Source of the DNA: Sedimentisphaerales bacterium
GTDB lineage: Bacteria; Planctomycetota; Phycisphaerae; Sedimentisphaerales; SM23-30
Reading direction: 5' to 3'
DNA: 64,000 nt
NCBI GenBank assembly: GCA_963663965.2
Contig: CAXXFK010000016.1
Coordinates: forward strand, 1 to 64,000
The notes beneath the pieces are model-generated. The model saw nothing but the letters and a program-made list of their open reading frames with translations. It was not told where the DNA came from and did no database searches. Position numbers and translations under genes: made by a program. Positions within the stretch are counted from its first letter, which is position 1; each line of letters begins with the position of its first letter. This document shows, in pieces, positions 1 to 64,000 of this stretch.

Positions 1-53
1 CCACCCGCGAATACTAATCGTACACCAAAAGACTTCTTCCTGACATTTTCCAT
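1..53 (-). CDS. 5' end of a gene running off the window (MENVRKKSFGVRLVFAGG...), possibly a MurG/GT28-like glycosyltransferase
   Basis: GGAGG RBS then ATG at 53. FAGG resembles the start of the MurG FAGGGTGGH motif, but only about 17 codons are visible. Confidence 0.35.
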   Translation of the reverse strand, partial: MENVRKKSFGVRLVFAG

Positions 54-75
54 TACGAACCTCCATTATTAATAA

Positions 76-1014
76 TTACAGATTTTCACGATACCAGTCA
101 ATCGCCATGCGAATTCCTTCATCAAAACTGATTTTGGGTTCATAACCGATCACCTCACGGGCCAGCTTAACATCTGCCAGCGAATGTTTTATATCACCCG
201 GCCGCGGGGGCAGATATTCCGGTTTAATTTGCTCTTTGCCCAGCAGCTCACGAATGGTATTTACTACTGTATTTACCGTCACGGCATTCACTGTGGAGAT
301 ATTCATTGCCTCACCACGCGTCTGTGGCGCCGTGGCCGCCAGCCAGTTGGCGTTCATCACATTATCGATATAAGTAAATCCCCGGCTCTGTTCGCCATCG
401 TCAAATATTTTCGGACTCTGATCCCGCATTAACGCCGATACAAACAATGGAATTGCCGCAGCGTATTGACTGTTTGGATCCTGCCTTGGACCAAATACGT
501 TATAATAGCGCAAACAGCTCGTCTGCAAGCCATAAGTCTCAAAAAATGTCTGACAGTATATTTCTCCAATGGCCTTGGTCGCGCCATAAGGACTGATAGG
601 CGCCAGAGGCAACCTTTCATGTTGCGGCAAAACTTCACTCTGGCCATAAACCGAAGAACTGGAGGCGAACACAAAACGCTTCACACCAGCCAGCCGCGCT
701 TCATCCAGCATGACAAATGTGCCGTTAACATTCACATCATGAGAATCGGCGGGTTTTTCAATGGATCGCGGTACACTGCCTAACGCCGCCAAATGAATCA
801 CCACATCAACACCTTCCATCCATTTTTTGACCAAATCCCGATCTCGAATATCCCCTTCAACCAGGTTGATCCGATCAGCCACTTCTTCCAGATTTTCCTT
901 CTTGCCGGTAAAATAGTTATCAAGAACGATCACTTCGATGCCTCTATCCAGTAGGAATCGAACCATATTGCTGCCAATAAAGCCGGCGCCACCGGTCACC
1001 AGAAATCTGCTCAT
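76..1014 (-). CDS. NAD-dependent nucleotide-sugar epimerase, WbpP/TviC-like (UDP-GlcNAc(A) 4-epimerase)
   Basis: GGAGFIG, HLAALGSVPRS, YxxxK (PYGATK), LRYYNVFGPRQDP. Start set at MSRFLV. Confidence 0.85.
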   Translation of the reverse strand: MSRFLVTGGAGFIGSNMVRFLLDRGIEVIVLDNYFTGKKENLEEVADRINLVEGDIRDRDLVKKWMEGVDVVIHLAALGSVPRSIEKPADSHDVNVNGTFVMLDEARLAGVKRFVFASSSSVYGQSEVLPQHERLPLAPISPYGATKAIGEIYCQTFFETYGLQTSCLRYYNVFGPRQDPNSQYAAAIPLFVSALMRDQSPKIFDDGEQSRGFTYIDNVMNANWLAATAPQTRGEAMNISTVNAVTVNTVVNTIRELLGKEQIKPEYLPPRPGDIKHSLADVKLAREVIGYEPKISFDEGIRMAIDWYRENL

Positions 1015-1064
1015 TGAAAACCTCATTTCTATATAAATTGATTTAACGATAGTTTTATGCAAAT

Positions 1065-1098
1065 AGAACAGGCCCAAAGCAAGCTTCAGGCCCGTTCT
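1065..1098 (-). terminator. Intra-operon stem-loop (possible attenuating terminator or processing site)
   Basis: Minus strand AGAACGGGCCTGAAGC-TT-GCTTTGGGCCTGTTCT pairs with G-U wobbles and is followed by ATTT. The U-tract is weak. Confidence 0.45.
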
Positions 1099-1126
1099 CT
1101 CATGTCTTAGTCTTCTTCACAGAGTA

Positions 1127-2440
1127 TTATGCTTTAACAATTTTACTGCGACCTCGTTTTACTTGCGCCGTCGCGTTGCGGGTGTCAACCACCATTTGAG
1201 CATTCTGTACGATCCAGTCGTAATCATAATCGCTATGATCTGTTGAAATCAGTACAACATCATATTTCTTCAGACCCGCCGCCGTCAACGGGACACTCTT
1301 CATTTGCAAATTGTATTCCCTCTGTTTATGCGTCTGAGGAATATAAGGGTCGTTATAATCGACTTTGGCGCCCCGCTCTTTCAGTAGTTCAATTAACTCC
1401 AGCGACGGGGATTCCCGCACATCGTCAATATCCTTTTTATAAGCCAGCCCCAATACCAATACCCGAGAACCTTTCAGGCTTTTTTTCTTTTCGTTAAGCG
1501 CTTCCATCGTCTTATGCACCACAAAATGCGGCATATTGGTATTGATTTCACCAGCCAATTCGATAAATTTGGTTGGCATGCCATACTGCCGGGCTTTCCA
1601 GGTCAGGTAAAATGGATCGATCGGAATACAGTGCCCGCCTAAACCCGGCCCGGGATAAAACGGATGAAATCCAAACGGCTTGGTACTGGCGCCTCGAATG
1701 ACCTCCCAAACATCAATATGCATACGGTCAAATAACTGCTTTAATTCGTTCACCATGGCAATATTAACACATCGATAAACATTTTCCAGAATCTTGCAGG
1801 CTTCGGCCACCTCACATGTACTCACCGGCACCATCTTATCAATGGCGTATTTGTATATTTCCAGCGCTTTATCCAGCGAGGTCTTGTCATACCCTCCGAC
1901 GACTTTCGGAATAGTCGAAGTGCGGAATTGCTTATTCCCCGGATCTTCTCGTTCTGGCGAATAAGCCAGATAAAAATCCTTGCCGGCTTTCAAGCCTGAA
2001 CGCTCCAGAATTGGCAACATCAATTCGCGTGTAGTACCCGGATAGGTCGTGCTTTCCAACACAACCAACTGTCCTTTTCGCAAATACTGGGATATCGTTT
2101 CACACGTCTTGACCACATAGACCATATCCGGTTCGCGATTCTCAGTAAGCGGTGTAGGGACACAAATCAACAGAGCATCCGGTTTTTTCATCTCTGCCAT
2201 GTTATCGGTAGCATGAAACCGGCCAGAATTAACCATATCTTTCATTTGCGAGTTTGGGATATGTTTAATGGGACTGATCCCATGATTGATTTTTTTTACC
2301 ATCGCAGTATTAATATCAAAACCCAGGACTTTGGCGCCACCAATAATAAATTCGCGCGCCAGCGGTAAACCGACATACCCCAATCCAATAACGCCAATTA
2401 ATGGAACTTCCTGCTTGACAGCTTGTTGTGCTTTTGCCAT
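1127..2440 (-). CDS. UDP-N-acetylhexosamine 6-dehydrogenase (WbpA/WecC family)
   Basis: GLGYVG, CVPTP, ESTTYPGTT, SPEREDPG, GPGLGGHCIPIDP. Confidence 0.9.
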   Translation of the reverse strand: MAKAQQAVKQEVPLIGVIGLGYVGLPLAREFIIGGAKVLGFDINTAMVKKINHGISPIKHIPNSQMKDMVNSGRFHATDNMAEMKKPDALLICVPTPLTENREPDMVYVVKTCETISQYLRKGQLVVLESTTYPGTTRELMLPILERSGLKAGKDFYLAYSPEREDPGNKQFRTSTIPKVVGGYDKTSLDKALEIYKYAIDKMVPVSTCEVAEACKILENVYRCVNIAMVNELKQLFDRMHIDVWEVIRGASTKPFGFHPFYPGPGLGGHCIPIDPFYLTWKARQYGMPTKFIELAGEINTNMPHFVVHKTMEALNEKKKSLKGSRVLVLGLAYKKDIDDVRESPSLELIELLKERGAKVDYNDPYIPQTHKQREYNLQMKSVPLTAAGLKKYDVVLISTDHSDYDYDWIVQNAQMVVDTRNATAQVKRGRSKIVKA

Positions 2441-2583
2441 AAAATATTTCCTTTACAAAAGTTATGGCTATGATAACTTCAACCTGAACTACCATAGCAA
2501 TTTTCTTGTTAAGCATTCCTCACAATATGATCAATATCGGCTGGTTTAATTAAAAATTTTACAACTATCTATAAAAAAGCGCC

Positions 2584-3522
2584 TTATGGTTTCAATTGTT
2601 TCAGATACCACTCAATCGTCCCGGCCAGGCCGGCCTCCAATGATGTCTGGGCACAAAATCCTAAAACGCTCCTGGCTCGCTCAACATTCAGACATCGCCT
2701 CGGTTGACCATCCGGATATCGATTATCCCAGATTATCTGACCCGGATAATTCGTCATTTTTGCGATTTTCTCAGCCAGCGCTTTAATAGAAATTTCCTGT
2801 CCCGTGCCAATATTGACTGGTTCTTTTGAATTATAGGACGCAGTGGCGCCTACAATCGCCCGGGCAGCATCTTCCACATATAAAAACTCACGGGTGGCCC
2901 GGCCTGTTCCCCAACAGACAACCCGATCGGATTTATTCCTGATTCCTTCCACAAACTTCCTGATCAGGGCCGGTATCACATGACTGGATTCCAGATCAAA
3001 ATTATCACCCGGACCATATAAATTCACCGGGATTAAATAAATCGCATTAAAATCATATTCCTCCCGATAGGCCTGACCCTGCACCAGCAGCATCTTTTTC
3101 GCCAGACCATAAGGCGCGTTGGTCTCTTCCGGATAACCATCCCATAACGACTCTTCTAGAAATGGAACCAGGGTATGTTTGGGATACGCACAGACTGTAC
3201 CAACTGTTACAAATTTCTCCACCCCCTTTACCCGGGACTCTTCCATCAGTTGAACACCCATCATCAGATTGTCATAAAAAAAACGCCCCGGATGCGCCCG
3301 ATTGGCTCCAATTCCCCCTACCACTGCCGCCAGATGAATCACCATATCAGGTCCCAGGTCATTCAACATTCTCTGGATATCATTTTGCCTGATCAGATCA
3401 TAGGTTTCATGCTTCACGACCAAAGGGACACATGACCATTTTTCTAACTCCCTGACCACAAACTTACCCAGGAAGCCTTCTCCACCCGTCACGGCAATCC
3501 GTTTATTTTTAAGATGATCCAT
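2584..3522 (-). CDS. fcl: GDP-L-fucose synthase
   Basis: [39 protein letters not shown]. Overlaps the gmd stop. Confidence 0.92.
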
Positions 3523-4521
3523 TACTGATGATCTTTTAAAATCGCTTCCTGCCTGGCTAGCGTCAAATCATACTCTATCATCATTTGTACCAATTCACGG
3601 AATCCCGTGCAGGGCGTCCAGTTCAACAATTTCCTGGCCTTACTGGCGTCTCCTGCCAATTCATCCACTTCCGTTGGACGATAATATCGTGGATCGATCT
3701 CAACATACTCCCGCCAGTCCATATCAAGACATGAAAAGGCCTCATGCAGAAATTCCTCAACAGAATGCGATTCCCCCGTTGCAATCACATAATCATCCGG
3801 ATTGTCTTGCTGCAACATCAACCACATGGCCTCGACATAATCTCCGGCGAATCCCCAGTCTCGGCGTGCCTGCAAGTTTCCCAGATACAATTTATCCTGT
3901 AATCCATACTTGATGCGAGTAGCGGCCCGGGTAATCTTACGCGTCACAAACGTCTCACCCCGGCGTGGCGATTCATGATTGAATAATATCCCATTACAGG
4001 CATACAGGTCATACGCTTCACGATAATTCACCGTCTGCCAGTAACTGTAAACCTTGGCGCAGGCATAAGGACTACGCGGATGAAACGGAAGTCCTCTCAT
4101 TTTGCGGCGGCGGCGTACTGCCGTACATCTCACTGCTGGATGCCTGGTAAAAACGGACCGACTTGCCCAGTTGCCGAACCGCCTCCAGCAGACGCAATGT
4201 CCCCAATCCGTCAATATCTACCGAATAGACCGGCTGATCAAAGCTCACGCGTACATGACTTTGAGCCCCAAGATTATAGACCTCATCCGGCTGGACTTGC
4301 AATAACGCCTGACTCAAATTTCCGCTGTCCGCCAGATCGCCGTATATCAGTTTTAGCCGTGGATTTTCATGCGGATCGATATACAGATGTTCAATCCGAT
4401 GGGTATTAAAACTGGAGGATCGGCAGATAACACCATAGACCTCATAACCTTTGGCCAATAGCATCTCCGCCAGATAGGAGCCATCCTGGCCGGTGATACC
4501 TGTGATAAGCGCTTTTTGCAT
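3522..4521 (-). pseudogene. gmd: GDP-mannose 4,6-dehydratase with one +1 frameshift near 4090 (probably a sequencing error)
   Basis: [13 protein letters not shown] and [12 protein letters not shown] lie in ORF 4072-4521; [25 protein letters not shown] and RDWG lie in ORF 3522-4214. Removing one T from ACTTCCGTTT joins them. Confidence 0.9.
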
Positions 4522-4548
4522 TGATCGAAAGTACTCTCTAAAAGATTT

Positions 4549-5496
4549 TCAGGAACGACCGCGAAACCACGCCATAAATTTCTCCAGACCCTCACGAATC
4601 TCAGTATGCGGTTGATATCCCAACCGTTCCATCGCCTTGGTTACGTCGGCATAAGTCTGTTGTACATCACCCGGTTGCTCCGGTTTGTGATCAACAATTG
4701 CCTTCTTGCCGAGCGCCTTTTCTATCTCCTCAATCAATTTATCTAATCGAACTGGCCGCGACTCGCCCAGATTGTAAATCTCATAGCCTTCACACGCGCG
4801 CATCGATGCCACAATCCCATCAATAATATCATCAATATAAGTGAAATCCCGCCGCATCGAACCATCGCCAAATACCGGTATCGGCCGGCCCTCTTCGATC
4901 AGCCGGGCAAATTTATGGATCGCCAGATCCGGCCGCTGCCGCGGACCATAGACCGTAAAAAAACGTAATCCCGTCACGGCGATATCATAAAGATGATGAT
5001 AGGTATGAGCGATCAATTCGCATGCCTTTTTGGTCGCCGCATAAGGTGAAACCGGAAAATCCACATTATCCGTCTCCGCAAACGGCGCCTTCTTGTTATT
5101 GCCATAGACGCTGGAACTGGAAGCGAAAACAAATTGTTTGATATTAAATTTCCGGCAAGCCTCCAGCAGCACCATTGTCCCGTTAATATTCACATCCTGA
5201 TACCCCAGCGGATCCTCTATCGAAGGCCGCACCCCCGCCCGCGCCGCCAGGTGCACGATCTGATCGATATCCTTCCCCCGGATCGCGGCATCAACGCATT
5301 GACTGTCCCGGATATCACCCTCTACCAGACTGAACCGGTCATAATCTAGCGACACCATCAAATTGTCCCGCTTGATCCGCTCATCATAAAATGGATCGAA
5401 ATTATCCAACCCCACCACCGTATGGCCATCAGCCAACAGCCGCTCACTCAAATGCGACCCAATAAATCCCGCCGCGCCGGTTAATAATACTTTCAT
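4549..5496 (-). CDS. NAD-dependent epimerase, UDP-glucuronate 4-epimerase-like
   Basis: GAAGFIG, HLAARAGVRPS, SPYAATK, LRFFTVYGPRQRPDLA, QPGDV. GAGGA RBS. Confidence 0.8.
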   Translation of the reverse strand: MKVLLTGAAGFIGSHLSERLLADGHTVVGLDNFDPFYDERIKRDNLMVSLDYDRFSLVEGDIRDSQCVDAAIRGKDIDQIVHLAARAGVRPSIEDPLGYQDVNINGTMVLLEACRKFNIKQFVFASSSSVYGNNKKAPFAETDNVDFPVSPYAATKKACELIAHTYHHLYDIAVTGLRFFTVYGPRQRPDLAIHKFARLIEEGRPIPVFGDGSMRRDFTYIDDIIDGIVASMRACEGYEIYNLGESRPVRLDKLIEEIEKALGKKAIVDHKPEQPGDVQQTYADVTKAMERLGYQPHTEIREGLEKFMAWFRGRS

Positions 5497-5528
5497 GATC
5501 AATCCTCAAAATTATCTATGTGACATAT

Positions 5529-5689
5529 GGGTACCTCTAATAATTGCTTTAGAGGCGAAAGCGAGGATGGTTTTTCTCTGGCAAGGAACAAAGAACCGGG
5601 CATATTCGTCAATATTCACGGTTTTTTGTGACGCAGACCAGAGGAAAACCAGGCCGCTTGCAGCCCTGAATGAATTTTTAGAGGTACCC
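5529..5689. mobile_element. 161-bp MITE-like element
   Basis: Terminal inverted repeats GGGTACCTCTAA(T/A)AATT; ATAT on both flanks (5525-5528, 5690-5693); nested internal inverted repeats; no coding capacity. Confidence 0.75.
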
Positions 5690-5769
5690 ATATATGTTAT
5701 AATAACCGACTCATCCAATATTCAAAATTTTACCTGCGTTATCTCAAGAAAATTCACATTGGGATCCAG

Positions 5770-6636
5770 CTACAATCTCCCTGCCAGGTCCTTGATATAC
5801 GCCCGCAAATCTTCGGACATATCCGATCGTTTCAGCGCAAATTCCAGATTCGTTTTGACAAATCCTTCCTTATTGCCAATATCGCACCGCCGGCCTTCCA
5901 GCCGCTTGCCATACATCGCCCGGTCCTTTACCATCATCCGCATCGCGTCGGTCAACTGGATCTCGCCTCCTTTGCCCGGCTGGGTCCGGGCCAGATAATC
6001 AAAAATATCCGGCGTCAGAATATAGCGACTGGCAATCACCAGATTCGAAGGCGCCTCCTCAATTGAGGGCTTCTCGATGAAATCCCGCACCAGAAACAAT
6101 CCCGGATCGATCTCCTTGCCATCCATCACCCCATAGCGGCTCACCATTTCGCGCGGCACTTCTTCCAGTAATGTCACTGGATCTTTATAACGCTGAAAGA
6201 CCTTCATCAATTGTAATGCCGGCGGCACCTCTGCGTCCATTACCGTATCGCCCAGCAAGACCATAAAGGGCTCATCATTCACATGTTGGCGCGCACAATA
6301 GACGGCATCCCCCAATCCCTTTTGTTCCTTTTGCCAGACAAAATGGATATCCGCCATCTCCGAGATCCGCCGCATCTCGGCCAGCAATCCATGCTCCTGC
6401 TTCTCGGCCAGTCTGGCTTCCAGCATGAAGCTGCGGTCAAAATGCTCTTCAATGGCTCGTTTACCGGCGCCGATAATCATCAAAATATCTGTAATGCCGG
6501 CCGCTACGGCTTCTTCCACGACATACTGAATCACCGGGGTATCGACAATTGGTAGCATCTCCTTGGGTGATGATTTCGTCGCCGGTAAAAATCGCGTCCC
6601 GAATCCTGCCGCCGGTATGACTGCCTTACGGATCAT
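5770..6636 (-). CDS. galU: UTP-sugar-1-phosphate uridylyltransferase (GalU family)
   Basis: KAVIPAAGFGTRFLPATK, KEMLPIVD, QKGLGDA, IEKP, GEIQLTDA. ATGA overlap with the upstream kinase. Confidence 0.9.
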   Translation of the reverse strand: MIRKAVIPAAGFGTRFLPATKSSPKEMLPIVDTPVIQYVVEEAVAAGITDILMIIGAGKRAIEEHFDRSFMLEARLAEKQEHGLLAEMRRISEMADIHFVWQKEQKGLGDAVYCARQHVNDEPFMVLLGDTVMDAEVPPALQLMKVFQRYKDPVTLLEEVPREMVSRYGVMDGKEIDPGLFLVRDFIEKPSIEEAPSNLVIASRYILTPDIFDYLARTQPGKGGEIQLTDAMRMMVKDRAMYGKRLEGRRCDIGNKEGFVKTNLEFALKRSDMSEDLRAYIKDLAGRL

Positions 6637-7652
6637 TGGGCCAACCTGCCTTTCGCGGAAACAATCTTTGGTTTGATCACTTCTATCCCGATTCGCTTCA
6701 TTGTCTTTTTTAACTTGCTCAGGGTCTCCTTATCTGGATAGGTCCCCACGATCGCCCCGCCCGATCCAGTAAACTTGGCGCTGCATCCCAGAGACCGGGC
6801 CTGTTCGACCATATCGATATTATCCGGATTGATTGAATAAATCTCGCGACGCTTATCGAAGTTGGCATTGATCAGTTCTCCCACCCGCTGCATATCCTGT
6901 TGTTCCAGACAAGCTTTCATCTCATCGGTGATCGACGCCCAGAATTTCATCGCCTCGACCACCGGTTTCTCGCCCCGGTTGAATCGATCGCGGATATTAT
7001 TATGAAAAACATCTGAAACCTCCGATAATTCCTCCCGATACGCCACAAATAAGGGGGGCAACCAGTCCGGATTCAGGGGCTCATAGTTGCCATGACCACA
7101 ACTGGCCATAAGATCTTTATTAAAATCCATGTAAACCAGACCCTCATATACCTGAATCACCCGATCCTGCAAACCCGCTGAAATATGCAGTTCATCCTTC
7201 TCGGCGGACAGGATCAATCCCGCCTGAACCGGCTTGGGAATCGATACGCCATAAAACGCCATCAATGCCCGCATACAGGCGGTAATAATCGCGCTGGAAC
7301 CCGCCAGTCCTACGCCATGAGGAATATTGGATAAATAACGAATCGTAAAATTATTATCATTCAACTCAATCTGATTTTCATGGCAATAATCGTAAAATCG
7401 CTTCACCGTCGCTTTCAGTAAGCGTATCCCGCCATAATACCCATGCAAATTCACATCCCGCACCAGTTCCCGCACACTCTTGAATTGCGACTGGTCTTTC
7501 TGACACGGCAGAATCTCCAGTTCCGGACTCTCATATAAAACCACTTCTGCGCAGAAATTGCTGAACGCAAAAGAAATCGTTTTGCCAAAATAACCATCCG
7601 ATGGATTGCCGACCAATCCTACCCGGGGATAGGCACGTGTTCTGATTATCAT
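6633..7652 (-). CDS. GHMP kinase, plant-type glucuronokinase homolog
   Basis: GNPSDGYFGKTIS, GYYGGIRLL, IPHGVGLAGSSA, AGLQDRVIQVY, MDF, KFTGSGGA match glucuronokinase motifs as I recall them. Confidence 0.8.
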   Translation of the reverse strand: MIIRTRAYPRVGLVGNPSDGYFGKTISFAFSNFCAEVVLYESPELEILPCQKDQSQFKSVRELVRDVNLHGYYGGIRLLKATVKRFYDYCHENQIELNDNNFTIRYLSNIPHGVGLAGSSAIITACMRALMAFYGVSIPKPVQAGLILSAEKDELHISAGLQDRVIQVYEGLVYMDFNKDLMASCGHGNYEPLNPDWLPPLFVAYREELSEVSDVFHNNIRDRFNRGEKPVVEAMKFWASITDEMKACLEQQDMQRVGELINANFDKRREIYSINPDNIDMVEQARSLGCSAKFTGSGGAIVGTYPDKETLSKLKKTMKRIGIEVIKPKIVSAKGRLAQ

Positions 7653-7661
7653 AGGGCTCCC

Positions 7662-8972
7662 TTAAATCAATACCGACGGTCGGCCGATCGAATGATATTC
7701 GATCCCCTGCTTTTTGACATAACGAGGATCATATAAATTGCGGCCATCAAAAATCACCGGCCTTTTCAACTTCTTAATAATTGACTCAAAATCCGGATTA
7801 CGGAATTCCGACCAGTCCGTAAAAATCACCAGCGCATCAGCACCACCCAGAATAGCATAACTATCGGCGCTTGTTTCGATCAGACCCGGCAATTCTTTTT
7901 CCGTCGCTTCCATCGCCTCTGGATCATAAGCGCGTACTTTGAACCCGGCATCCAGAAACTGCCGGATACAGCGCAGCGCCGGGGCTTCCCGGATATCATC
8001 CGTTCGCGCTTTAAAGGCCAACCCCCAGACAGCCAGGGTCACATCCTGACGTCCGGCGTAATAGTCCAGAATTCGTCGGGCAAACCGGTCCTGTTGATCG
8101 TAATTGGCCTGTTCTACCGCCTGAGCGATCGTCATAGGCGTTTTCACCTGATTCCCCATATAGATCAGCGCCTTCACATCCTTGGGAAAACAGCTGCCGC
8201 CATAGCCAACCCCCGGAAACAAAAACGCGTTGCCGATCCTGCCGTCACTGCCAACCCCCGCGCGAACCAATTCCACATCGGCACCCACTGCGTCACACAT
8301 TTTGGAAATCTCGTTCATAAACGTAATTCGGGTCGCCAGCATGGCATTGGCCGTGTACTTGGTCATCTCTGCCGATATCGGATCCATAAACAATATCCGG
8401 CTGCTCTTGCGCATGAACGGATAATAGAGTTGTTTCATGATTTCCATCACCGCCGGATTCGTCGTTCCGATAATCACCCGGTCCGGCTTCATAAAATCTT
8501 CGACCGCCGCCCCTTCCTTCAGAAATTCCGGATTGCTGACATAATCGAACGGCTGCTCGGTCAGTTCGGACATGATATCCGTCACTTTTTTACAGGTCCC
8601 CACCGGAACCGTGCTTTTCGTCACGATGATCCGATAACCATCCATCATCTCCGCTACCTGCTCGGCCACCGCCAGCACTGCCGAGATATCAGCCGAACCA
8701 TCGTCCGCAGAAGGAGTGCCCACGGCCAGGATAATGATCAGCGAATTATCGACACCTTCCTTCAAATCGGTCGTAAAAACCAGACGGCCGGCTTTATAAT
8801 TGCTTTGGACTATTTCTGTCAATCCCGGTTCATAGATCGGAATCTCACCCTGTTTCAAACCTTCAATCTTCTTCTCATCCCGATCCACACAGATGACATG
8901 ATTCCCGCCATCGGCCAGACATGCCGCGGCAACCAGACCGACATAACCAACTCCCACAACGCATACTTTCAT
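7662..8972 (-). CDS. ugd: UDP-glucose 6-dehydrogenase
   Basis: GVGYVG, KSTVPVGT, SNPEFLKEG, GYGGSCFPKD, WGLAFK, FDGRN. Confidence 0.93.
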   Translation of the reverse strand: MKVCVVGVGYVGLVAAACLADGGNHVICVDRDEKKIEGLKQGEIPIYEPGLTEIVQSNYKAGRLVFTTDLKEGVDNSLIIILAVGTPSADDGSADISAVLAVAEQVAEMMDGYRIIVTKSTVPVGTCKKVTDIMSELTEQPFDYVSNPEFLKEGAAVEDFMKPDRVIIGTTNPAVMEIMKQLYYPFMRKSSRILFMDPISAEMTKYTANAMLATRITFMNEISKMCDAVGADVELVRAGVGSDGRIGNAFLFPGVGYGGSCFPKDVKALIYMGNQVKTPMTIAQAVEQANYDQQDRFARRILDYYAGRQDVTLAVWGLAFKARTDDIREAPALRCIRQFLDAGFKVRAYDPEAMEATEKELPGLIETSADSYAILGGADALVIFTDWSEFRNPDFESIIKKLKRPVIFDGRNLYDPRYVKKQGIEYHSIGRPSVLI

Positions 8973-9031
8973 GACGAATTCCTTATTTTCTCGTATTATT
9001 CCAATTGAGTCATGAATAATACTTCAAAGTT

Positions 9032-10558
9032 TCAATCAATCCCGACCTCATGCTTTTTCTCAATTTTCCAGATAATACCATGCTCTTTTAATTCATAATG
9101 ATCCAGCAAAAACCGGGGCAATGATCCCCACTGTTTATAAAGAACATATACCGGACGGCGACTGATAAGATCTGCTAATATAGCCGGATCTTCCAGCGGC
9201 GAATTCTCATTAAAAACATGACTGGAGTATAATGTAACTCCCGGTTTTTCTCCCAGAACGGTTTGCACGTACCATAAAGTATAAACCGGGGTTGAATCGG
9301 CCAGAATCACTGCGTTGTCTTCCACCAGTCCCATCACCGTCTTTCCATACTGTAACGGGCCATCATACCCGGTCTGCCAGGGCCGCAGAAAATGAGTATA
9401 TTCATTGCGAAATGGAATACTCCGGCGCGTTCCCAACTTGATATTGTATGCCTTGGCGATCGGCGGTACCGCGGCATAAACTCCCACCGGCATCAAACAC
9501 AATAGGACTAATACCCATTTAACGGCAGGCCGGTTAAATCTGGCTAGAAATTGCTTGGCGCCGTATCCAATAACCACTCCCGCTACGCAATAAAATGGAA
9601 TAAAAAAAGCATATCGATCCGGAACCGTATATCGAAAAGCAAACCCATAAAACAGGACTGCCAGCAGCACAATCAATAAATGCCAGCGACTTTCTCGCCA
9701 GTGTCGCAACAACCCCCAAAACCCAGTCAATAATAAAATCAAAGCCGGTGAACAGAAACATAAGCCCAGAAATAAAAAATTCTCGATTACTAGCTTGGGC
9801 GTAATATGATTATTCAAAACTGCCCCCCCCCAGCTATCCCCAAAGGCCGCCGACATGAGAGTGGCGCCCAAGTCACCAGTCGTAAGATATCTATTCACAA
9901 TAAGATATAAATAAATACCCGCGCCGGCCGCCCATAACAATACCGCACCCGGCACAATTCGCCAGGACAATTCTTTTTTAATTAATAAAAATATCAGATA
10001 ACAGAAATAACAAAATAATGGGATCGAGGCAAACATATGATTGGATAATGAAATACCATTCATCAAGGCCAACCAGTAAACATAACAGGTTTTCCGTGTG
10101 GAAATGTACAAATAGAGAAATATCAATTCAGTCATAAAAGTCGCTGAGTAAAGGGTATAATCTTCAGCGATACAACAGTGCTGCCAGAACGTCCAGGATA
10201 ACCCCAGTGCCATAGTGCCGATAACAGCAGCTACAGCAGTTTTTAGCCATAATCTCAATAATAAATATAAGTTAGCTACTGCCACGGCTCCAAAAACCGC
10301 TGAAATCAGATTGATCTTATGAGCATACTCCCCAAATGGAATCGCCTTGGTTGCAATCCCTATGAGGTGATACAAAGGGTGGGCCAGCGCCAGACCAATC
10401 CGGCCAACAATATCGTTATTCCAGATTCGATACTGGTATAATCCGCTATCCTGCCACAGGATACCCGGTGCGCAGGTAAAACCGTATAAAATCAGAAATA
10501 TAGCCAGTACCAGGCTATATTCTCTGAAAATTGGCTGTTTTTGCGTAAAGTCTTTCAA
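9032..10558 (-). CDS. DUF2723/TMEM260-like multi-TM GT-C glycosyltransferase
   Basis: About 11 hydrophobic segments; WQDSG, AHPLY, IAEDY and SNH motifs. TTG start. Confidence 0.7.
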   Translation of the reverse strand: MKDFTQKQPIFREYSLVLAIFLILYGFTCAPGILWQDSGLYQYRIWNNDIVGRIGLALAHPLYHLIGIATKAIPFGEYAHKINLISAVFGAVAVANLYLLLRLWLKTAVAAVIGTMALGLSWTFWQHCCIAEDYTLYSATFMTELIFLYLYISTRKTCYVYWLALMNGISLSNHMFASIPLFCYFCYLIFLLIKKELSWRIVPGAVLLWAAGAGIYLYLIVNRYLTTGDLGATLMSAAFGDSWGGAVLNNHITPKLVIENFLFLGLCFCSPALILLLTGFWGLLRHWRESRWHLLIVLLAVLFYGFAFRYTVPDRYAFFIPFYCVAGVVIGYGAKQFLARFNRPAVKWVLVLLCLMPVGVYAAVPPIAKAYNIKLGTRRSIPFRNEYTHFLRPWQTGYDGPLQYGKTVMGLVEDNAVILADSTPVYTLWYVQTVLGEKPGVTLYSSHVFNENSPLEDPAILADLISRRPVYVLYKQWGSLPRFLLDHYELKEHGIIWKIEKKHEVGID

Positions 10559-10633
10559 TACATCGCTCCTGATTTGACGATAATGTTTTTGTCTCTAATA
10601 ATTTATATATCGACAAATTGCAAATAAGGATAA

Positions 10634-11155
10634 ATGTCTATGACTGAAAATATTTCACAGGATTCGTGTGGTTGCGGGTGTAGCTGTGGTGGACTCGGCG
10701 GGAATAAAAAAGGCGGATGGATCATCTTCCTGCTGGCCCTGGGATTCATTCTTTACGTCATTTTCAATAGTAATACGAAACAATTGAACTGGATTACGGA
10801 CTATCAACAGGGTCTTAAGATGGCACGGGAACAGAACAAGCCTCTTATGTTGACCTTTGTCTCCGATTCCGTTCAATTCTGTCAGGATATGCGAGCGAAT
10901 ACCTATCCAGACAAAGATGTTATCCGTTATGTCACGGATACGTTTATTCCTGTCCTGATCAATGCCGACCAGGAAAAATTAATTTTAGATCAGTATCGAG
11001 ATGAAGTGGATAATTACTATCCTTCTCATGTCATAAAATATGTGGATAAAGCGCCCAGCCGAACGGTCTTGGGATACAAAACGCCTAAAGATTTCATCCA
11101 GAAACTTCAAGAAGCGCTTGCCGCCGTCGACGCGGCTATCCAGGAAGGCAGCTAG
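10634..11155 (+). CDS. Membrane-anchored thioredoxin-fold protein lacking CxxC
   Basis: TM segment then WITDYQQGLKMAREQNKPLMLTF...C..M and FIPVLINAD, typical of the Thioredoxin_7/DUF255-like fold. Confidence 0.65.
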   Translation: MSMTENISQDSCGCGCSCGGLGGNKKGGWIIFLLALGFILYVIFNSNTKQLNWITDYQQGLKMAREQNKPLMLTFVSDSVQFCQDMRANTYPDKDVIRYVTDTFIPVLINADQEKLILDQYRDEVDNYYPSHVIKYVDKAPSRTVLGYKTPKDFIQKLQEALAAVDAAIQEGS

Positions 11156-11233
11156 ACTTCATCTGGGCGCACTCCGTCCCCGTCAGCGTGTCATTTGCCC
11201 ATTTTCAGCATTGAAACGATCGGAACCGATTAA

Positions 11234-11788
11234 TCAAGGTTCTACTGATTCAAGCAGATCGGAGTCGATCTCTACAGCCGCAGCCTGGCCTAACATTTCT
11301 ACGTTGATCACGATTCGGGTAATGTTCTTTTTATGTATCACTATCCCTTCCAAACCCATCAACGCGCCCGCTTTGACCCGGCAGCGAACACCTTCCTTTA
11401 AGTAAGGATGCGGATCGATTGGCGCGTCACAGGAAATGGCCTTATGGATCGAAGCCAGTTCGGTGATCAGGACAGGCTGGTTCGCTACTGGAATCACATT
11501 GGCGATTCGATTAGTTGTCAACGCTTTATAACGATCTTCATCATCGCCATTAAAAAAAAGATAGCCCTTAAACAGTGGCACCAGCGATTTTAATACCCGT
11601 CCCCGGTTCCGGGATACATGAGATACCAAAGGTAAAAAAAAGGGAATTTCCCATTTATGCAGTGACCAGGCCAGGGATTTCTCGTTACGACTTTTCGTAT
11701 GGGCTACCCACCAACACCCCTTATTAATATCCTCTAAAGGGATTTTTTCCGGATAGAGTATCGGGGGATTGTCACTTAATTTCATCAT
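11234..11788 (-). CDS. UpxY/RfaH-type NusG-paralog transcription antiterminator
   Basis: WWVAHTKSRNEK, PLFKGYLF, and a KOW motif (GVRCRVKAGALMGLEG). Confidence 0.85.
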   Translation of the reverse strand: MMKLSDNPPILYPEKIPLEDINKGCWWVAHTKSRNEKSLAWSLHKWEIPFFLPLVSHVSRNRGRVLKSLVPLFKGYLFFNGDDEDRYKALTTNRIANVIPVANQPVLITELASIHKAISCDAPIDPHPYLKEGVRCRVKAGALMGLEGIVIHKKNITRIVINVEMLGQAAAVEIDSDLLESVEP

Positions 11789-11927
11789 GCAAAATACGAT
11801 TCCTTTCCAGGCTTTCTAATCAACGGTACGATCCAGATTCCTTTCCGGTTCGCCGTTCGTAACTACTGAAATAACAATATTATGCACAATATTTTTCAAT
11901 TGCAAATTAAAACTTGGTTTCCCAACC

Positions 11928-12602
11928 ATGAATATACTTGCATTCGTGGCAAAGGTTTATGACAATTCTGGCATGAAAACGGTATACCATGCTGTCAAAC
12001 GTATCTTCGACCTGATTGCGACACTACTACTTCTTCCATTAATCATTATATTTACTGTAGTTATCGCCGTAGCTATTTTGCTTACCGATGGCAGACCCGT
12101 TTTTTTCTCCCAGGAACGTGCTGGAAAAGCCATGAAACCTTTCAAATTATTCAAATTCCGATCTATGCGCGTCAATGCTGATCCTTTCGGTCCCTCACCC
12201 AAAGATGGTGAAGATCCGCGTATTACCCCTGTCGGAAAATGGTTGCGACTTACATCGCTGGACGAACTCCCACAGTTTATTAATGTCTTTCTCGGCCAGA
12301 TGACTCTGATTGGCCCACGCCCCCTGTACATGGATCAGGCCCGGGAATGGAATGAACGCCAGCGCCGTCGACTGGAAGTCAAACCTGGATTAACCGGACT
12401 GGCACAAATCAGCGGCCGTGGCAGCCTCACCATAGAAGAAAAACTCGAACTGGATGTCAACTATGTCGAGCAAGAGAATCCCTGGCTGGATATAAAAATT
12501 CTTTTCGTAACCGCTTTCAAGATCATTGTCCCATCGGATATCTACGAGAAACAATATTCTAAAATGCAAAAAACACGCGGTGACAAGGAGAACGAATCCT
12601 GA
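11928..12602 (+). CDS. Priming sugar (phosphoglycosyl) transferase, PglC/Bac_transf family
   Basis: KRIFD, FKFRSM, DPRITPVG, SLDELPQ, GPRP, KPGLTG. Alternative start at 11973. Confidence 0.9.
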   Translation: MNILAFVAKVYDNSGMKTVYHAVKRIFDLIATLLLLPLIIIFTVVIAVAILLTDGRPVFFSQERAGKAMKPFKLFKFRSMRVNADPFGPSPKDGEDPRITPVGKWLRLTSLDELPQFINVFLGQMTLIGPRPLYMDQAREWNERQRRRLEVKPGLTGLAQISGRGSLTIEEKLELDVNYVEQENPWLDIKILFVTAFKIIVPSDIYEKQYSKMQKTRGDKENES

Positions 12603-14497
12603 TGTGCGGGATAGCCGGCATAGTCGACTTCAATCAGACCATTCTTAATCCAGAATCGAAACCGGTATTACTCGCGATGGCCCGGACTCTGGCCCATCGC
12701 GGGCCGGATGATGAAGGAGTCTATCTGGCGCCTGATTGCATGGCAGGGCTGGCGCATCGCCGTTTATCGGTCATCGATCTGAATACCGGACACCAGCCTC
12801 TGTGCAATGAAGAGGGTTCCATCTGGATCGTTTACAATGGCGAATGCTATAACTTCATGCAATTACGCCGCCGGTTGTGTGATCAGGGCCATATTTTCAA
12901 AACCCAATCGGATACCGAAGTCATCATCCATCTTTATGAAGAGGAAGGCCCCGATTGCGTTAAATTCCTGCGTGGCATGTTTGCTTTTGCAATCTGGAAT
13001 GAAAAAGACCAGACCCTGTTCCTGGCCCGGGACCGCTTCGGGCAAAAGCCCCTCTATTTCTCCATCATGGATGGCTGCATCCGATTCGGATCTGAATGCA
13101 AAGCCATCTTACAGGATGCTACCTTCCCTCGCCAGGCCAACATGAACGCCATTGCGGAATACTTGTTGCTGGGATATATTCGCGCCCCGGAAACAGCTTT
13201 TCTCGATATCCATCAACTCCCACCCGCCCATCACCTGACTTTAACCCGCAATACCTGTCATATTGCCCGCCCCGTCTGTTACTGGACGATTCCCGGACCG
13301 GATTCTCATAATAGCCGACAGGTCATTTCGATGCAAAAAGCCGCAGAACAGGTTCAGGCCACCTTGACCGAAGCGGTTCAACTTCGGATGATCAGTGATG
13401 TCCCACTGGGCGCATTCCTCTCCGGCGGGATCGACTCCTCTTGTATTGCCGCTCTGATGACCAGGATCAGTAACCAGCCCATCGAAGCCTGTTCGATTGG
13501 ATTCAATGAAGGGCTGTACAATGAATTGCTTTGGGCGCGGCAATCCGCTGATTACATCGGCGCCAATCTGCATGAAGAAACCGTCCGGCCGGATATTGCC
13601 GATACGGTCGAAAAACTGGCCCGTCATTACGATGAGCCCTTTGCGGACAGTTCAGCGCTACCCACCTGGTATCTATCGCAAATGACACGCCGTCATGTCA
13701 CCGTCGCGCTGACTGGCGACGGCGGGGATGAACTGTTCGGCGGCTATAATCGCTATAAAGCGATCGCCCACGCCAGACTGCTGCAAAGCAATGTCTTGAT
13801 TCACTGGATCGCCAATCTCAAACTCTGGCGCACCCTTAAGACTCCCGAACACCATTCCTTTATCCGTCACCTTAAACGATTTTTCACTGCCTTGAATCTA
13901 CCCCCTGACAAACAATACCTGCAATGGATATCCGTCTTCGATCCCGCCCTGGTTCGCAATCTGCTGGCCGATACGCCACCCTTGTCAGAACTGAATCCAA
14001 CAGCGGAATTCATGGATTGCCCCCATCCGCACGCCTACCTCAATCAGGCCCTCTACTTCGATGCCACCAGCTATCTGCCCTCCGACTTGAACACCAAAAT
14101 CGATCGGGCGTCCATGGCTTTTGGACTCGAACTGCGCAGCCCGTTTCAGGATCATCTTCTGGTCGAATTGGTTAACCGCTTACCGCTGGAATACCGCCAT
14201 GATGGTTCGTCCGGTAAGCGCATTTTGAAATTAATCTGCCAAAATTTAATCCCCGCTCCGATTATCAAACGTCCAAAAATGGGCTTTGGCGTTCCCGTTG
14301 GCGCCTGGTTCAGAACTTCCCTCAAATCGCTCTTCCATGACATGGTGCTATCGAACCATGCCCGCTGCCACCGTATTCTGAATCGTTCCCGGATCCAATC
14401 CCTATTCACTGAACACAACGCCGGCCGGGAAGATCATGGTCATCGCCTGTGGGCGCTGCTCATGCTGGAATTATGGATGCGACAGTATCTATCCTGA
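12602..14497 (+). CDS. asnB: Asparagine synthase-like glutamine amidotransferase (polysaccharide-associated)
   Basis: MCGIAG, HRGPD, HRRLSVID, FLSGGIDSS, TGDGGDELFGGY, KMGFGVP. Confidence 0.88.
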   Translation: MCGIAGIVDFNQTILNPESKPVLLAMARTLAHRGPDDEGVYLAPDCMAGLAHRRLSVIDLNTGHQPLCNEEGSIWIVYNGECYNFMQLRRRLCDQGHIFKTQSDTEVIIHLYEEEGPDCVKFLRGMFAFAIWNEKDQTLFLARDRFGQKPLYFSIMDGCIRFGSECKAILQDATFPRQANMNAIAEYLLLGYIRAPETAFLDIHQLPPAHHLTLTRNTCHIARPVCYWTIPGPDSHNSRQVISMQKAAEQVQATLTEAVQLRMISDVPLGAFLSGGIDSSCIAALMTRISNQPIEACSIGFNEGLYNELLWARQSADYIGANLHEETVRPDIADTVEKLARHYDEPFADSSALPTWYLSQMTRRHVTVALTGDGGDELFGGYNRYKAIAHARLLQSNVLIHWIANLKLWRTLKTPEHHSFIRHLKRFFTALNLPPDKQYLQWISVFDPALVRNLLADTPPLSELNPTAEFMDCPHPHAYLNQALYFDATSYLPSDLNTKIDRASMAFGLELRSPFQDHLLVELVNRLPLEYRHDGSSGKRILKLICQNLIPAPIIKRPKMGFGVPVGAWFRTSLKSLFHDMVLSNHARCHRILNRSRIQSLFTEHNAGREDHGHRLWALLMLELWMRQYLS

Positions 14498-14632
14498 TAA
14501 TCATCTGGGGGAATGGCCCCTGCCCCTGCAAATCTCAAAAATCACACTGAATATCCAGATATTTACGGCATGTCACCCCATAAATTTTACGAAAATCGAG
14601 TTTCCCCGCCATCCAAACCGATATGATATGAT

Positions 14633-15241
14633 ATGGTAACTAAACTGGAAGAATACGACAAATACCAACACTATTACGAAGAATATTATCGAAAACGAAA
14701 ATTTGGCAATACCGGTCTCATTAATAAACTGCCCCGCAAACCGATCCAACCCAGGAAAATCGGCTGGCAATATCTAGCTGTGATTCTATTGCTTTTAGTA
14801 CTGTTGTTGATGGTAATTTTTCTGTATCACCGGGAACAAAATTGGAATACCTTTAATATCGAAAATATGGGAAACGTCCTGGCAGGTAAGGTTACTTCCA
14901 CGAAAGAAATACAGCCACCGTTATCGGACCGTGAAGTCAGGTTATGCACAAACTTTAATTGTCGTGTTTACAACTCTCCCTGGCGGCATTCCTACGTCAC
15001 GGTTGACCTCTATTTGAAAACTGATCCCAAACTGCGCGAACAGGATAACGAAATCGCCCTTAAAGATGAACTGATGATCAAGGACATTGTACGCGATGTT
15101 GTATCTGGCGCTGATCTATACAAAATCAAAGACCCACACCTGACCGATATTCGCCAACAACTTGAAAGTAAACTGGGAGAAATCTGGGGGCGCAATCTGT
15201 CAGATCAATTACTGATTCCCCAATGGAAAATGCACTTCTGA
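14633..15241 (+). CDS. Single-TM FliL-like protein
   Basis: Basic N-terminus, one TM, then a C-terminal pattern (IKDIVRDVV...DPHLTDIRQQL) resembling FliL. Confidence 0.45.
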   Translation: MVTKLEEYDKYQHYYEEYYRKRKFGNTGLINKLPRKPIQPRKIGWQYLAVILLLLVLLLMVIFLYHREQNWNTFNIENMGNVLAGKVTSTKEIQPPLSDREVRLCTNFNCRVYNSPWRHSYVTVDLYLKTDPKLREQDNEIALKDELMIKDIVRDVVSGADLYKIKDPHLTDIRQQLESKLGEIWGRNLSDQLLIPQWKMHF

Positions 15242-15302
15242 TCCGTTTCAAACCTGAGGTTGAAATAGAAATTGCTGTTTTTATTATGAACAGAGAAAAA
15301 TC

Positions 15303-16352
15303 CTATTCAACTATTTTTACCAGGCTCTTTCCCTCCTGCAGCATATCGTACAGAACTTCAACCTCTTTGTTCAGCATACGAATACAACCCCGGCTGGCAG
15401 GTTTACCGATTTTCTCCGGTTCTATGGTACCATGGATGCCAAAACCCGTCTGGTTCAGCGCGTTTCCTTCTATGCCATCTAATCCGATCCACCGTTCCCC
15501 GAGAGGATTCAATGGATCATCCGGATAAAACTTCTTACCCGTATCGGGATCGGTCCATTCCGGATTGATTAATTTGGAGTTAGCCCTGACTCTCCAGACC
15601 CCGGTGGGAGTATCCCGGCCAGGTAATCCGATCGAAATCTGATACGAACAGACAAACGTTTCACCCAGGTAGATATCAATCACGCATTGCGATTTGTCAA
15701 CCATGGCGTGAAAAGGTCCATTGATCACCTTGATATTTTGATTGGCCCGGAGTTTGGTTTCGTCTCTGATGTTATTTATACGCATGATAAATTGATAAGG
15801 AACACCATATTTCCTGCCAATAGCTTTAAGGTTGTCGCCAGATACAACCTTGTAGGAACCACATAATGGATCATTTTCAAAGCGATTCAGAGAAAATAAC
15901 CACATCTTGGCGGACTGATTCAGTTTTTCCCGTATCTGGTTTTGAACCTCCTCGGGTAATGTCGGGGCGTAAGCCTGATTCAGCAATATCCTGGCTTTGA
16001 TCGGATCATTGGCGGCCAGTGCCTTGTCCGCCTGTCCCAGCAACTCTTTCAATTTCGATACCGCCGGATCGACGGCAGGTATTGGAGGCGAAGATTCGAT
16101 CGGAGGGATAACCGGGAGAAGGTTAGTATCAGAATCTTCAGTTTCATTCGTATTTTGCGGCAGTGTTATCTCTGGATCTTTCAATGGCGCCGCCTGGGCA
16201 GTTGTATTACCACCAGGGAGTGAACCCTCCTGACTTCTTAGGTCAATAATCTTCCATACTGCGCCGCCAATGGCAGCGATGACTATCCCGAATAAAATCA
16301 TTTTTCTTGCAGAAAATGTGTTGTTCTTTTTATAAAAACTTCGTTTGGCCAT
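15303..16352 (-). CDS. LysM-containing L,D-transpeptidase (YkuD family)
   Basis: N-terminal TM; LysM YKVVSGDNLKAIGRKY; NPLGERWIGL, GIHGT, SRGCIRM. Confidence 0.9.
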   Translation of the reverse strand: MAKRSFYKKNNTFSARKMILFGIVIAAIGGAVWKIIDLRSQEGSLPGGNTTAQAAPLKDPEITLPQNTNETEDSDTNLLPVIPPIESSPPIPAVDPAVSKLKELLGQADKALAANDPIKARILLNQAYAPTLPEEVQNQIREKLNQSAKMWLFSLNRFENDPLCGSYKVVSGDNLKAIGRKYGVPYQFIMRINNIRDETKLRANQNIKVINGPFHAMVDKSQCVIDIYLGETFVCSYQISIGLPGRDTPTGVWRVRANSKLINPEWTDPDTGKKFYPDDPLNPLGERWIGLDGIEGNALNQTGFGIHGTIEPEKIGKPASRGCIRMLNKEVEVLYDMLQEGKSLVKIVE

Positions 16353-16466
16353 CCCTAGCTCCATTACATCATATAGGTTACATAAATCATCGCTATTTCA
16401 GTATTAATATAACATCAAACTATCCGTTATCTGCCGGTGTAAATATCTTAGCCTTCCTCAAACAAT

Positions 16467-16494
16467 AAACCGGGCACCTTGATCCCCGGTTTTT
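16467..16494. terminator. Possible bidirectional intrinsic terminator
   Basis: AAACCGGG...CCCGGTTT stem with T-rich tails on both strands. Confidence 0.45.
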
Positions 16495-16667
16495 GAACTT
16501 AATTCGGAAGTTTCTAATACATTAAACAAGCATGCATAAAGAGCCATCGCTCAATTTAAAATATTAGACGAAATAAAAATGTTTCAAAAGGGAAATTTTT
16601 AGCAGAAATGTAAAATTTTAACCGATCCGGTACTGCCTGACGCAATCACTTGACATTAAAGACCTTA

Positions 16668-17252
16668 TCAATTTTGAGCCAGAGATCTGCCAAATCGGCG
16701 AACCTGTTGATCGGTAATTAATAAATCCATCGGAATGTCATGATCATGTGTTGGAACCGACTCAACGACTTGTCTTTCCAATGTATAACCGCATCGAACA
16801 GTATGAAAGCCCGGTTTTTCGAAGAATCGATCATAAAATCCGCCTCCCCGGCCAAGTCGATTTCCTGCCAGATCGAATGCCAATCCAGGCACCAGCACCA
16901 GATCGATATGTTCTGCAGGGTATTCAATTTGTTTCACCGGCATGACCAGACCATGACGATCTTTATGGAATTCACTTTCCAGAGAGTCCAGAACCAGGGG
17001 GATCAAACGTCTGACATCCCAGACTACTTTGGGCACCAAAACGGTTTTATGATCGGTTATGGCTTTCTTAATCGCATAGGACGTTGCAATCTCATTATGC
17101 ATTGACATAAACACCATGATGGTTTGGGCCGCTCGATATTCGGGCGTATGGGTTAACAACTGGCAGGCTTTTTGGCCGGCGTCATCAAATATTCCTGCTG
17201 AAACAGTAGTTAGTAAATCATATATCTGTTTACGTTGTCTGATCTTCGGCAT
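16668..17252 (-). CDS. ygfA: 5-formyltetrahydrofolate cyclo-ligase
   Basis: DLVLVPGLAFD, RLGRGGGFYDR, HDIPMD. Confidence 0.9.
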   Translation of the reverse strand: MPKIRQRKQIYDLLTTVSAGIFDDAGQKACQLLTHTPEYRAAQTIMVFMSMHNEIATSYAIKKAITDHKTVLVPKVVWDVRRLIPLVLDSLESEFHKDRHGLVMPVKQIEYPAEHIDLVLVPGLAFDLAGNRLGRGGGFYDRFFEKPGFHTVRCGYTLERQVVESVPTHDHDIPMDLLITDQQVRRFGRSLAQN

Positions 17253-17271
17253 CGGATTTCAACTATGAATC

Positions 17272-17299
17272 AAAAAAAAGCCGGCCCCAAAGCCGGCTT
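17272..17299 (-). terminator. Intrinsic terminator after wzc
   Basis: Minus strand AAGCCGGC-TTTGGG-GCCGGCTT followed by a T-run. Confidence 0.75.
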
Positions 17300-17325
17300 A
17301 TCCGTTATAAACTTATTGATTATTG

Positions 17326-19578
17326 CTAGGCCTGCTTGGTTTCAGTACCGGATTGCAAAACACCCATCACTGACGGTTCGGATGAAATATAATCATAATA
17401 GGATTCGTAAGTCTTGGCGAAATAACCGCCTTTGCGTGTCTTCACATTATTGAGTAGTATTCCCAGAATCCGGTTATTGCCGTTGGCCGAACGCAGTTCC
17501 CTTATCAAACGCTGGGCCATGCCACGGGCCGTACTTTCCGCGTTGATCACCACGATGGTGCCATCTATGATACTGGCAAAGATTCGAGCATCCACCACAA
17601 TTAATGCCGGTGGGCCGTCCAGAATAATGTAGTCGTAATGATCGCGTTGCTTATCCAACATAGTTTTCATTTGCGGACTGCTGACCAGATCTGCCGGATT
17701 GGGGGGCAATGGACCGCTGAATAGGATATCCAGATTTTTAATCGTAGACTTATACACCACATCGGCCAATGTGGCCTGATTAACCAGCACGTTACTTAAT
17801 CCCTGCTTACTCTTTTCCGTTGGAAACAGTTTACTCAATTTGGGCCGTCGGAAATTGGCGTCAACCAGAAGCACTTTTTTATCTTCTGCCGCCAGAGCGG
17901 TTGCCAGGTTTACCGCGCAGGTCGTCTTGCCGCAACCGGCCGCGCCACTGGTGATTAATATGGTCTTCATCTCCTCAGGCGGCGCACTGAAAATCAGGTT
18001 CGTTCGAATCTGCCGATAAAACTCGCTGATCAAGGCGTTGGGTTGGGTCGCCACAATTTTTTCAACGACATCTCGTGATTTATTGTCCGATTCATACTGC
18101 GGTATCATACCGAGTAACGGAGTATTCAAAAACCGCATGACATCGGTCGGGCTCTTCACCGTATCATCAGCAATTTCCAATAAAAATGCCAATCCCAATC
18201 CCGCCAGTAATCCTAATAAAAATCCGCCCGGCAAAAAGATGCTTTGTTTGGGAAAACTGATGCGGTTGGGTTCTACGGTAATTCCACCTCGTTTTACCGT
18301 AACGGCTTCACTGTTGTTTATTTTTGTATCAATCTCACCAATCCGTTGATTGTATAATTCCACCTGGGTGTATAACCGATCCAGTTCATCTTTGATATTG
18401 AAATACTTTATGGCGTTATCATCCAGTTGTTTCTGGGTTTTCAACGCCCGGTCATATTTGTCGGTGATCTCTGCCAGTTGATTCTGATAGGTGCCCAACT
18501 GATCCTGCAAATTATTATATTCCATCACCGCATATTGATTGACCAGATTATTACGCTGTTCATTCAACTGGTTTTCTGCGACACTGATCAATGCCTGATA
18601 ATCGCGCACCTCGCGATGTTTTTCGCCAAATCGCTCCAACAGTCGATCCCGCTGTTGAATCAGATTGGTGATCTGATTACGCAATCCCAGGATTAATGGA
18701 TCCTGCTCCACTGCCGCCAGCACATTGCCGGAAACCTGAATCTCACCCGTATCATTGGCGCCTGCCTCCAGACGTGCCAGCTCAGATTTCAACGAATTGA
18801 TTTCCGCGTTTAACAACATGATACTCTCATGATACCGGCTGATTTCCTGGGCGACGACCGTGCCGCCGGACTGGTTGGCTCGCCACCCGGCAACGGCCTG
18901 AGTGGACAGAGTATCCATTTCATTTTCTTTGGTTTGAATCTGCTTATTAAACTCAAGAATCTTTTTATTCAATGCATCTTTATTATTAGATAGTGTCTGG
19001 TTCTGAGAAAAGCCCTTGTCATCCAGAAACATTTCAATAATCGTATCCAGAATATCCTTGGCATCTTTCGAATTACCCGCCGTCATGGTAACACGGATAT
19101 ATTTTGTATTTCGCATGGGACGGGCCGAAAACGCATTCTGAAGCTCTTCGTAAAAACTTTTGTGCTTGGGAATCTTATTATACCACGCGGATTCCTGAAC
19201 CCGGCTGTGCCCCAGCACCTTGTTCAGAAAACCCTCCGAAGTCAGATCGGCCGCATAGGACGCGGCGTTCAATTGAATCACATCCTGACGCGGCAACATC
19301 AAGTCTGGACTCAGCAGACTGCTCTGCGGCATTTCGCAGGCAATATAATTCTCCGCCGTGTATTGAGGGGATGTTCTTTTAAGAAACATACACAAGCCGC
19401 CGCCGGCCACGGTAAACAGGATCGTCATCACGACAATCAAAACCAGACGATTACGAATCACCCGGATGAAATCTTTTATCGTAAATTGAACACTGGTGGG
19501 CGCGGACGCCGGATTGGCCGCACCAACGCGAGCGGGTAGTGCCGGCTTTCCGGTCAATACTGTGGGTGCTGTTGACAT
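17326..19578 (-). CDS. wzc: Polysaccharide co-polymerase/BY tyrosine autokinase (Wzc family)
   Basis: Two TMs flanking a coiled-coil; Walker A GCGKTT, LLVDANFRRP, IILDGPP; C-terminal Tyr cluster GYFAKTYESYYDY. Confidence 0.9.
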   Translation of the reverse strand: MSTAPTVLTGKPALPARVGAANPASAPTSVQFTIKDFIRVIRNRLVLIVVMTILFTVAGGGLCMFLKRTSPQYTAENYIACEMPQSSLLSPDLMLPRQDVIQLNAASYAADLTSEGFLNKVLGHSRVQESAWYNKIPKHKSFYEELQNAFSARPMRNTKYIRVTMTAGNSKDAKDILDTIIEMFLDDKGFSQNQTLSNNKDALNKKILEFNKQIQTKENEMDTLSTQAVAGWRANQSGGTVVAQEISRYHESIMLLNAEINSLKSELARLEAGANDTGEIQVSGNVLAAVEQDPLILGLRNQITNLIQQRDRLLERFGEKHREVRDYQALISVAENQLNEQRNNLVNQYAVMEYNNLQDQLGTYQNQLAEITDKYDRALKTQKQLDDNAIKYFNIKDELDRLYTQVELYNQRIGEIDTKINNSEAVTVKRGGITVEPNRISFPKQSIFLPGGFLLGLLAGLGLAFLLEIADDTVKSPTDVMRFLNTPLLGMIPQYESDNKSRDVVEKIVATQPNALISEFYRQIRTNLIFSAPPEEMKTILITSGAAGCGKTTCAVNLATALAAEDKKVLLVDANFRRPKLSKLFPTEKSKQGLSNVLVNQATLADVVYKSTIKNLDILFSGPLPPNPADLVSSPQMKTMLDKQRDHYDYIILDGPPALIVVDARIFASIIDGTIVVINAESTARGMAQRLIRELRSANGNNRILGILLNNVKTRKGGYFAKTYESYYDYISSEPSVMGVLQSGTETKQA

Positions 19579-19604
19579 AGTCGTTTCCTCGTAATTATGA
19601 ACTA

Positions 19605-22600
19605 TTAGTTCGAACTGAGTTCTGTTTTAAGCTTTTGAAGTTTTTCCTGCCATGCCGATCGTGCGACGCCAACGGTCGCCTTGTCAAGCCGATTCAGGGC
19701 GCTCTCGACCTGGACCAGGGCTTCTGTGGCATTCCCTTCACCCTGGTATGCCTGGGCCAGATGATACTCATAATCGATCGGGAATGCGGTTCCCATGGCT
19801 TGATTGTCACGAACGATCTGTAATAGCAATTTCCGGGCAGTCACAAAATCGCCCGTTTTGATCAGGGCCAGTGAATAGGTATCCACCACCTGATCGGAAT
19901 CCTGCCGCAGATAATAAGCCTGACGCGCCAGCGTCAAGGCCTCATCCAGATGAGTGTCCATATTCAATAACGCATAGGCCAGATTGTTTAATACTTCTGC
20001 GCTGGCACGGTCTTTGGGCAGCGATTCTTTTAATTGCCGATAATAGTCGCTGGCCTGACGGTAATTCGAGATGAGCATACTGGAATTTCCCGCCTGCGAC
20101 AGGATTTCCTGACGCATCATTTTGTCCGCATGCTTCAGCGCCTGCATCCATTGATCGTTTTCTTTCTGGTATTCCCCCTGGTGATTATAGACGATCGCCT
20201 GAATCCAATGCCATTCCGGCCGATCCGGTTGCTGTTGCGAAAGTTCTTCTGCCCAGGCCAGTAACGCGGCCGGCTCAGCCGCCTTTCCGACCTGGCCTAA
20301 AATCAAAATACGATCCAGCTCGCTCAGATCGGTGCGATTCAGCAGATTTGTCACCAATTCTAAAGCCTCCGCGCTTTGCTGAGAACGCCCCAGAACTTCC
20401 ACCAGATACAACTGACATTTAAGATTGTCAGGATGGTCCTTCAGAATATTATTTAACAATGTTTTTGCATTGTCAAAATTATCCGTGGCGACCAGAGCCT
20501 TTATCAAGACATCCAGCACCATCATCCGCGCACTGGAGTTTTCCGAAGAGGCCTGATAGGCCTTCTGTAACACATCGATAGACCTGCGGAAATTAAGTTG
20601 CGCGCTTCGGATCGCTTCCTGTTTATCCAGTTCATCGGTCAATGTGGCAATCCGGGCATCCTCCGCCAGCGCCCGATCGAGATAAAAATTACCCATGGCC
20701 ACTTTGAAATCAATTCTATTGGGATTCTTCTCCATCTGAGTGTTATAAAAAGTTTCCAGCTCAGACCAGCGCTCCAAGTGGGTCAGGGTCTGCGTCAGCA
20801 AATACTGGGAGAGGGTATGATTCGGATCTTGATTCAGATTATCTTTCAGCAGACTGATTGCCTGGGCAGTCAGGCCCCGGGTAAGATAGATCCTTGCCAG
20901 AATATAATTCGAAGTCACTGTCTGCGAAGGCGCGACCATGGCCATTTTCTTCGCCGCGGCTTCCGCGGCATCCATCTGATTGCTGTTAAACAGCGCTTCA
21001 CATTTCAACCGCCAGGCCATCGCCTGATTGCTTTCCAGGGCCAGGACTTCATCTGCCATTTTTATGGCGTCTTCATAACGAACCTGCATCATCGCAATCC
21101 GGATCTTCTGTAATAAAATCTCCTTACGAAAGTCCGATCGGTTGGCTTGATATTCCGGGGCAGTTTCCAGCTTTTGCAGAACAGCCATCGCCTGATTGAC
21201 GTCCCGGGCGGCCAGCAGAGCATCGATTTCTCCAATGGCCAGCATTGGACTGTTATTATGCTGCTGGGCAACCTGGTAAATTCGCCGGGCGCGTTCGATT
21301 TCCCCTCGCTTTAGATAGAGTGGACCAAGCTGGATGACCGCCTCGGCATTCCCCGGATCGTCTGTTATGATCTGTTCAAGCTGATCGATGGCGGCCGGGT
21401 CTTTCCCGTTTGTCAGATAGAGCCGGGCCAGATTCATCATCGCCTGCGACTTCGCCTCGCCTTCAGAACGGTCGATCAGATCCTTCAATATCATCTCGCC
21501 CTGCCCGCTTTCACCCTGCATCGCCTTGAATTGTTCATATAATGCGATTATCTGGGGCGCATTGGATTGTTTGGCCAGCGCTTGCTGGAATATTTTTTCT
21601 GTCTCTTTAACGACGGACTCCTGTATCGGGTCCTCCAGTTTTAGATAGGACAGGTAATGCTGTAGAAATGATTGCCAGTAAATCATGCGATCAGGATAAG
21701 TATTCACCAGGTACTGGCCGCGGGCCACGATGTCGCGATGAATATTGTCAATCCGCTGGGTATATAATGCTTTGGTATTCGCGCTTATCAACGGGGATTG
21801 CGCTTCCTGATGCAGCAATTCAATCAAACGGGTGCCATAATGAATATAGATCGAATTCCCGGTCGCATGTGTTGGCGCGACATCCAGAATATGGCCCGCC
21901 AGTTGAAGAATTTCCTGAACCTGCGGCAAGGTTAGCGCGGCGCCCGCCTGGACATACTGCCTTTCCAGCAGAGACGCTTGCATCAGGTTGGCCCGGATAT
22001 AAAATGGATCCAGCGCCAGCAGTTCCCGCAATTGCTTTTCAGCTTCCGAAAAGTTATTGAGCTGATAATTAGCGTTGGCCGCCTTGAATCGTTCATCCAG
22101 ATCCGTCGGTTTCAGGTCAATCAACTTTTCCAGACTGATGAGGGCCTCGGCCCACTCTGCTTTCCCAAGTTGATAATCCGCCCGCAACCGGCGCCCGGTA
22201 TAATCATCTTTCTTTTCAACCCTGGCAATAAGCGATTCGGCTTTCGTCCAGTCCTTGAGTGCGATCGCGGCATAAAACTGTCCCTTTATTCCCTCCAGCG
22301 ATTCGGGTTCCAGCCTGGATAATTCAGCGTACGCCTTGTCCGACAGCACCCAGACTTCTTTGGCCTTTTCATTCAGAATATTCTCATCCCCACTCAGTTT
22401 CACGGCACGGTCGTGATAATAGATGGCCTGCAATCGAATTCTTTCCTTGGGATCCTGAATAGCATTCACTGCCTGCAGATAAATCGCCTCTTGTTCATCC
22501 GGATTGATCTTGGCCGGGTCAGCCACTTTGAGTGTCCGGGCCTTGATCAGGAGCTGCAAATTCCCTGGGTCTGCTTTCAGGGCGCGTTCAATATATTCAG

Positions 22601-24641
22601 ATGAACGCGCATAATCTTTGTTAAGAAAATAATAATCTGCCAGATTCTGTAATATGTCTATGTCGCCGGGATATTTTTCTGCCAGCGCCACAAAGGCCTT
22701 TTCCCGTTCGGACTCTTCCGTCAGCGCCTGAGCTTTCAGAAGATCGATCTGACGATTACTGCCGGTTAATAAACGGATAAGGGTTCCCGCCTCTTCCCGC
22801 CGCCCTGGGATATCCAGCAAGAGACGCGCCTTATAAACCATCATATCCTGATAATAGGGATCGTCGGCCGTATGTGACTTTTCGTAATATTCTGTGATAA
22901 ACGCCAGCAGAATGGCCTGGTTCGTGGAACCTTTGATATCGATCAGCGTGTCAAAAAGCGTTTTGAATCCATAACCGCCCCGGCGTGACAGATCCGACTT
23001 TCTCGCCATGGTTAAAGCCACCGAGGTCTGTCCGTCCCTGGCCAGGCCCAGCGCCAGACGGTAATACAAACGTTGCAATTTCCGGTTACGCTCCACGCCT
23101 TCGGTCAACTCTAATTCCTTGCAGACTTGATATAGTTCCCGAATCCCCTTGTCATAATCCTTCACGGCCAGCGAGATGATCGCCTCGGCAGCCCGGTAAC
23201 TGGGCGCCTTGTCACCCACCGCTTCGCGCAACGCTATCGACAATTCACGCGCCTCTTTAAGATAGGCCTCTTGCTGCGACTTATCCTGCGTGAGCATCGA
23301 TAAGTCAATGTCGGTCTCAATTAAAATCGGCAATACCAGACCCGATCGGATCCCTGACCAGGACACGGCATCCAGTGAACCGCTATCCGGCCAGAGCGAT
23401 CGATAGTATCCCTCTCTTAATAAATCCCGTGCGACCTGAAAATCTTCTTCTGGTTTGGAAATCCATTCCGCCCGGGAAATATAGAGCTGCCCCAGCGCGG
23501 CCTTCCAGAGTAATTCGCTCGGTTCTAACGCCAGGCCTTCTCGGTATAATTCAAAAACCGGTTCAAAATCATCCGGTTTCTTGATCTCACTCAGCAGAAA
23601 CTCCGCTTTCAAAACATAAAACCGGCCATCCTTTGGGAAACGGTCAATGGCCGCGTCAATTTCACGAACGGTCTGGTCCCGCCAACCCTCCAGATTCGCG
23701 GTATTCACGTTGGGCGATGCGCCTTGATTCTGGGACTCGCGCATCGAGTCGTATCGAACAATATAATAGTCGCGAATCAAATTAAACTGAGGTTCAGGAT
23801 CTTCCGGATTGCGAGTCAGCCCCTCTCGATAGGCAGCCTCCGCCTTTTCGTAATAGGACGATTGCTCTTCCTGACTCTTATCACGGGCATTCACCATTTC
23901 CAACGCGCCGCGCAATTTCCACAGCAACGGATCGTTTTCGTTCACTTCTCCGGCTTTAACCAGGGCCGCCTCGGCGGCGTTCCGTGTGCTCTCCTGATTT
24001 TCGGTCGCGTTCATTGCCAGCAATTGGATTTGACTGTCTGCCAGCACAAGATATCCATACCCATCACTCGGAGCCCGCTCTATAAACTGGTTGGCCTGCT
24101 TCTGAATATCCAGCCACTTCGCCGGTTTGCGGTAATATGCCGCCATTTTATATTCAATGGAAAGAATCGATCGTCGCGCCTCAATTTCATCGGGATAACG
24201 CTGGGTAATGTCCGTCCAGACTTTAATAGCGGCTGGAAAATTATAGATCCGCGTCAACAATTCTGCCTTGCGTTTTCGTAACTCCTTGCCGACATCCTTG
24301 CCCTTGGAATACTTCAGGGCCTGATCGATGGTTTTAAATATCTCCCTCCAGCCGTTCGTCCAGTCACCATCATGAAACGCGCGGATTTTTTCATATCTCT
24401 CTTTAACGTCCGGCACGGTGCCTGCTTCTGCCATCAACTCCTTTTCCCGTGATTCGATCTGTTCTACCAAATCTTCCGACTTCTCCTTCAGGACTATCGG
24501 ATCGTTCCCCATCGCCTGATGGATGAATTCCGGCAAAAATGGATATTTGTAATCCACCGCTATCAGAAAAATTGCCAATATGGGCAATCCGATCAGTAAA
24601 AGCAATACCACTAATTTTCGATTCAATTGTTTCTTGGCCAT
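19605..24641 (-). CDS. Giant N-terminally anchored TPR-repeat protein (1678 aa)
   Basis: N-terminal TM; many TPR-like units (ALKADPGN, LLALDPFY); C-terminal EVLNNLAY...DTY. Confidence 0.8.
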   Translation of the reverse strand: MAKKQLNRKLVVLLLLIGLPILAIFLIAVDYKYPFLPEFIHQAMGNDPIVLKEKSEDLVEQIESREKELMAEAGTVPDVKERYEKIRAFHDGDWTNGWREIFKTIDQALKYSKGKDVGKELRKRKAELLTRIYNFPAAIKVWTDITQRYPDEIEARRSILSIEYKMAAYYRKPAKWLDIQKQANQFIERAPSDGYGYLVLADSQIQLLAMNATENQESTRNAAEAALVKAGEVNENDPLLWKLRGALEMVNARDKSQEEQSSYYEKAEAAYREGLTRNPEDPEPQFNLIRDYYIVRYDSMRESQNQGASPNVNTANLEGWRDQTVREIDAAIDRFPKDGRFYVLKAEFLLSEIKKPDDFEPVFELYREGLALEPSELLWKAALGQLYISRAEWISKPEEDFQVARDLLREGYYRSLWPDSGSLDAVSWSGIRSGLVLPILIETDIDLSMLTQDKSQQEAYLKEARELSIALREAVGDKAPSYRAAEAIISLAVKDYDKGIRELYQVCKELELTEGVERNRKLQRLYYRLALGLARDGQTSVALTMARKSDLSRRGGYGFKTLFDTLIDIKGSTNQAILLAFITEYYEKSHTADDPYYQDMMVYKARLLLDIPGRREEAGTLIRLLTGSNRQIDLLKAQALTEESEREKAFVALAEKYPGDIDILQNLADYYFLNKDYARSSEYIERALKADPGNLQLLIKARTLKVADPAKINPDEQEAIYLQAVNAIQDPKERIRLQAIYYHDRAVKLSGDENILNEKAKEVWVLSDKAYAELSRLEPESLEGIKGQFYAAIALKDWTKAESLIARVEKKDDYTGRRLRADYQLGKAEWAEALISLEKLIDLKPTDLDERFKAANANYQLNNFSEAEKQLRELLALDPFYIRANLMQASLLERQYVQAGAALTLPQVQEILQLAGHILDVAPTHATGNSIYIHYGTRLIELLHQEAQSPLISANTKALYTQRIDNIHRDIVARGQYLVNTYPDRMIYWQSFLQHYLSYLKLEDPIQESVVKETEKIFQQALAKQSNAPQIIALYEQFKAMQGESGQGEMILKDLIDRSEGEAKSQAMMNLARLYLTNGKDPAAIDQLEQIITDDPGNAEAVIQLGPLYLKRGEIERARRIYQVAQQHNNSPMLAIGEIDALLAARDVNQAMAVLQKLETAPEYQANRSDFRKEILLQKIRIAMMQVRYEDAIKMADEVLALESNQAMAWRLKCEALFNSNQMDAAEAAAKKMAMVAPSQTVTSNYILARIYLTRGLTAQAISLLKDNLNQDPNHTLSQYLLTQTLTHLERWSELETFYNTQMEKNPNRIDFKVAMGNFYLDRALAEDARIATLTDELDKQEAIRSAQLNFRRSIDVLQKAYQASSENSSARMMVLDVLIKALVATDNFDNAKTLLNNILKDHPDNLKCQLYLVEVLGRSQQSAEALELVTNLLNRTDLSELDRILILGQVGKAAEPAALLAWAEELSQQQPDRPEWHWIQAIVYNHQGEYQKENDQWMQALKHADKMMRQEILSQAGNSSMLISNYRQASDYYRQLKESLPKDRASAEVLNNLAYALLNMDTHLDEALTLARQAYYLRQDSDQVVDTYSLALIKTGDFVTARKLLLQIVRDNQAMGTAFPIDYEYHLAQAYQGEGNATEALVQVESALNRLDKATVGVARSAWQEKLQKLKTELSSN

Positions 24642-24676
24642 ATTCTAAATCGCTCCTGGCGTGCTGAATTTTCAGA

Positions 24677-25441
24677 TTAGTTAAGCGGGTCGCCTGGCGT
24701 AGGGATTTCTGGAAAATGATTCGCTTCCAACAAGGGCACTACTTTTTCACTCATCCGGGTGATTAATCTCAATACCTCTTCCTGGTCGGGTTGCTTCATA
24801 TTGTCTTGAACGGTAAATTCGATTTTGCTGAAATAAGCATATTCGAGTTTGGGATCGTTCAGCTCATAACGAACCTGATAACGGTCATTCATATAAATGC
24901 CGTTGGCATTGAAAAAGTATCCAATCGTGTAATAAACATTCGTGCCATCCGATAACGCTTTCGAAACTTCCAATATTCTGACGGGAATCTTCTCGCCATG
25001 AACAAGAATGACACGGTTGATGGTTTTGTCTTTTTTGTAGCCGCCACCAAGATAACACACGTCGGGAATATGAGGCACCAGGCCCGGATCTCCGGTATAA
25101 TAGGTCACAAATAAATTCGCTCTGGTATAATGATCATCAGGATTGGGCTGGCTGTTCACGATATCCCAGGTGATATATTGCTCCGTTCCCAGTTCTGTTA
25201 ACATCGTCTCGTTATCAATTGTATTTTTATAACGAACCACAAAAGGCTTCAGGGCGTTCTCGTCCAGTTGATCGAGCGGCGCCTTCAGTTCCAGCGGCTT
25301 TTTATTAATATTCCCACCCAGCACGGCGATGGTTCTTTGGATCGAAATGATCCCGATAACCATACAGGCCGCACAGAGTATAAATCCAACATCGGTTGAT
25401 AACCGCCTGCTGACTGTAACTATGTTGAGTTTCTCGGTCAT
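24677..25441 (-). CDS. epsI: Exosortase-associated EpsI-family protein
   Basis: LFVTYYTG...PHIPDVCYLGGG motif; overlaps the exosortase stop. Confidence 0.75.
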   Translation of the reverse strand: MTEKLNIVTVSRRLSTDVGFILCAACMVIGIISIQRTIAVLGGNINKKPLELKAPLDQLDENALKPFVVRYKNTIDNETMLTELGTEQYITWDIVNSQPNPDDHYTRANLFVTYYTGDPGLVPHIPDVCYLGGGYKKDKTINRVILVHGEKIPVRILEVSKALSDGTNVYYTIGYFFNANGIYMNDRYQVRYELNDPKLEYAYFSKIEFTVQDNMKQPDQEEVLRLITRMSEKVVPLLEANHFPEIPTPGDPLN

Positions 25442-26418
25442 TATTTTTTACCTGCCGGGTTTTTCGCCGGATTCAGAGTAATAATATCCTGATCGCCTTC
25501 CGTTGATTTTTCCTTCGAAGATTCTTCGTAAAACAGATTGTTCATGATCCAGGCCAGTCCGCCATACATCACGAAAGCCAGTCCCAGCATCACCAATCCC
25601 AGCATGGTATGCAGCATACCCTCGGCATATTGAGCGCCAATATAAATATGAATCATGCCAGTCAGCAGTACCCGCAACATATTACAGATGATCGCGATGG
25701 GAACGGTACTGAGCAGCAGGACGATCCGGTGCGAGGCCGGGCGCTTTTCCAGCCAGGCCATCGCCACACCCAGCGCGACAAACGTTCGCAATAAACGCAT
25801 CCCGCTGCACGCGTCAGCAACATTTAAATCAAAAGGGATTCCGTGATGCGTTCCGGATATCACTACCCCCGACGCCTCACACACGATTCCCGGGAAAAAA
25901 TTCAATACCACGGTCGCCAGAACTGAAGACCACATCCGCAAGGGCGTGGTGATCCGGTCATGAATCGTAGGCGGCAACTGAAATGCGAACACCAGAAAAA
26001 CAATCGGCAGCCAGACCCGTTTGAAAACCCCCCACCCTCCTGCCAACAGGGTCATACCGGCGATCACCGGTAACATCATATAAGGGCGCGGCGATCCAAA
26101 ACGACGTGTCAGACACAAGCTGTAACCGATGACTCCAATCGCAATTAACACGATTCCTGCAAAATTAAATATACCGAACTTGGCTTTAATCTGCTTCAGA
26201 GCCGCCCGGTCCTGCCAGAGAAAATACAAACTGAACGCCGGGATCAACACCCCATGCGATTCATCCGGCATTTTCCAGGTTTCCACCAGCCTGATCAGCT
26301 CATTACGGAATAAAAAAACAAATAGCGCCGCCAGAATGGCGATCTTCCAATATCTCAGAGGATCTGCTTCCGGCGTCGTCGACTGCTCAAGTTCAGATTG
26401 TAAATTGAGTTCTGTCAC
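25441..26418 (-). CDS. Exosortase (EpsH family)
   Basis: SHGVLIP; catalytic Cys VADACSGMR, Arg NMLRV, His MLHT; multi-TM. Confidence 0.92.
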   Translation of the reverse strand: MTELNLQSELEQSTTPEADPLRYWKIAILAALFVFLFRNELIRLVETWKMPDESHGVLIPAFSLYFLWQDRAALKQIKAKFGIFNFAGIVLIAIGVIGYSLCLTRRFGSPRPYMMLPVIAGMTLLAGGWGVFKRVWLPIVFLVFAFQLPPTIHDRITTPLRMWSSVLATVVLNFFPGIVCEASGVVISGTHHGIPFDLNVADACSGMRLLRTFVALGVAMAWLEKRPASHRIVLLLSTVPIAIICNMLRVLLTGMIHIYIGAQYAEGMLHTMLGLVMLGLAFVMYGGLAWIMNNLFYEESSKEKSTEGDQDIITLNPAKNPAGKK

Positions 26419-26488
26419 AAGGTCCTGTTTCGCTGTCTTGGCAATTAGGTAAGATCATGCGGCGAATTAGATTAAACCGTCCTGACAA

Positions 26489-28015
26489 TTAATGTCCAAA
26501 ATCTTTATCCGCCAGATTACGGTCATAAACAAATCCGAATCCATAGGTATAACGGAAACTGTTACGGATCACTGCCACCCAGCGCGCCGTCGGATGCGAT
26601 CCCACATTGATAGTATCATTCGGCCGCAAATAGATATCCGGCTGCGTTCCTTCAAACAGCTTGCGCAGATTGACTTTGCAGGTGACTTCCTTGTTCCCGC
26701 CGATTCGACGGATAATATCGCAGCGTTCCGGGCTGGCCAGCGGGGTCAGACCGCCCACGGTTGCCATGGCCTGCTTCAACGTCATTTGCTCGCCTCGCAA
26801 TTGATAGGGTCCCGGTCCGGTCACCTGTCCCATTACGTAGAATACTCCGGTCGCGTTAAACGGTACCCGGATATAATCACCCGGACGGATCAGAATATTC
26901 TGACTCAAGTCGCCCGATTGCAGGCTCTTCAGATCGATCCGGATTACCTCCTGTTTGAGTTGCAGCGATGCCGAACTGGATTCAAAATCGAATATCACGT
27001 CTCCCGGGGCCACCGGAATGACCAGGTCACCTTCCGGCAGATCCGCGGCATAAATCATGACCTCCTGATCATCAACCGGTTCGGGGGCATTTTGAAATTT
27101 CTTGCTGACCGGACCAATGCTCTCCAGCAGCTCATCCTCCGGATCTTTCACTGGCTCAGGTTTCCGCTCGATCTCCGGCTTATCCGTTTTGGGCTCGATC
27201 ACCCGGGGTTGCTCAGGCGCAACGTCCTGGGAAGCGCCTTCAGCCGGCTTGGGTTCCATGGGCTTGGCCTCAACGTCAACAGGGGGGGGCACAACCGCAG
27301 GCGCCTCTTCCGGCTTGGGTTCTTGAATTTCCGGTTCCTGAATCGTCGCTTCACGTGTCCCATACGACTCTTCAGCCGGTTGGGCTGCCTCATCAGTTCC
27401 TGATTCGGGTGTACTGGTACGAATCACATAAGCATAATCCGCGCCGGTTTGCGGAAAACCCCCTGCCTCCGCGAAGGCTTCCAGAATACGAAGGTTTGGA
27501 TTGATCAATTGATAACGGGCCGGCACGGCCACTGCGCCATCTATTGAATAGGTTTTTACCGTCGAATTCACTACCACCACGCTGACAGTCGGTTCCAATA
27601 TGAAATCAGGACTCAATTTGCCCACTAACACCTTGGTGAGTTCGGTTTCCGATAAACCGGCCGCCTGCACCGTTCCGATTTCCGGCAGAGTGATTCGACC
27701 CGCCTCATTGATCTGACGCGAACCGACCCATTCCTGACCGGTCTGGAATAAATCCATGATATTGATCATCAAAGTGTCGCCCGGACTCATAATATATTCT
27801 TTTTGAACGTCTCGCAGATCTTCTGACCGTGGATCTCGCGCGTCAGCGAACAATGCCGGCTCTTCATCCACAACACCCAGGCTTGGCAAGATAATATTCG
27901 TCACCGGGGTCGCGCGAAAACGCCCAAGGGTCTGGGGGTCGCTGCATCCTGCCATCACACTTACAATCACTAGCATAATTCCATACGCTATGGTCTTTTT
28001 AGCTTGTTTCTTCAT
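26489..28015 (-). CDS. wza: Polysaccharide export lipoprotein (Wza/OPX) with SLBB domains and an acidic Pro-rich insert
   Basis: Lipobox MAGC; PGDTL..., GRITLPEIGTVQAAG, YVMGQVTGPG, LRPNDTINV. Confidence 0.85.
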   Translation of the reverse strand: MKKQAKKTIAYGIMLVIVSVMAGCSDPQTLGRFRATPVTNIILPSLGVVDEEPALFADARDPRSEDLRDVQKEYIMSPGDTLMINIMDLFQTGQEWVGSRQINEAGRITLPEIGTVQAAGLSETELTKVLVGKLSPDFILEPTVSVVVVNSTVKTYSIDGAVAVPARYQLINPNLRILEAFAEAGGFPQTGADYAYVIRTSTPESGTDEAAQPAEESYGTREATIQEPEIQEPKPEEAPAVVPPPVDVEAKPMEPKPAEGASQDVAPEQPRVIEPKTDKPEIERKPEPVKDPEDELLESIGPVSKKFQNAPEPVDDQEVMIYAADLPEGDLVIPVAPGDVIFDFESSSASLQLKQEVIRIDLKSLQSGDLSQNILIRPGDYIRVPFNATGVFYVMGQVTGPGPYQLRGEQMTLKQAMATVGGLTPLASPERCDIIRRIGGNKEVTCKVNLRKLFEGTQPDIYLRPNDTINVGSHPTARWVAVIRNSFRYTYGFGFVYDRNLADKDFGH

Positions 28016-28382
28016 GTCCTGTATCCTGTCTGTTATCTCAGGTTAAGGTACGCATTGAACTCAAAAGATTATTTTATTTATAGCTTACTGAGTTCTACAT
28101 CGGTTGACTATGATCCAGACTTTATCTTATATAACGCTAACTGTAAACTTGCAAATAATTTATAGGCTTTTTTCTTACATTACTTGTTGGATGTCGCTTG
28201 TGTTCATGCATTTTATTTTTTTGTAGTAAACAATAAGATAACACCTTATATTTGAAGGAGCAAGGGAGGTTCTGTCAAAATTTAATTCTGTTAATTCAAT
28301 TACTGCCAGGATATTGTCGATAATAGATAATGGATTATCGGGCCTCTTGGGCCCGGTTCAGAGCGATTATAAGGACTGAACC

Positions 28383-29171
28383 ATGAAAATTGTTGTTGTT
28401 GGAGCTGGCGGCCACGGCCGCGTTGTTCTCGATATCCTTAGAAATAACCATCAGTTTGAAGTCGCAGGCTTCCTCGACTCCAACATGGCTCTGCATGGCC
28501 AGACGGTCGATGGCGTCCCAATTTTGGGAAATATCGCCATGGCTCAGCAATTGATGCAGAAAGGCATTGGCGGCGCTATCGTTGCCATCGGGGACAACCG
28601 GATTCGAGATCAGTTTGCTCACAACCTCCATAAATGTGGGATTCCACTGGTTAATGCCATCCATCCTTCTGCCAATATCGCCGGCAATGCCTCCATTGGT
28701 AAAAACGTCGTAATTGCCTCCGGAGTAAATATTTGCACTCACGTAAAAATTGAAGATTCCGTCATTATCAATACTGGCGCAATCATCGACCATGAATCAC
28801 TCGTTAGAAGGGCCGCCCATATCTGCCCGGGCGTCAGACTCGCCGGACATGTTATTATCAAGGAATCAGCCTTCGTGGGCATTGGGGCAACGATCATTCA
28901 AGGGATCTCGATTAATGAATATGCGATCGTCGGCGCCGGTGCGGTTGTCCTGGAAGATGTCGATGCTTATACGACAGTCGTGGGAGTTCCCGCCAGAGTC
29001 ATTAAAAGCAGCCATTTACAGGAGCTTAAACGCAAGGAAATCGTTCAACCCAGTACCGCTGAGCTTGAACCGGCCAAATTAATGATCACCACCAGACCTC
29101 AACGAAAAAAACTCATCCAGCAAAGAGAATCCGTCCAGGACAAAAAACTGGAAGAAATCTTTGGTCAATAA
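28383..29171 (+). CDS. NeuD/PglD-family sugar acetyltransferase
   Basis: GAGGHG, AIGDN..R, IHPSA, hexapeptide repeats, IIDHE, VGVPAR. Confidence 0.88.
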   Translation: MKIVVVGAGGHGRVVLDILRNNHQFEVAGFLDSNMALHGQTVDGVPILGNIAMAQQLMQKGIGGAIVAIGDNRIRDQFAHNLHKCGIPLVNAIHPSANIAGNASIGKNVVIASGVNICTHVKIEDSVIINTGAIIDHESLVRRAAHICPGVRLAGHVIIKESAFVGIGATIIQGISINEYAIVGAGAVVLEDVDAYTTVVGVPARVIKSSHLQELKRKEIVQPSTAELEPAKLMITTRPQRKKLIQQRESVQDKKLEEIFGQ

Positions 29172-29191
29172 ACGCCACCTGTCCCCAAAAA

Positions 29192-29274
29192 TGCGGGTGA
29201 GAGGACTCGAACCTCCACATCGGTTAGATACGAGAACCTAAATCTCGCGCGTCTGCCAATTCCGCCACACCCGC
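29192..29274 (-). tRNA. tRNA-Leu (anticodon TAG), CCA not encoded
   Basis: GCGGGTGTGGCGGAATTGGCAGACGCGCGAGATTTAGGTTCTCG...GGTTCGAGTCCTCTCACCCGCA, with a long variable arm. Confidence 0.95.
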
Positions 29275-29372
29275 GTATCGGTTTTAATAAATGGAACCTT
29301 ATACCCGGATTGCCAGACAATTTCAATCTAATTTATTATTCTCTATAAGTGGGCCGCCCATTTAGTCGGGCC

Positions 29373-29414
29373 AAAAAACATGCTGCCTGGCTTTTTTATA
29401 CTCCAGGCAGCATG
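29373..29414 (-). terminator. Intrinsic terminator
   Basis: 12-bp perfect stem CATGCTGCCTGG/CCAGGCAGCATG followed by T6 on the minus strand. Confidence 0.8.
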
Positions 29415-29571
29415 CTCGTATTAAGTTACTCTCTCTATCTTTCTGGCTCTCTACTCTTTCAGTTAACTGCTTGCTCTCGAGGTCAATTCTCTTTCTTTCA
29501 TGCTTTCGTCTGTTTTCTCGTAATCAGTATCAACGCGTTTGCTTTTCATGATACCAGTGCCTTCAATGGCC
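29373..29571 (-). ncRNA. Candidate ~200-nt purine-rich small RNA (or 28-aa small-ORF mRNA)
   Basis: -10-like TATGAT at 29581-29576, upstream palindrome, its own terminator, GA-rich body. Confidence 0.4.
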
Positions 29572-29601
29572 ATATATCATATCGTTTCATAAGCATTTCG
29601 A

Positions 29602-29624
29602 AAATACAGGGAATCCCTGTATTT
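29602..29624. promoter_or_regulatory. Perfect palindrome, candidate activator site
   Basis: AAATACAGGGA-A-TCCCTGTATTT: 11-bp arms with a 1-nt centre, which suits a DNA site rather than an RNA hairpin. Confidence 0.55.
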
Positions 29625-29719
29625 CAACGCTCCAATACCTGATATAAATACGGACGAACCCGGAATCAATATGCTATAGCAATACCCTGATCTGAAAGGG
29701 TTATCGGATGACGGTCTGG

Positions 29720-30868
29720 TTATTTCCTCAAGATATAAAAACTGCCCGGCAATTGCTTGATCGCCCCTTTGAGTTGCAAAGCCGTTAACGCCGCATTTGC
29801 CGGCCCGGCTCCCAATCCGGTTGCATGGATAATCTGCTCAAGATGTACGGGATCCTTCGATAAAATCGACACGATTTTTTGCTCACCGGCATTCAAATGC
29901 AGCTGGGTCATATCGAACAAAGTGGCCTCCACTTTCTCTTTGGCCCGTTCGCTGGCCTGCCGGGCGTGAACCTGATAAGATTTTGCCAGAGGCAATAATG
30001 TATCCACAATGTCGTCAATACCTTCCGCCATGCGGGCGCCGTCCCGAATCAGGCTGTGCGGCAACTCGCTGCCCGGGGAATCGATCCGGCCCGGTATCGC
30101 CAGCACTTCACGCTGATAATCCTGCGCGAACGCCGCCGTGGTCTTTGCCCCGCTGTTGCGCCGGGCCTCCACCACCAGCGTTCCCAGCGCCAATCCGGCA
30201 ATAATCCGGTTCCGCGCCGGAAAATGACCCGATTGCGGCGCGGTCAGCAATGGCAACTCGCTGATCACCGCGCCCTGGCCGCTGACTGCCTCGGCCAGAT
30301 CGTGATTCTCCGGCGGATATATCGTCGCCAGACCGCAGCCCAGCACGGCCAGCGTGCGTCCATTCCCTGCCAGCGCCCCGCGATGACTGGCCGAATCGAT
30401 CCCGCGCGCCAGACCCGATACAATCGTAAATCCGGCGGCCGCTGCCAGGTGCCCAAACCGCGATGCCTGCTCAAAACCATACTGGCTGCATGTCCGCGAA
30501 CCCACCATGGCCAGCGCCAGTGAATCCTCCCGTTTCAGCGTCCCCCTCACATATAAAACATGAGGTGGATCGGGTATATGCTTCAATAACAGTGGATACT
30601 CCTCTGATTGAATGGGAACAATCCGCACTCCCAGTTCATCGGCCCGGTCAATTTCGCTGTCCACCTCGACCGAGTCTCGGCTGGCGACTATTTTCTCCGC
30701 AATAGTCAGCGATATTCGCGGAATCCGAACCAGATCACGCGCCCGCGCCGCCAGGATCTGGTCTATCCCGCCAAAATGTTCCAGCAATCGTGCGAACGTC
30801 CGCGCCCCCACTCCCTCTGCCATCGCCACGCGCAACCATTTCCGTAATTCCTCTCGGTCCTGATTCAT
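29720..30868 (-). CDS. dprA: DNA-processing protein DprA
   Basis: DPPHVLYVRG, VGSR, VSGLARGIDS, FPARNRIIAG, VVEA..SGA. Confidence 0.93.
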   Translation of the reverse strand: MNQDREELRKWLRVAMAEGVGARTFARLLEHFGGIDQILAARARDLVRIPRISLTIAEKIVASRDSVEVDSEIDRADELGVRIVPIQSEEYPLLLKHIPDPPHVLYVRGTLKREDSLALAMVGSRTCSQYGFEQASRFGHLAAAAGFTIVSGLARGIDSASHRGALAGNGRTLAVLGCGLATIYPPENHDLAEAVSGQGAVISELPLLTAPQSGHFPARNRIIAGLALGTLVVEARRNSGAKTTAAFAQDYQREVLAIPGRIDSPGSELPHSLIRDGARMAEGIDDIVDTLLPLAKSYQVHARQASERAKEKVEATLFDMTQLHLNAGEQKIVSILSKDPVHLEQIIHATGLGAGPANAALTALQLKGAIKQLPGSFYILRK

Positions 30869-30903
30869 CACTGTCACCCCTTTCCACAAAAGAATCCCTG
30901 GCT

Positions 30904-32001
30904 TTATGTCATTAAATACTCAATGGCCTTGACAATCTCGTCTTCCGTAAAATCGTTGTATATTTCACAATGCCCAATCCGGTCCGGAATCGCAAACACA
31001 ACCTTGCTGTCCTGCACTTTCTTATCATGCAGCACCCCTCGATACAACGCCTCCACCGGCAGATCATGTCCCGCTCTCACCGGCAGGCCAAACGCCTGTA
31101 ATAACGCCTCGATCCGGTCCGCGTCCTCTGCCTGCATGGCTCCCCTGGCCGTCGCCATCCGGTTCTCTGCCACGATCCCCAGTGAAACAGCCTCGCCATG
31201 ATGATAAGGATGGCCCGGCAAAACCGTCTCAAAGGGATGACCAATGGTATGCCCGTAATTTAAAATCCGGCGCAAACCCGATTCTCGTTCATCTTCTGAC
31301 ACAACCCTGGCCTTGATCCGGCAGTTCCTCGCCACCAGGTCACTCAACACCTTCATATCCAGACCGGCAATCCGTTCTTTATGACTATCCAGATAATCAA
31401 AAAACTCACCATCCTGAATCGCGCCGTGCTTGACTGATTCGCACAATCCGCATCCCAGTTCCCGCGCCGGCAGTGTCTTTAAAGTCGCCACATCCGCAAT
31501 GACCATCGATGGCTGATAAAACGCTCCGATCATATTCTTGCCGCCCGGATGATTGATGCCGGTCTTGCCTCCCACACTGCTGTCCACCATCGCCAGCAGC
31601 GTCGTCGGCATCTGCACAAACTGAATGCCCCGTTTAAAGGTCGCCGCCGCAAATCCAGCCAGGTCGCCCACGACACCTCCGCCTAACGCAACCACGGCGT
31701 CCGATCGCTCCAGGCGCATGCCCATCATGCCATCATACAGATACCCCAGCTTTTCCAGTGATTTGGAAGATTCTCCCGCCGGCACACAAAGAATATCGCT
31801 TTGGATACCCGCACCCGCCAAAACCTCCTTTAACGGACCGGCATACAAGGGTTCGACATGACTGTCCGTCACAATCGCCACTTGACGCGAACGGTTATGA
31901 CGCTTAAATAACGCCCCAAATTCGCTGTGAATCCCGCATCCGATATAAATCGGGTAACTCCGCTCTCCCAACTGAACCGGTATTTCATTGATTGTCATCA
32001 T
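30904..32001 (-). CDS. aroB: 3-dehydroquinate synthase
   Basis: ALGGGVVGDLAGF, PTTLLAMVDSSVGGKT, KNMIGAF, LNYGHTIGH, HGEAV. Confidence 0.95.
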   Translation of the reverse strand: MMTINEIPVQLGERSYPIYIGCGIHSEFGALFKRHNRSRQVAIVTDSHVEPLYAGPLKEVLAGAGIQSDILCVPAGESSKSLEKLGYLYDGMMGMRLERSDAVVALGGGVVGDLAGFAAATFKRGIQFVQMPTTLLAMVDSSVGGKTGINHPGGKNMIGAFYQPSMVIADVATLKTLPARELGCGLCESVKHGAIQDGEFFDYLDSHKERIAGLDMKVLSDLVARNCRIKARVVSEDERESGLRRILNYGHTIGHPFETVLPGHPYHHGEAVSLGIVAENRMATARGAMQAEDADRIEALLQAFGLPVRAGHDLPVEALYRGVLHDKKVQDSKVVFAIPDRIGHCEIYNDFTEDEIVKAIEYLMT

Positions 32002-32388
32002 TCGCCTTTTCGCTTTATTATCTTTTATATTTTCGCCTTTTCGCCTTTGGTATAATGAAATCAGGCTATGATTGCAACCGAAAATACCTTCTTTGCTATT
32101 CTTATTGTAATAAAACCGACTTGGCTCGTCCATCCTGATACGAGCCTGATATTTCTGTAACGAACTCTTTCAGGTAATGGTATAAAAATTAATACCTGAC
32201 AGGATATCATCAGAATTGGAGATCAATCGAATTCCACAAATCCTGCAATAACTGGATTTAAAGTTATTATCTCTCGAAGATAATTTTGTTGTTTATCTCT
32301 TTACCCTGTGTTATAAATGCCTTTATTGGGCTGTCGGATCGAAATTCCGGCGGCAAACCTAACTTTATACTGGTATTGGAGTTATATT

Positions 32389-34172
32389 ATGTTAAAGCCG
32401 AATCGAAAAGGAGTAGTGAAAAGCCTGATCTTAACTGTGGCCCTTGCGATGGTCTTCACCTCGCCGCTAATGGCGGGCCCAGTGGATGTCCTCAAAGACA
32501 TGCCCTCTTCCGCCATTGTCGTTATCTCTACCGGACCGCTCAATCAGTTCAGTCAGAAATTAGATCTTTACGCCCATGATCTGGGCATTCTGGCCCCGGG
32601 CAAACCTTTCAACCTGGTTGACCAGCTTAAAGTGCCAATCACGCAATTAACCGGGGTCGATCTCCAGATCGATGGGTCCCGCGGCATGGGCCTCGCGATC
32701 ATGAATATCATGCAGGCCAATGAATCCATCGTCATGTATCTTCCCGTTAACAATCCCAAGGATGTGATCGACAAAATGACCAGTAAAACTCCGGTCGAAA
32801 ACATGCCGATTTGGAAAACCGCCACGGGCGGTGTGGTCGCGAGCCAGGGTCAGTTTCTCGTCATTGGAAACGATCAGGATATTGTCGGCCAGGCGGTTTC
32901 AATGCCGCGCGGCGTCATATTAGGCGACGCCGACCAGAAACTATTTGCCAGTGCCGATCTGGCCGTATCCGCCAACCTCACGACGCTCATGCCGATGGCT
33001 CAGGGGTTTCTCGCCATGGCGGCCATGCAGAATCCCGAAATACAAAAATACAAATCGCTGGTCACGATTATCACCGCCGCTTCCCAGCGGATCGGCGAAA
33101 TCCAGGGTGTGGGACTGGGCTTGCAGCTTGACAACAGCGGCATGATGCTCGGCCTGAATATCAATGCCCGCCCCGGCAGCAAACTCGCCGGCTATCTGGT
33201 CAACCAGCCGATGACCTCGTTCAAAGATATCCAGAATTCCAACCATGATAGTCTGGTGGCCGCTCAAACCGGCATGATGGATCCCAAACTCTTTGTCGAT
33301 CTCTCCAATTTCATCATCAACGCCGTGGCTTCAGACCCCGCCCTGAAGGATAAAGTCACCCCGAAATGGTCGAAACCTCAAAGAAAAGCCTGAATGAAAT
33401 ATTCACTCTCGCTTCCCAGGCCTCCCAGCAGCAATCCTATTACCTGCCAAACCCGGCCGGCGATACCGTGCCCCCGATTGGCACCGTCATCAAAGCCCCG
33501 GATAAAGCCGGCCAGATATTGAATTTCTACAGCCAGATTTTTGCCACTGTCAATATGGTCATGCAGAGCCTCAACGCCCCCGTAAAATTCAATTTTACCC
33601 CCAACGCCGGCAAACTCGGGAATATCAGCTATAGCGAAATGGTCATGGATATGTCCGGCATGGTCGCCGGCCCCAATGTTCCCCAGGCAACCATTGATGC
33701 CATGAAAAATTCCACCCTTTTCGCTCAATTGGACAAGGATACAGTTATTTCGGTAACCAATCCCAAAATATTTGATCAGGTCGTTGCCCTGGCCAAACAG
33801 CCCGGCGCCAAACCGTTTGATCCGGCCATCGCCGCCAAACTGCCCTCCAAAGCCAATCTGATTGCGGCTATGAACCTGAAAAACTACGCGGCTTCTTTGT
33901 CCGCGGCCATGTCCAAACAAATGCAATCCATGCCGGGTAACGAACAGGCGGCGGGAATGATTGGCATGATCTCGATGCTGGCGCAAAATCTTCAGGGCGA
34001 ATTCGCCGTCAGCGCCACGCTCGACCAGAACGCCATCCAGACCACGCTGGTCATGCCTAAAAATACCATGCAGAGCGTCGCCAATACCGCCAAAATGGCA
34101 ATTGGAGCTTTCGGCGCCCAGATGATGGGTGGCGGACAACAGCAACCGATGAATAGCGGCAGTGGCTTCTAA
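32389..34172 (+). pseudogene. Secreted hypothetical protein split by one frameshift near 33365
   Basis: Signal peptide (…SPLMA); ORFs 32317-33393 and 33366-34172 overlap and have the same composition. Confidence 0.55.
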
Positions 34173-34207
34173 CTGCGTCTGGTTTCTTATACCTTGACTG
34201 TAATTTT

Positions 34208-34245
34208 AAAGAGAGGCCGGACACGTAGCCCGGCCTCTCTTTTTT
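34208..34245 (+). terminator. Intrinsic terminator
   Basis: AAGAGAGGCCGG...CCGGCCTCTCTT followed by a T-run. Confidence 0.85.
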
Positions 34246-34297
34246 AAACCGCTCGATGCGGATCGAATTGAAAAAAATTGAGTATGGAGTTGTAACT

Positions 34298-35407
34298 ATG
34301 GGGTTTTTCGCTAAATTACGCGGTGAATTCATCGACATCATCGAATGGACCGATCCTTCCAGCGATACCCTCGTCTGGCGCTTCCCACGCTACAACAATG
34401 AAATAAAAATGGGCGCCCGGCTGGTGGTGCGTGAAAGCCAGAAAGCTGTTTTCGTCGACAAGGGCCAGATCGCTGATATCTTCGATCCTGGTATGTACAC
34501 CCTCGATACCGACAACCTGCCCCTCCTTTCCACCCTGATGGGCTGGATCCACGGCTTCAATAGCCCCTTTAAAGCCGAGGTCTATTTTGTCAACACCCGC
34601 CGCTTTACCGATCTTAAATGGGGTACTAAGCACCCTGTCACCCTGCGCGATCCCGAATTTGGCCCCGTGCGGCTCCGCGCCTTCGGCACCTACACCATTC
34701 GCATCACCGATCCCGAACAACTCCTCAAGGAAATCGTCGGCACCAACGGCCATTTCACCACCGAAGACATTACTGATCAATTGCGCAACATGATCGTTTC
34801 CCGTTTTGCCGACCTGGTGGGCGAAAGCAAAATTCCCGTTCTCGACCTGGCTTCCAACTACGATGAACTGGGCCAGTTCGTCACCCAAAAAATCGCACCC
34901 GAGGTCAACCAGTACGGCTTCGATCTCCAAACGCTCCTGGTTGAAAATATCTCCCTGCCCCCGGAAGTGGAAAAAACACTCGATAAACGCACCAGCATGG
35001 GTATCATCGGCGACATGAATCAGTACACCCGGTTCCAGATGGCCGAATCCATGTCGGAAGCAGCTAAAAATCCCGGTGGGACCGCCGCCGGCGGCATTGG
35101 CATGGGAATGGGCTTCGCCATGGCCAACCAGATGGGCCAGGCCCTCTCCGGTCAGCCCGGCCAAACTCAGCCTCCGGCCGGACCGCCCCCATTGCCAACC
35201 CAATCTGCTACTTTCTACGTCGCCATCGACAACCAGCAGGCCGGCCCCTTCGATATCAATACGCTCAAACAATACGCCCAGTCCGGCCGCCTGACCTCAG
35301 ACACCCTGGTCTGGAAACAGGGCATGCCCAACTGGACCCCCGCCGCCCAGGTTGCCGAACTCACTACCATTTTCAATGCCACACCGCCGCCACTCCCCCC
35401 GCAATAG
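34298..35407 (+). CDS. SPFH/band-7 domain protein (YdjI-like) with C-terminal GYF_2/DUF4339 domain
   Basis: IDIIEW, LVVRESQ, PFKAEVYF, WGT, VRLRAFG; QQAGPF...TLVWKQGMPNW. Confidence 0.85.
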   Translation: MGFFAKLRGEFIDIIEWTDPSSDTLVWRFPRYNNEIKMGARLVVRESQKAVFVDKGQIADIFDPGMYTLDTDNLPLLSTLMGWIHGFNSPFKAEVYFVNTRRFTDLKWGTKHPVTLRDPEFGPVRLRAFGTYTIRITDPEQLLKEIVGTNGHFTTEDITDQLRNMIVSRFADLVGESKIPVLDLASNYDELGQFVTQKIAPEVNQYGFDLQTLLVENISLPPEVEKTLDKRTSMGIIGDMNQYTRFQMAESMSEAAKNPGGTAAGGIGMGMGFAMANQMGQALSGQPGQTQPPAGPPPLPTQSATFYVAIDNQQAGPFDINTLKQYAQSGRLTSDTLVWKQGMPNWTPAAQVAELTTIFNATPPPLPPQ

Positions 35408-35535
35408 CGGCAAAGACGACTATCCTTTCTGACTCTTTTTCGATATCTGATATTTGAAATTTTTCTAATGGTAATATCTTCTTATTTGCGCTTATTCGTG
35501 TCCATTCGTGGTTCTAAAGGCTGTTAATTTATCTC

Positions 35536-36671
35536 ATGACACCAAACGATCCAACTCAAGAATCCGTTTCCGCTCACAGCTTCCACTGCTCCAACTGTGG
35601 CGCCAAACTCCAGTTCCAACCCGGCACCGAAGAACAGGTTTGCCCCTACTGCGATGCGCATCAGGAAATTGCCGAGTCCACTGACGCCGTCATTGAACAC
35701 GATTTCCGCGCCGCCCTCGCCGACCTGCAGAATCATTCCGATCAGAACGAAGAACTCATGATCAAATGCCAGGCCTGTGCCGCCGAATTCTCTACCGAAC
35801 CCAACGTCACCTCTCAGGAATGCCCCTTCTGCGGCACCAATATCGTCAGTACCGCCCACTCCGTCAAACAGATCAAACCCCAGGCGCTGCTCCCCTTCAA
35901 AGTCACCCGTCAGCAGGGCCGCGACCTGTTCAAAAACTGGATCCTGAAACTCTGGTTCGCCCCCAACAAACTCAAAAACAACACGACCTGGATGACCGCC
36001 TAAAGGGCATGTATATCCCCTACTGGACCTACGACAGCCAGACCACCACCCATTACACCGGCCAGCGCGGCGAACACTATTGGGAAACCGAAACCTACAC
36101 CACCATGGTCAATGGCAAACCCCAGGTCCAGACTCGTCAGGTTCGCAAAACCCGCTGGTATCCCGCCAGCGGCACCGTCCGCCATTTCTTCGACGATGTC
36201 CTGGTCCTGGCCAGTAATTCCCTGCCGCGCAAATACACCGAAAAACTCGAACCCTGGGACCTGCCCAACCTCACACCCTATCAGGATGAATACCTCAGCG
36301 GCTTCCGCGCCGAAAGTTACCAGATCGACCTGGCCGACGGCTTTGGCCGCGCCTGTGCTATTATGGAAAGCCATATCCGCGTCCTCGTCAAACGCGACAT
36401 CGGCGGCGACGAGCAGCGAATCTTCACCATGAACACTCAACACAGCAGGATTACCTACAAACACATCCTCCTGCCCGTCTGGATCAGCGCCTACCGCTAC
36501 GGCCAGAAAGTCTACCGCTTCCTCGTCAACGCCCGCACCGGCGAAGTCCAGGGCGAACGGCCCTGGAGCTGGGTTAAGATCACCCTCGCTATCCTCGCAG
36601 CCCTGGCCGCCGCCGCCATCGTCACCGCCCTGGCCCAGGGAGGCGATTTCCATTTCCAGTTCGCCCATTGA
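35536..36671 (+). pseudogene. Zn-ribbon membrane protein (YdjG-like), frameshift near the A-run at ~35975
   Basis: CSNC, CPYC, CQAC, CPFC; then YIPYWTYD, FFDDVLV, LLPVW, VNARTGEV and a C-terminal TM. Confidence 0.75.
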
Positions 36672-36746
36672 ACCGCTGGTTGGGACCTCTGGAAACCTCA
36701 TGCATTGACTGATGAAGGATCCAGCATAACCCATCTCTGGCCGGCA

Positions 36747-39700
36747 TTAAGGGACCTGACGCCGAATCCCTCCCTCTGTCATCAAAAGTTCTATTTCCCA
36801 GCGCGGTAACACTCGGCGATAGATTCGCACTTCATCAATCTCGCCATCGAAAGCCCGGCCGCCGCCTTCCAAATCACCAATGGTCACCGGAATCGAATGA
36901 TAATCGATCTTGTATCCAACGACTTGGCTTTGCTGGATCGTTTCAACCTCAATGCCATTCATAAAAATATGCACCTTCCGATCCCCATAATCATCATAAA
37001 TCATCACAACATGAGTCCACTGCCCCGCTGCCGGCGTAAACACCGTCTCGGTTAAGGCGTTAGCTTGACTCCCTTTCACAAATCCGGTTAAATGTCCCTC
37101 ATGAGCGCCCCACAACTGAAAACTCCAGGTATGGCTTGTCAAGTTACGCTGCCCAATCATCTGCATCGTCCTGGAAAGCGATAGTTCATTCGCCTTCATC
37201 CATAGCGACACACTGAATGTCGGTAAATCGGCAATCGCGTCATCATAACCGCAATCCACCTGGTCATCCTCACCATCCAGTTTCAAAATCCCATCTTCAA
37301 CAACAGCCCCATTCAGCAACAGACCGTAATTTTCTCCCTGCACATCCCGGCTGTCCTGATCGAACGGCCAGTAAGCCATATAGGTCTCCGCCCGGATAGA
37401 TCGGCAATCTCTGTTTCGGATAATACCCTGCGATAGATTCGGACATCGTCTATCCAGCCCCTGAACTGGCGGTCGCCGCCCTCACGATCTCCCATCGTTA
37501 TCGGAAGATCCGCCCATTCCAATCGTGTCCCTTCTAACGGGGTTTGCTCGATAGCCACAAATTCACTGCCATTAACATAGACCCGGACGAGGCCATTGGT
37601 CGTGCCATCATAGGTCATGACCAGATGATTCCATCGTCCCACGCTGGGCGTATACATCGTTTCTGTAACGGCGCTGATCTCACTGCCGCCGACATACCCC
37701 GTGATATGATTGCAATGGGATCCCCAAACCGTCAAACTCCAGCCATGACGCTCAAGATCCCGCTGACCGATCAGAAAGCCTGTCTGGTCCTCCGGCAAAG
37801 CGGCCGCTTTAAACCATAAGGCCACACTGAATTTTGTCAACGATTGCATAACCTGGGCGGGACATGTCGCCATACCACCGTTAAAGACTCCCACCTGCAA
37901 TGCCCCAAAGCCCTTTTCGTAATTTCCCGGATTCTGACTGATTTGGGCGTAATCGATTATTTCTGTTATAGTCCCGCCGGCAATATCGCGCGTATCCCGA
38001 TCGAACGGCCACCAGGCAATCGGATCATAATAGCCCGCAGTCTTGCGGATTTCTTCTAAAGTCAGCGCCCGCCGGTACATCCGGACATCCCAGAGCATCC
38101 CCTTGAATCCCCGGTCCCCGCCCAGCCGGTTGCCCATCACTACCGGGATGGAGGCATCCGCTATTTTCGCGCCAACCGCCGGACTCTGACTCCGGTAATC
38201 GATTTCGTCACCATCCACATACAACCGCACCTTGCGATCACCCGTGTCGCCGTATGTCATGGTCACCTGATACCAGCGATCCAACTCAGGTACAAAACGG
38301 CTGGCGGACACGGCCCGTTCCTCCCTGGCGTTCACCACCCCGCTTAATGATCCCGGATTTTCCCCGGATAGATAGAGACCCCAGATCATCTCATTGGTAT
38401 CCCGCTGGCAGATGATATGTGGATATTTACCCACACCAGGCAATGAGTGAATGGATAACCACATCGACACCGAAAAGTCAGCCAGTTGATTAATTTCCCT
38501 GCCCGCGCCACAATCGATCAAATCATTCGATTCATTCGGCCCGGTAAATTTCGCCGCCTGTTCAGCGTGAACCCATCCATCCGTTGCAACGATCGCCGCC
38601 CCGTTAACCAGCTCTCCATCATAACCATTCACAACTTCCCAGCCGTCATAATCCAGCGGCCACCACGCCACCAGATCGGCATCATACCCCTCTGGCTGCC
38701 ACATCCAGTTCTCCACCAGATCCTTTAAATCATCGACATCATACGCTTCCAGCCATTTCACCGTTAATGCCCCAAAATCGATCAGATCCACTCCCGGCTC
38801 CCCGGCCAGATCGCCCGGTATCGACCTCTCCCAGGTCAGCCGCGGATAGTCTCTCCGGTCTTCTTTCATTCGCCAGCTGCCCGGCCGCGCGGCATCACCC
38901 TCGAACCGCCAGCCCGCATCGTCAAAATAAAATTTGGATCGCATCTGGGTGGTCTTTAATCCTGTTCCCAACTCGCTTACTTTCGTGCCGCACTGTTCCA
39001 CATCCCAGAAACATCCCGACAACTTATCGATCGCGCCATTGGTGGCCGCCAGGCCAAAAGACGCCTGCTCACCGGCCAGCTTCGCACTCGAATAACAGTT
39101 TTCAATGACATTCGCGTTGAAAAACACCAAACCGCTGACAGCAATACCCATAAACCGGCCATCGGTATAACAATTGCGGATCACGCCATAATTTTGCCCG
39201 GTTAATCCCGCTACCACCCCCGGACTGCTGATCGTCCCTCGCAACGCGCAATTCTCGATCAGACCATAATTCGCCCTTGCCATGATCCCGGTTTCGTCAT
39301 ATTCGTTTTCGAATGCCACAACAAAATCCATCATGCCCAGATTACGTATCGTTCCGGTATTTATCTCGAACAATCCGGTACTGCCTTGATAATTTTTTAA
39401 AAGATGCCCGTTGCCATCCAGTTTGCCGAGAAAATAAACGGCGTTAAGGTCAATCCGGCAAAATCCAGATCCGTCACCAGCCGAAAACTCTTCGCCCAAT
39501 CCTGAGAGGCCTTCATTAAATCCAGCCAGCCCCCGCCATTATCGATCAGATACGGATCGATCACCCGCCCCGTGCCGCCGCCATATTTGAAATGTCGCGC
39601 TTTAACAATATGCACTGGCGTCAAACCACAATATACCAGAGTGCCCGCCGCCGGCGCCACACCCACGGCATAGTCGCTCGGAACTCCAGGCATAAATGTC

Positions 39701-40899
39701 GTAAAATTCTCTCCTGTCAGAAAGCCATTGGCTTCCAGCATCGCCCGGGCCTCCACCTCGGACAGTCCTGCTATTTCCGGAACCGGCTTCACTTGATATC
39801 GCTCCCAGGCCAGCAAAGGATACTCCCCCTCTTTCATCGTCCAGACGCTCAAGTCATCACCACCCACGGCTAAATTCCAGCCGGCGTCTAGATAGGTATC
39901 TCTCCGCTGCATGGCCTCCGTACTCAATCCAATCCCGCACTTCCCTTGATTGTTATCCTCTACCCCGCTAACTGAAATATCCCAGAAACAATGGAGTACC
40001 CTCTCTTCCTGGCAAGTCCCTCCAACCAGCCCTCCCAGCCGGCAATTCCCGCTCGAACCTTTCACTCTGACAATCGAATAACAATCTTCCATCGTATAAT
40101 AATTCTCACCACAAAGCCCACCGGCTACGTAATAACCATAAACCTCACCAGCAGTATGGCAATTCACTATCCGGCCATAATTACTCCCTACCAGCCCACC
40201 GGCCATCCCGCCCGATACATCGCCATAGGCGGCACAATTCTCGATCAGGCCGTAACTGAGCCCGGCTATCATCCCCGTATTCCGCGAATCCTTGTTCGAT
40301 CCGGTGATCGAAATATCCTTTAATATCAGATTACATATCTCGGCGCCCTGCATCAAGTTAGACACAAAACCCGTTTCCCCCGTCCCATTGCGGATCTCAT
40401 GGCCACGACCGTCGAACCGGCCGTAAAACAAGACCTCTTTCATATTCAATCCCAGCAGATCGATATCCGCCGTCATCAGATAATTCCCCGTGATACCGAC
40501 TCGCCAAACATCATTTCATAATAATCACCGATCGTCCCGATCAAATACGGACTTTCTTCGCTGCCGTAGCCGCCACTATATCGATTTTTCTTATAGACCG
40601 TCAACTCAACCTTGATCCGCGCCGGTGTCCCCATATCCCCCGCCACCGGGTTCTGACTCATTACCATCCCCGACCCGACGGTGTCTTTATATTGAAACGT
40701 AATACTCCCAATCTGATAACCCGGGCCGCCCAGCAGCGCCAGTGCCTCATTGATATCCATCCCCACCAGAATCCGGCATCGCCACCTGCTTCCTCCTGGA
40801 TAATTCCATTCGAATCACCCGCCCCGCCTTCGCCTTCGCCCAGCAATCCAACTGCAATAACCAATACCACAAACCAGGACGCACATAACACTTTTTCAT
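36747..40899 (-). pseudogene. Large secreted modular protein (PASTA, GLUG-like repeats, dockerin-like motif, 3 LamG domains), several frameshifts
   Basis: Consecutive overlapping ORFs: VMSQNP PASTA; GGLVG/CFWD GLUG; GDLAGEPGVDLIDF; three AxWPxD...DVRIY LamG units. AGGAG RBS before ATG 40899. Confidence 0.7.
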
Positions 40900-41072
40900 A
40901 GCAAACTCCTAACAACTGTCTGCTTCCACAGAATCCGGGATTAAAAATTACGACTTTTCAAGATAATAATAAATTATTATGGGACTATCAGTAATAGACC
41001 CACTTTATTTTTAAAGTTACGAAAAATTTTTTAATCTCACAAAAACGCTTGATACCCGTCTAATAACCCAAT

Positions 41073-41105
41073 AAAAATCCGGGAGCCTTATCAGGTCTCC
41101 CGGAT
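41073..41105 (-). terminator. Intrinsic terminator
   Basis: ATCCGGGAG/CTCCCGGAT stem followed by T5 on the minus strand. Confidence 0.7.
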
Positions 41106-41132
41106 CACAAAATTAGAACTGCCATATAAATT

Positions 41133-43673
41133 TTAGCCGTGATCAGAAATCAACGGCCAGAAAGGACGCCTGTCCAGCCATTCTCCCGACATTATTGCCA
41201 GATCTCCCAGGTCGACATCGCAGTCATCATCCAGATCGGCTACCAGCCGGCAGGCAGGATCACAGGCATCACCGATGCCGTTTTGATTCAAATCGCGCTG
41301 GTCCGGATTAAATAATTCCGGACAATTACTCACAGATATCACCAACACGGTCTTCATCAAAATCCTCCTGCTCGATATTAGGCATATCAGGACAGTTGTC
41401 ATCCACATCGGGAATACCGTCCCCATCCCGATCCTGTAAGTCAACAACAATCTCCATATAACCGAGTTGCCGGTCATTTTCCAGATCGTAGGCTTCTACC
41501 CGGAACGGGGGCGACTGTATCGGCTCCAGCGGCTGACCGGGGCTCACGCGGCAACAGGGGCGATTCGATACGCAAGAGTACCCCAGGTGTGGACAGCACG
41601 CTGATTGTCAGGGAATACCATCCATCCTCAAAATCACCAACCCGTTCAGCCTGCTCAAACAGCAATTCCACCTGCCACAACTCCGGATCGCGATTCTCCA
41701 GCATAATCAGAATCGGCTTCTGGCCAAATCCATCATGATCGACCCGGAACGGAAACTCGATATACCCTTCATAATTCATCGGGGCTGGCGGACTGCAACT
41801 GTAGCTCGCTTTGACGCCAATGATATCGACTATTGCGATTGCGTTCATTGTTGCCCTTATTCGTATCACAGGCCGCGCTGACAATCCCCCAGAAACAGCT
41901 GTGCTTACTGATCGGCAGACTGTCCGAAACACCCGGCGTCCAGGTACGCGAAAAAGTACGGGTCGCATTGACCGCCAGTGGCCCGGCTGTATTGGCCGTG
42001 GGTCCCGAACCGATCGGCAGACGCCTGCGCCGGACCGCTCGGTCCAAAAATACCACCGTTCCCAATCGACGGCAAAATCGCTGACCGCCACCGGCCCGAC
42101 ATTCTTCACGGTCACGGTAATCGTAACCGGCTGATAACACTGCACCGTCGATGGCGAATAAGTCACCGAAGTCACCGCCAGATCGCAATTCGCCGGCGGC
42201 GCCTTGAAGATCGCCCCCAGATCCATCAATCCGGCCCCCCACGTGGTATCCCAGCCCACTGTCCCTTTATCTTCCGCGGTATCCATCAGCAGTTTTTTAA
42301 CCCGCTGCGGGGGTAATTGCCGTATTGCGTTCGATGATCAACGCCGCCCCCGCCGGCCACCATCGGACTCGCCGCTGAAGTAGCCGCGCCAAAATTCGTA
42401 TAACTGCTGGTGCTGTCTTTCAACGGGGCCCGGATATCATAACTGCTCGTGCCAAAAAACACATCCGGCTAGGACAGGCGCGCACGCACTGGTTGCCGTA
42501 GGCCGTGATATCCGGCTTGGAATTCATCCCGGTCCCCGGCCCGGTACGCGAATAATTGGCGATCGCATCATCCCCCCGGCTCACCGTACCCATATGAGTA
42601 GCCGCAGCCACCGTAATGGCGCGCGAAGTCACGGCAATCGATCCCATGCCGTTGTTGGCGCCACCGCAGCCGGTCGGCTTGCCCACGCAGGTGTCATTAT
42701 TCCCGGCCGATACACACAACCACTACCCCGCTGGCCACCAGCGCTTTCCAGCGAAGCGGTCAGCGCCGTTCCCGATGACTCGCAATAACTGCCAAAAGAC
42801 AGATTCGCCACCCGCACCGCCGGACTGACCGTACTGCCATTCCACGTGAGCCAGTCCACGGCCTGCTGGATATTGGATTCCGTAGCTCGAACCGCTGGTG
42901 CCCGGCGGCGTGATCCGGCAGTCAAACAGGCTGGCTTTGGCGCGCGATACCTCGATTGTTACCTGCAGCATCGCCACGTCCCAGCGCGCAACCGCGCTAC
43001 ACAGGTGCCATGCCCCCTGCTGATCGTCCGGATTGCCATAAGCCAGATTATTACTGCCATCGATATACAGTCCGGCCACCCCCGGTGCGCCCACCGCCGT
43101 CGGCAGATGACTGTGAGTTGGTACCCGCTCCGCCGGGATCATCCACCCCGGTATCCAGTATGGCAATGGTAATCCCATTGCCACTGTAACCCTGGTCCTC
43201 GGCAGTATTAGGGCTGTACGTCCGAAGACTTGTGAGCCTTCAGCGCCTGGCCGGAGGTCGTCATTTGCGGCTCGACTATATGATCCAGATGAACATAACC
43301 AGATCTCCGGATTCATTCCCACCAAGACAGGTCAGTTGATCTGGCCATCACCCCCCGAACCACCGACGCTGGCCACTACCGTCGATTGATAACCCACCTG
43401 GCCGCCGGTGATCTGGACAAACTGTTCGATCTGCATGATCAGCTCATCCGGCCGGCAATCATTCAGAAAACAGATCATCACATCCACCATCTGACTCGGA
43501 TCCTCGGCAATCATCCGGTCCAGCACATCCTCCAGCCTGTTGCCATTCTTGTCATCCAGAAATTCACGCGTATTATACCACTCCCTTGGACTATATAAAG
43601 CCCAGATCGGAGCCACACACACCATCATCAGAAATAGAATCATCCACCAGATAATTTGACTTTTATATTTCAT
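41133..43673 (-). pseudogene. Secreted subtilisin-like S8 peptidase with CARDB, thrombospondin-3 repeats and dockerin-like tail, heavily frameshifted
   Basis: Read across frames: ITIAILDTG, HGT, KPDITAYG, TSAASPMVAG, DLAVTSV, DGDGIPDVDDNCP, ADLDDDCDVDLGDL. Confidence 0.7.
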
Positions 43674-44108
43674 AACTGCATCTCCTTTTATGAGATTTGA
43701 AAATTGTTTAAACAGATCACCCAACCCCTCTCACCAGATGACAGCTCTATTTGCGCATAAACACCCCCCTTTCAAAACAACATGATTTCGCATCTCAAAT
43801 TGACTACCGGAACCTGATTATTCGATTATAGAGGGACTGCCATCCACCAGTTTCCAGATATACACAATAATTAAAATTAATAAATGATCAAAAATCATAT
43901 TTTTCATGACTGAAAACCGGACTATAGGGGATTTTTCCCCGGTATGCATACCTCCATCTTGCCAGACACAAGCCTCTGCATTTAAATTCATTGAAAAATC
44001 ACCAAAAAATCAATTTGATACCCAATAGCAATAGGAGTATCATCGTTTATCTTGCGAGCTGGAGTAAACAATCTAATGCTAAATTAGTGTATGAGAGGAG
44101 AACGGCTC

Positions 44109-45684
44109 ATGTCGTCAGACCATAATAATCAGTGGCCCTTGAATCGTCGCCAGTTCCTCCAGACCGCGGCCGGCGCCGCTTCCGTCGCCCTCCGCTGACC
44201 TCCCTGAATCCGGCGCTTATTCGCACAGCAGTCAACGCCCCGCCAGTCACGCCCCAATGTCCTGGTCATCTTCGATGATCAGCTCCGGGCCGATGCTTGC
44301 AGTATCTACGGCGGCCCGCAACATCCAGACCCCCAACATCGATCTCGTCTCGCCCAACAGGGAATCCGCTTTACCCACGCCACCTCCAACCTGCCCGCTC
44401 TGTACCCCGTTCCGAGGCATGCTCCAGACCGGCCGCTATCCCACCCATTCCGGCCTGGTCCTGAACTGGGTCGAAGCCAATCCCAACCAGCGCTGCATCG
44501 CCCACATATTTAAAGATGCCGGATACCAGACCGGATTCATCGGCAAATGGCACCTCTCCGCCGGCCGACTCAAAAAATCGGGGTAAATACAAACCAAACC
44601 AGAAAGCCATCGAAGCCTACTCTGCCGAGAATCCCAATACTGAATTCACCCCTCCCGGCCCCGACCCGCCTGGGATACGACCATTGGAAAACCTTTAATT
44701 TTCCATACCGCGCGTTTCGAAACTGGTCGGTACTATCGCGATGAACCCGAAAAGATCGTCACGACCGACTACGAAACCGATGGCGAAACCGATCTGGCCA
44801 TCCGCTTTATGAAAAAAAACCAGGCCGCCAACCAACCCTTCTTCCTCATGGTCGCCCCCGCCCATCCGCCGCATCCACCCTTCAATGTCGATTTCCTTCC
44901 CGAAGGCTATCTGGACAAAATCCCCCAGCAGCTTCACTTCTCACCCAACGTCCCCCAGGACCATCCGCGCCGTAAAAATCCCCTGGCACTACGCTGCTAT
45001 TATGCCATGGCCAAAAACGTCGATGACAACCTCGGGCCGGATCATGGATTTCCTCGACAGTTCCGGCCTCGCCGACAATACCATCGTCGTCTTCACCGCC
45101 GATCACGGCGACCAGCACGGCTCGCACACACCGCATCAACAAAATGGTCCCGTACGCCGAATCTGTCAACATCCCACTGATCATCCGCTGGCCCGGCCGG
45201 ATCCCCGCCGGCGCCACCAGCGACGCCCCTCTACAGCCCTATGGACCACATGGCCACCCTGTGCGGCCTCACCGGCCTGCAACCTGCCGACACCTCCGAC
45301 GGTATCGACCTGAGCCGGGCCGTTCTCAACAAAGGCCGCGTCGCTCGCGATGCCCTGCTGATGACGAACTACGCCTCACACTGCTGGACTACTTCCAGAC
45401 CGGTACCTCCTGGCCCGAATGGCGGGGAGTCAGAACCCAGCAATACACCTACGTCAAATGGCTCACCGGCCGCGAAGAACTTTACGACAATGCCGACGAT
45501 TCCCTTCCAGATGACCGAACCTGGCCGAAAACCAGCAGGATTTGCCCCGGCTCCAAGCCATGCGCCAGACCCTCAAGGACCTGCTCGCCCGCGCCCATGA
45601 TGACTTCCTGCCCGGCTCCCAATACGCCCGACTGGTACGACGACCAGCGCAACCTGATCCGCACCGCGCCTGGGCCCAATCTGA
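44109..45684 (+). pseudogene. Tat-exported sulfatase, heavily frameshifted
   Basis: LNRRQFLQ, PNVLVIF, TPNID, CTPFR (CxPxR), TGRYP, GKWHL, FTADHG. Confidence 0.8.
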
Positions 45685-45803
45685 CAAGCCGCCCCCCAGG
45701 CCGCCATCGCCTTAAAATGGCTCGTTATCGCCGCGCTTTGTATCAAACGCCCGAATTTCCCACACCCGCAGTTTATCCGCTCGATCCTGAAAATATCGCG
45801 CGT

Positions 45804-46586
45804 TTATCTCTCTCGCCGCCCCATATCCTCAACCTGGGTATACCCAATCTCCTTTAAATCCTTGACCAGCCCTTCCGGCTCCATAAAATTCACCCACGGC
45901 TCTCCAATACTCATCATCCGGTGCGACAACAAACGCATAATCAGCCGTCGTAATATATTCTCCGCGGAATGAGGGGTCATATAATCAAACACAACACCGC
46001 TCCCGGCAGGCGTGGAGGTGTAAATAAATTTCATCGTCTCCATCACAGTCTCATACGCAAGATACATGGTCACACCCAGCCACGAAAAAAAAGCCGGCTC
46101 CCCGCCATCAAACCCCGCCTGAATTAACTGCCCTGCCAACGACTGCTTTTCAAAATCAACCGGCACATACACCAGATTTTCCGGCGCCATAATCCCGGCC
46201 GCCGCCAGCAACCCGCGCTTCCATGCCTGGGTAGCCGGAAAATCCACCTCAAACACCTTCAAACCCGCCGAGGCATACGGATTACGATAAGCAAAGGTAT
46301 CCAGCCCGGCCCCCAGCGCCACATACTGCCGAACCCCCGCCCGAACCGCATCGCTCAACATTTCCTCAGTATACCGGCTCCGCGCCACCACCAGCGCCCG
46401 CAGATGGCTATAAGGGGCGACCCCGAAAAACCGCTTGCGCGCATGGAGTTTAGCCTCACCCTGGGCCCCAATGATCCTCATCGCCAGCGGATCGTCAAAC
46501 ACCCGCGGATCATCAAATACCTGATGCCCCGCCCGCATCAGCGCCACCTGATAAGCCGTCATACTGGGACAATCGTCTTTCACCAT
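45804..46586 (-). CDS. SAM-dependent methyltransferase (LCM/O-methyltransferase family); C-terminus probably frameshifted
   Basis: DPLA, ARSR, QYVALGAGLDT, FEVD, WLGVTMYL. An alternative frame continues INARYF. Confidence 0.85.
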   Translation of the reverse strand: MVKDDCPSMTAYQVALMRAGHQVFDDPRVFDDPLAMRIIGAQGEAKLHARKRFFGVAPYSHLRALVVARSRYTEEMLSDAVRAGVRQYVALGAGLDTFAYRNPYASAGLKVFEVDFPATQAWKRGLLAAAGIMAPENLVYVPVDFEKQSLAGQLIQAGFDGGEPAFFSWLGVTMYLAYETVMETMKFIYTSTPAGSGVVFDYMTPHSAENILRRLIMRLLSHRMMSIGEPWVNFMEPEGLVKDLKEIGYTQVEDMGRRER

Positions 46587-46804
46587 CCACTCCTGACTAT
46601 AAATCGAGTTGGTAACATCCCCATCAATATACCACCCTTGCCATCAAAAAGACACCCTGATTTCACCAATACCACTATCAAACTTTCTCTTTTTTTTAGC
46701 CGGATTTTTGTCTCTTGCATAATAACAACTGCCCCCCGCATGTAGAGAAGCGATGCTTCGTGCCTTGATGGTATCTCTAAAATCGCTAAAAGGTGTCCGA
46801 TAGT

Positions 46805-47743
46805 TTATTGTCGATCAAGCCATTCTAGGATGGCGTTAATGCTGCCACTAGCCAGGGCGATGCTCATATCCGCTGCACCATAATACATGTGGATTGTATC
46901 ACCATCGGGACCAATAGTATAGCCACACGGAAAGACCACATTGTCAACATCTCCAAATTTCTCATAGGGTTCTTCCGGCCCAAAAATCCACTCATCCCCG
47001 CGTTTGAGGCAAATCTCTGGTGAGTGCAAATCAAACAATGCCACTCCCAGCCGATAAATGCTGCCAGATGCGTTCTCACGTACCCCGTGGTATATGACCA
47101 GCCAACCCTTATCCGTTTCAATTGGCGGAGGTGAAAGTCCAATCTTATTCGCGTCCCACCATCCACCCTTCCGGGCTTTTAACATCAACCGGTGATTGCC
47201 CCATTGACGCAAATCGGATGAATAGGATATCCATATGTGCGCGCCGATTGAACTGACCGGACGATGGATCAAAGCCCAGTTACCGTCAATACGGTAAGGT
47301 AAGAGCATCGCATCTTTATCTTCCGGCTGCATGATCAAACCATAACGTTCAAAGTGACAGAAATCTTCCGTAAGAGCCATAGACACGCCAGGGCCGTCGT
47401 GCGTATAAGCCGTATAAACGACCGCATACTTGTTTAGTTCGTTGACGAATGTAATACGAGAATCTTCAATACCCCAAAGCTCCTCAGGATAGTTCTCCGG
47501 ATCAGGCAAAAGAGTCGGTTGCTTATCAATCAGCCAGTTGTCTTTGCCATTGGCAGATCGGGCAGCACATAAGTGGGATTGCCCGCGTCGGTCCTCCACT
47601 CGGCAAAGAAGCAGAGTCGTGCCGTCAGACAGTAGCGTAGCGGCAGGATTAAATACGCTATGAGCCGGATAGGGCCAATCCGCAGCGGTTAATATAGGAT
47701 TCGACTTGTGACGGAAAAAAAGCTCAGGATATTGGTATTTCAT
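46805..47743 (-). CDS. GH130-family mannoside phosphorylase/hydrolase
   Basis: VFNPAA, EDSRI, DKDA, HRP, KIG, YHGV, VVFPCG, YYGAAD. Confidence 0.88.
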   Translation of the reverse strand: MKYQYPELFFRHKSNPILTAADWPYPAHSVFNPAATLLSDGTTLLLCRVEDRRGQSHLCAARSANGKDNWLIDKQPTLLPDPENYPEELWGIEDSRITFVNELNKYAVVYTAYTHDGPGVSMALTEDFCHFERYGLIMQPEDKDAMLLPYRIDGNWALIHRPVSSIGAHIWISYSSDLRQWGNHRLMLKARKGGWWDANKIGLSPPPIETDKGWLVIYHGVRENASGSIYRLGVALFDLHSPEICLKRGDEWIFGPEEPYEKFGDVDNVVFPCGYTIGPDGDTIHMYYGAADMSIALASGSINAILEWLDRQ

Positions 47744-50048
47744 TGAATGATTTCTCCTCAGTCAGTAAGGGATTTTCAGCTAGTCGCAACTCCAGAAGCG
47801 CCTGGAGAAAGGCCAATGTCGCCTCAGCGCCCTGGTTTTCATTCACACTGTCTGGATGCAATCCATCCCGACAGCCCCCCGTGGTTGGGTCATAGACAGG
47901 TAAATTCAAGTCATTGCGCCCGAGGAACCAATCGAAGATAAGGCGGGCTTCCTTGCGCCAACGAGCATCGATGGTGATCCGATATGCTTCGAGACAGGCC
48001 GAGACCATCGTCTGCGTCTCGACTGGTTGTTGATCGAACCTGGCTTTCTCACCATTTTTTGGGTAAAAACCATTGGATCCGACTGGAACAAAATATCCCG
48101 TATTCGAATGCTGTAAATCGGCCAGCCAACTTAACGACTCCAATCCTGCTTCTACCATGCTGGCATTAGGTATTGCCTGACCGCATAAGAGCAAGGCATG
48201 CGGTAACGCGGCGTTACAATAAGTTAACGCCTCCTCGTACCATCGCCATTTATCCGAACGGTTATGTTGATAAAGCGAAAACAATCGCTCGGCTAATTCA
48301 TCCCGCACTTGACCGGTTCGTCTGTCGCCGGAAAAACGATGCAGGTATTCCTGAATGCCAATAATTGCGAAAGCCCAGGCTCGGGGACTGGTGGTGCTGA
48401 GTATAGACGGCAATGCCTGCTCGAATACCCATCCTGCCATTCTTTGCAAAACAGGTGTATATGAGCGGTTCAACACGGAACCCAACGCCCACAAGGTGCG
48501 GCCCTGACTGTCATCGGAACCGGCCTCTTCCAGCCAGTGGCGCTGGTAATCCATAAAGTTGCGGAACCGGCCGGTGTCCACATTGAATGCATACCAGATA
48601 TAGGCAAGATAACGGGTGCTTAACTCTAAGGCGGCCTCATTGCCCAAGACCTCCAAATACGTACTCACTATCAAGGCCCTGGCGTTGTCGTCAATACTGT
48701 AACCCTCGCGATAGTTCGGAACGATGAACGTGGCATGTTGCAACATGCCGGTGTCATCGGTCATCTGTCGCAGATGATCAAGTTTGACGATTGGCAATTC
48801 GGTCGGACGTTTATCGAGGGGCTTGACCGCGAAACCGGCCGGTATGAAATGGCGCCGTTCAACGCGGGCACGCTCAAAACTCGCTATATATTGATGCGCC
48901 ACTTCTGGCCAGATCATCTTGCGTCCAAACAGATAAGCCCGTTTACGCATGGCGTGTCGCTGGGATTCATTGTCTAAAAGGCTGATAACCTGCCCGGCCA
49001 GAACTGCCGGATCTCGAAACGGCACCAGCAAACCCCGCCCCTCTGCCAGCAACTCTTGGGCATACCAATACGGCGTCGATATCATTGCCTTGCCTGCTCC
49101 CAGGGTATAGGCAAGGGTGCCCGATGTAATTTGTGCTTCATTAAGATACGGTGTGATATAAATATCGGCCGCGCTAATGAACTGCACCAGTTCTTCCAAA
49201 CTGACAAAGCGGTTATAAAAAATAACCTGACCTTCCACCCCTTTCTCATGGGCCAGCCATTGCAGGGATTGCCGGTATATCTCGCCTTCATGCTGAACGA
49301 CATGGGGATGAGTTGCACCCAGGATAATATACACCACATTCGGATAACGGCTTAAAATGTCGGGCAAGGCGGCAATAACATGTTCATAGCCTTTGCTCGC
49401 TGAAAGCAGTCCAAAACTGAGCAAGACGGTTTTTCCCTCAACACCAAACAAGTCCTTATAAAAACTTGGATCCACAAAGGGCACATCGGGAATGCCATGC
49501 GGGATCTGGTCGATCTTCTCAGGTCGAACGCCGTAAATCTCATGCAATAATTCCACGCCGTGATTGCTCATAACTACCAGGCGGTCAGACAATGCCGCAA
49601 CTTCTTCCAAAACACGTTTTTGACTTGGATTCGGTGTACGCAAAATAGTATGCAATGTTGTAACGACAGGCATTCGCAATTCTCGCAAGAGCGACAGGAT
49701 ATGACTACCCGCTTGTCCGCCAAAAATGCCATATTCATGTTGCAGAGATACGATGTCTACGTTGTTGATATTCAAGAAATCAGCCGCTCGTCGATAGGAA
49801 TCTATATCTTTTTCCGTAAGTTCAAACCGAACGCGAGGTGGATAAGGATAACCACCTGCAACATCATTGACCGGCAAGGCGATGCAGGAGGTTTCGCGAT
49901 ATTGACTGGCTATGGCCTCGCACAAATCTGTTGTAAATGTGGCGATACCACATAATCGCGGCAGATAGTTACCGATAAATGCAATTCGACTGAGAGTTGA
50001 ATTGGATAGATGGTCTATAGCGAACCTCTTTTCTGGCAGCCAGTGCAT
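47724..50048 (-). CDS. GT4 glycosyltransferase fused to an (alpha/alpha)-barrel-like C-terminal domain
   Basis: PRLCGIATF, QHEYGIFGG, SFGLL, TSGTLAY; GYSIDDNAR, FDQQP, NQGAE. Start uncertain (ORF extends to 50171). Confidence 0.85.
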   Translation of the reverse strand: MHWLPEKRFAIDHLSNSTLSRIAFIGNYLPRLCGIATFTTDLCEAIASQYRETSCIALPVNDVAGGYPYPPRVRFELTEKDIDSYRRAADFLNINNVDIVSLQHEYGIFGGQAGSHILSLLRELRMPVVTTLHTILRTPNPSQKRVLEEVAALSDRLVVMSNHGVELLHEIYGVRPEKIDQIPHGIPDVPFVDPSFYKDLFGVEGKTVLLSFGLLSASKGYEHVIAALPDILSRYPNVVYIILGATHPHVVQHEGEIYRQSLQWLAHEKGVEGQVIFYNRFVSLEELVQFISAADIYITPYLNEAQITSGTLAYTLGAGKAMISTPYWYAQELLAEGRGLLVPFRDPAVLAGQVISLLDNESQRHAMRKRAYLFGRKMIWPEVAHQYIASFERARVERRHFIPAGFAVKPLDKRPTELPIVKLDHLRQMTDDTGMLQHATFIVPNYREGYSIDDNARALIVSTYLEVLGNEAALELSTRYLAYIWYAFNVDTGRFRNFMDYQRHWLEEAGSDDSQGRTLWALGSVLNRSYTPVLQRMAGWVFEQALPSILSTTSPRAWAFAIIGIQEYLHRFSGDRRTGQVRDELAERLFSLYQHNRSDKWRWYEEALTYCNAALPHALLLCGQAIPNASMVEAGLESLSWLADLQHSNTGYFVPVGSNGFYPKNGEKARFDQQPVETQTMVSACLEAYRITIDARWRKEARLIFDWFLGRNDLNLPVYDPTTGGCRDGLHPDSVNENQGAEATLAFLQALLELRLAENPLLTEEKSFNEIPIS

Positions 50049-50237
50049 TGGTATGCTTTCTGGTCCATAAAAATGGCCTGGCAAACTGGATCTGGCCACT
50101 TTTTGCGAGGGTATTATGCCAAACTGCCCGCATTTTACATTTCGACGCTTAATTTCTTTCAGGACTGACACAACCCTGAGAAACGCATTGCCATTTGTGA
50201 TTATAGAACAATTCTACCTATTAGAACAGATTTAAAT

Positions 50238-50520
50238 GGTTCTTCCGAAAAATGAGTAGTTCATGTTGCAAAAAAAGAGACATGACTTTACGGTTTGAGG
50301 AAAAAAATAAAACCTCATATTAGGAGCTAAAGTCATGTCCACAAGTATGTTGTATCATACTTGTGGTGTTCGGGGTGTTCAATATCAAAAAACAGAATAT
50401 TTTTGCGGACAAAAGCGTGATTCACGGGATCCTGCCGGCGGATAGTCTGCGTTGCCCTTGTTGCAACTTCCGTAATTTAATTTACTTCGGTCACAAAGGC
50501 CCGGAGGTTTTCCCTGGTGC
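50238..50520 (+). mobile_element. Truncated ISL3-family element (left end plus transposase N-terminal stub)
   Basis: GGTTCTTCCG end-like sequence; MSTSMLYHTCGVRGVQY then, after a frameshift, LRCPCC zinc-finger-like motif. Confidence 0.65.
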
Positions 50521-50558
50521 CCGCCGGCTTGCGTCAAATGGACTTGCTGGTCACGGCC

Positions 50559-50902
50559 GGGTGGCCTCGGCTATGTGTCCCGGGTGGCATCTATAAAGAG
50601 CTCGAAGTCAAGACAAAAAAACTCCGTTCTCACAAAATTCTGTTTTATTTCGAGAACAATCCTTCGTTAGCCAACAGGGCCGGCGACGGAATGGGAACCC
50701 AAATGGCGTTCCGTTTGGTGCGACAGATTGATTATAACATATCGACAATTATGATAAATATGTTGTCATGCATCTATCAGAGACTGACGCCTGTCGTGGG
50801 CCGGTAAGCCCGGCGCCGTCCAATCTAATCATTGCGACACAGCAAAAACATACTGCCGGCAGGGTGGCCTCGGTTAGTCCAGGCTGTCCGGGGTGCCATC
50901 TA
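50559..50902. repeat. Two REP-like copies GGGTGGCCTCGG...TGTCC.GGGTG.CATCTA
   Basis: Copies at 50559-50593 and 50862-50902. Confidence 0.6.
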
Positions 50903-51014
50903 CAAGCGAAACGCAGTGTTTGTGGGTGCAATAACGCTTCGATTGAAACAGACTGATAATGGAAGATTGGCTATGACACGAAACAGGAACGGACTCATGT
51001 AGACGAATAACGGC

Positions 51015-51171
51015 TATCGTAAGAAACGGCGTGCGTTCAATAAGCTGGGGCATTCGCATGAGCTGACTTTCAGCCAGGCAGCATGGGCAAAACAAGTTTT
51101 ACCCATTCTACGGGCTGGCGTTCCTAAAGAAATATGAAATCGAGTACGATGAACAATTGATCTGGAAATAA
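51015..51171 (+). pseudogene. Fragments of Y1 (HUH) transposases: RAYT-like N-terminus and IS200/IS605 TnpA-like C-terminus
   Basis: YRKKRRAFNKLGHSHELTFS (51015-51074) and LAFLKKYEIEYDEQLIWK* (51115-51171), separated by a palindrome at 51083-51106. Confidence 0.55.
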
Positions 51172-51729
51172 CGAGTTACGCATACAATCGCCGACCGGTG
51201 GATTGAATGGATCGGCGGCCCGCAGGGCCAGTCTAACTCAGCCCAGGCAGAGGTCAGGCCGCACCGGCGGCCGGACCGGCACCCTGGGTTAAGGGATGTG
51301 TGCATTGTTTGTTTTGTTTTTCCAATCACGCCCTGCCAAGGGCAGTATAATAACGGAATCCGTTGACCAAAGAGTAAACAGTTATATTATATTGCCCCTG
51401 CGGGGTGAATATGGTAAAAACCGGTCATGGTCCCAAGGCGTTGCCCTCATAGGTTGAGGTATGCTGGCCCCGCCTGAGGCGGATCTTCGACCTGCGGGCC
51501 GGGGAAACGGTGCGCCGACCATTAACCCAGTCCCGTAGCCTGGACGGCCTTGGCCAGACTGTCCTGGCCTTTAAGCAAAGCGCAGCGAAGCTTATGGGGG
51601 GCAAGGTGACAAGCCAGAAAGACGAACCAATAAAACCAGTGATAACAAATAGAGCAATAATACCCTGATAGAAATTTACCAAACAATGAATCAAAATTCC
51701 AACCAGCCATAAAAACAAAGGAGCCCGAT

Positions 51730-52038
51730 ATGCCGCACCATCAACGAACCATCTTTTCGCTCTCCGCCGTGTTGATCCTGACCATTCTGACCCTGTTGCC
51801 CCGGCCGGCCGAGGGCGCCGACCGGATTGTGGACCAGTACGGCGAACCGGTCGGCCAGGCCGCCCTCCGGCTGGAAATTGCCCCGCCTGACGGCGGCGAG
51901 TCTCGCACCATCACCGTCACTACCGACCCCGCCGGCCAGTTCACCGCCGGCCCGCCCGGAACCACCTACCGCCTGACCGCCATCACCCGCAACGGCTACC
52001 GGCTGTTCGACGAGAACCCCGGCGGCCAGCATTTATGA
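51730..52038 (+). CDS. Small secreted protein, carboxypeptidase-regulatory-like fold
   Basis: AGGAG RBS, signal peptide, IVDQYGEPV..A and TTDPAGQF motifs. Confidence 0.5.
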   Translation: MPHHQRTIFSLSAVLILTILTLLPRPAEGADRIVDQYGEPVGQAALRLEIAPPDGGESRTITVTTDPAGQFTAGPPGTTYRLTAITRNGYRLFDENPGGQHL

Positions 52039-52808
52039 ATCACAGTAAATACTAGTTTAAAGACATTACCTTAAAGATCTCCTCCCATATTTCCCATAAC
52101 TCCCATTATTCCCAATCCCACCGCCATATTCACCATAACAAAATACATTTCAGTATCTTACACTCACATACGTCCCATCGGTCCCATTTGTCCCATATTT
52201 ATTCATAACGAAACTTAAATATATTTGTGTTTTTATTACACAATACTATATTATTTTTTTGACTATATTGCAACACCAGTCTATAATCCCAAAGTCGCCC
52301 CAATAGCCCCCGAACCCCCAGCGTGCCCCGCACCCAACCGGCCACGCCCGCAGAGCCCCTCTGCGCATTTTTTGGGGTAGGCTGTGTGCTGGGTGCCACC
52401 CTTCAAGCTTGTGGGTGGATTTGTTGCCTTGTGAACTCCAATATGAATTGGGCTTACCAAAAAATAAAACAACATCCGCCTCAAGGCGGATACAAATAAT
52501 ATCTCGGAGAGATCAAAAGCGCCTAGCCCGCCAATTCATTGGCGGGAATACCCGAATCCGAAACGTATATTTTTAACCCACGCCTCGCAGAGGCGTACCT
52601 GCAGGATATCTCGCAAAAGAGATAGATAAAACCAACATGAGCGCAGCGAATACCAAATTCAAAACGAACCCAACGATGATAATAATGGCCCTAACCCCAA
52701 CAACGAAATGAGCTTAACAAAAATAATAATTTCATCCGCCACTTGGCGGATACCACAATTTTGCATTTTAAATTCTAAATTTTAAATTTCTAAACAGGAG
52801 GTACTACC

Positions 52809-53648
52809 ATGTCATCTTCACTCAGAAGACTACGCGCCAACCGTCGTAACGCCCAGAAATCCACCGGCCCCAAAACCCCCGAGGGCAAGGCCATCTCATC
52901 CAGAAATGCCATCAAGCACGGCCTCAGCGGCCAGGACCCCGCCCACCTCATCGTCCCCGGCGAATCCGAACTCACCTACCTCGAGTTCCGCGCCGCACTG
53001 CTGCAAGACCTCAAACCCACCACCTACCTCCAGCGCCATATCGCCGACCAGATCGTCTCGGCCGCCTGGCGACTCGAACGGATCGGCCGCATCGAAGCCG
53101 AAATGATCGACGCCCGCGTCTATCAACTCCGGCTCACCAACGAAGAAATCCGCAAAGACACCGTCATCGATCAACCCTTCGCCCATTCCAGTATCTATCT
53201 TCCCCGCCACAACGAGGTCGGTACCGCCTTCACCCTCGAAGTCCCCGCCTTCAACTGCCTGGCCCGCTACGAAACCCACCTCAATAGAATCTTCCAGTCC
53301 AAACTCAAACTCCTGCAACAGTTGCAATTACAACAAAAACCAAACGAACCCAATGCCTACCCCCCCGAGTACCCTTACCCCGACTTACCCCGCGTCCACA
53401 TTCCCGACCCGCCCAGAATCCCCACGCACCCCAGCGAAGCCAAATTGGCCCCCGAATACATCAAAGACCGCCTGCCCGAATTGATGAAAGACCACAGCGT
53501 AACTGACGACCAGGTCTTCAGTTACGCCTGCAACCGCTACGAAGCCCTCAACACATTCGCCAACCAGAACGGCGAAGAAGCCCTCCACGCCCTCGGCATC
53601 CCCACCAAACCCCCGGCCGATATCCCCATCCAGGAGGTTAAGAAATAA
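52809..53648 (+). CDS. Uncharacterised protein with N-terminal ANRRNAQKSTGPKTPEGK...NAIKHGL motif
   Basis: AGGAGG RBS; WRLER and RYE motifs typical of this hypothetical family. Confidence 0.75.
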   Translation: MSSSLRRLRANRRNAQKSTGPKTPEGKAISSRNAIKHGLSGQDPAHLIVPGESELTYLEFRAALLQDLKPTTYLQRHIADQIVSAAWRLERIGRIEAEMIDARVYQLRLTNEEIRKDTVIDQPFAHSSIYLPRHNEVGTAFTLEVPAFNCLARYETHLNRIFQSKLKLLQQLQLQQKPNEPNAYPPEYPYPDLPRVHIPDPPRIPTHPSEAKLAPEYIKDRLPELMKDHSVTDDQVFSYACNRYEALNTFANQNGEEALHALGIPTKPPADIPIQEVKK

Positions 53649-53949
53649 ACTAACGCCAACCACCACAACCTGACAATCTAACCGCCGTCTTGAACAAAAA
53701 ACCAATTCGGCCCAATCCAGGTGCGCAACCCCTCTTTCCCAACCTCTGGACGCAGAAGGATATTATCCCTACAATAAGTCACAAACTTATCCCGTTATAA
53801 CTCTAAATCGTTTTACCATCATATAGGATAATGATCTTTTATAGCATAAAACCAATCGACCCCGGCTCATTAATCCTTTAAGCTTGCTTTACTGCCGGCC
53901 AACTTTGTCCCTTTAATCTGTATCTTCTAACCAGGAAAGGTGCCTGAAA

Positions 53950-56700
53950 ATGAATATCTCCAATCCGAGATCCCTGTCATACCTGATCACCGGCCTGATT
54001 CTTACCAGTATGTATAATATCGCCGCATCGGGCGCGTCCAATCTCGATACAGAACCAGCAACCCTGTGGTTTAACCAGCCCGCTAAATCATTTCATGAAT
54101 CATCGATCATCGGCAACGGCCGTCTCGGCGCCATGGACCTCGGCGGAATCGATCGGGATCGCATTGTTCTGAACGAATCTTCCATGTGGTCCGGCGGCCC
54201 CTACGAAGCCAACAATTACGATGCCTGGCAATGCCTCCCCGAAGTGCGCGCCCTGCTTTTTGCTGGCGATATCAAACAAGCCGGCGACATCCTCAACAAA
54301 AATTTCCGATACGCCGACGGCGTTAAAGGCTGGGGAGATGATAACCAGTTCGGTTGTTACCAGATTCTGGGCGACCTGACCCTCTATTTCGGCAATAGCT
54401 TTGATATCCAGTACACCTCACCCAGCGGCCACGCCATGGGCGACGGCAAGACCATCGATGGCTGCGTGGATAATAATTCCCAGACGAAATGGTGCGTAAA
54501 AGACGCCCGCCCTGCAGTCATCTGGCAGGCCGAGTTACCCAAACCCAGACGGGTCCGTTCCTATACCCTCACCAGTGCCGATGATGTACCGGTACGCGAT
54601 CCGCAGGAATGGATTCTCGAAGCATCCTCCGACGGTCAATCCTGGACCCTGCTGGACCGGCGCTCCTACGACAAACCATTCGATAACCGCTTCGAAACCA
54701 AACGTTTCGAAATCGCTCAACCCGGCGAATTCCGCTTCTATCGCTTCACCTTCACCCCGCGCGATTCCTACTTTCAAGTGGCCGAAATCAACCTGTCCGG
54801 CAGTCAAACCGATGAAACCACTACGGCTTCATCAGATTACCGCCGTGAATTAAACTTGATGACAGGAGTTGCCAAGACCACTTATACCCAAAATAATGTA
54901 ACCTTCACGCGTGAATTAATTGCCTCCCATCCCGACCAGGTGATCGCCCTTCGAGTCAAAGCCGATAAGCCCGGCGCCCTTGCCTTTACTGCCTCATTGT
55001 CGCGTAAAAAAGACGCCGCCATCCGGCTCGATGGTTCAATGCAGCTCATGGAAGGCCAGCTGCCTTTCAATAAACCCGGTGGCGGCGGCGAAGGCATTCG
55101 TTACCTGGCTATACTGGGAGTCAAAGTGTCCGGCGGCAAAGTCACTCCCACAGAAAAAGGCCTTCACATCGAAGGCGCTAACGAAGCCACACTGGTTGTT
55201 TCTGCCGGCACAAACATGTTCGAGCCTGAATATGCCACCATAACTCGCCGACGCCTGACTGCGGCTTTAAACCAGCCATTCACAACCCTGCAAAACAAAG
55301 CCATCGCCGACCACAATCGCTTTATGCAACGTTGCCAACTCACCCTGCCGGCTGGCCCTGATGCCTCATTGCCCATTACCGAACGTGTCCGCCTCAATGA
55401 AAAAAATCCCGATCCTTCCCTGGCAGCCCTGTATTTCCAGTTTGGCCGCTACCTCATGGTCTGCGGTTCCCGGCCCGACTCGCAACTTCCCACCAATTTG
55501 CAGGGGATCTGGGCCGAAGAGTATTCCACGCCCTGGCGCGGCGATTTTCACAGCAATATCAACCTTCAAATGAATTACTGGCCCGCGGAAGTCACCAATC
55601 TCTCAGACTGCCACGAGCCTTTGTTCCGATTTATCGAAGGCGTGACCCGTGAAGGCGCCAAAACCGCCAAAGCCTATTACCATGCCCCCGGCTGGATGGC
55701 CAACCATACCCAGAACCCCTGGTTTGAAACCGCCCCCAGCTACCTGCCCGCCTGTATCGGCCCCACCTGTGGTGCCTGGCTCGCCCAGCATCTCTGGACC
55801 CACTATCAGTTCACTCAGGACCAGGACTTTCTGCGTAACTGCTACCCGATTCTCAGAAGTGCCGCGGAATTCTGTTTGGCCGTTCTCGTCGAAGATCCCA
55901 AACAACACTGGTTGGTCACTTCCCCCTCCAACTCACCGGAAAATGCCTATATCTACACCGACAACAATGGCAAAAAACAAAGCACCGCTCTGTGTATTGG
56001 TGCCACCTACGATATCCAGATCATTCGCGGCCTGTTAACCTGCACTGCCGAAGCCGCCCGTATTCTCGGCCTGGATGCCGATTTCGCCGCGAAACTCGAT
56101 GCCACCCGCGCCAGACTCGCTCCCACCCGCGTCAACAGTGCCGGCCGCATCATGGAATGGCAGGAAGACTTCGAGGAGGCCGAAATTCATCACCGTCATT
56201 GTTCCCATCTCTGGGGCCTTTATCCCGGCGACGAAATTAATCCCAATAATCCCGAATTATTCCAGGGCGCCCGCCTCTCACTGGAACGGCGCGGCGATGC
56301 CTCCACCGGTTGGTCGATGGCCTGGAAAGCCAATTTCTGGGCGCGCCTCCACGACGGAGACCGTGCCGCCAAACTGCTGGCTATGCTGATCGGACGCGGT
56401 GCCGGTAATATGATGTGCCTTCACCCACCCTTCCAGATCGATGGCAATTTCGGTGGCTGTGCCGCGGTAGCCGAAATGCTCATCCAAAGCCATGATGGCG
56501 CTATCACCCTGTTGCCCGCACTGCCCGCCTCCTGGCCAGACGGAAAAGTCACCGGCCTGCGGGCCCGAGGCGGATTCACCGTCGATATCGAATGGAAAGA
56601 TTCCCAGGTCACCCATTACCGCATAGCGGCCCAATCGGCCCAACCCGTAACGGTTCGCGTCAACGGTAAATCTTCAACAATCAAAGCGGAAAAACTATAA
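53950..56700 (+). CDS. GH95 alpha-L-fucosidase-like enzyme with an inserted F5/8-type (discoidin/CBM32-like) domain
   Basis: [59 protein letters not shown]. Confidence 0.9.
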
Positions 56701-56742
56701 GTCCGCCCAGACCTGCAACGTTTCCTTGAAAACAGTACTTTA

Positions 56743-57015
56743 TTACGGCCGCCGGGGCAGTTCATACAATCCCTGGCCCACACTGCGAATTTTGCCCTGG
56801 CGCGCCAGTTCATTCCAGATTTCCTGCGGATACTGATTCGGCGGAGTCACCGCTGTCAATCCCCGCTCACCACCGCTTAGTGGACTGCGCCCCAGTGTAC
56901 TGTTATCATCCAGCCGTTGCAACTTAAGCCGTTTTTTGAACGCCGCGTACGCCCGCTTTAATTCTGCCGGATCAAAACCACCATTAGACGACTCATTTTG
57001 CGTTATATCTGTCAT
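56743..57015 (-). CDS. Small conserved hypothetical protein
   Basis: LKRAYAAFKKRLKLQRLDD...PPNQYP..W..L...G pattern; GGAG RBS. Confidence 0.6.
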   Translation of the reverse strand: MTDITQNESSNGGFDPAELKRAYAAFKKRLKLQRLDDNSTLGRSPLSGGERGLTAVTPPNQYPQEIWNELARQGKIRSVGQGLYELPRRP

Positions 57016-57144
57016 AACTAACTCCAGAATTTCAAGTTTATTAGCATGATACCTCAATTCTCACACTTTATGCATACCATAGTCGGGCCATCATAACTGA
57101 TACCACCATACTATTCAACTTGACGTCGGTTCACAACAGAAAAC

Positions 57145-58050
57145 TCATTTTCCCGCATGTTCCGATATACTTTTCCAGTTAACCGGTTCCAATACCTTTA
57201 GACTCGCTTCGACTCCTTTTGGCGCCACCATTCCAAATGAACCATTCTCATCTGCGATCCGAACCGCGTCGTGATAATAAATCCGTTTTCCTACCGCCAT
57301 CTCTTTCGCTTTTTTCCAGGTTCCTTTACTCGGATCTTTTAAATACCAGGCATATACCCCAAATTTAAGGTACGGCCCGACTTTATCATTAAAGCAATTC
57401 GGACCGGTCAGATTTAATACCATCTCGCCATCTTTCCAGATCTGGGTATAACCGTTCCCATCATAATTCCACTTAATGTGAAACACCCAATCCGTCCATT
57501 TCCCTTTTTCCACCCGCCCCAGATACTCGCGCGTACTGAAAAGATATTCACCTCGTTTAGAAACCGGTTTATCGTCGCCTCTTATCGAAACCTCCCACTT
57601 TTCTCCATCACTGGAAAGGGCAACAGGTGGATTCAAACCGGTTGTCCAGGTCTCACCGGGCACATTGTCAGGAGTTGAATGGAACTGGAAAACAATTTCT
57701 TCATAAGGCGATACCGATAATGATGCGTCTGGTAGTATACTGATTCCGTACCAGTATTCTTCCCCAATCAGATAATGCCTTAAACAGGGATGGTTTTTAC
57801 CCGATGCGACTTCTGACCGGAAATCGCCATCCTCTGTCAACGCCACTTCAAATCGGGCCGATGCCTCCCCTTCCCTGGCTACTTCATGGCTTATCCGGCC
57901 ATTATCGTTACCTGACCGCCCCCACCATTCTGCATCATACAGTGTCTGCTTGTTTTCAAATCCCTCTTCCAGCAGAAGCGGTACTGCCACTTCCAGCGGT
58001 TGGGAACACCCCATAACCAGTAATACCAACAAAACTGCACCAGTATGCAT
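57145..58050 (-). CDS. Polysaccharide lyase-like lipoprotein (heparin lyase I-like jelly-roll)
   Basis: Lipobox; RSEV, YWYG, FQFH, GKWTD, IWKDG, PYLKFGVY. Confidence 0.7.
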   Translation of the reverse strand: MHTGAVLLVLLVMGCSQPLEVAVPLLLEEGFENKQTLYDAEWWGRSGNDNGRISHEVAREGEASARFEVALTEDGDFRSEVASGKNHPCLRHYLIGEEYWYGISILPDASLSVSPYEEIVFQFHSTPDNVPGETWTTGLNPPVALSSDGEKWEVSIRGDDKPVSKRGEYLFSTREYLGRVEKGKWTDWVFHIKWNYDGNGYTQIWKDGEMVLNLTGPNCFNDKVGPYLKFGVYAWYLKDPSKGTWKKAKEMAVGKRIYYHDAVRIADENGSFGMVAPKGVEASLKVLEPVNWKSISEHAGK

Positions 58051-58131
58051 GACATCAATTCCTCACTAAGTAACTTTTACGGATTTATATCTGCATAACT
58101 GAATTCCTTAGAGAGTATTACAGATCGGATC

Positions 58132-59031
58132 TTATTCTTCCTCCAGATTTTCTGCGAACCAGATAATCTCAACATAATCATCCGTTTCATCCCCGGTACC
58201 ATTGTCATTCAATAGGGGCTTAATAAACATATCTTCCCGATAGAGTTCCTTGGTGATCCCTTTGATAAGGGCCGGATCTTTTTCCGGTGACTCAAAACCG
58301 ATTAATTTGGGAAAGACCACCGTGGCTTCATCATACAATTTTGCCTTGACTGACGCCATCGCCTGCAACGCGTTTTGGATACTGGAAACGCTGATTTCAG
58401 ATATAATGGGAAACGTATCGGTAATTTCCGGCCCGGAGATACCCAGGGTCTGTACCGTCAACCGCCCGCTGATCGCCTTGGAATCCGCCGCAATCGCCAG
58501 CGCCGGCAAGCCAGAGATATCTATTTTGTTTTCCAGCGCCTCAAATTCCGCCCTGACTCGCAAGCCCACCCCTAAATAGATGGGAATTCTTTCCGCAAAT
58601 GTCAATACACGATTGGGCTCGCAATAACAGGTGCGATATTCAATGTCAATATCCTTTGCTCCAGCAAAATATTTAATATAATCGGCAATCAACAGATATT
58701 TCCGCCCTTTAACCGATGATCCGCCCACTCTGGCGTTAATCGTGGCGGTTCCCTGAAAATCATCCAGGGCAATCCGAACGGTATCGGTATCCAGATCCCT
58801 TAACAACGCCTGCCGGAATAGCTCGGAGGTCAGATTCGCCGTCACCTCCTCCTCGCTATAATTCGATGCCACCCAGACTGTCATAGGATTCAATGGTTGA
58901 TAATAATATTGAGAACTGATCTTCAAATCCGCCCTTTTCTGACCACACCCAACCATTCCAATCAACACCATCAATATCATTCCCAACCGAAACCAGACAC
59001 ACTTGTGTGCATTAAAAGAATTCATACTCAT
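58132..59031 (-). CDS. Hypothetical lipoprotein
   Basis: AAGGAG RBS, lipobox MVGC, 299-aa ORF. Confidence 0.65.
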   Translation of the reverse strand: MSMNSFNAHKCVWFRLGMILMVLIGMVGCGQKRADLKISSQYYYQPLNPMTVWVASNYSEEEVTANLTSELFRQALLRDLDTDTVRIALDDFQGTATINARVGGSSVKGRKYLLIADYIKYFAGAKDIDIEYRTCYCEPNRVLTFAERIPIYLGVGLRVRAEFEALENKIDISGLPALAIAADSKAISGRLTVQTLGISGPEITDTFPIISEISVSSIQNALQAMASVKAKLYDEATVVFPKLIGFESPEKDPALIKGITKELYREDMFIKPLLNDNGTGDETDDYVEIIWFAENLEEE

Positions 59032-59439
59032 GACAATACTCCTTTTAAAAGACTACAAAAAAACATACCTTGAACTGGACTACCAGCATTTATTTAGGAA
59101 CGAATTGCCTGGCCTCTTTTTTTACCAGGTTCGATTATTCCAGGGTGTAAAATATATCTGATTGCGCAAACCATAATAATTGAGCCAATAACAATCCCTG
59201 AAATATTTATAGGAGTCCATTCCCATTCTTTTCAAAAAGATTTTTCCCAAAAAGAATATATTCTGCTAGATTCCGAACCTTATCCAGAGGATGGAAAGTG
59301 ATTGCTACTAAAAACTACCGATATCGCCTTTTGATCTGCCAAACTCAGGCTGAATACGATTATCCTGCCTGCTAATGCCTAATCAATACCCCTACAGCCA
59401 TAATAATGCGCTGTTTAATTCAAATAATCACCAAAAATA

Positions 59440-60237
59440 TCAATTAAACAGCAGAGTCTGCTGACCATCCTTGCCTTCAAAATGACAGGCAAATTTTCCC
59501 GGTTCAGGAAAGTCAAAATTAATCGGCTTCAGGACATCATTATAGTCAACCCAGAAAGTACCATTTTTACGCCAGTGATAATCACCGCCCAGCTTGATTT
59601 CCTGAGTATCCCCGGTGGCAGGCGCATAGGCGATCAACTTGAAATGGGTTTTGAAAACAACCAGGTCATTATAAGGGGACCACAGGATTTCCTGGTTATA
59701 ATCTACATCCTCCGGCAGTTTGGTAACAAAAGCCGGCTCTTCAAGTCCGGCCGTCTTGACGTAAAGATGGTGATTCGGCCCATCAATGGAAGGCATATCC
59801 ACAACATAAGCCTCATAACGGTCATCTGGCGAAAACTGACTCTGAACCACATTAGGCCCAAAAATGGCCATCCGGGCATGAGAAACCACAAAAGGAGTCA
59901 TCATAATCGCTGCGATCCCGCCAATTGCCAGAAACGGTGTCAGGCAGGCCGCCGGAATCAGGCATTTCAAAACCAGATTCTTTTTATCCGACACCCCCTT
60001 CAGTCGGCGCAAACCCGGTATCAGTAGCGCTATCGCGATAATGGCATAAAACGCCGACGACATCAGGCTCATCAGCAACGTCCCCGCAATAGCGCCTAAA
60101 TCGGCAAAATGTCGGCTATTGGTAAAATGAGTTAATAGAATATAGTTGGTCCCCAACCAGCCGAAAGCACAACAAAAACCAAAAAACAATAACCAGCCGG
60201 CACGTTTCGATTGCCCAGTGCTAACAGAATCGCCCAT
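59440..60237 (-). CDS. Hypothetical membrane protein (3 TM plus beta-rich C-terminal domain)
   Basis: AAGGAG RBS; hydrophobic N-terminal half; FSPDDRY/ILWSP propeller-like motifs. Confidence 0.6.
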   Translation of the reverse strand: MGDSVSTGQSKRAGWLLFFGFCCAFGWLGTNYILLTHFTNSRHFADLGAIAGTLLMSLMSSAFYAIIAIALLIPGLRRLKGVSDKKNLVLKCLIPAACLTPFLAIGGIAAIMMTPFVVSHARMAIFGPNVVQSQFSPDDRYEAYVVDMPSIDGPNHHLYVKTAGLEEPAFVTKLPEDVDYNQEILWSPYNDLVVFKTHFKLIAYAPATGDTQEIKLGGDYHWRKNGTFWVDYNDVLKPINFDFPEPGKFACHFEGKDGQQTLLFN

Positions 60238-60440
60238 GATTGTCTCCTTAATTCGTTCCATTTTAAATTCAATACTAATCAGGATACATCACTTTCCTGA
60301 TTATATACCAATTAAAGAGCAAATTCAACCCCCGATACCCATCAGCAATATCCTATAACTATTGGTTTTGCAAAATGTTACTAATTTATCCAGAAACTGC
60401 ATGGAAATATATTCCTCAGATTTAGACTTCACTCAGCGCT

Positions 60441-61685
60441 TTATTCGGTTGACACCGGTCGCTTTGAATCTAACATACCGGCAAACAGATCCCCTTCCGG
60501 CCAGGATGAAATCTCATGAACCACTTTGCCGATAACAGGATCGATCTGTCCAAAACCATCTCCCCGTTTATTGAAAAGGACCGCACAGTCAATCCCACTT
60601 TTCCATCGCGCCATAAAAGTAAACGTGCCCGGCAACGAGCCATTATGCCAGGTATTGCGAAACCCCTTGCCATAATCACGAACATCCCAACCGCAGGCAT
60701 AATAAGCATCACCCGCATGATAGGTTTTTGGATCAAGATTCTCCGGCAACGCAAACATCTGGTCTATCGATGCCGGATTAAGTACCGGACAGGTCTCTGG
60801 ATGGTCAAAAGCGCTGGCAAACCGGACTAACTCAACCGCAGATGCCAGCCATCCGCCGTGGGAGTCCATATTCTCGATATTCGAACCATGTGGAGATTCA
60901 CCATTGGTACCCTGATAACGAACTTCGCCCGGCGCGCGATCTTTGAGTTTGGTCCGCCCCAATCGCATGTGCTGAATACCAAGTGGATTAAGAATCTCAT
61001 TCGTGACATATTGACCATAGTCTATCCCCGTACGCGCTTCAATAATCCGTCCTAACAGGCAATACCCGAAATTACTGTAAGCATTGGTCGTACCAGGATC
61101 ATGCTGAAGCGGCTGCCCGGCCATAAACTTGATAATATCAGCAGTATTAATAGGTAGTTTAACTTTCAGTTCACGGGAAATCCGACGATCCTGAAACATC
61201 GGATCAAAGGCCTGATTTCGGTCCCAACCACCCAGATGCTGCAGCAAATGGCGAACCGTAATCTGCTTAAGTCGCGGATCAGATTGCTGACCTGACGGCG
61301 GGGTCATATCAATTATATCAGTCAGGTTATCATCCAGACTCAATTTACCTTGTTCAATCAGGTGAAATATGGCAACGGCAGTAATAGGCTTGGAAATACT
61401 GGCAATCCGAAACAGAGAATCAGGCCCAACTGGCTCATCTTTCGGATTACCCCACGTAAATCCTTTGGCATACATAAGCCGCCCCTGGTAAGTCACCGCC
61501 AGCGCGGCCGCCGGGATTTCATGCTGGACCATAAACTCTTTCATTGCCTGATCCAGATGACTCAAATCCTCCGATAACATCTGCCCGGAAGCATACCATT
61601 GCCGGTTTTCTGACGACTGCGAATACGAACAACCGGCCAGATATAAAATCAAACCCCAATTGATAAGTACAAAGAAATATCTCAT
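60441..61685 (-). CDS. Serine hydrolase, beta-lactamase class C-like lipoprotein
   Basis: Lipobox LAGC; FRIASISK (SxxK), LLQHLGG, YSN, HNGSLPG. Confidence 0.88.
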   Translation of the reverse strand: MRYFFVLINWGLILYLAGCSYSQSSENRQWYASGQMLSEDLSHLDQAMKEFMVQHEIPAAALAVTYQGRLMYAKGFTWGNPKDEPVGPDSLFRIASISKPITAVAIFHLIEQGKLSLDDNLTDIIDMTPPSGQQSDPRLKQITVRHLLQHLGGWDRNQAFDPMFQDRRISRELKVKLPINTADIIKFMAGQPLQHDPGTTNAYSNFGYCLLGRIIEARTGIDYGQYVTNEILNPLGIQHMRLGRTKLKDRAPGEVRYQGTNGESPHGSNIENMDSHGGWLASAVELVRFASAFDHPETCPVLNPASIDQMFALPENLDPKTYHAGDAYYACGWDVRDYGKGFRNTWHNGSLPGTFTFMARWKSGIDCAVLFNKRGDGFGQIDPVIGKVVHEISSWPEGDLFAGMLDSKRPVSTE

Positions 61686-61964
61686 ACTAAACTGCTCCTG
61701 AAACAACTGGACGGTAGAATGTCATCCAAAGACTCTATAATAATTTACGAAATAGTATAATAAACTATTGCATTTTAATACGATATGAAATTATTACCAA
61801 ATTTAATAAACAACGTGATATGAAAAAACTGGATAGTTATCACTAACAATCCAATAATTATGTAACATTACCTCTTATTCAGGGTATATATTAAAAGGTA
61901 ATCCATGTAATTTGTGAATCTTGTTAAGTATATCTTAAAAATATTTGATAATTGAACAATTACC

Positions 61965-62555
61965 ATGAACAACATTAAAAATATTTCCCACAAATGGATC
62001 TCTTTAAAATTCCAGCCAACAATCCCCCCACATATCAAGGCGGGATTTACCTTAATCGAATTGCTGGTAACAATTGTGATTATCGCCCTGCTGGTGGGTA
62101 TCATGATGCCGGCGTTGGGCCAGGCAAGGGTATCGGCACGCCGTAGTGTCTGTCGAGCCCAACTGCACGAAATTGCCACGGCATTTCGGGTTTATCTGAA
62201 TGAAAGTAATGATGTCCTGCCTATGGCCGCCCAGTTGCCTTCACTTGAGCCGGATATGCCCTCTATTGCGGAAGTCTTATTTAAAGAAGATAAAAGCCGC
62301 GAAGTGATGCATTGCCCGGCAGATAACGATCCGGATGAATGTTATTTCGATAAAGAAGGCACCAGCTACGAATATCCCGAACTATTGCGCGGTAAACGGG
62401 TGGATCGAAGCTTTCTCGGCAAACGCTGGACCCAGAACAATACACCCGTATTGTTCGATTTCAAAACGTTTCACAACAAACCCGGCCGGCCCGGCGCCAT
62501 GAATTTTTTATTTGCTGATGGCCATGTCGGTGAATTTGAAGGAAGTGATAGCTGA
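61965..62555 (+). CDS. Prepilin-type N-methylation protein with H-X9-DG-like C-terminal motif
   Basis: GFTLIELLVTIVIIALL, CPAD, FH...NFLFADGHV. Confidence 0.88.
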   Translation: MNNIKNISHKWISLKFQPTIPPHIKAGFTLIELLVTIVIIALLVGIMMPALGQARVSARRSVCRAQLHEIATAFRVYLNESNDVLPMAAQLPSLEPDMPSIAEVLFKEDKSREVMHCPADNDPDECYFDKEGTSYEYPELLRGKRVDRSFLGKRWTQNNTPVLFDFKTFHNKPGRPGAMNFLFADGHVGEFEGSDS

Positions 62556-63139
62556 TGAGAAAAAACACTAAAATCACTTTATGGGGTATTATTGGCGTTA
62601 TGGCAATCTCTGCCGCAAGCTTTGGTTTATACCAGACTCTGAAACCAGCAGCGCCCGATCCCCAAACCGCCACACCCGATGAAGTAATCAACTATTTAAG
62701 TAGTGATCGGTTTGCCAAATTAGCTGTTACCGACAGGCAAAATTATATGCAGCGCTTCCATGACAGCCAATTTCAAAATGATATGTTCTTTTTCAATCTG
62801 GATCCGGGCAATTTATCGGAAGAAAAACGCCTTGCGTTAATGAAAAACGTATTGCCCGCTGTCGCGCCGATGATCAAACAGCGGCTGAATGAATACGAAA
62901 GTTTACCCCAGGCCCAGCAAATGGCTCGATTGGATACTATTATCGATCATATGCTGCGGAATCAAAAAAGTGGCGCTCCAGTTGGCCTCACCCCGCAACG
63001 CTTGAATCTGATATTACAATATCTTGATCCGGAAACCCGTGCGCAAATTCGAAAACACGTGCCCGATTTATTGATACGAATGGGCCAACGATCTATTAAA
63101 CCACCCAATACCATGGCCAATCGATCAGTTCAAGCTTAA
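62555..63139 (+). CDS. Hypothetical helical protein with N-terminal TM
   Basis: TGATG overlap with the prepilin gene. Confidence 0.7.
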   Translation: MRKNTKITLWGIIGVMAISAASFGLYQTLKPAAPDPQTATPDEVINYLSSDRFAKLAVTDRQNYMQRFHDSQFQNDMFFFNLDPGNLSEEKRLALMKNVLPAVAPMIKQRLNEYESLPQAQQMARLDTIIDHMLRNQKSGAPVGLTPQRLNLILQYLDPETRAQIRKHVPDLLIRMGQRSIKPPNTMANRSVQA

Positions 63140-63389
63140 CATTCAGGTTTAACGCATACTTAATTACTTATTTACGTAATATTCTGGTCTGGACGGAATT
63201 ATCCATGAATGGTACACTGTAGTGATTTAGTCTCTTACGAGTGAAATTTTGCGCAATATGGCAAATAAATCTCGACAGGGAGGCGGATGCCACTGTGACC
63301 CTGTTTGGCTCCGGCACTGCCGGTTTAGGCAATTTCGCTATCCATTTTTAAGCATTACCAGCTAGTGTCATACGTTGAAAGGATTTGTG

Positions 63390-64000
63390 ATGCGTAAGCG
63401 ATTTGTTCTACTGCTGATATTACCGGTATTTATACCGTTAGCCTGTCAAAACAGCAATCCGGATGCCGGTAACTTAAAAGGCAAAATCGCTTCTAAACCC
63501 CTCTATCGCGATCCGGTTTACGATGGCGCGGCCGATCCGGTTTTATGCTGGAACCGCCAGGAAAAGAAATGGTTCATGTTTTATACCAATCGTCGCGCCA
63601 ACGTCCCTGGCCTTCCCGGCGTAAGTTGGGTACATGGCACACCGATCGGAATCGCCGAATCGATAGATAACGGCGCCACCTGGCAATATCGCACGACGGC
63701 AGATATTGATTATGGCGAAGGCGAATTCAGCTATTGGGCTCCCGAAGTGATTTATCACGATGGACGCTATCATATGTTTCTTTCTTTTGTTCCGGGTATG
63801 CACAATGACTGGGGCGGTACCCGTAGTATCATTCATCTGACCAGTAATGACCTGTTAAAATGGCATTACCGTTCAACACTCCAACTGGCATCCAACCGGG
63901 TCATCGATGCCTGCGTGATCCAACTGCCTGATGGCAATTGGCGGATGTGGTATAACAATGAACCGGATCGTAAATCCATCTATTTTGCCGATAGCCCGGA
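63390..64000 (+). CDS. Five-bladed beta-propeller glycoside hydrolase lipoprotein (GH43-like), truncated by the window end
   Basis: Translated by hand: LAC lipobox, DGAADP, FYTNRRA, YWAPEV, VIDACV. Confidence 0.75.
   Translation, partial: MRKRFVLLLILPVFIPLACQNSNPDAGNLKGKIASKPLYRDPVYDGAADPVLCWNRQEKKWFMFYTNRRANVPGLPGVSWVHGTPIGIAESIDNGATWQYRTTADIDYGEGEFSYWAPEVIYHDGRYHMFLSFVPGMHNDWGGTRSIIHLTSNDLLKWHYRSTLQLASNRVIDACVIQLPDGNWRMWYNNEPDRKSIYFADSP

Follow-up and report, generated by a model that had tools for sequence, protein, structure and literature searches.

A glucuronokinase-family kinase coupled to a GalU variant: a likely module for glucuronate salvage in Planctomycetota

A glucuronokinase-family kinase and a GalU-family uridylyltransferase, encoded by overlapping genes of a Sedimentisphaerales bacterium, probably form a salvage module leading from glucuronate (GlcA) via GlcA-1-P to UDP-GlcA, both activities being predicted from sequence. 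The kinase would phosphorylate D-glucuronate at C1 with ATP, and the translationally coupled GalU variant would form UDP-GlcA from the resulting GlcA-1-P and UTP, the flux presumably running in this direction. Free D-glucuronate might be released from glycans rich in uronates, or as the cell turns over its own polysaccharide. Since Ugd and a probable UDP-GlcA 4-epimerase flank the module in a polysaccharide-export locus, two routes would feed one UDP-GlcA/UDP-GalA pool. This reading is based on the orthology of the kinase, the conserved coupling of the two genes, their co-occurrence, altered residues in the GalU pocket and a depletion of Ugd.

The window, that is, the whole stretch of DNA that was analysed, comprises 64,000 nucleotides. 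The genes ugd, kinase, galU-like and epimerase all lie on the minus strand, at the places initially annotated (Table 1). As the initial annotation had described, the kinase stop overlaps the galU start in an ATGA at 6633-6636 and ugd is separated from the kinase gene by 9 bp. A Shine-Dalgarno-like stretch is found within these 9 bp. In this genome, the cluster is part of a polysaccharide-export locus. The 270 bp that separate galU from the epimerase gene contain a palindromic element of about 170 bp, present in 21 copies in the genome, itself included (at least 80% identity over at least 140 bp), with a hairpin of -74 kcal/mol (z -9.8). Rfam gave no match in positions 3400-12000, this element included, and scans for promoters and terminators gave numbers close to chance (21 versus 14.2 expected and 14 versus 8.6 expected, respectively). 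Contigs from two sequencing runs of one sample, which may be the source itself, were identical to 6269-9200 without a single difference; gmd was outside their coverage. Among the sequencing runs listed as holding the locus, none was an RNA run.

Table 1. Features of the kinase-GalU locus and its surroundings
Feature	Position	Strand	Basis
ugd (UDP-glucose 6-dehydrogenase)	7662-8972	minus	436-aa ORF; best PDB matches named UDP-glucose dehydrogenases, E 1e-129
Glucuronokinase-family GHMP kinase (module core)	6633-7652	minus	339 aa; Pfam GHMP N and C domains
GalU-family uridylyltransferase, kinase-linked variant with Thr131/Ala202 (module core)	5770-6636	minus	288 aa; TIGR01099
Extended SDR, probable UDP-glucuronate 4-epimerase	4549-5499 (or 5502)	minus	Pfam Epimerase; PDB matches
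Multi-copy palindromic intergenic element, MITE/REP-like (outside the module)	5525-5695		21 genome copies; hairpin

A synteny survey showed that the linkage of the kinase to galU is conserved across several phyla. Of 29 genome loci, 25 had galU next after the kinase gene, and a GalU-type gene adjoined it in 60 of 80 metagenome loci. The pair is also found on a plasmid of Rufibacter tibetensis, a cultured soil bacterium (kinase WP_062546164.1, GalU WP_062546163.1), and one natural GalU-kinase fusion protein was identified (P0140). The four-gene cluster did not stand as a conserved unit, being seen in 5 of the 80 metagenome loci and in none of the 29 genome loci. ugd was directly upstream of the kinase gene in 6 metagenome loci (68-77% identity) and in no genome locus, and an epimerase with at least 60% identity followed galU in 9 metagenome loci. 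The conserved unit is thus the kinase and GalU, which ugd and the epimerase join only in closer relatives. We found no publication on this pair, and no assay of a bacterial glucuronokinase, in the literature searched.

The kinase carries all the motifs that had suggested a plant-type glucuronokinase (GNPSD at residue 15, YFG at 21, TIS at 25, GYYGG at 71, RLL at 77, AGLQDRV at 159, QVY at 167 and KFTGSGGA at 293), and PF00288 and PF08544 both scored over their cut-offs. Its full-length identity is 44% with glucuronokinase 1 of Ziziphus (E 8e-89) and 47% with the kinase domain of Carassius GKUP (E 1e-101), both of which owe their names to annotation; the sequences assayed in Arabidopsis and zebrafish lay outside the set. 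A phylogenetic tree placed it in one clade with the plant and fish glucuronokinases (support 0.998); the inner nodes of this clade had supports of 0.04 and 0.32, too low to place the query between plant and fish members. Profile searches and phylogeny together upheld the plant-type assignment, the kinase grouping with plant, fish and fungal glucuronokinases and not with heptose-7-P or fucose kinases. Of 271 motif matches in the relatives compared, 269 carry GNPSD. The kinase itself shows the GNPSD and QDR sugar-site motifs and shares 10 of 14 residues with the Lilium peptide printed in PMC2823444. Bacterial homologues of glucuronokinase have been known since 2010 (PMC2823444), and the JGI annotation names them glucuronokinase.

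At the sugar site, the query has exactly the GNPSD and GLQDRV motifs of the plant and fish enzymes, and the Arabidopsis glucuronokinase is strictly specific for GlcA, refusing GalA, Gal, Glc, Xyl and Ara (PMC2823444, Table 3). Both points argue against the possibility, which we consider unlikely, that the two genes are a genuine kinase/uridylyltransferase salvage pair acting on galacturonate, 4-O-methyl-glucuronate or another uronate, on a neutral sugar, or on several of these. Such a possibility draws on the fact that the bacterial subclades are not bracketed by assayed enzymes, that the query shows PHGVG where the plant and fish enzymes show PRQxG, and that GalUs with the same pocket signature (see below) accompany divergent GNPTD/QDQ kinases; a promiscuous xylose salvage of the bacterial galactokinase/GalU type has also been published (PMC11267548). 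The 4-epimerase would connect UDP-GalA and UDP-GlcA in either case, yet the presence of Ugd and the epimerase next to the pair in closer relatives, and the depletion of Ugd where the pair is present, are more in keeping with glucuronate.

This depletion was seen in a sample of 201 Planctomycetota genomes, related to one another and mostly incomplete assemblies; in view of this kinship, no weight is placed on Fisher tests. The kinase family was found in 37 of them and GalU in 24, the two occurring together in 22, whereas GalU was found in 2 of the 164 kinase-free genomes. The two genes were not seen side by side in 11 of these 22 genomes. Among the 15 kinase genomes without GalU, 11 had a nucleotidyltransferase resembling that of fish GKUP right behind the kinase. 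A clear Ugd was present in 6 of the 22 genomes with kinase and GalU, as compared with 164 of the 179 others. In some relatives, the pair may be the sole route to UDP-GlcA. The Ugd gap narrowed in a wider search of 16 Ugd-negative genomes, which yielded a probable Ugd in 4 and an unclassified dehydrogenase in 3. Ugd was present in 170 of the 201 genomes, mostly among the 177 in which GalU was not found, so UDP-glucose is not supplied by GalU in most of the phylum; a PF01704 enzyme was present in 176. Repeating the co-occurrence analysis in Bacteroidota was uninformative (kinase in 1 of 151 genomes, the centre genome; GalU in 2 of 151).

The GalU scored 352.1 bits on TIGR01099, over the cut-off of 326.8, and is about 50% identical to B. 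subtilis YngB, as read from the alignment. All ten catalytic, Mg- and uridine-binding residues are kept (G11, R15, K25, E26, Q102, G107, D130, G169, E188 and K189, listed for Klebsiella as G17, R21, K31, E32, Q109, G114, D137, G179, E201 and K202; PMC11796359). Right after the Mg-binding Asp, it has Thr131, the acidic residue represented by D131 in P. aeruginosa and D134 in YngB not being kept; this position contacts glucose in P. aeruginosa UGP and in YngB. Ala202 adjoins a backbone contact and is not itself a contact residue. The combination of Thr or Ser at 131 with a small residue at 202 was found in 75 of 79 kinase-linked GalUs and in all 15 GalUs with a kinase elsewhere in the genome, and in none of 35 controls (10 named canonical GalUs and 25 spirochaete GalU-like proteins). 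It also pointed to five genomes first scored as kinase-free, all five of which proved to have a divergent kinase beside GalU, and it occurs beside divergent GNPTD/QDQ kinases devoid of Arg164.

Loss of the acidic residue at 131 might leave the invariant Arg250 free to bind the C6 carboxylate, and the enzyme may still accept Glc-1-P as well. Position 131 is not strictly conserved in canonical GalUs, being Val in E. coli and in Klebsiella, where it is mutable; Thr131 is therefore no bar to the use of Glc-1-P. Furthermore, the kinase-linked GalUs form one clade with weak support (0.84), so the signature may reflect ancestry and not function. Two other residues were rejected as diagnostic: Arg250, present in 79 of 79 linked GalUs, is also the residue of 7 of the 10 canonical GalUs and of 19 of the 25 spirochaete proteins, and Asp110, present in 67 of 79, also occurs in 5 of the 25 spirochaete proteins. 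In our own alignment, Arg250 was aligned by motif with Trp224 of RmlA, the His mutant of which reportedly accepts GlcA-1-P. Replacing Trp224 by His broadens the substrate range of RmlA (PMC9415975).

The GalU had initially been called a paralog. Searches of this genome by tblastn and with PF00483 and TIGR01099 revealed no second housekeeping galU, and the four other PF00483 matches are distant (25-26% identity or no tblastn match). The gene is the sole GalU-family gene of the genome; 'paralog' is therefore wrong, and the case for a special role leans on the phylum-wide pattern. Counter to the salvage reading, this only GalU passes the canonical equivalog cut-off and its neighbour Ugd needs UDP-glucose. 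It could thus be an ordinary UDP-glucose enzyme clustered beside ugd as a nucleotide-sugar gene, with GlcA-1-P from a genuine glucuronokinase being used by, for example, a PF01704 pyrophosphorylase. Such an enzyme exists here as in most of the phylum (the one in this genome resembles UDP-GlcNAc pyrophosphorylase), 13 of 28 related genomes have no GalU match besides this single one, and a GalU match is lacking altogether from one genome with the kinase (G025). Nevertheless, we regard this explanation as quite unlikely: GalU was not found in 177 genomes of the phylum, mostly Ugd-positive, and is accompanied by the kinase in 22 of the 24 that have it, a different nucleotidyltransferase adjoins the kinase in 11 genomes where GalU is missing, and the pocket signature is restricted to kinase-associated GalUs in the sets compared.

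That the kinase belongs to another GHMP family (heptose-7-phosphate, fucose, galactose or mevalonate kinase) and only superficially resembles glucuronokinases is largely refuted and hardly credible: automatic Atlas cluster names do read heptose 7-phosphate kinase family, and there are weak NCBIfam and PDB matches to such families, but every such profile scored far under its cut-off (galactokinases at most 37 bits; HddA heptose-7-phosphate kinase, NF049969, 40 bits versus 600; Fkp, NF009948, 21.9 bits versus 721, for a single 339-aa kinase without a fused guanylyltransferase), and the best PDB match (E 1e-7) and the generic GHMP kinases retrieved by a fold search (12-19% identity, glucuronokinase being absent among the matches listed) compare with 44-47% identity and E <1e-88 for the glucuronokinases. 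The AlphaFold2 model used in this search has a GHMP fold (pLDDT 94).

The proposed salvage module can be compared with several known systems. In plants, Arabidopsis GlcAK1 (At3g01640, EC 2.7.1.43) and UDP-sugar pyrophosphorylase (USP) make up the salvage branch of the myo-inositol oxygenase pathway (PMC2823444, PMC6329318). The bacterial kinase is likewise a stand-alone, orthologous enzyme with the same sugar-site and ATP-site motifs, and the proposed chemistry is the same, with a Ugd route alongside; in contrast to plants, the second step would fall to a GalU-family enzyme of about 290 residues instead of a USP of about 600, and the genes are translationally coupled. In zebrafish and Xenopus, GKUP combines a glucuronokinase and a putative uridyl pyrophosphorylase in one fusion protein (PMC3938481). 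The resemblance extends to the tie between the kinase and a short bacterial-type nucleotidyltransferase, but the bacterial pair consists of two separate genes, whereas the GKUP nucleotidyltransferase is fused before the kinase. GalU was rejected as the origin of the fish domain, which is not GalU-like (no significant match, E 1.2); a split bacterial counterpart of the fish fusion exists in other planctomycetes (L255-L265). Two published observations speak against the salvage reading: the pyrophosphorylase domain of fish GKUP showed hardly any activity (PMC3938481), and the UGPases of plants and Aspergillus use GlcA-1-P poorly (PMC12203929). With bacterial GalUs (E. coli GalU, B. subtilis YngB, K. 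pneumoniae UGP), the linked variant shares the TIGR01099 assignment and the ten conserved residues; unlike them, it has Thr or Ser after the Mg-binding Asp, Ala at 202 and mostly Asp at 110, and within this phylum it is almost confined to genomes with the kinase. Comparable bacterial routes are those of Bacteroides Fkp for fucose and Solitalea GalK/GPUT for xylose (as cited in PMC11267548): there too, an anomeric GHMP kinase and an NTP-sugar pyrophosphorylase together convert a free sugar to the nucleotide sugar needed for surface glycans, though with another kinase family and another sugar.

We tentatively put forward a broader proposal, which may well turn out not to hold: that this salvage is widespread in bacteria and new to the literature, that one GalU lineage has evolved into a pyrophosphorylase dedicated to UDP-glucuronate (EC 2.7.7.44 activity), that the salvage pathway supplies UDP-GlcA in place of Ugd in some of the Planctomycetota, and that the kinase family has recruited at least two unrelated nucleotidyltransferases, one being the bacterial version, on separate genes, of what is fused in animals. 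If the salvage reading is true, no earlier bacterial conversion of free glucuronate to UDP-glucuronate is on record in the literature searched, glycan degraders could build uronic acids into surface polymers of their own with no NAD+-dependent oxidation step, and galU annotations in these phyla would be mis-assigned. The pair supplies candidates for a dedicated UDP-GlcA pyrophosphorylase, a step that the fish enzyme barely performs in vitro. Enzyme cascades to UDP-GlcA and hyaluronan are currently built on two Arabidopsis enzymes, the place of which could be taken by the small bacterial pair. The findings also raise the question of how UDP-glucose is made without GalU in most planctomycetes.

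The gene at the downstream end of the cluster probably encodes a UDP-glucuronate 4-epimerase and would thus be a user of UDP-GlcA. Its best PDB matches are 5u4q (E 3e-91) and 6zl6 (E 4e-63), which we take to be UDP-uronate 4-epimerases; their deposited names are silent on this function. The sugar-binding residues are poorly conserved in this epimerase group (PMC7984243). No myo-inositol oxygenase (MIOX) match was found in this genome, suggesting that GlcA is probably scavenged; this shows little, the control genomes likewise giving none. A search of the genome for GH67 gave no match, and the portrayal of the host as a glycan degrader was borne out by one GH115 and 26 GH2 matches.

All four open reading frames were found as described in the initial annotation, as were the motifs of the kinase, its ATGA overlap with galU and the gap of 9 bp. 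The kinase contains both GHMP domains (Pfam) and scores far under the cut-off of all named NCBIfam families (40 bits against 600 for HddA, 22 against 721 for Fkp and 54 against 163 for mevalonate kinase); its top PDB sequence match had an E-value of 1e-7. Among 1.84 billion representatives searched, 525 proteins matched at E ≤ 1e-30. Two of the 10 proteins examined among the 150 matches listed bore plant or fish names, Ziziphus glucuronokinase 1 and a Carassius glucuronokinase with putative uridyl pyrophosphorylase, with which the kinase shares 44% and 47% full-length identity, respectively. Its close relatives that carry a name belong to Sedimentisphaerales and other Phycisphaerae, and many near relatives are labeled "glucuronokinase" at JGI. 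In a 58-sequence tree, the kinase shared a clade (support 0.998; branching order within it not settled) with plant, fish and fungal proteins and with all GalU-linked close bacterial kinases. An AlphaFold2 model (pLDDT 94, 64 sequences) matched GHMP kinases generally, with 12 to 19% identity. These comparisons indicate that the protein is very probably a member of the glucuronokinase family.

The cloned plant enzyme, GlcAK, is strictly specific for GlcA, and homologues were reported in a few bacteria, namely Solibacter, Dyadobacter and Verrucomicrobium (PMC2823444); in the portion of that paper covered, no bacterial homologue is assayed and no gene neighbor is named. The bacterial presence of a glucuronokinase-family kinase is already known. 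Our literature search, largely outside subscription journals, found neither an assay of a bacterial glucuronokinase nor a kinase-GalU pair (further sources, covered in part: PMC12203929, PMC6329318, PMC11267548, PMC9875253, PMC11868170, PMC9415975, PMC7984243).

The initial annotation had grouped the kinase and galU genes with ugd and an epimerase gene. The linkage of kinase and galU proved to be conserved, galU lying directly behind the kinase in 25 of 29 named-genome loci (2 of the 25 share one assembly) from Planctomycetota, Verrucomicrobiota, Fibrobacterota, Spirochaetota, Bacteroidota and others. The larger grouping was not: ugd was found in none of the 29 within the available flank, and the epimerase stood behind galU in 2. 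Among the best 80 of at least 533 confirmed metagenome loci, a GalU-type gene was located behind the kinase in 47 and before it in 13, while 9 had none with both sides visible and 11 were too short; ugd directly preceded the kinase in 6 (68–77% identity), a close epimerase followed galU in 9, and the complete four-gene order occurred in 5. Furthermore, one JGI protein (P0140) is a natural fusion of a GalU-like domain and the kinase, and the sole kinase carrier among 72,556 plasmids, from Rufibacter tibetensis, has galU behind the kinase. From the locus counts, the fusion and the plasmid, we conclude that the conserved unit is the kinase-galU pair and that the arrangement of all four genes characterizes closer relatives. 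One family includes four genomes (L075–L078) in which a sigma-54-type regulator, as read from sequence, follows the kinase and galU is elsewhere.

The GalU of the window passes the galU cut-off. It had been considered a paralogue, yet a search for a second, housekeeping galU gave none; this copy is the only GalU of the genome, which speaks against the term. We aligned 138 distinct GalU-like proteins, requiring coverage of 240 or more residues of the query; this excluded shorter sequences, including one plasmid locus and one spirochaete locus. The window GalU keeps every residue required for activity in Klebsiella UGP. The residue following the Mg-binding Asp is Thr131, and position 202, adjoining the backbone contact Ile201, is Ala. 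According to the parts of the sources covered, the residue equivalent to Thr131 contacts glucose in P. aeruginosa UGP, where D131A is nearly inactive, and in YngB (PMC11796359; bioRxiv 10.1101/2020.11.30.405621); Klebsiella has Val at 131, where changes are tolerated (PMC11796359). The signature formed by both changes (Thr or Ser at 131, a small residue at 202) was present in 75 of 79 kinase-linked GalUs, in all 15 GalUs with a kinase elsewhere in the genome, in none of 10 named canonical GalUs and in none of 25 spirochaete GalU-like proteins judged kinase-free at the locus only. Six GalUs came from genomes in which no kinase had at first been scored; five of them also carried the signature, and a profile search disclosed a divergent kinase beside GalU in all five. 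The signature may make room for a carboxylate. In a tree built without the signature columns, the linked GalUs formed a single clade (support only 0.84) that also took in two long-branch fusion proteins, and the signature may therefore mark descent.

Two other arrangements were observed. In five genomes (L228–L232), divergent kinases (GNPTD; QDQ or QDA instead of QDR), which may act on another sugar, are found behind a signature-bearing GalU. In L060 (451–2373) and L061 (451–2394), a different GHMP kinase (GEHSDW motif) is fused to a GalU-like domain (about 640 aa), and this enzyme possibly serves in parallel to salvage another sugar; long frames of this kind, two of them examined, occur in 12 of the 28 genomes with the kinase.

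For a survey of the phylum, 201 genomes were sampled evenly, all at least 90% complete and that of the window among them. Protein and profile searches agreed in finding GalU in 24 of them, and neither found it in the other 177; Ugd was present in 170 and a PF01704 pyrophosphorylase in 176. The PF01704 copy of the host genome resembles UDP-GlcNAc pyrophosphorylases. Across the phylum sample, UDP-glucose may come from a UAP-like PF01704 enzyme or an RmlA-like enzyme. Of 151 Bacteroidota genomes sampled, 2 gave a GalU match.

The kinase-family profile matched 37 of the 201 genomes, 22 of which also had GalU; the two genes were adjacent in 11, and adjacency was not found in the other 11, some at contig ends. 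GalU occurred without kinase in two genomes, one with canonical residues (G185) and one in which galU is truncated by the contig end on the side expected for the kinase (G199). Thirteen of the 15 kinase genomes devoid of GalU were examined (G034 and G072 were left out). In 11, a nucleotidyltransferase similar to that of fish GKUP lies immediately behind a more distant kinase; of the remaining two, one kinase is cut at a contig edge and one lacks such a neighbor. In these 11 planctomycete genomes (loci L255–L265), the nucleotidyltransferase after the kinase is a separate protein. Ten of them show 27–33% likeness to the GKUP domain of fish, and the eleventh matches only a bacterial relative of this domain; the arrangement is a bacterial, split version of the animal GKUP fusion. 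Fish GKUP is described, in the part of the report covered, as an active kinase with a nearly inactive pyrophosphorylase (PMC3938481). With GalU and the GKUP-like nucleotidyltransferase taken together, one or the other partner is kept in 33 of 37 kinase genomes. As kin genomes are not independent, results are given as counts, without reliance on Fisher tests.

A clear Ugd (E ≤ 1e-100) was present in 6 of the 22 kinase and GalU genomes versus 164 of the 179 other genomes of the phylum. When any nucleotide-sugar dehydrogenase was considered, the 16 Ugd-negative genomes among these 22 comprised 4 with a probable Ugd (in one case a fragment cut by a contig end), 3 with an unclassified dehydrogenase and 9 with TviB/WecC-like proteins alone or nothing, among them a single-contig genome that is 99% complete (G063). 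This depletion fits with the pair making the product of Ugd, though kinship and incomplete assemblies could inflate it. A Ugd-like match (E ≤ 1e-60) was found in 20 of 28 other kinase genomes, indicating that both routes to UDP-GlcA often coexist, as in the host genome. The link between the kinase and a GalU variant, the partner swap and the Ugd depletion point to a probable salvage route for GlcA in bacteria, in which the kinase would form GlcA-1-P and GalU would convert it to UDP-GlcA.

The host genome (42 contigs, 7.24 Mb; completeness 94.6%, contamination 5.4%) contains a uronate isomerase as well as one GH115 and 26 GH2 matches; searches of it for GH67 and MIOX gave none. Free GlcA would presumably be divided between catabolism and salvage. 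Pfam domains and reading of the window place the kinase and galU genes within a polysaccharide locus, which also contains a sugar transferase and further nucleotide-sugar genes. The name Wzc-like is our own reading, Pfam supplying just a P-loop domain.

Features of the polysaccharide locus in the window
Feature	Position	Strand	Remark
NusG-family (UpxY-like) regulator	among frames at 11234-11788 and 17326-28015	-	frames the locus
Wza-type exporter, exosortase, Wzc-like protein, 1678-aa repeat-rich protein	11234-11788, 17326-28015	-	frame the locus
TMEM260-like multi-pass membrane glycosyltransferase	9032-10558	-	directly upstream of ugd
ugd	7662-8972	-	
Kinase	6633-7652	-	339 aa
galU	5770-6636	-	288 aa
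Palindromic element, ~170 bp	5525-5695		between galU and epimerase
Epimerase	4549-5499/5502	-	
gmd	3522-4521	-	split by frameshift near 4080-4100

In another locus (L008), a NusG-like gene directly precedes the kinase. The palindromic element, a single long hairpin (z −9.8) with 21 copies in the genome (80–100% identity) and no match in Rfam, is MITE/REP-like. The split gmd may be a pseudogene or an assembly error; another copy, 73% identical, is present on contig C28 of the same genome.
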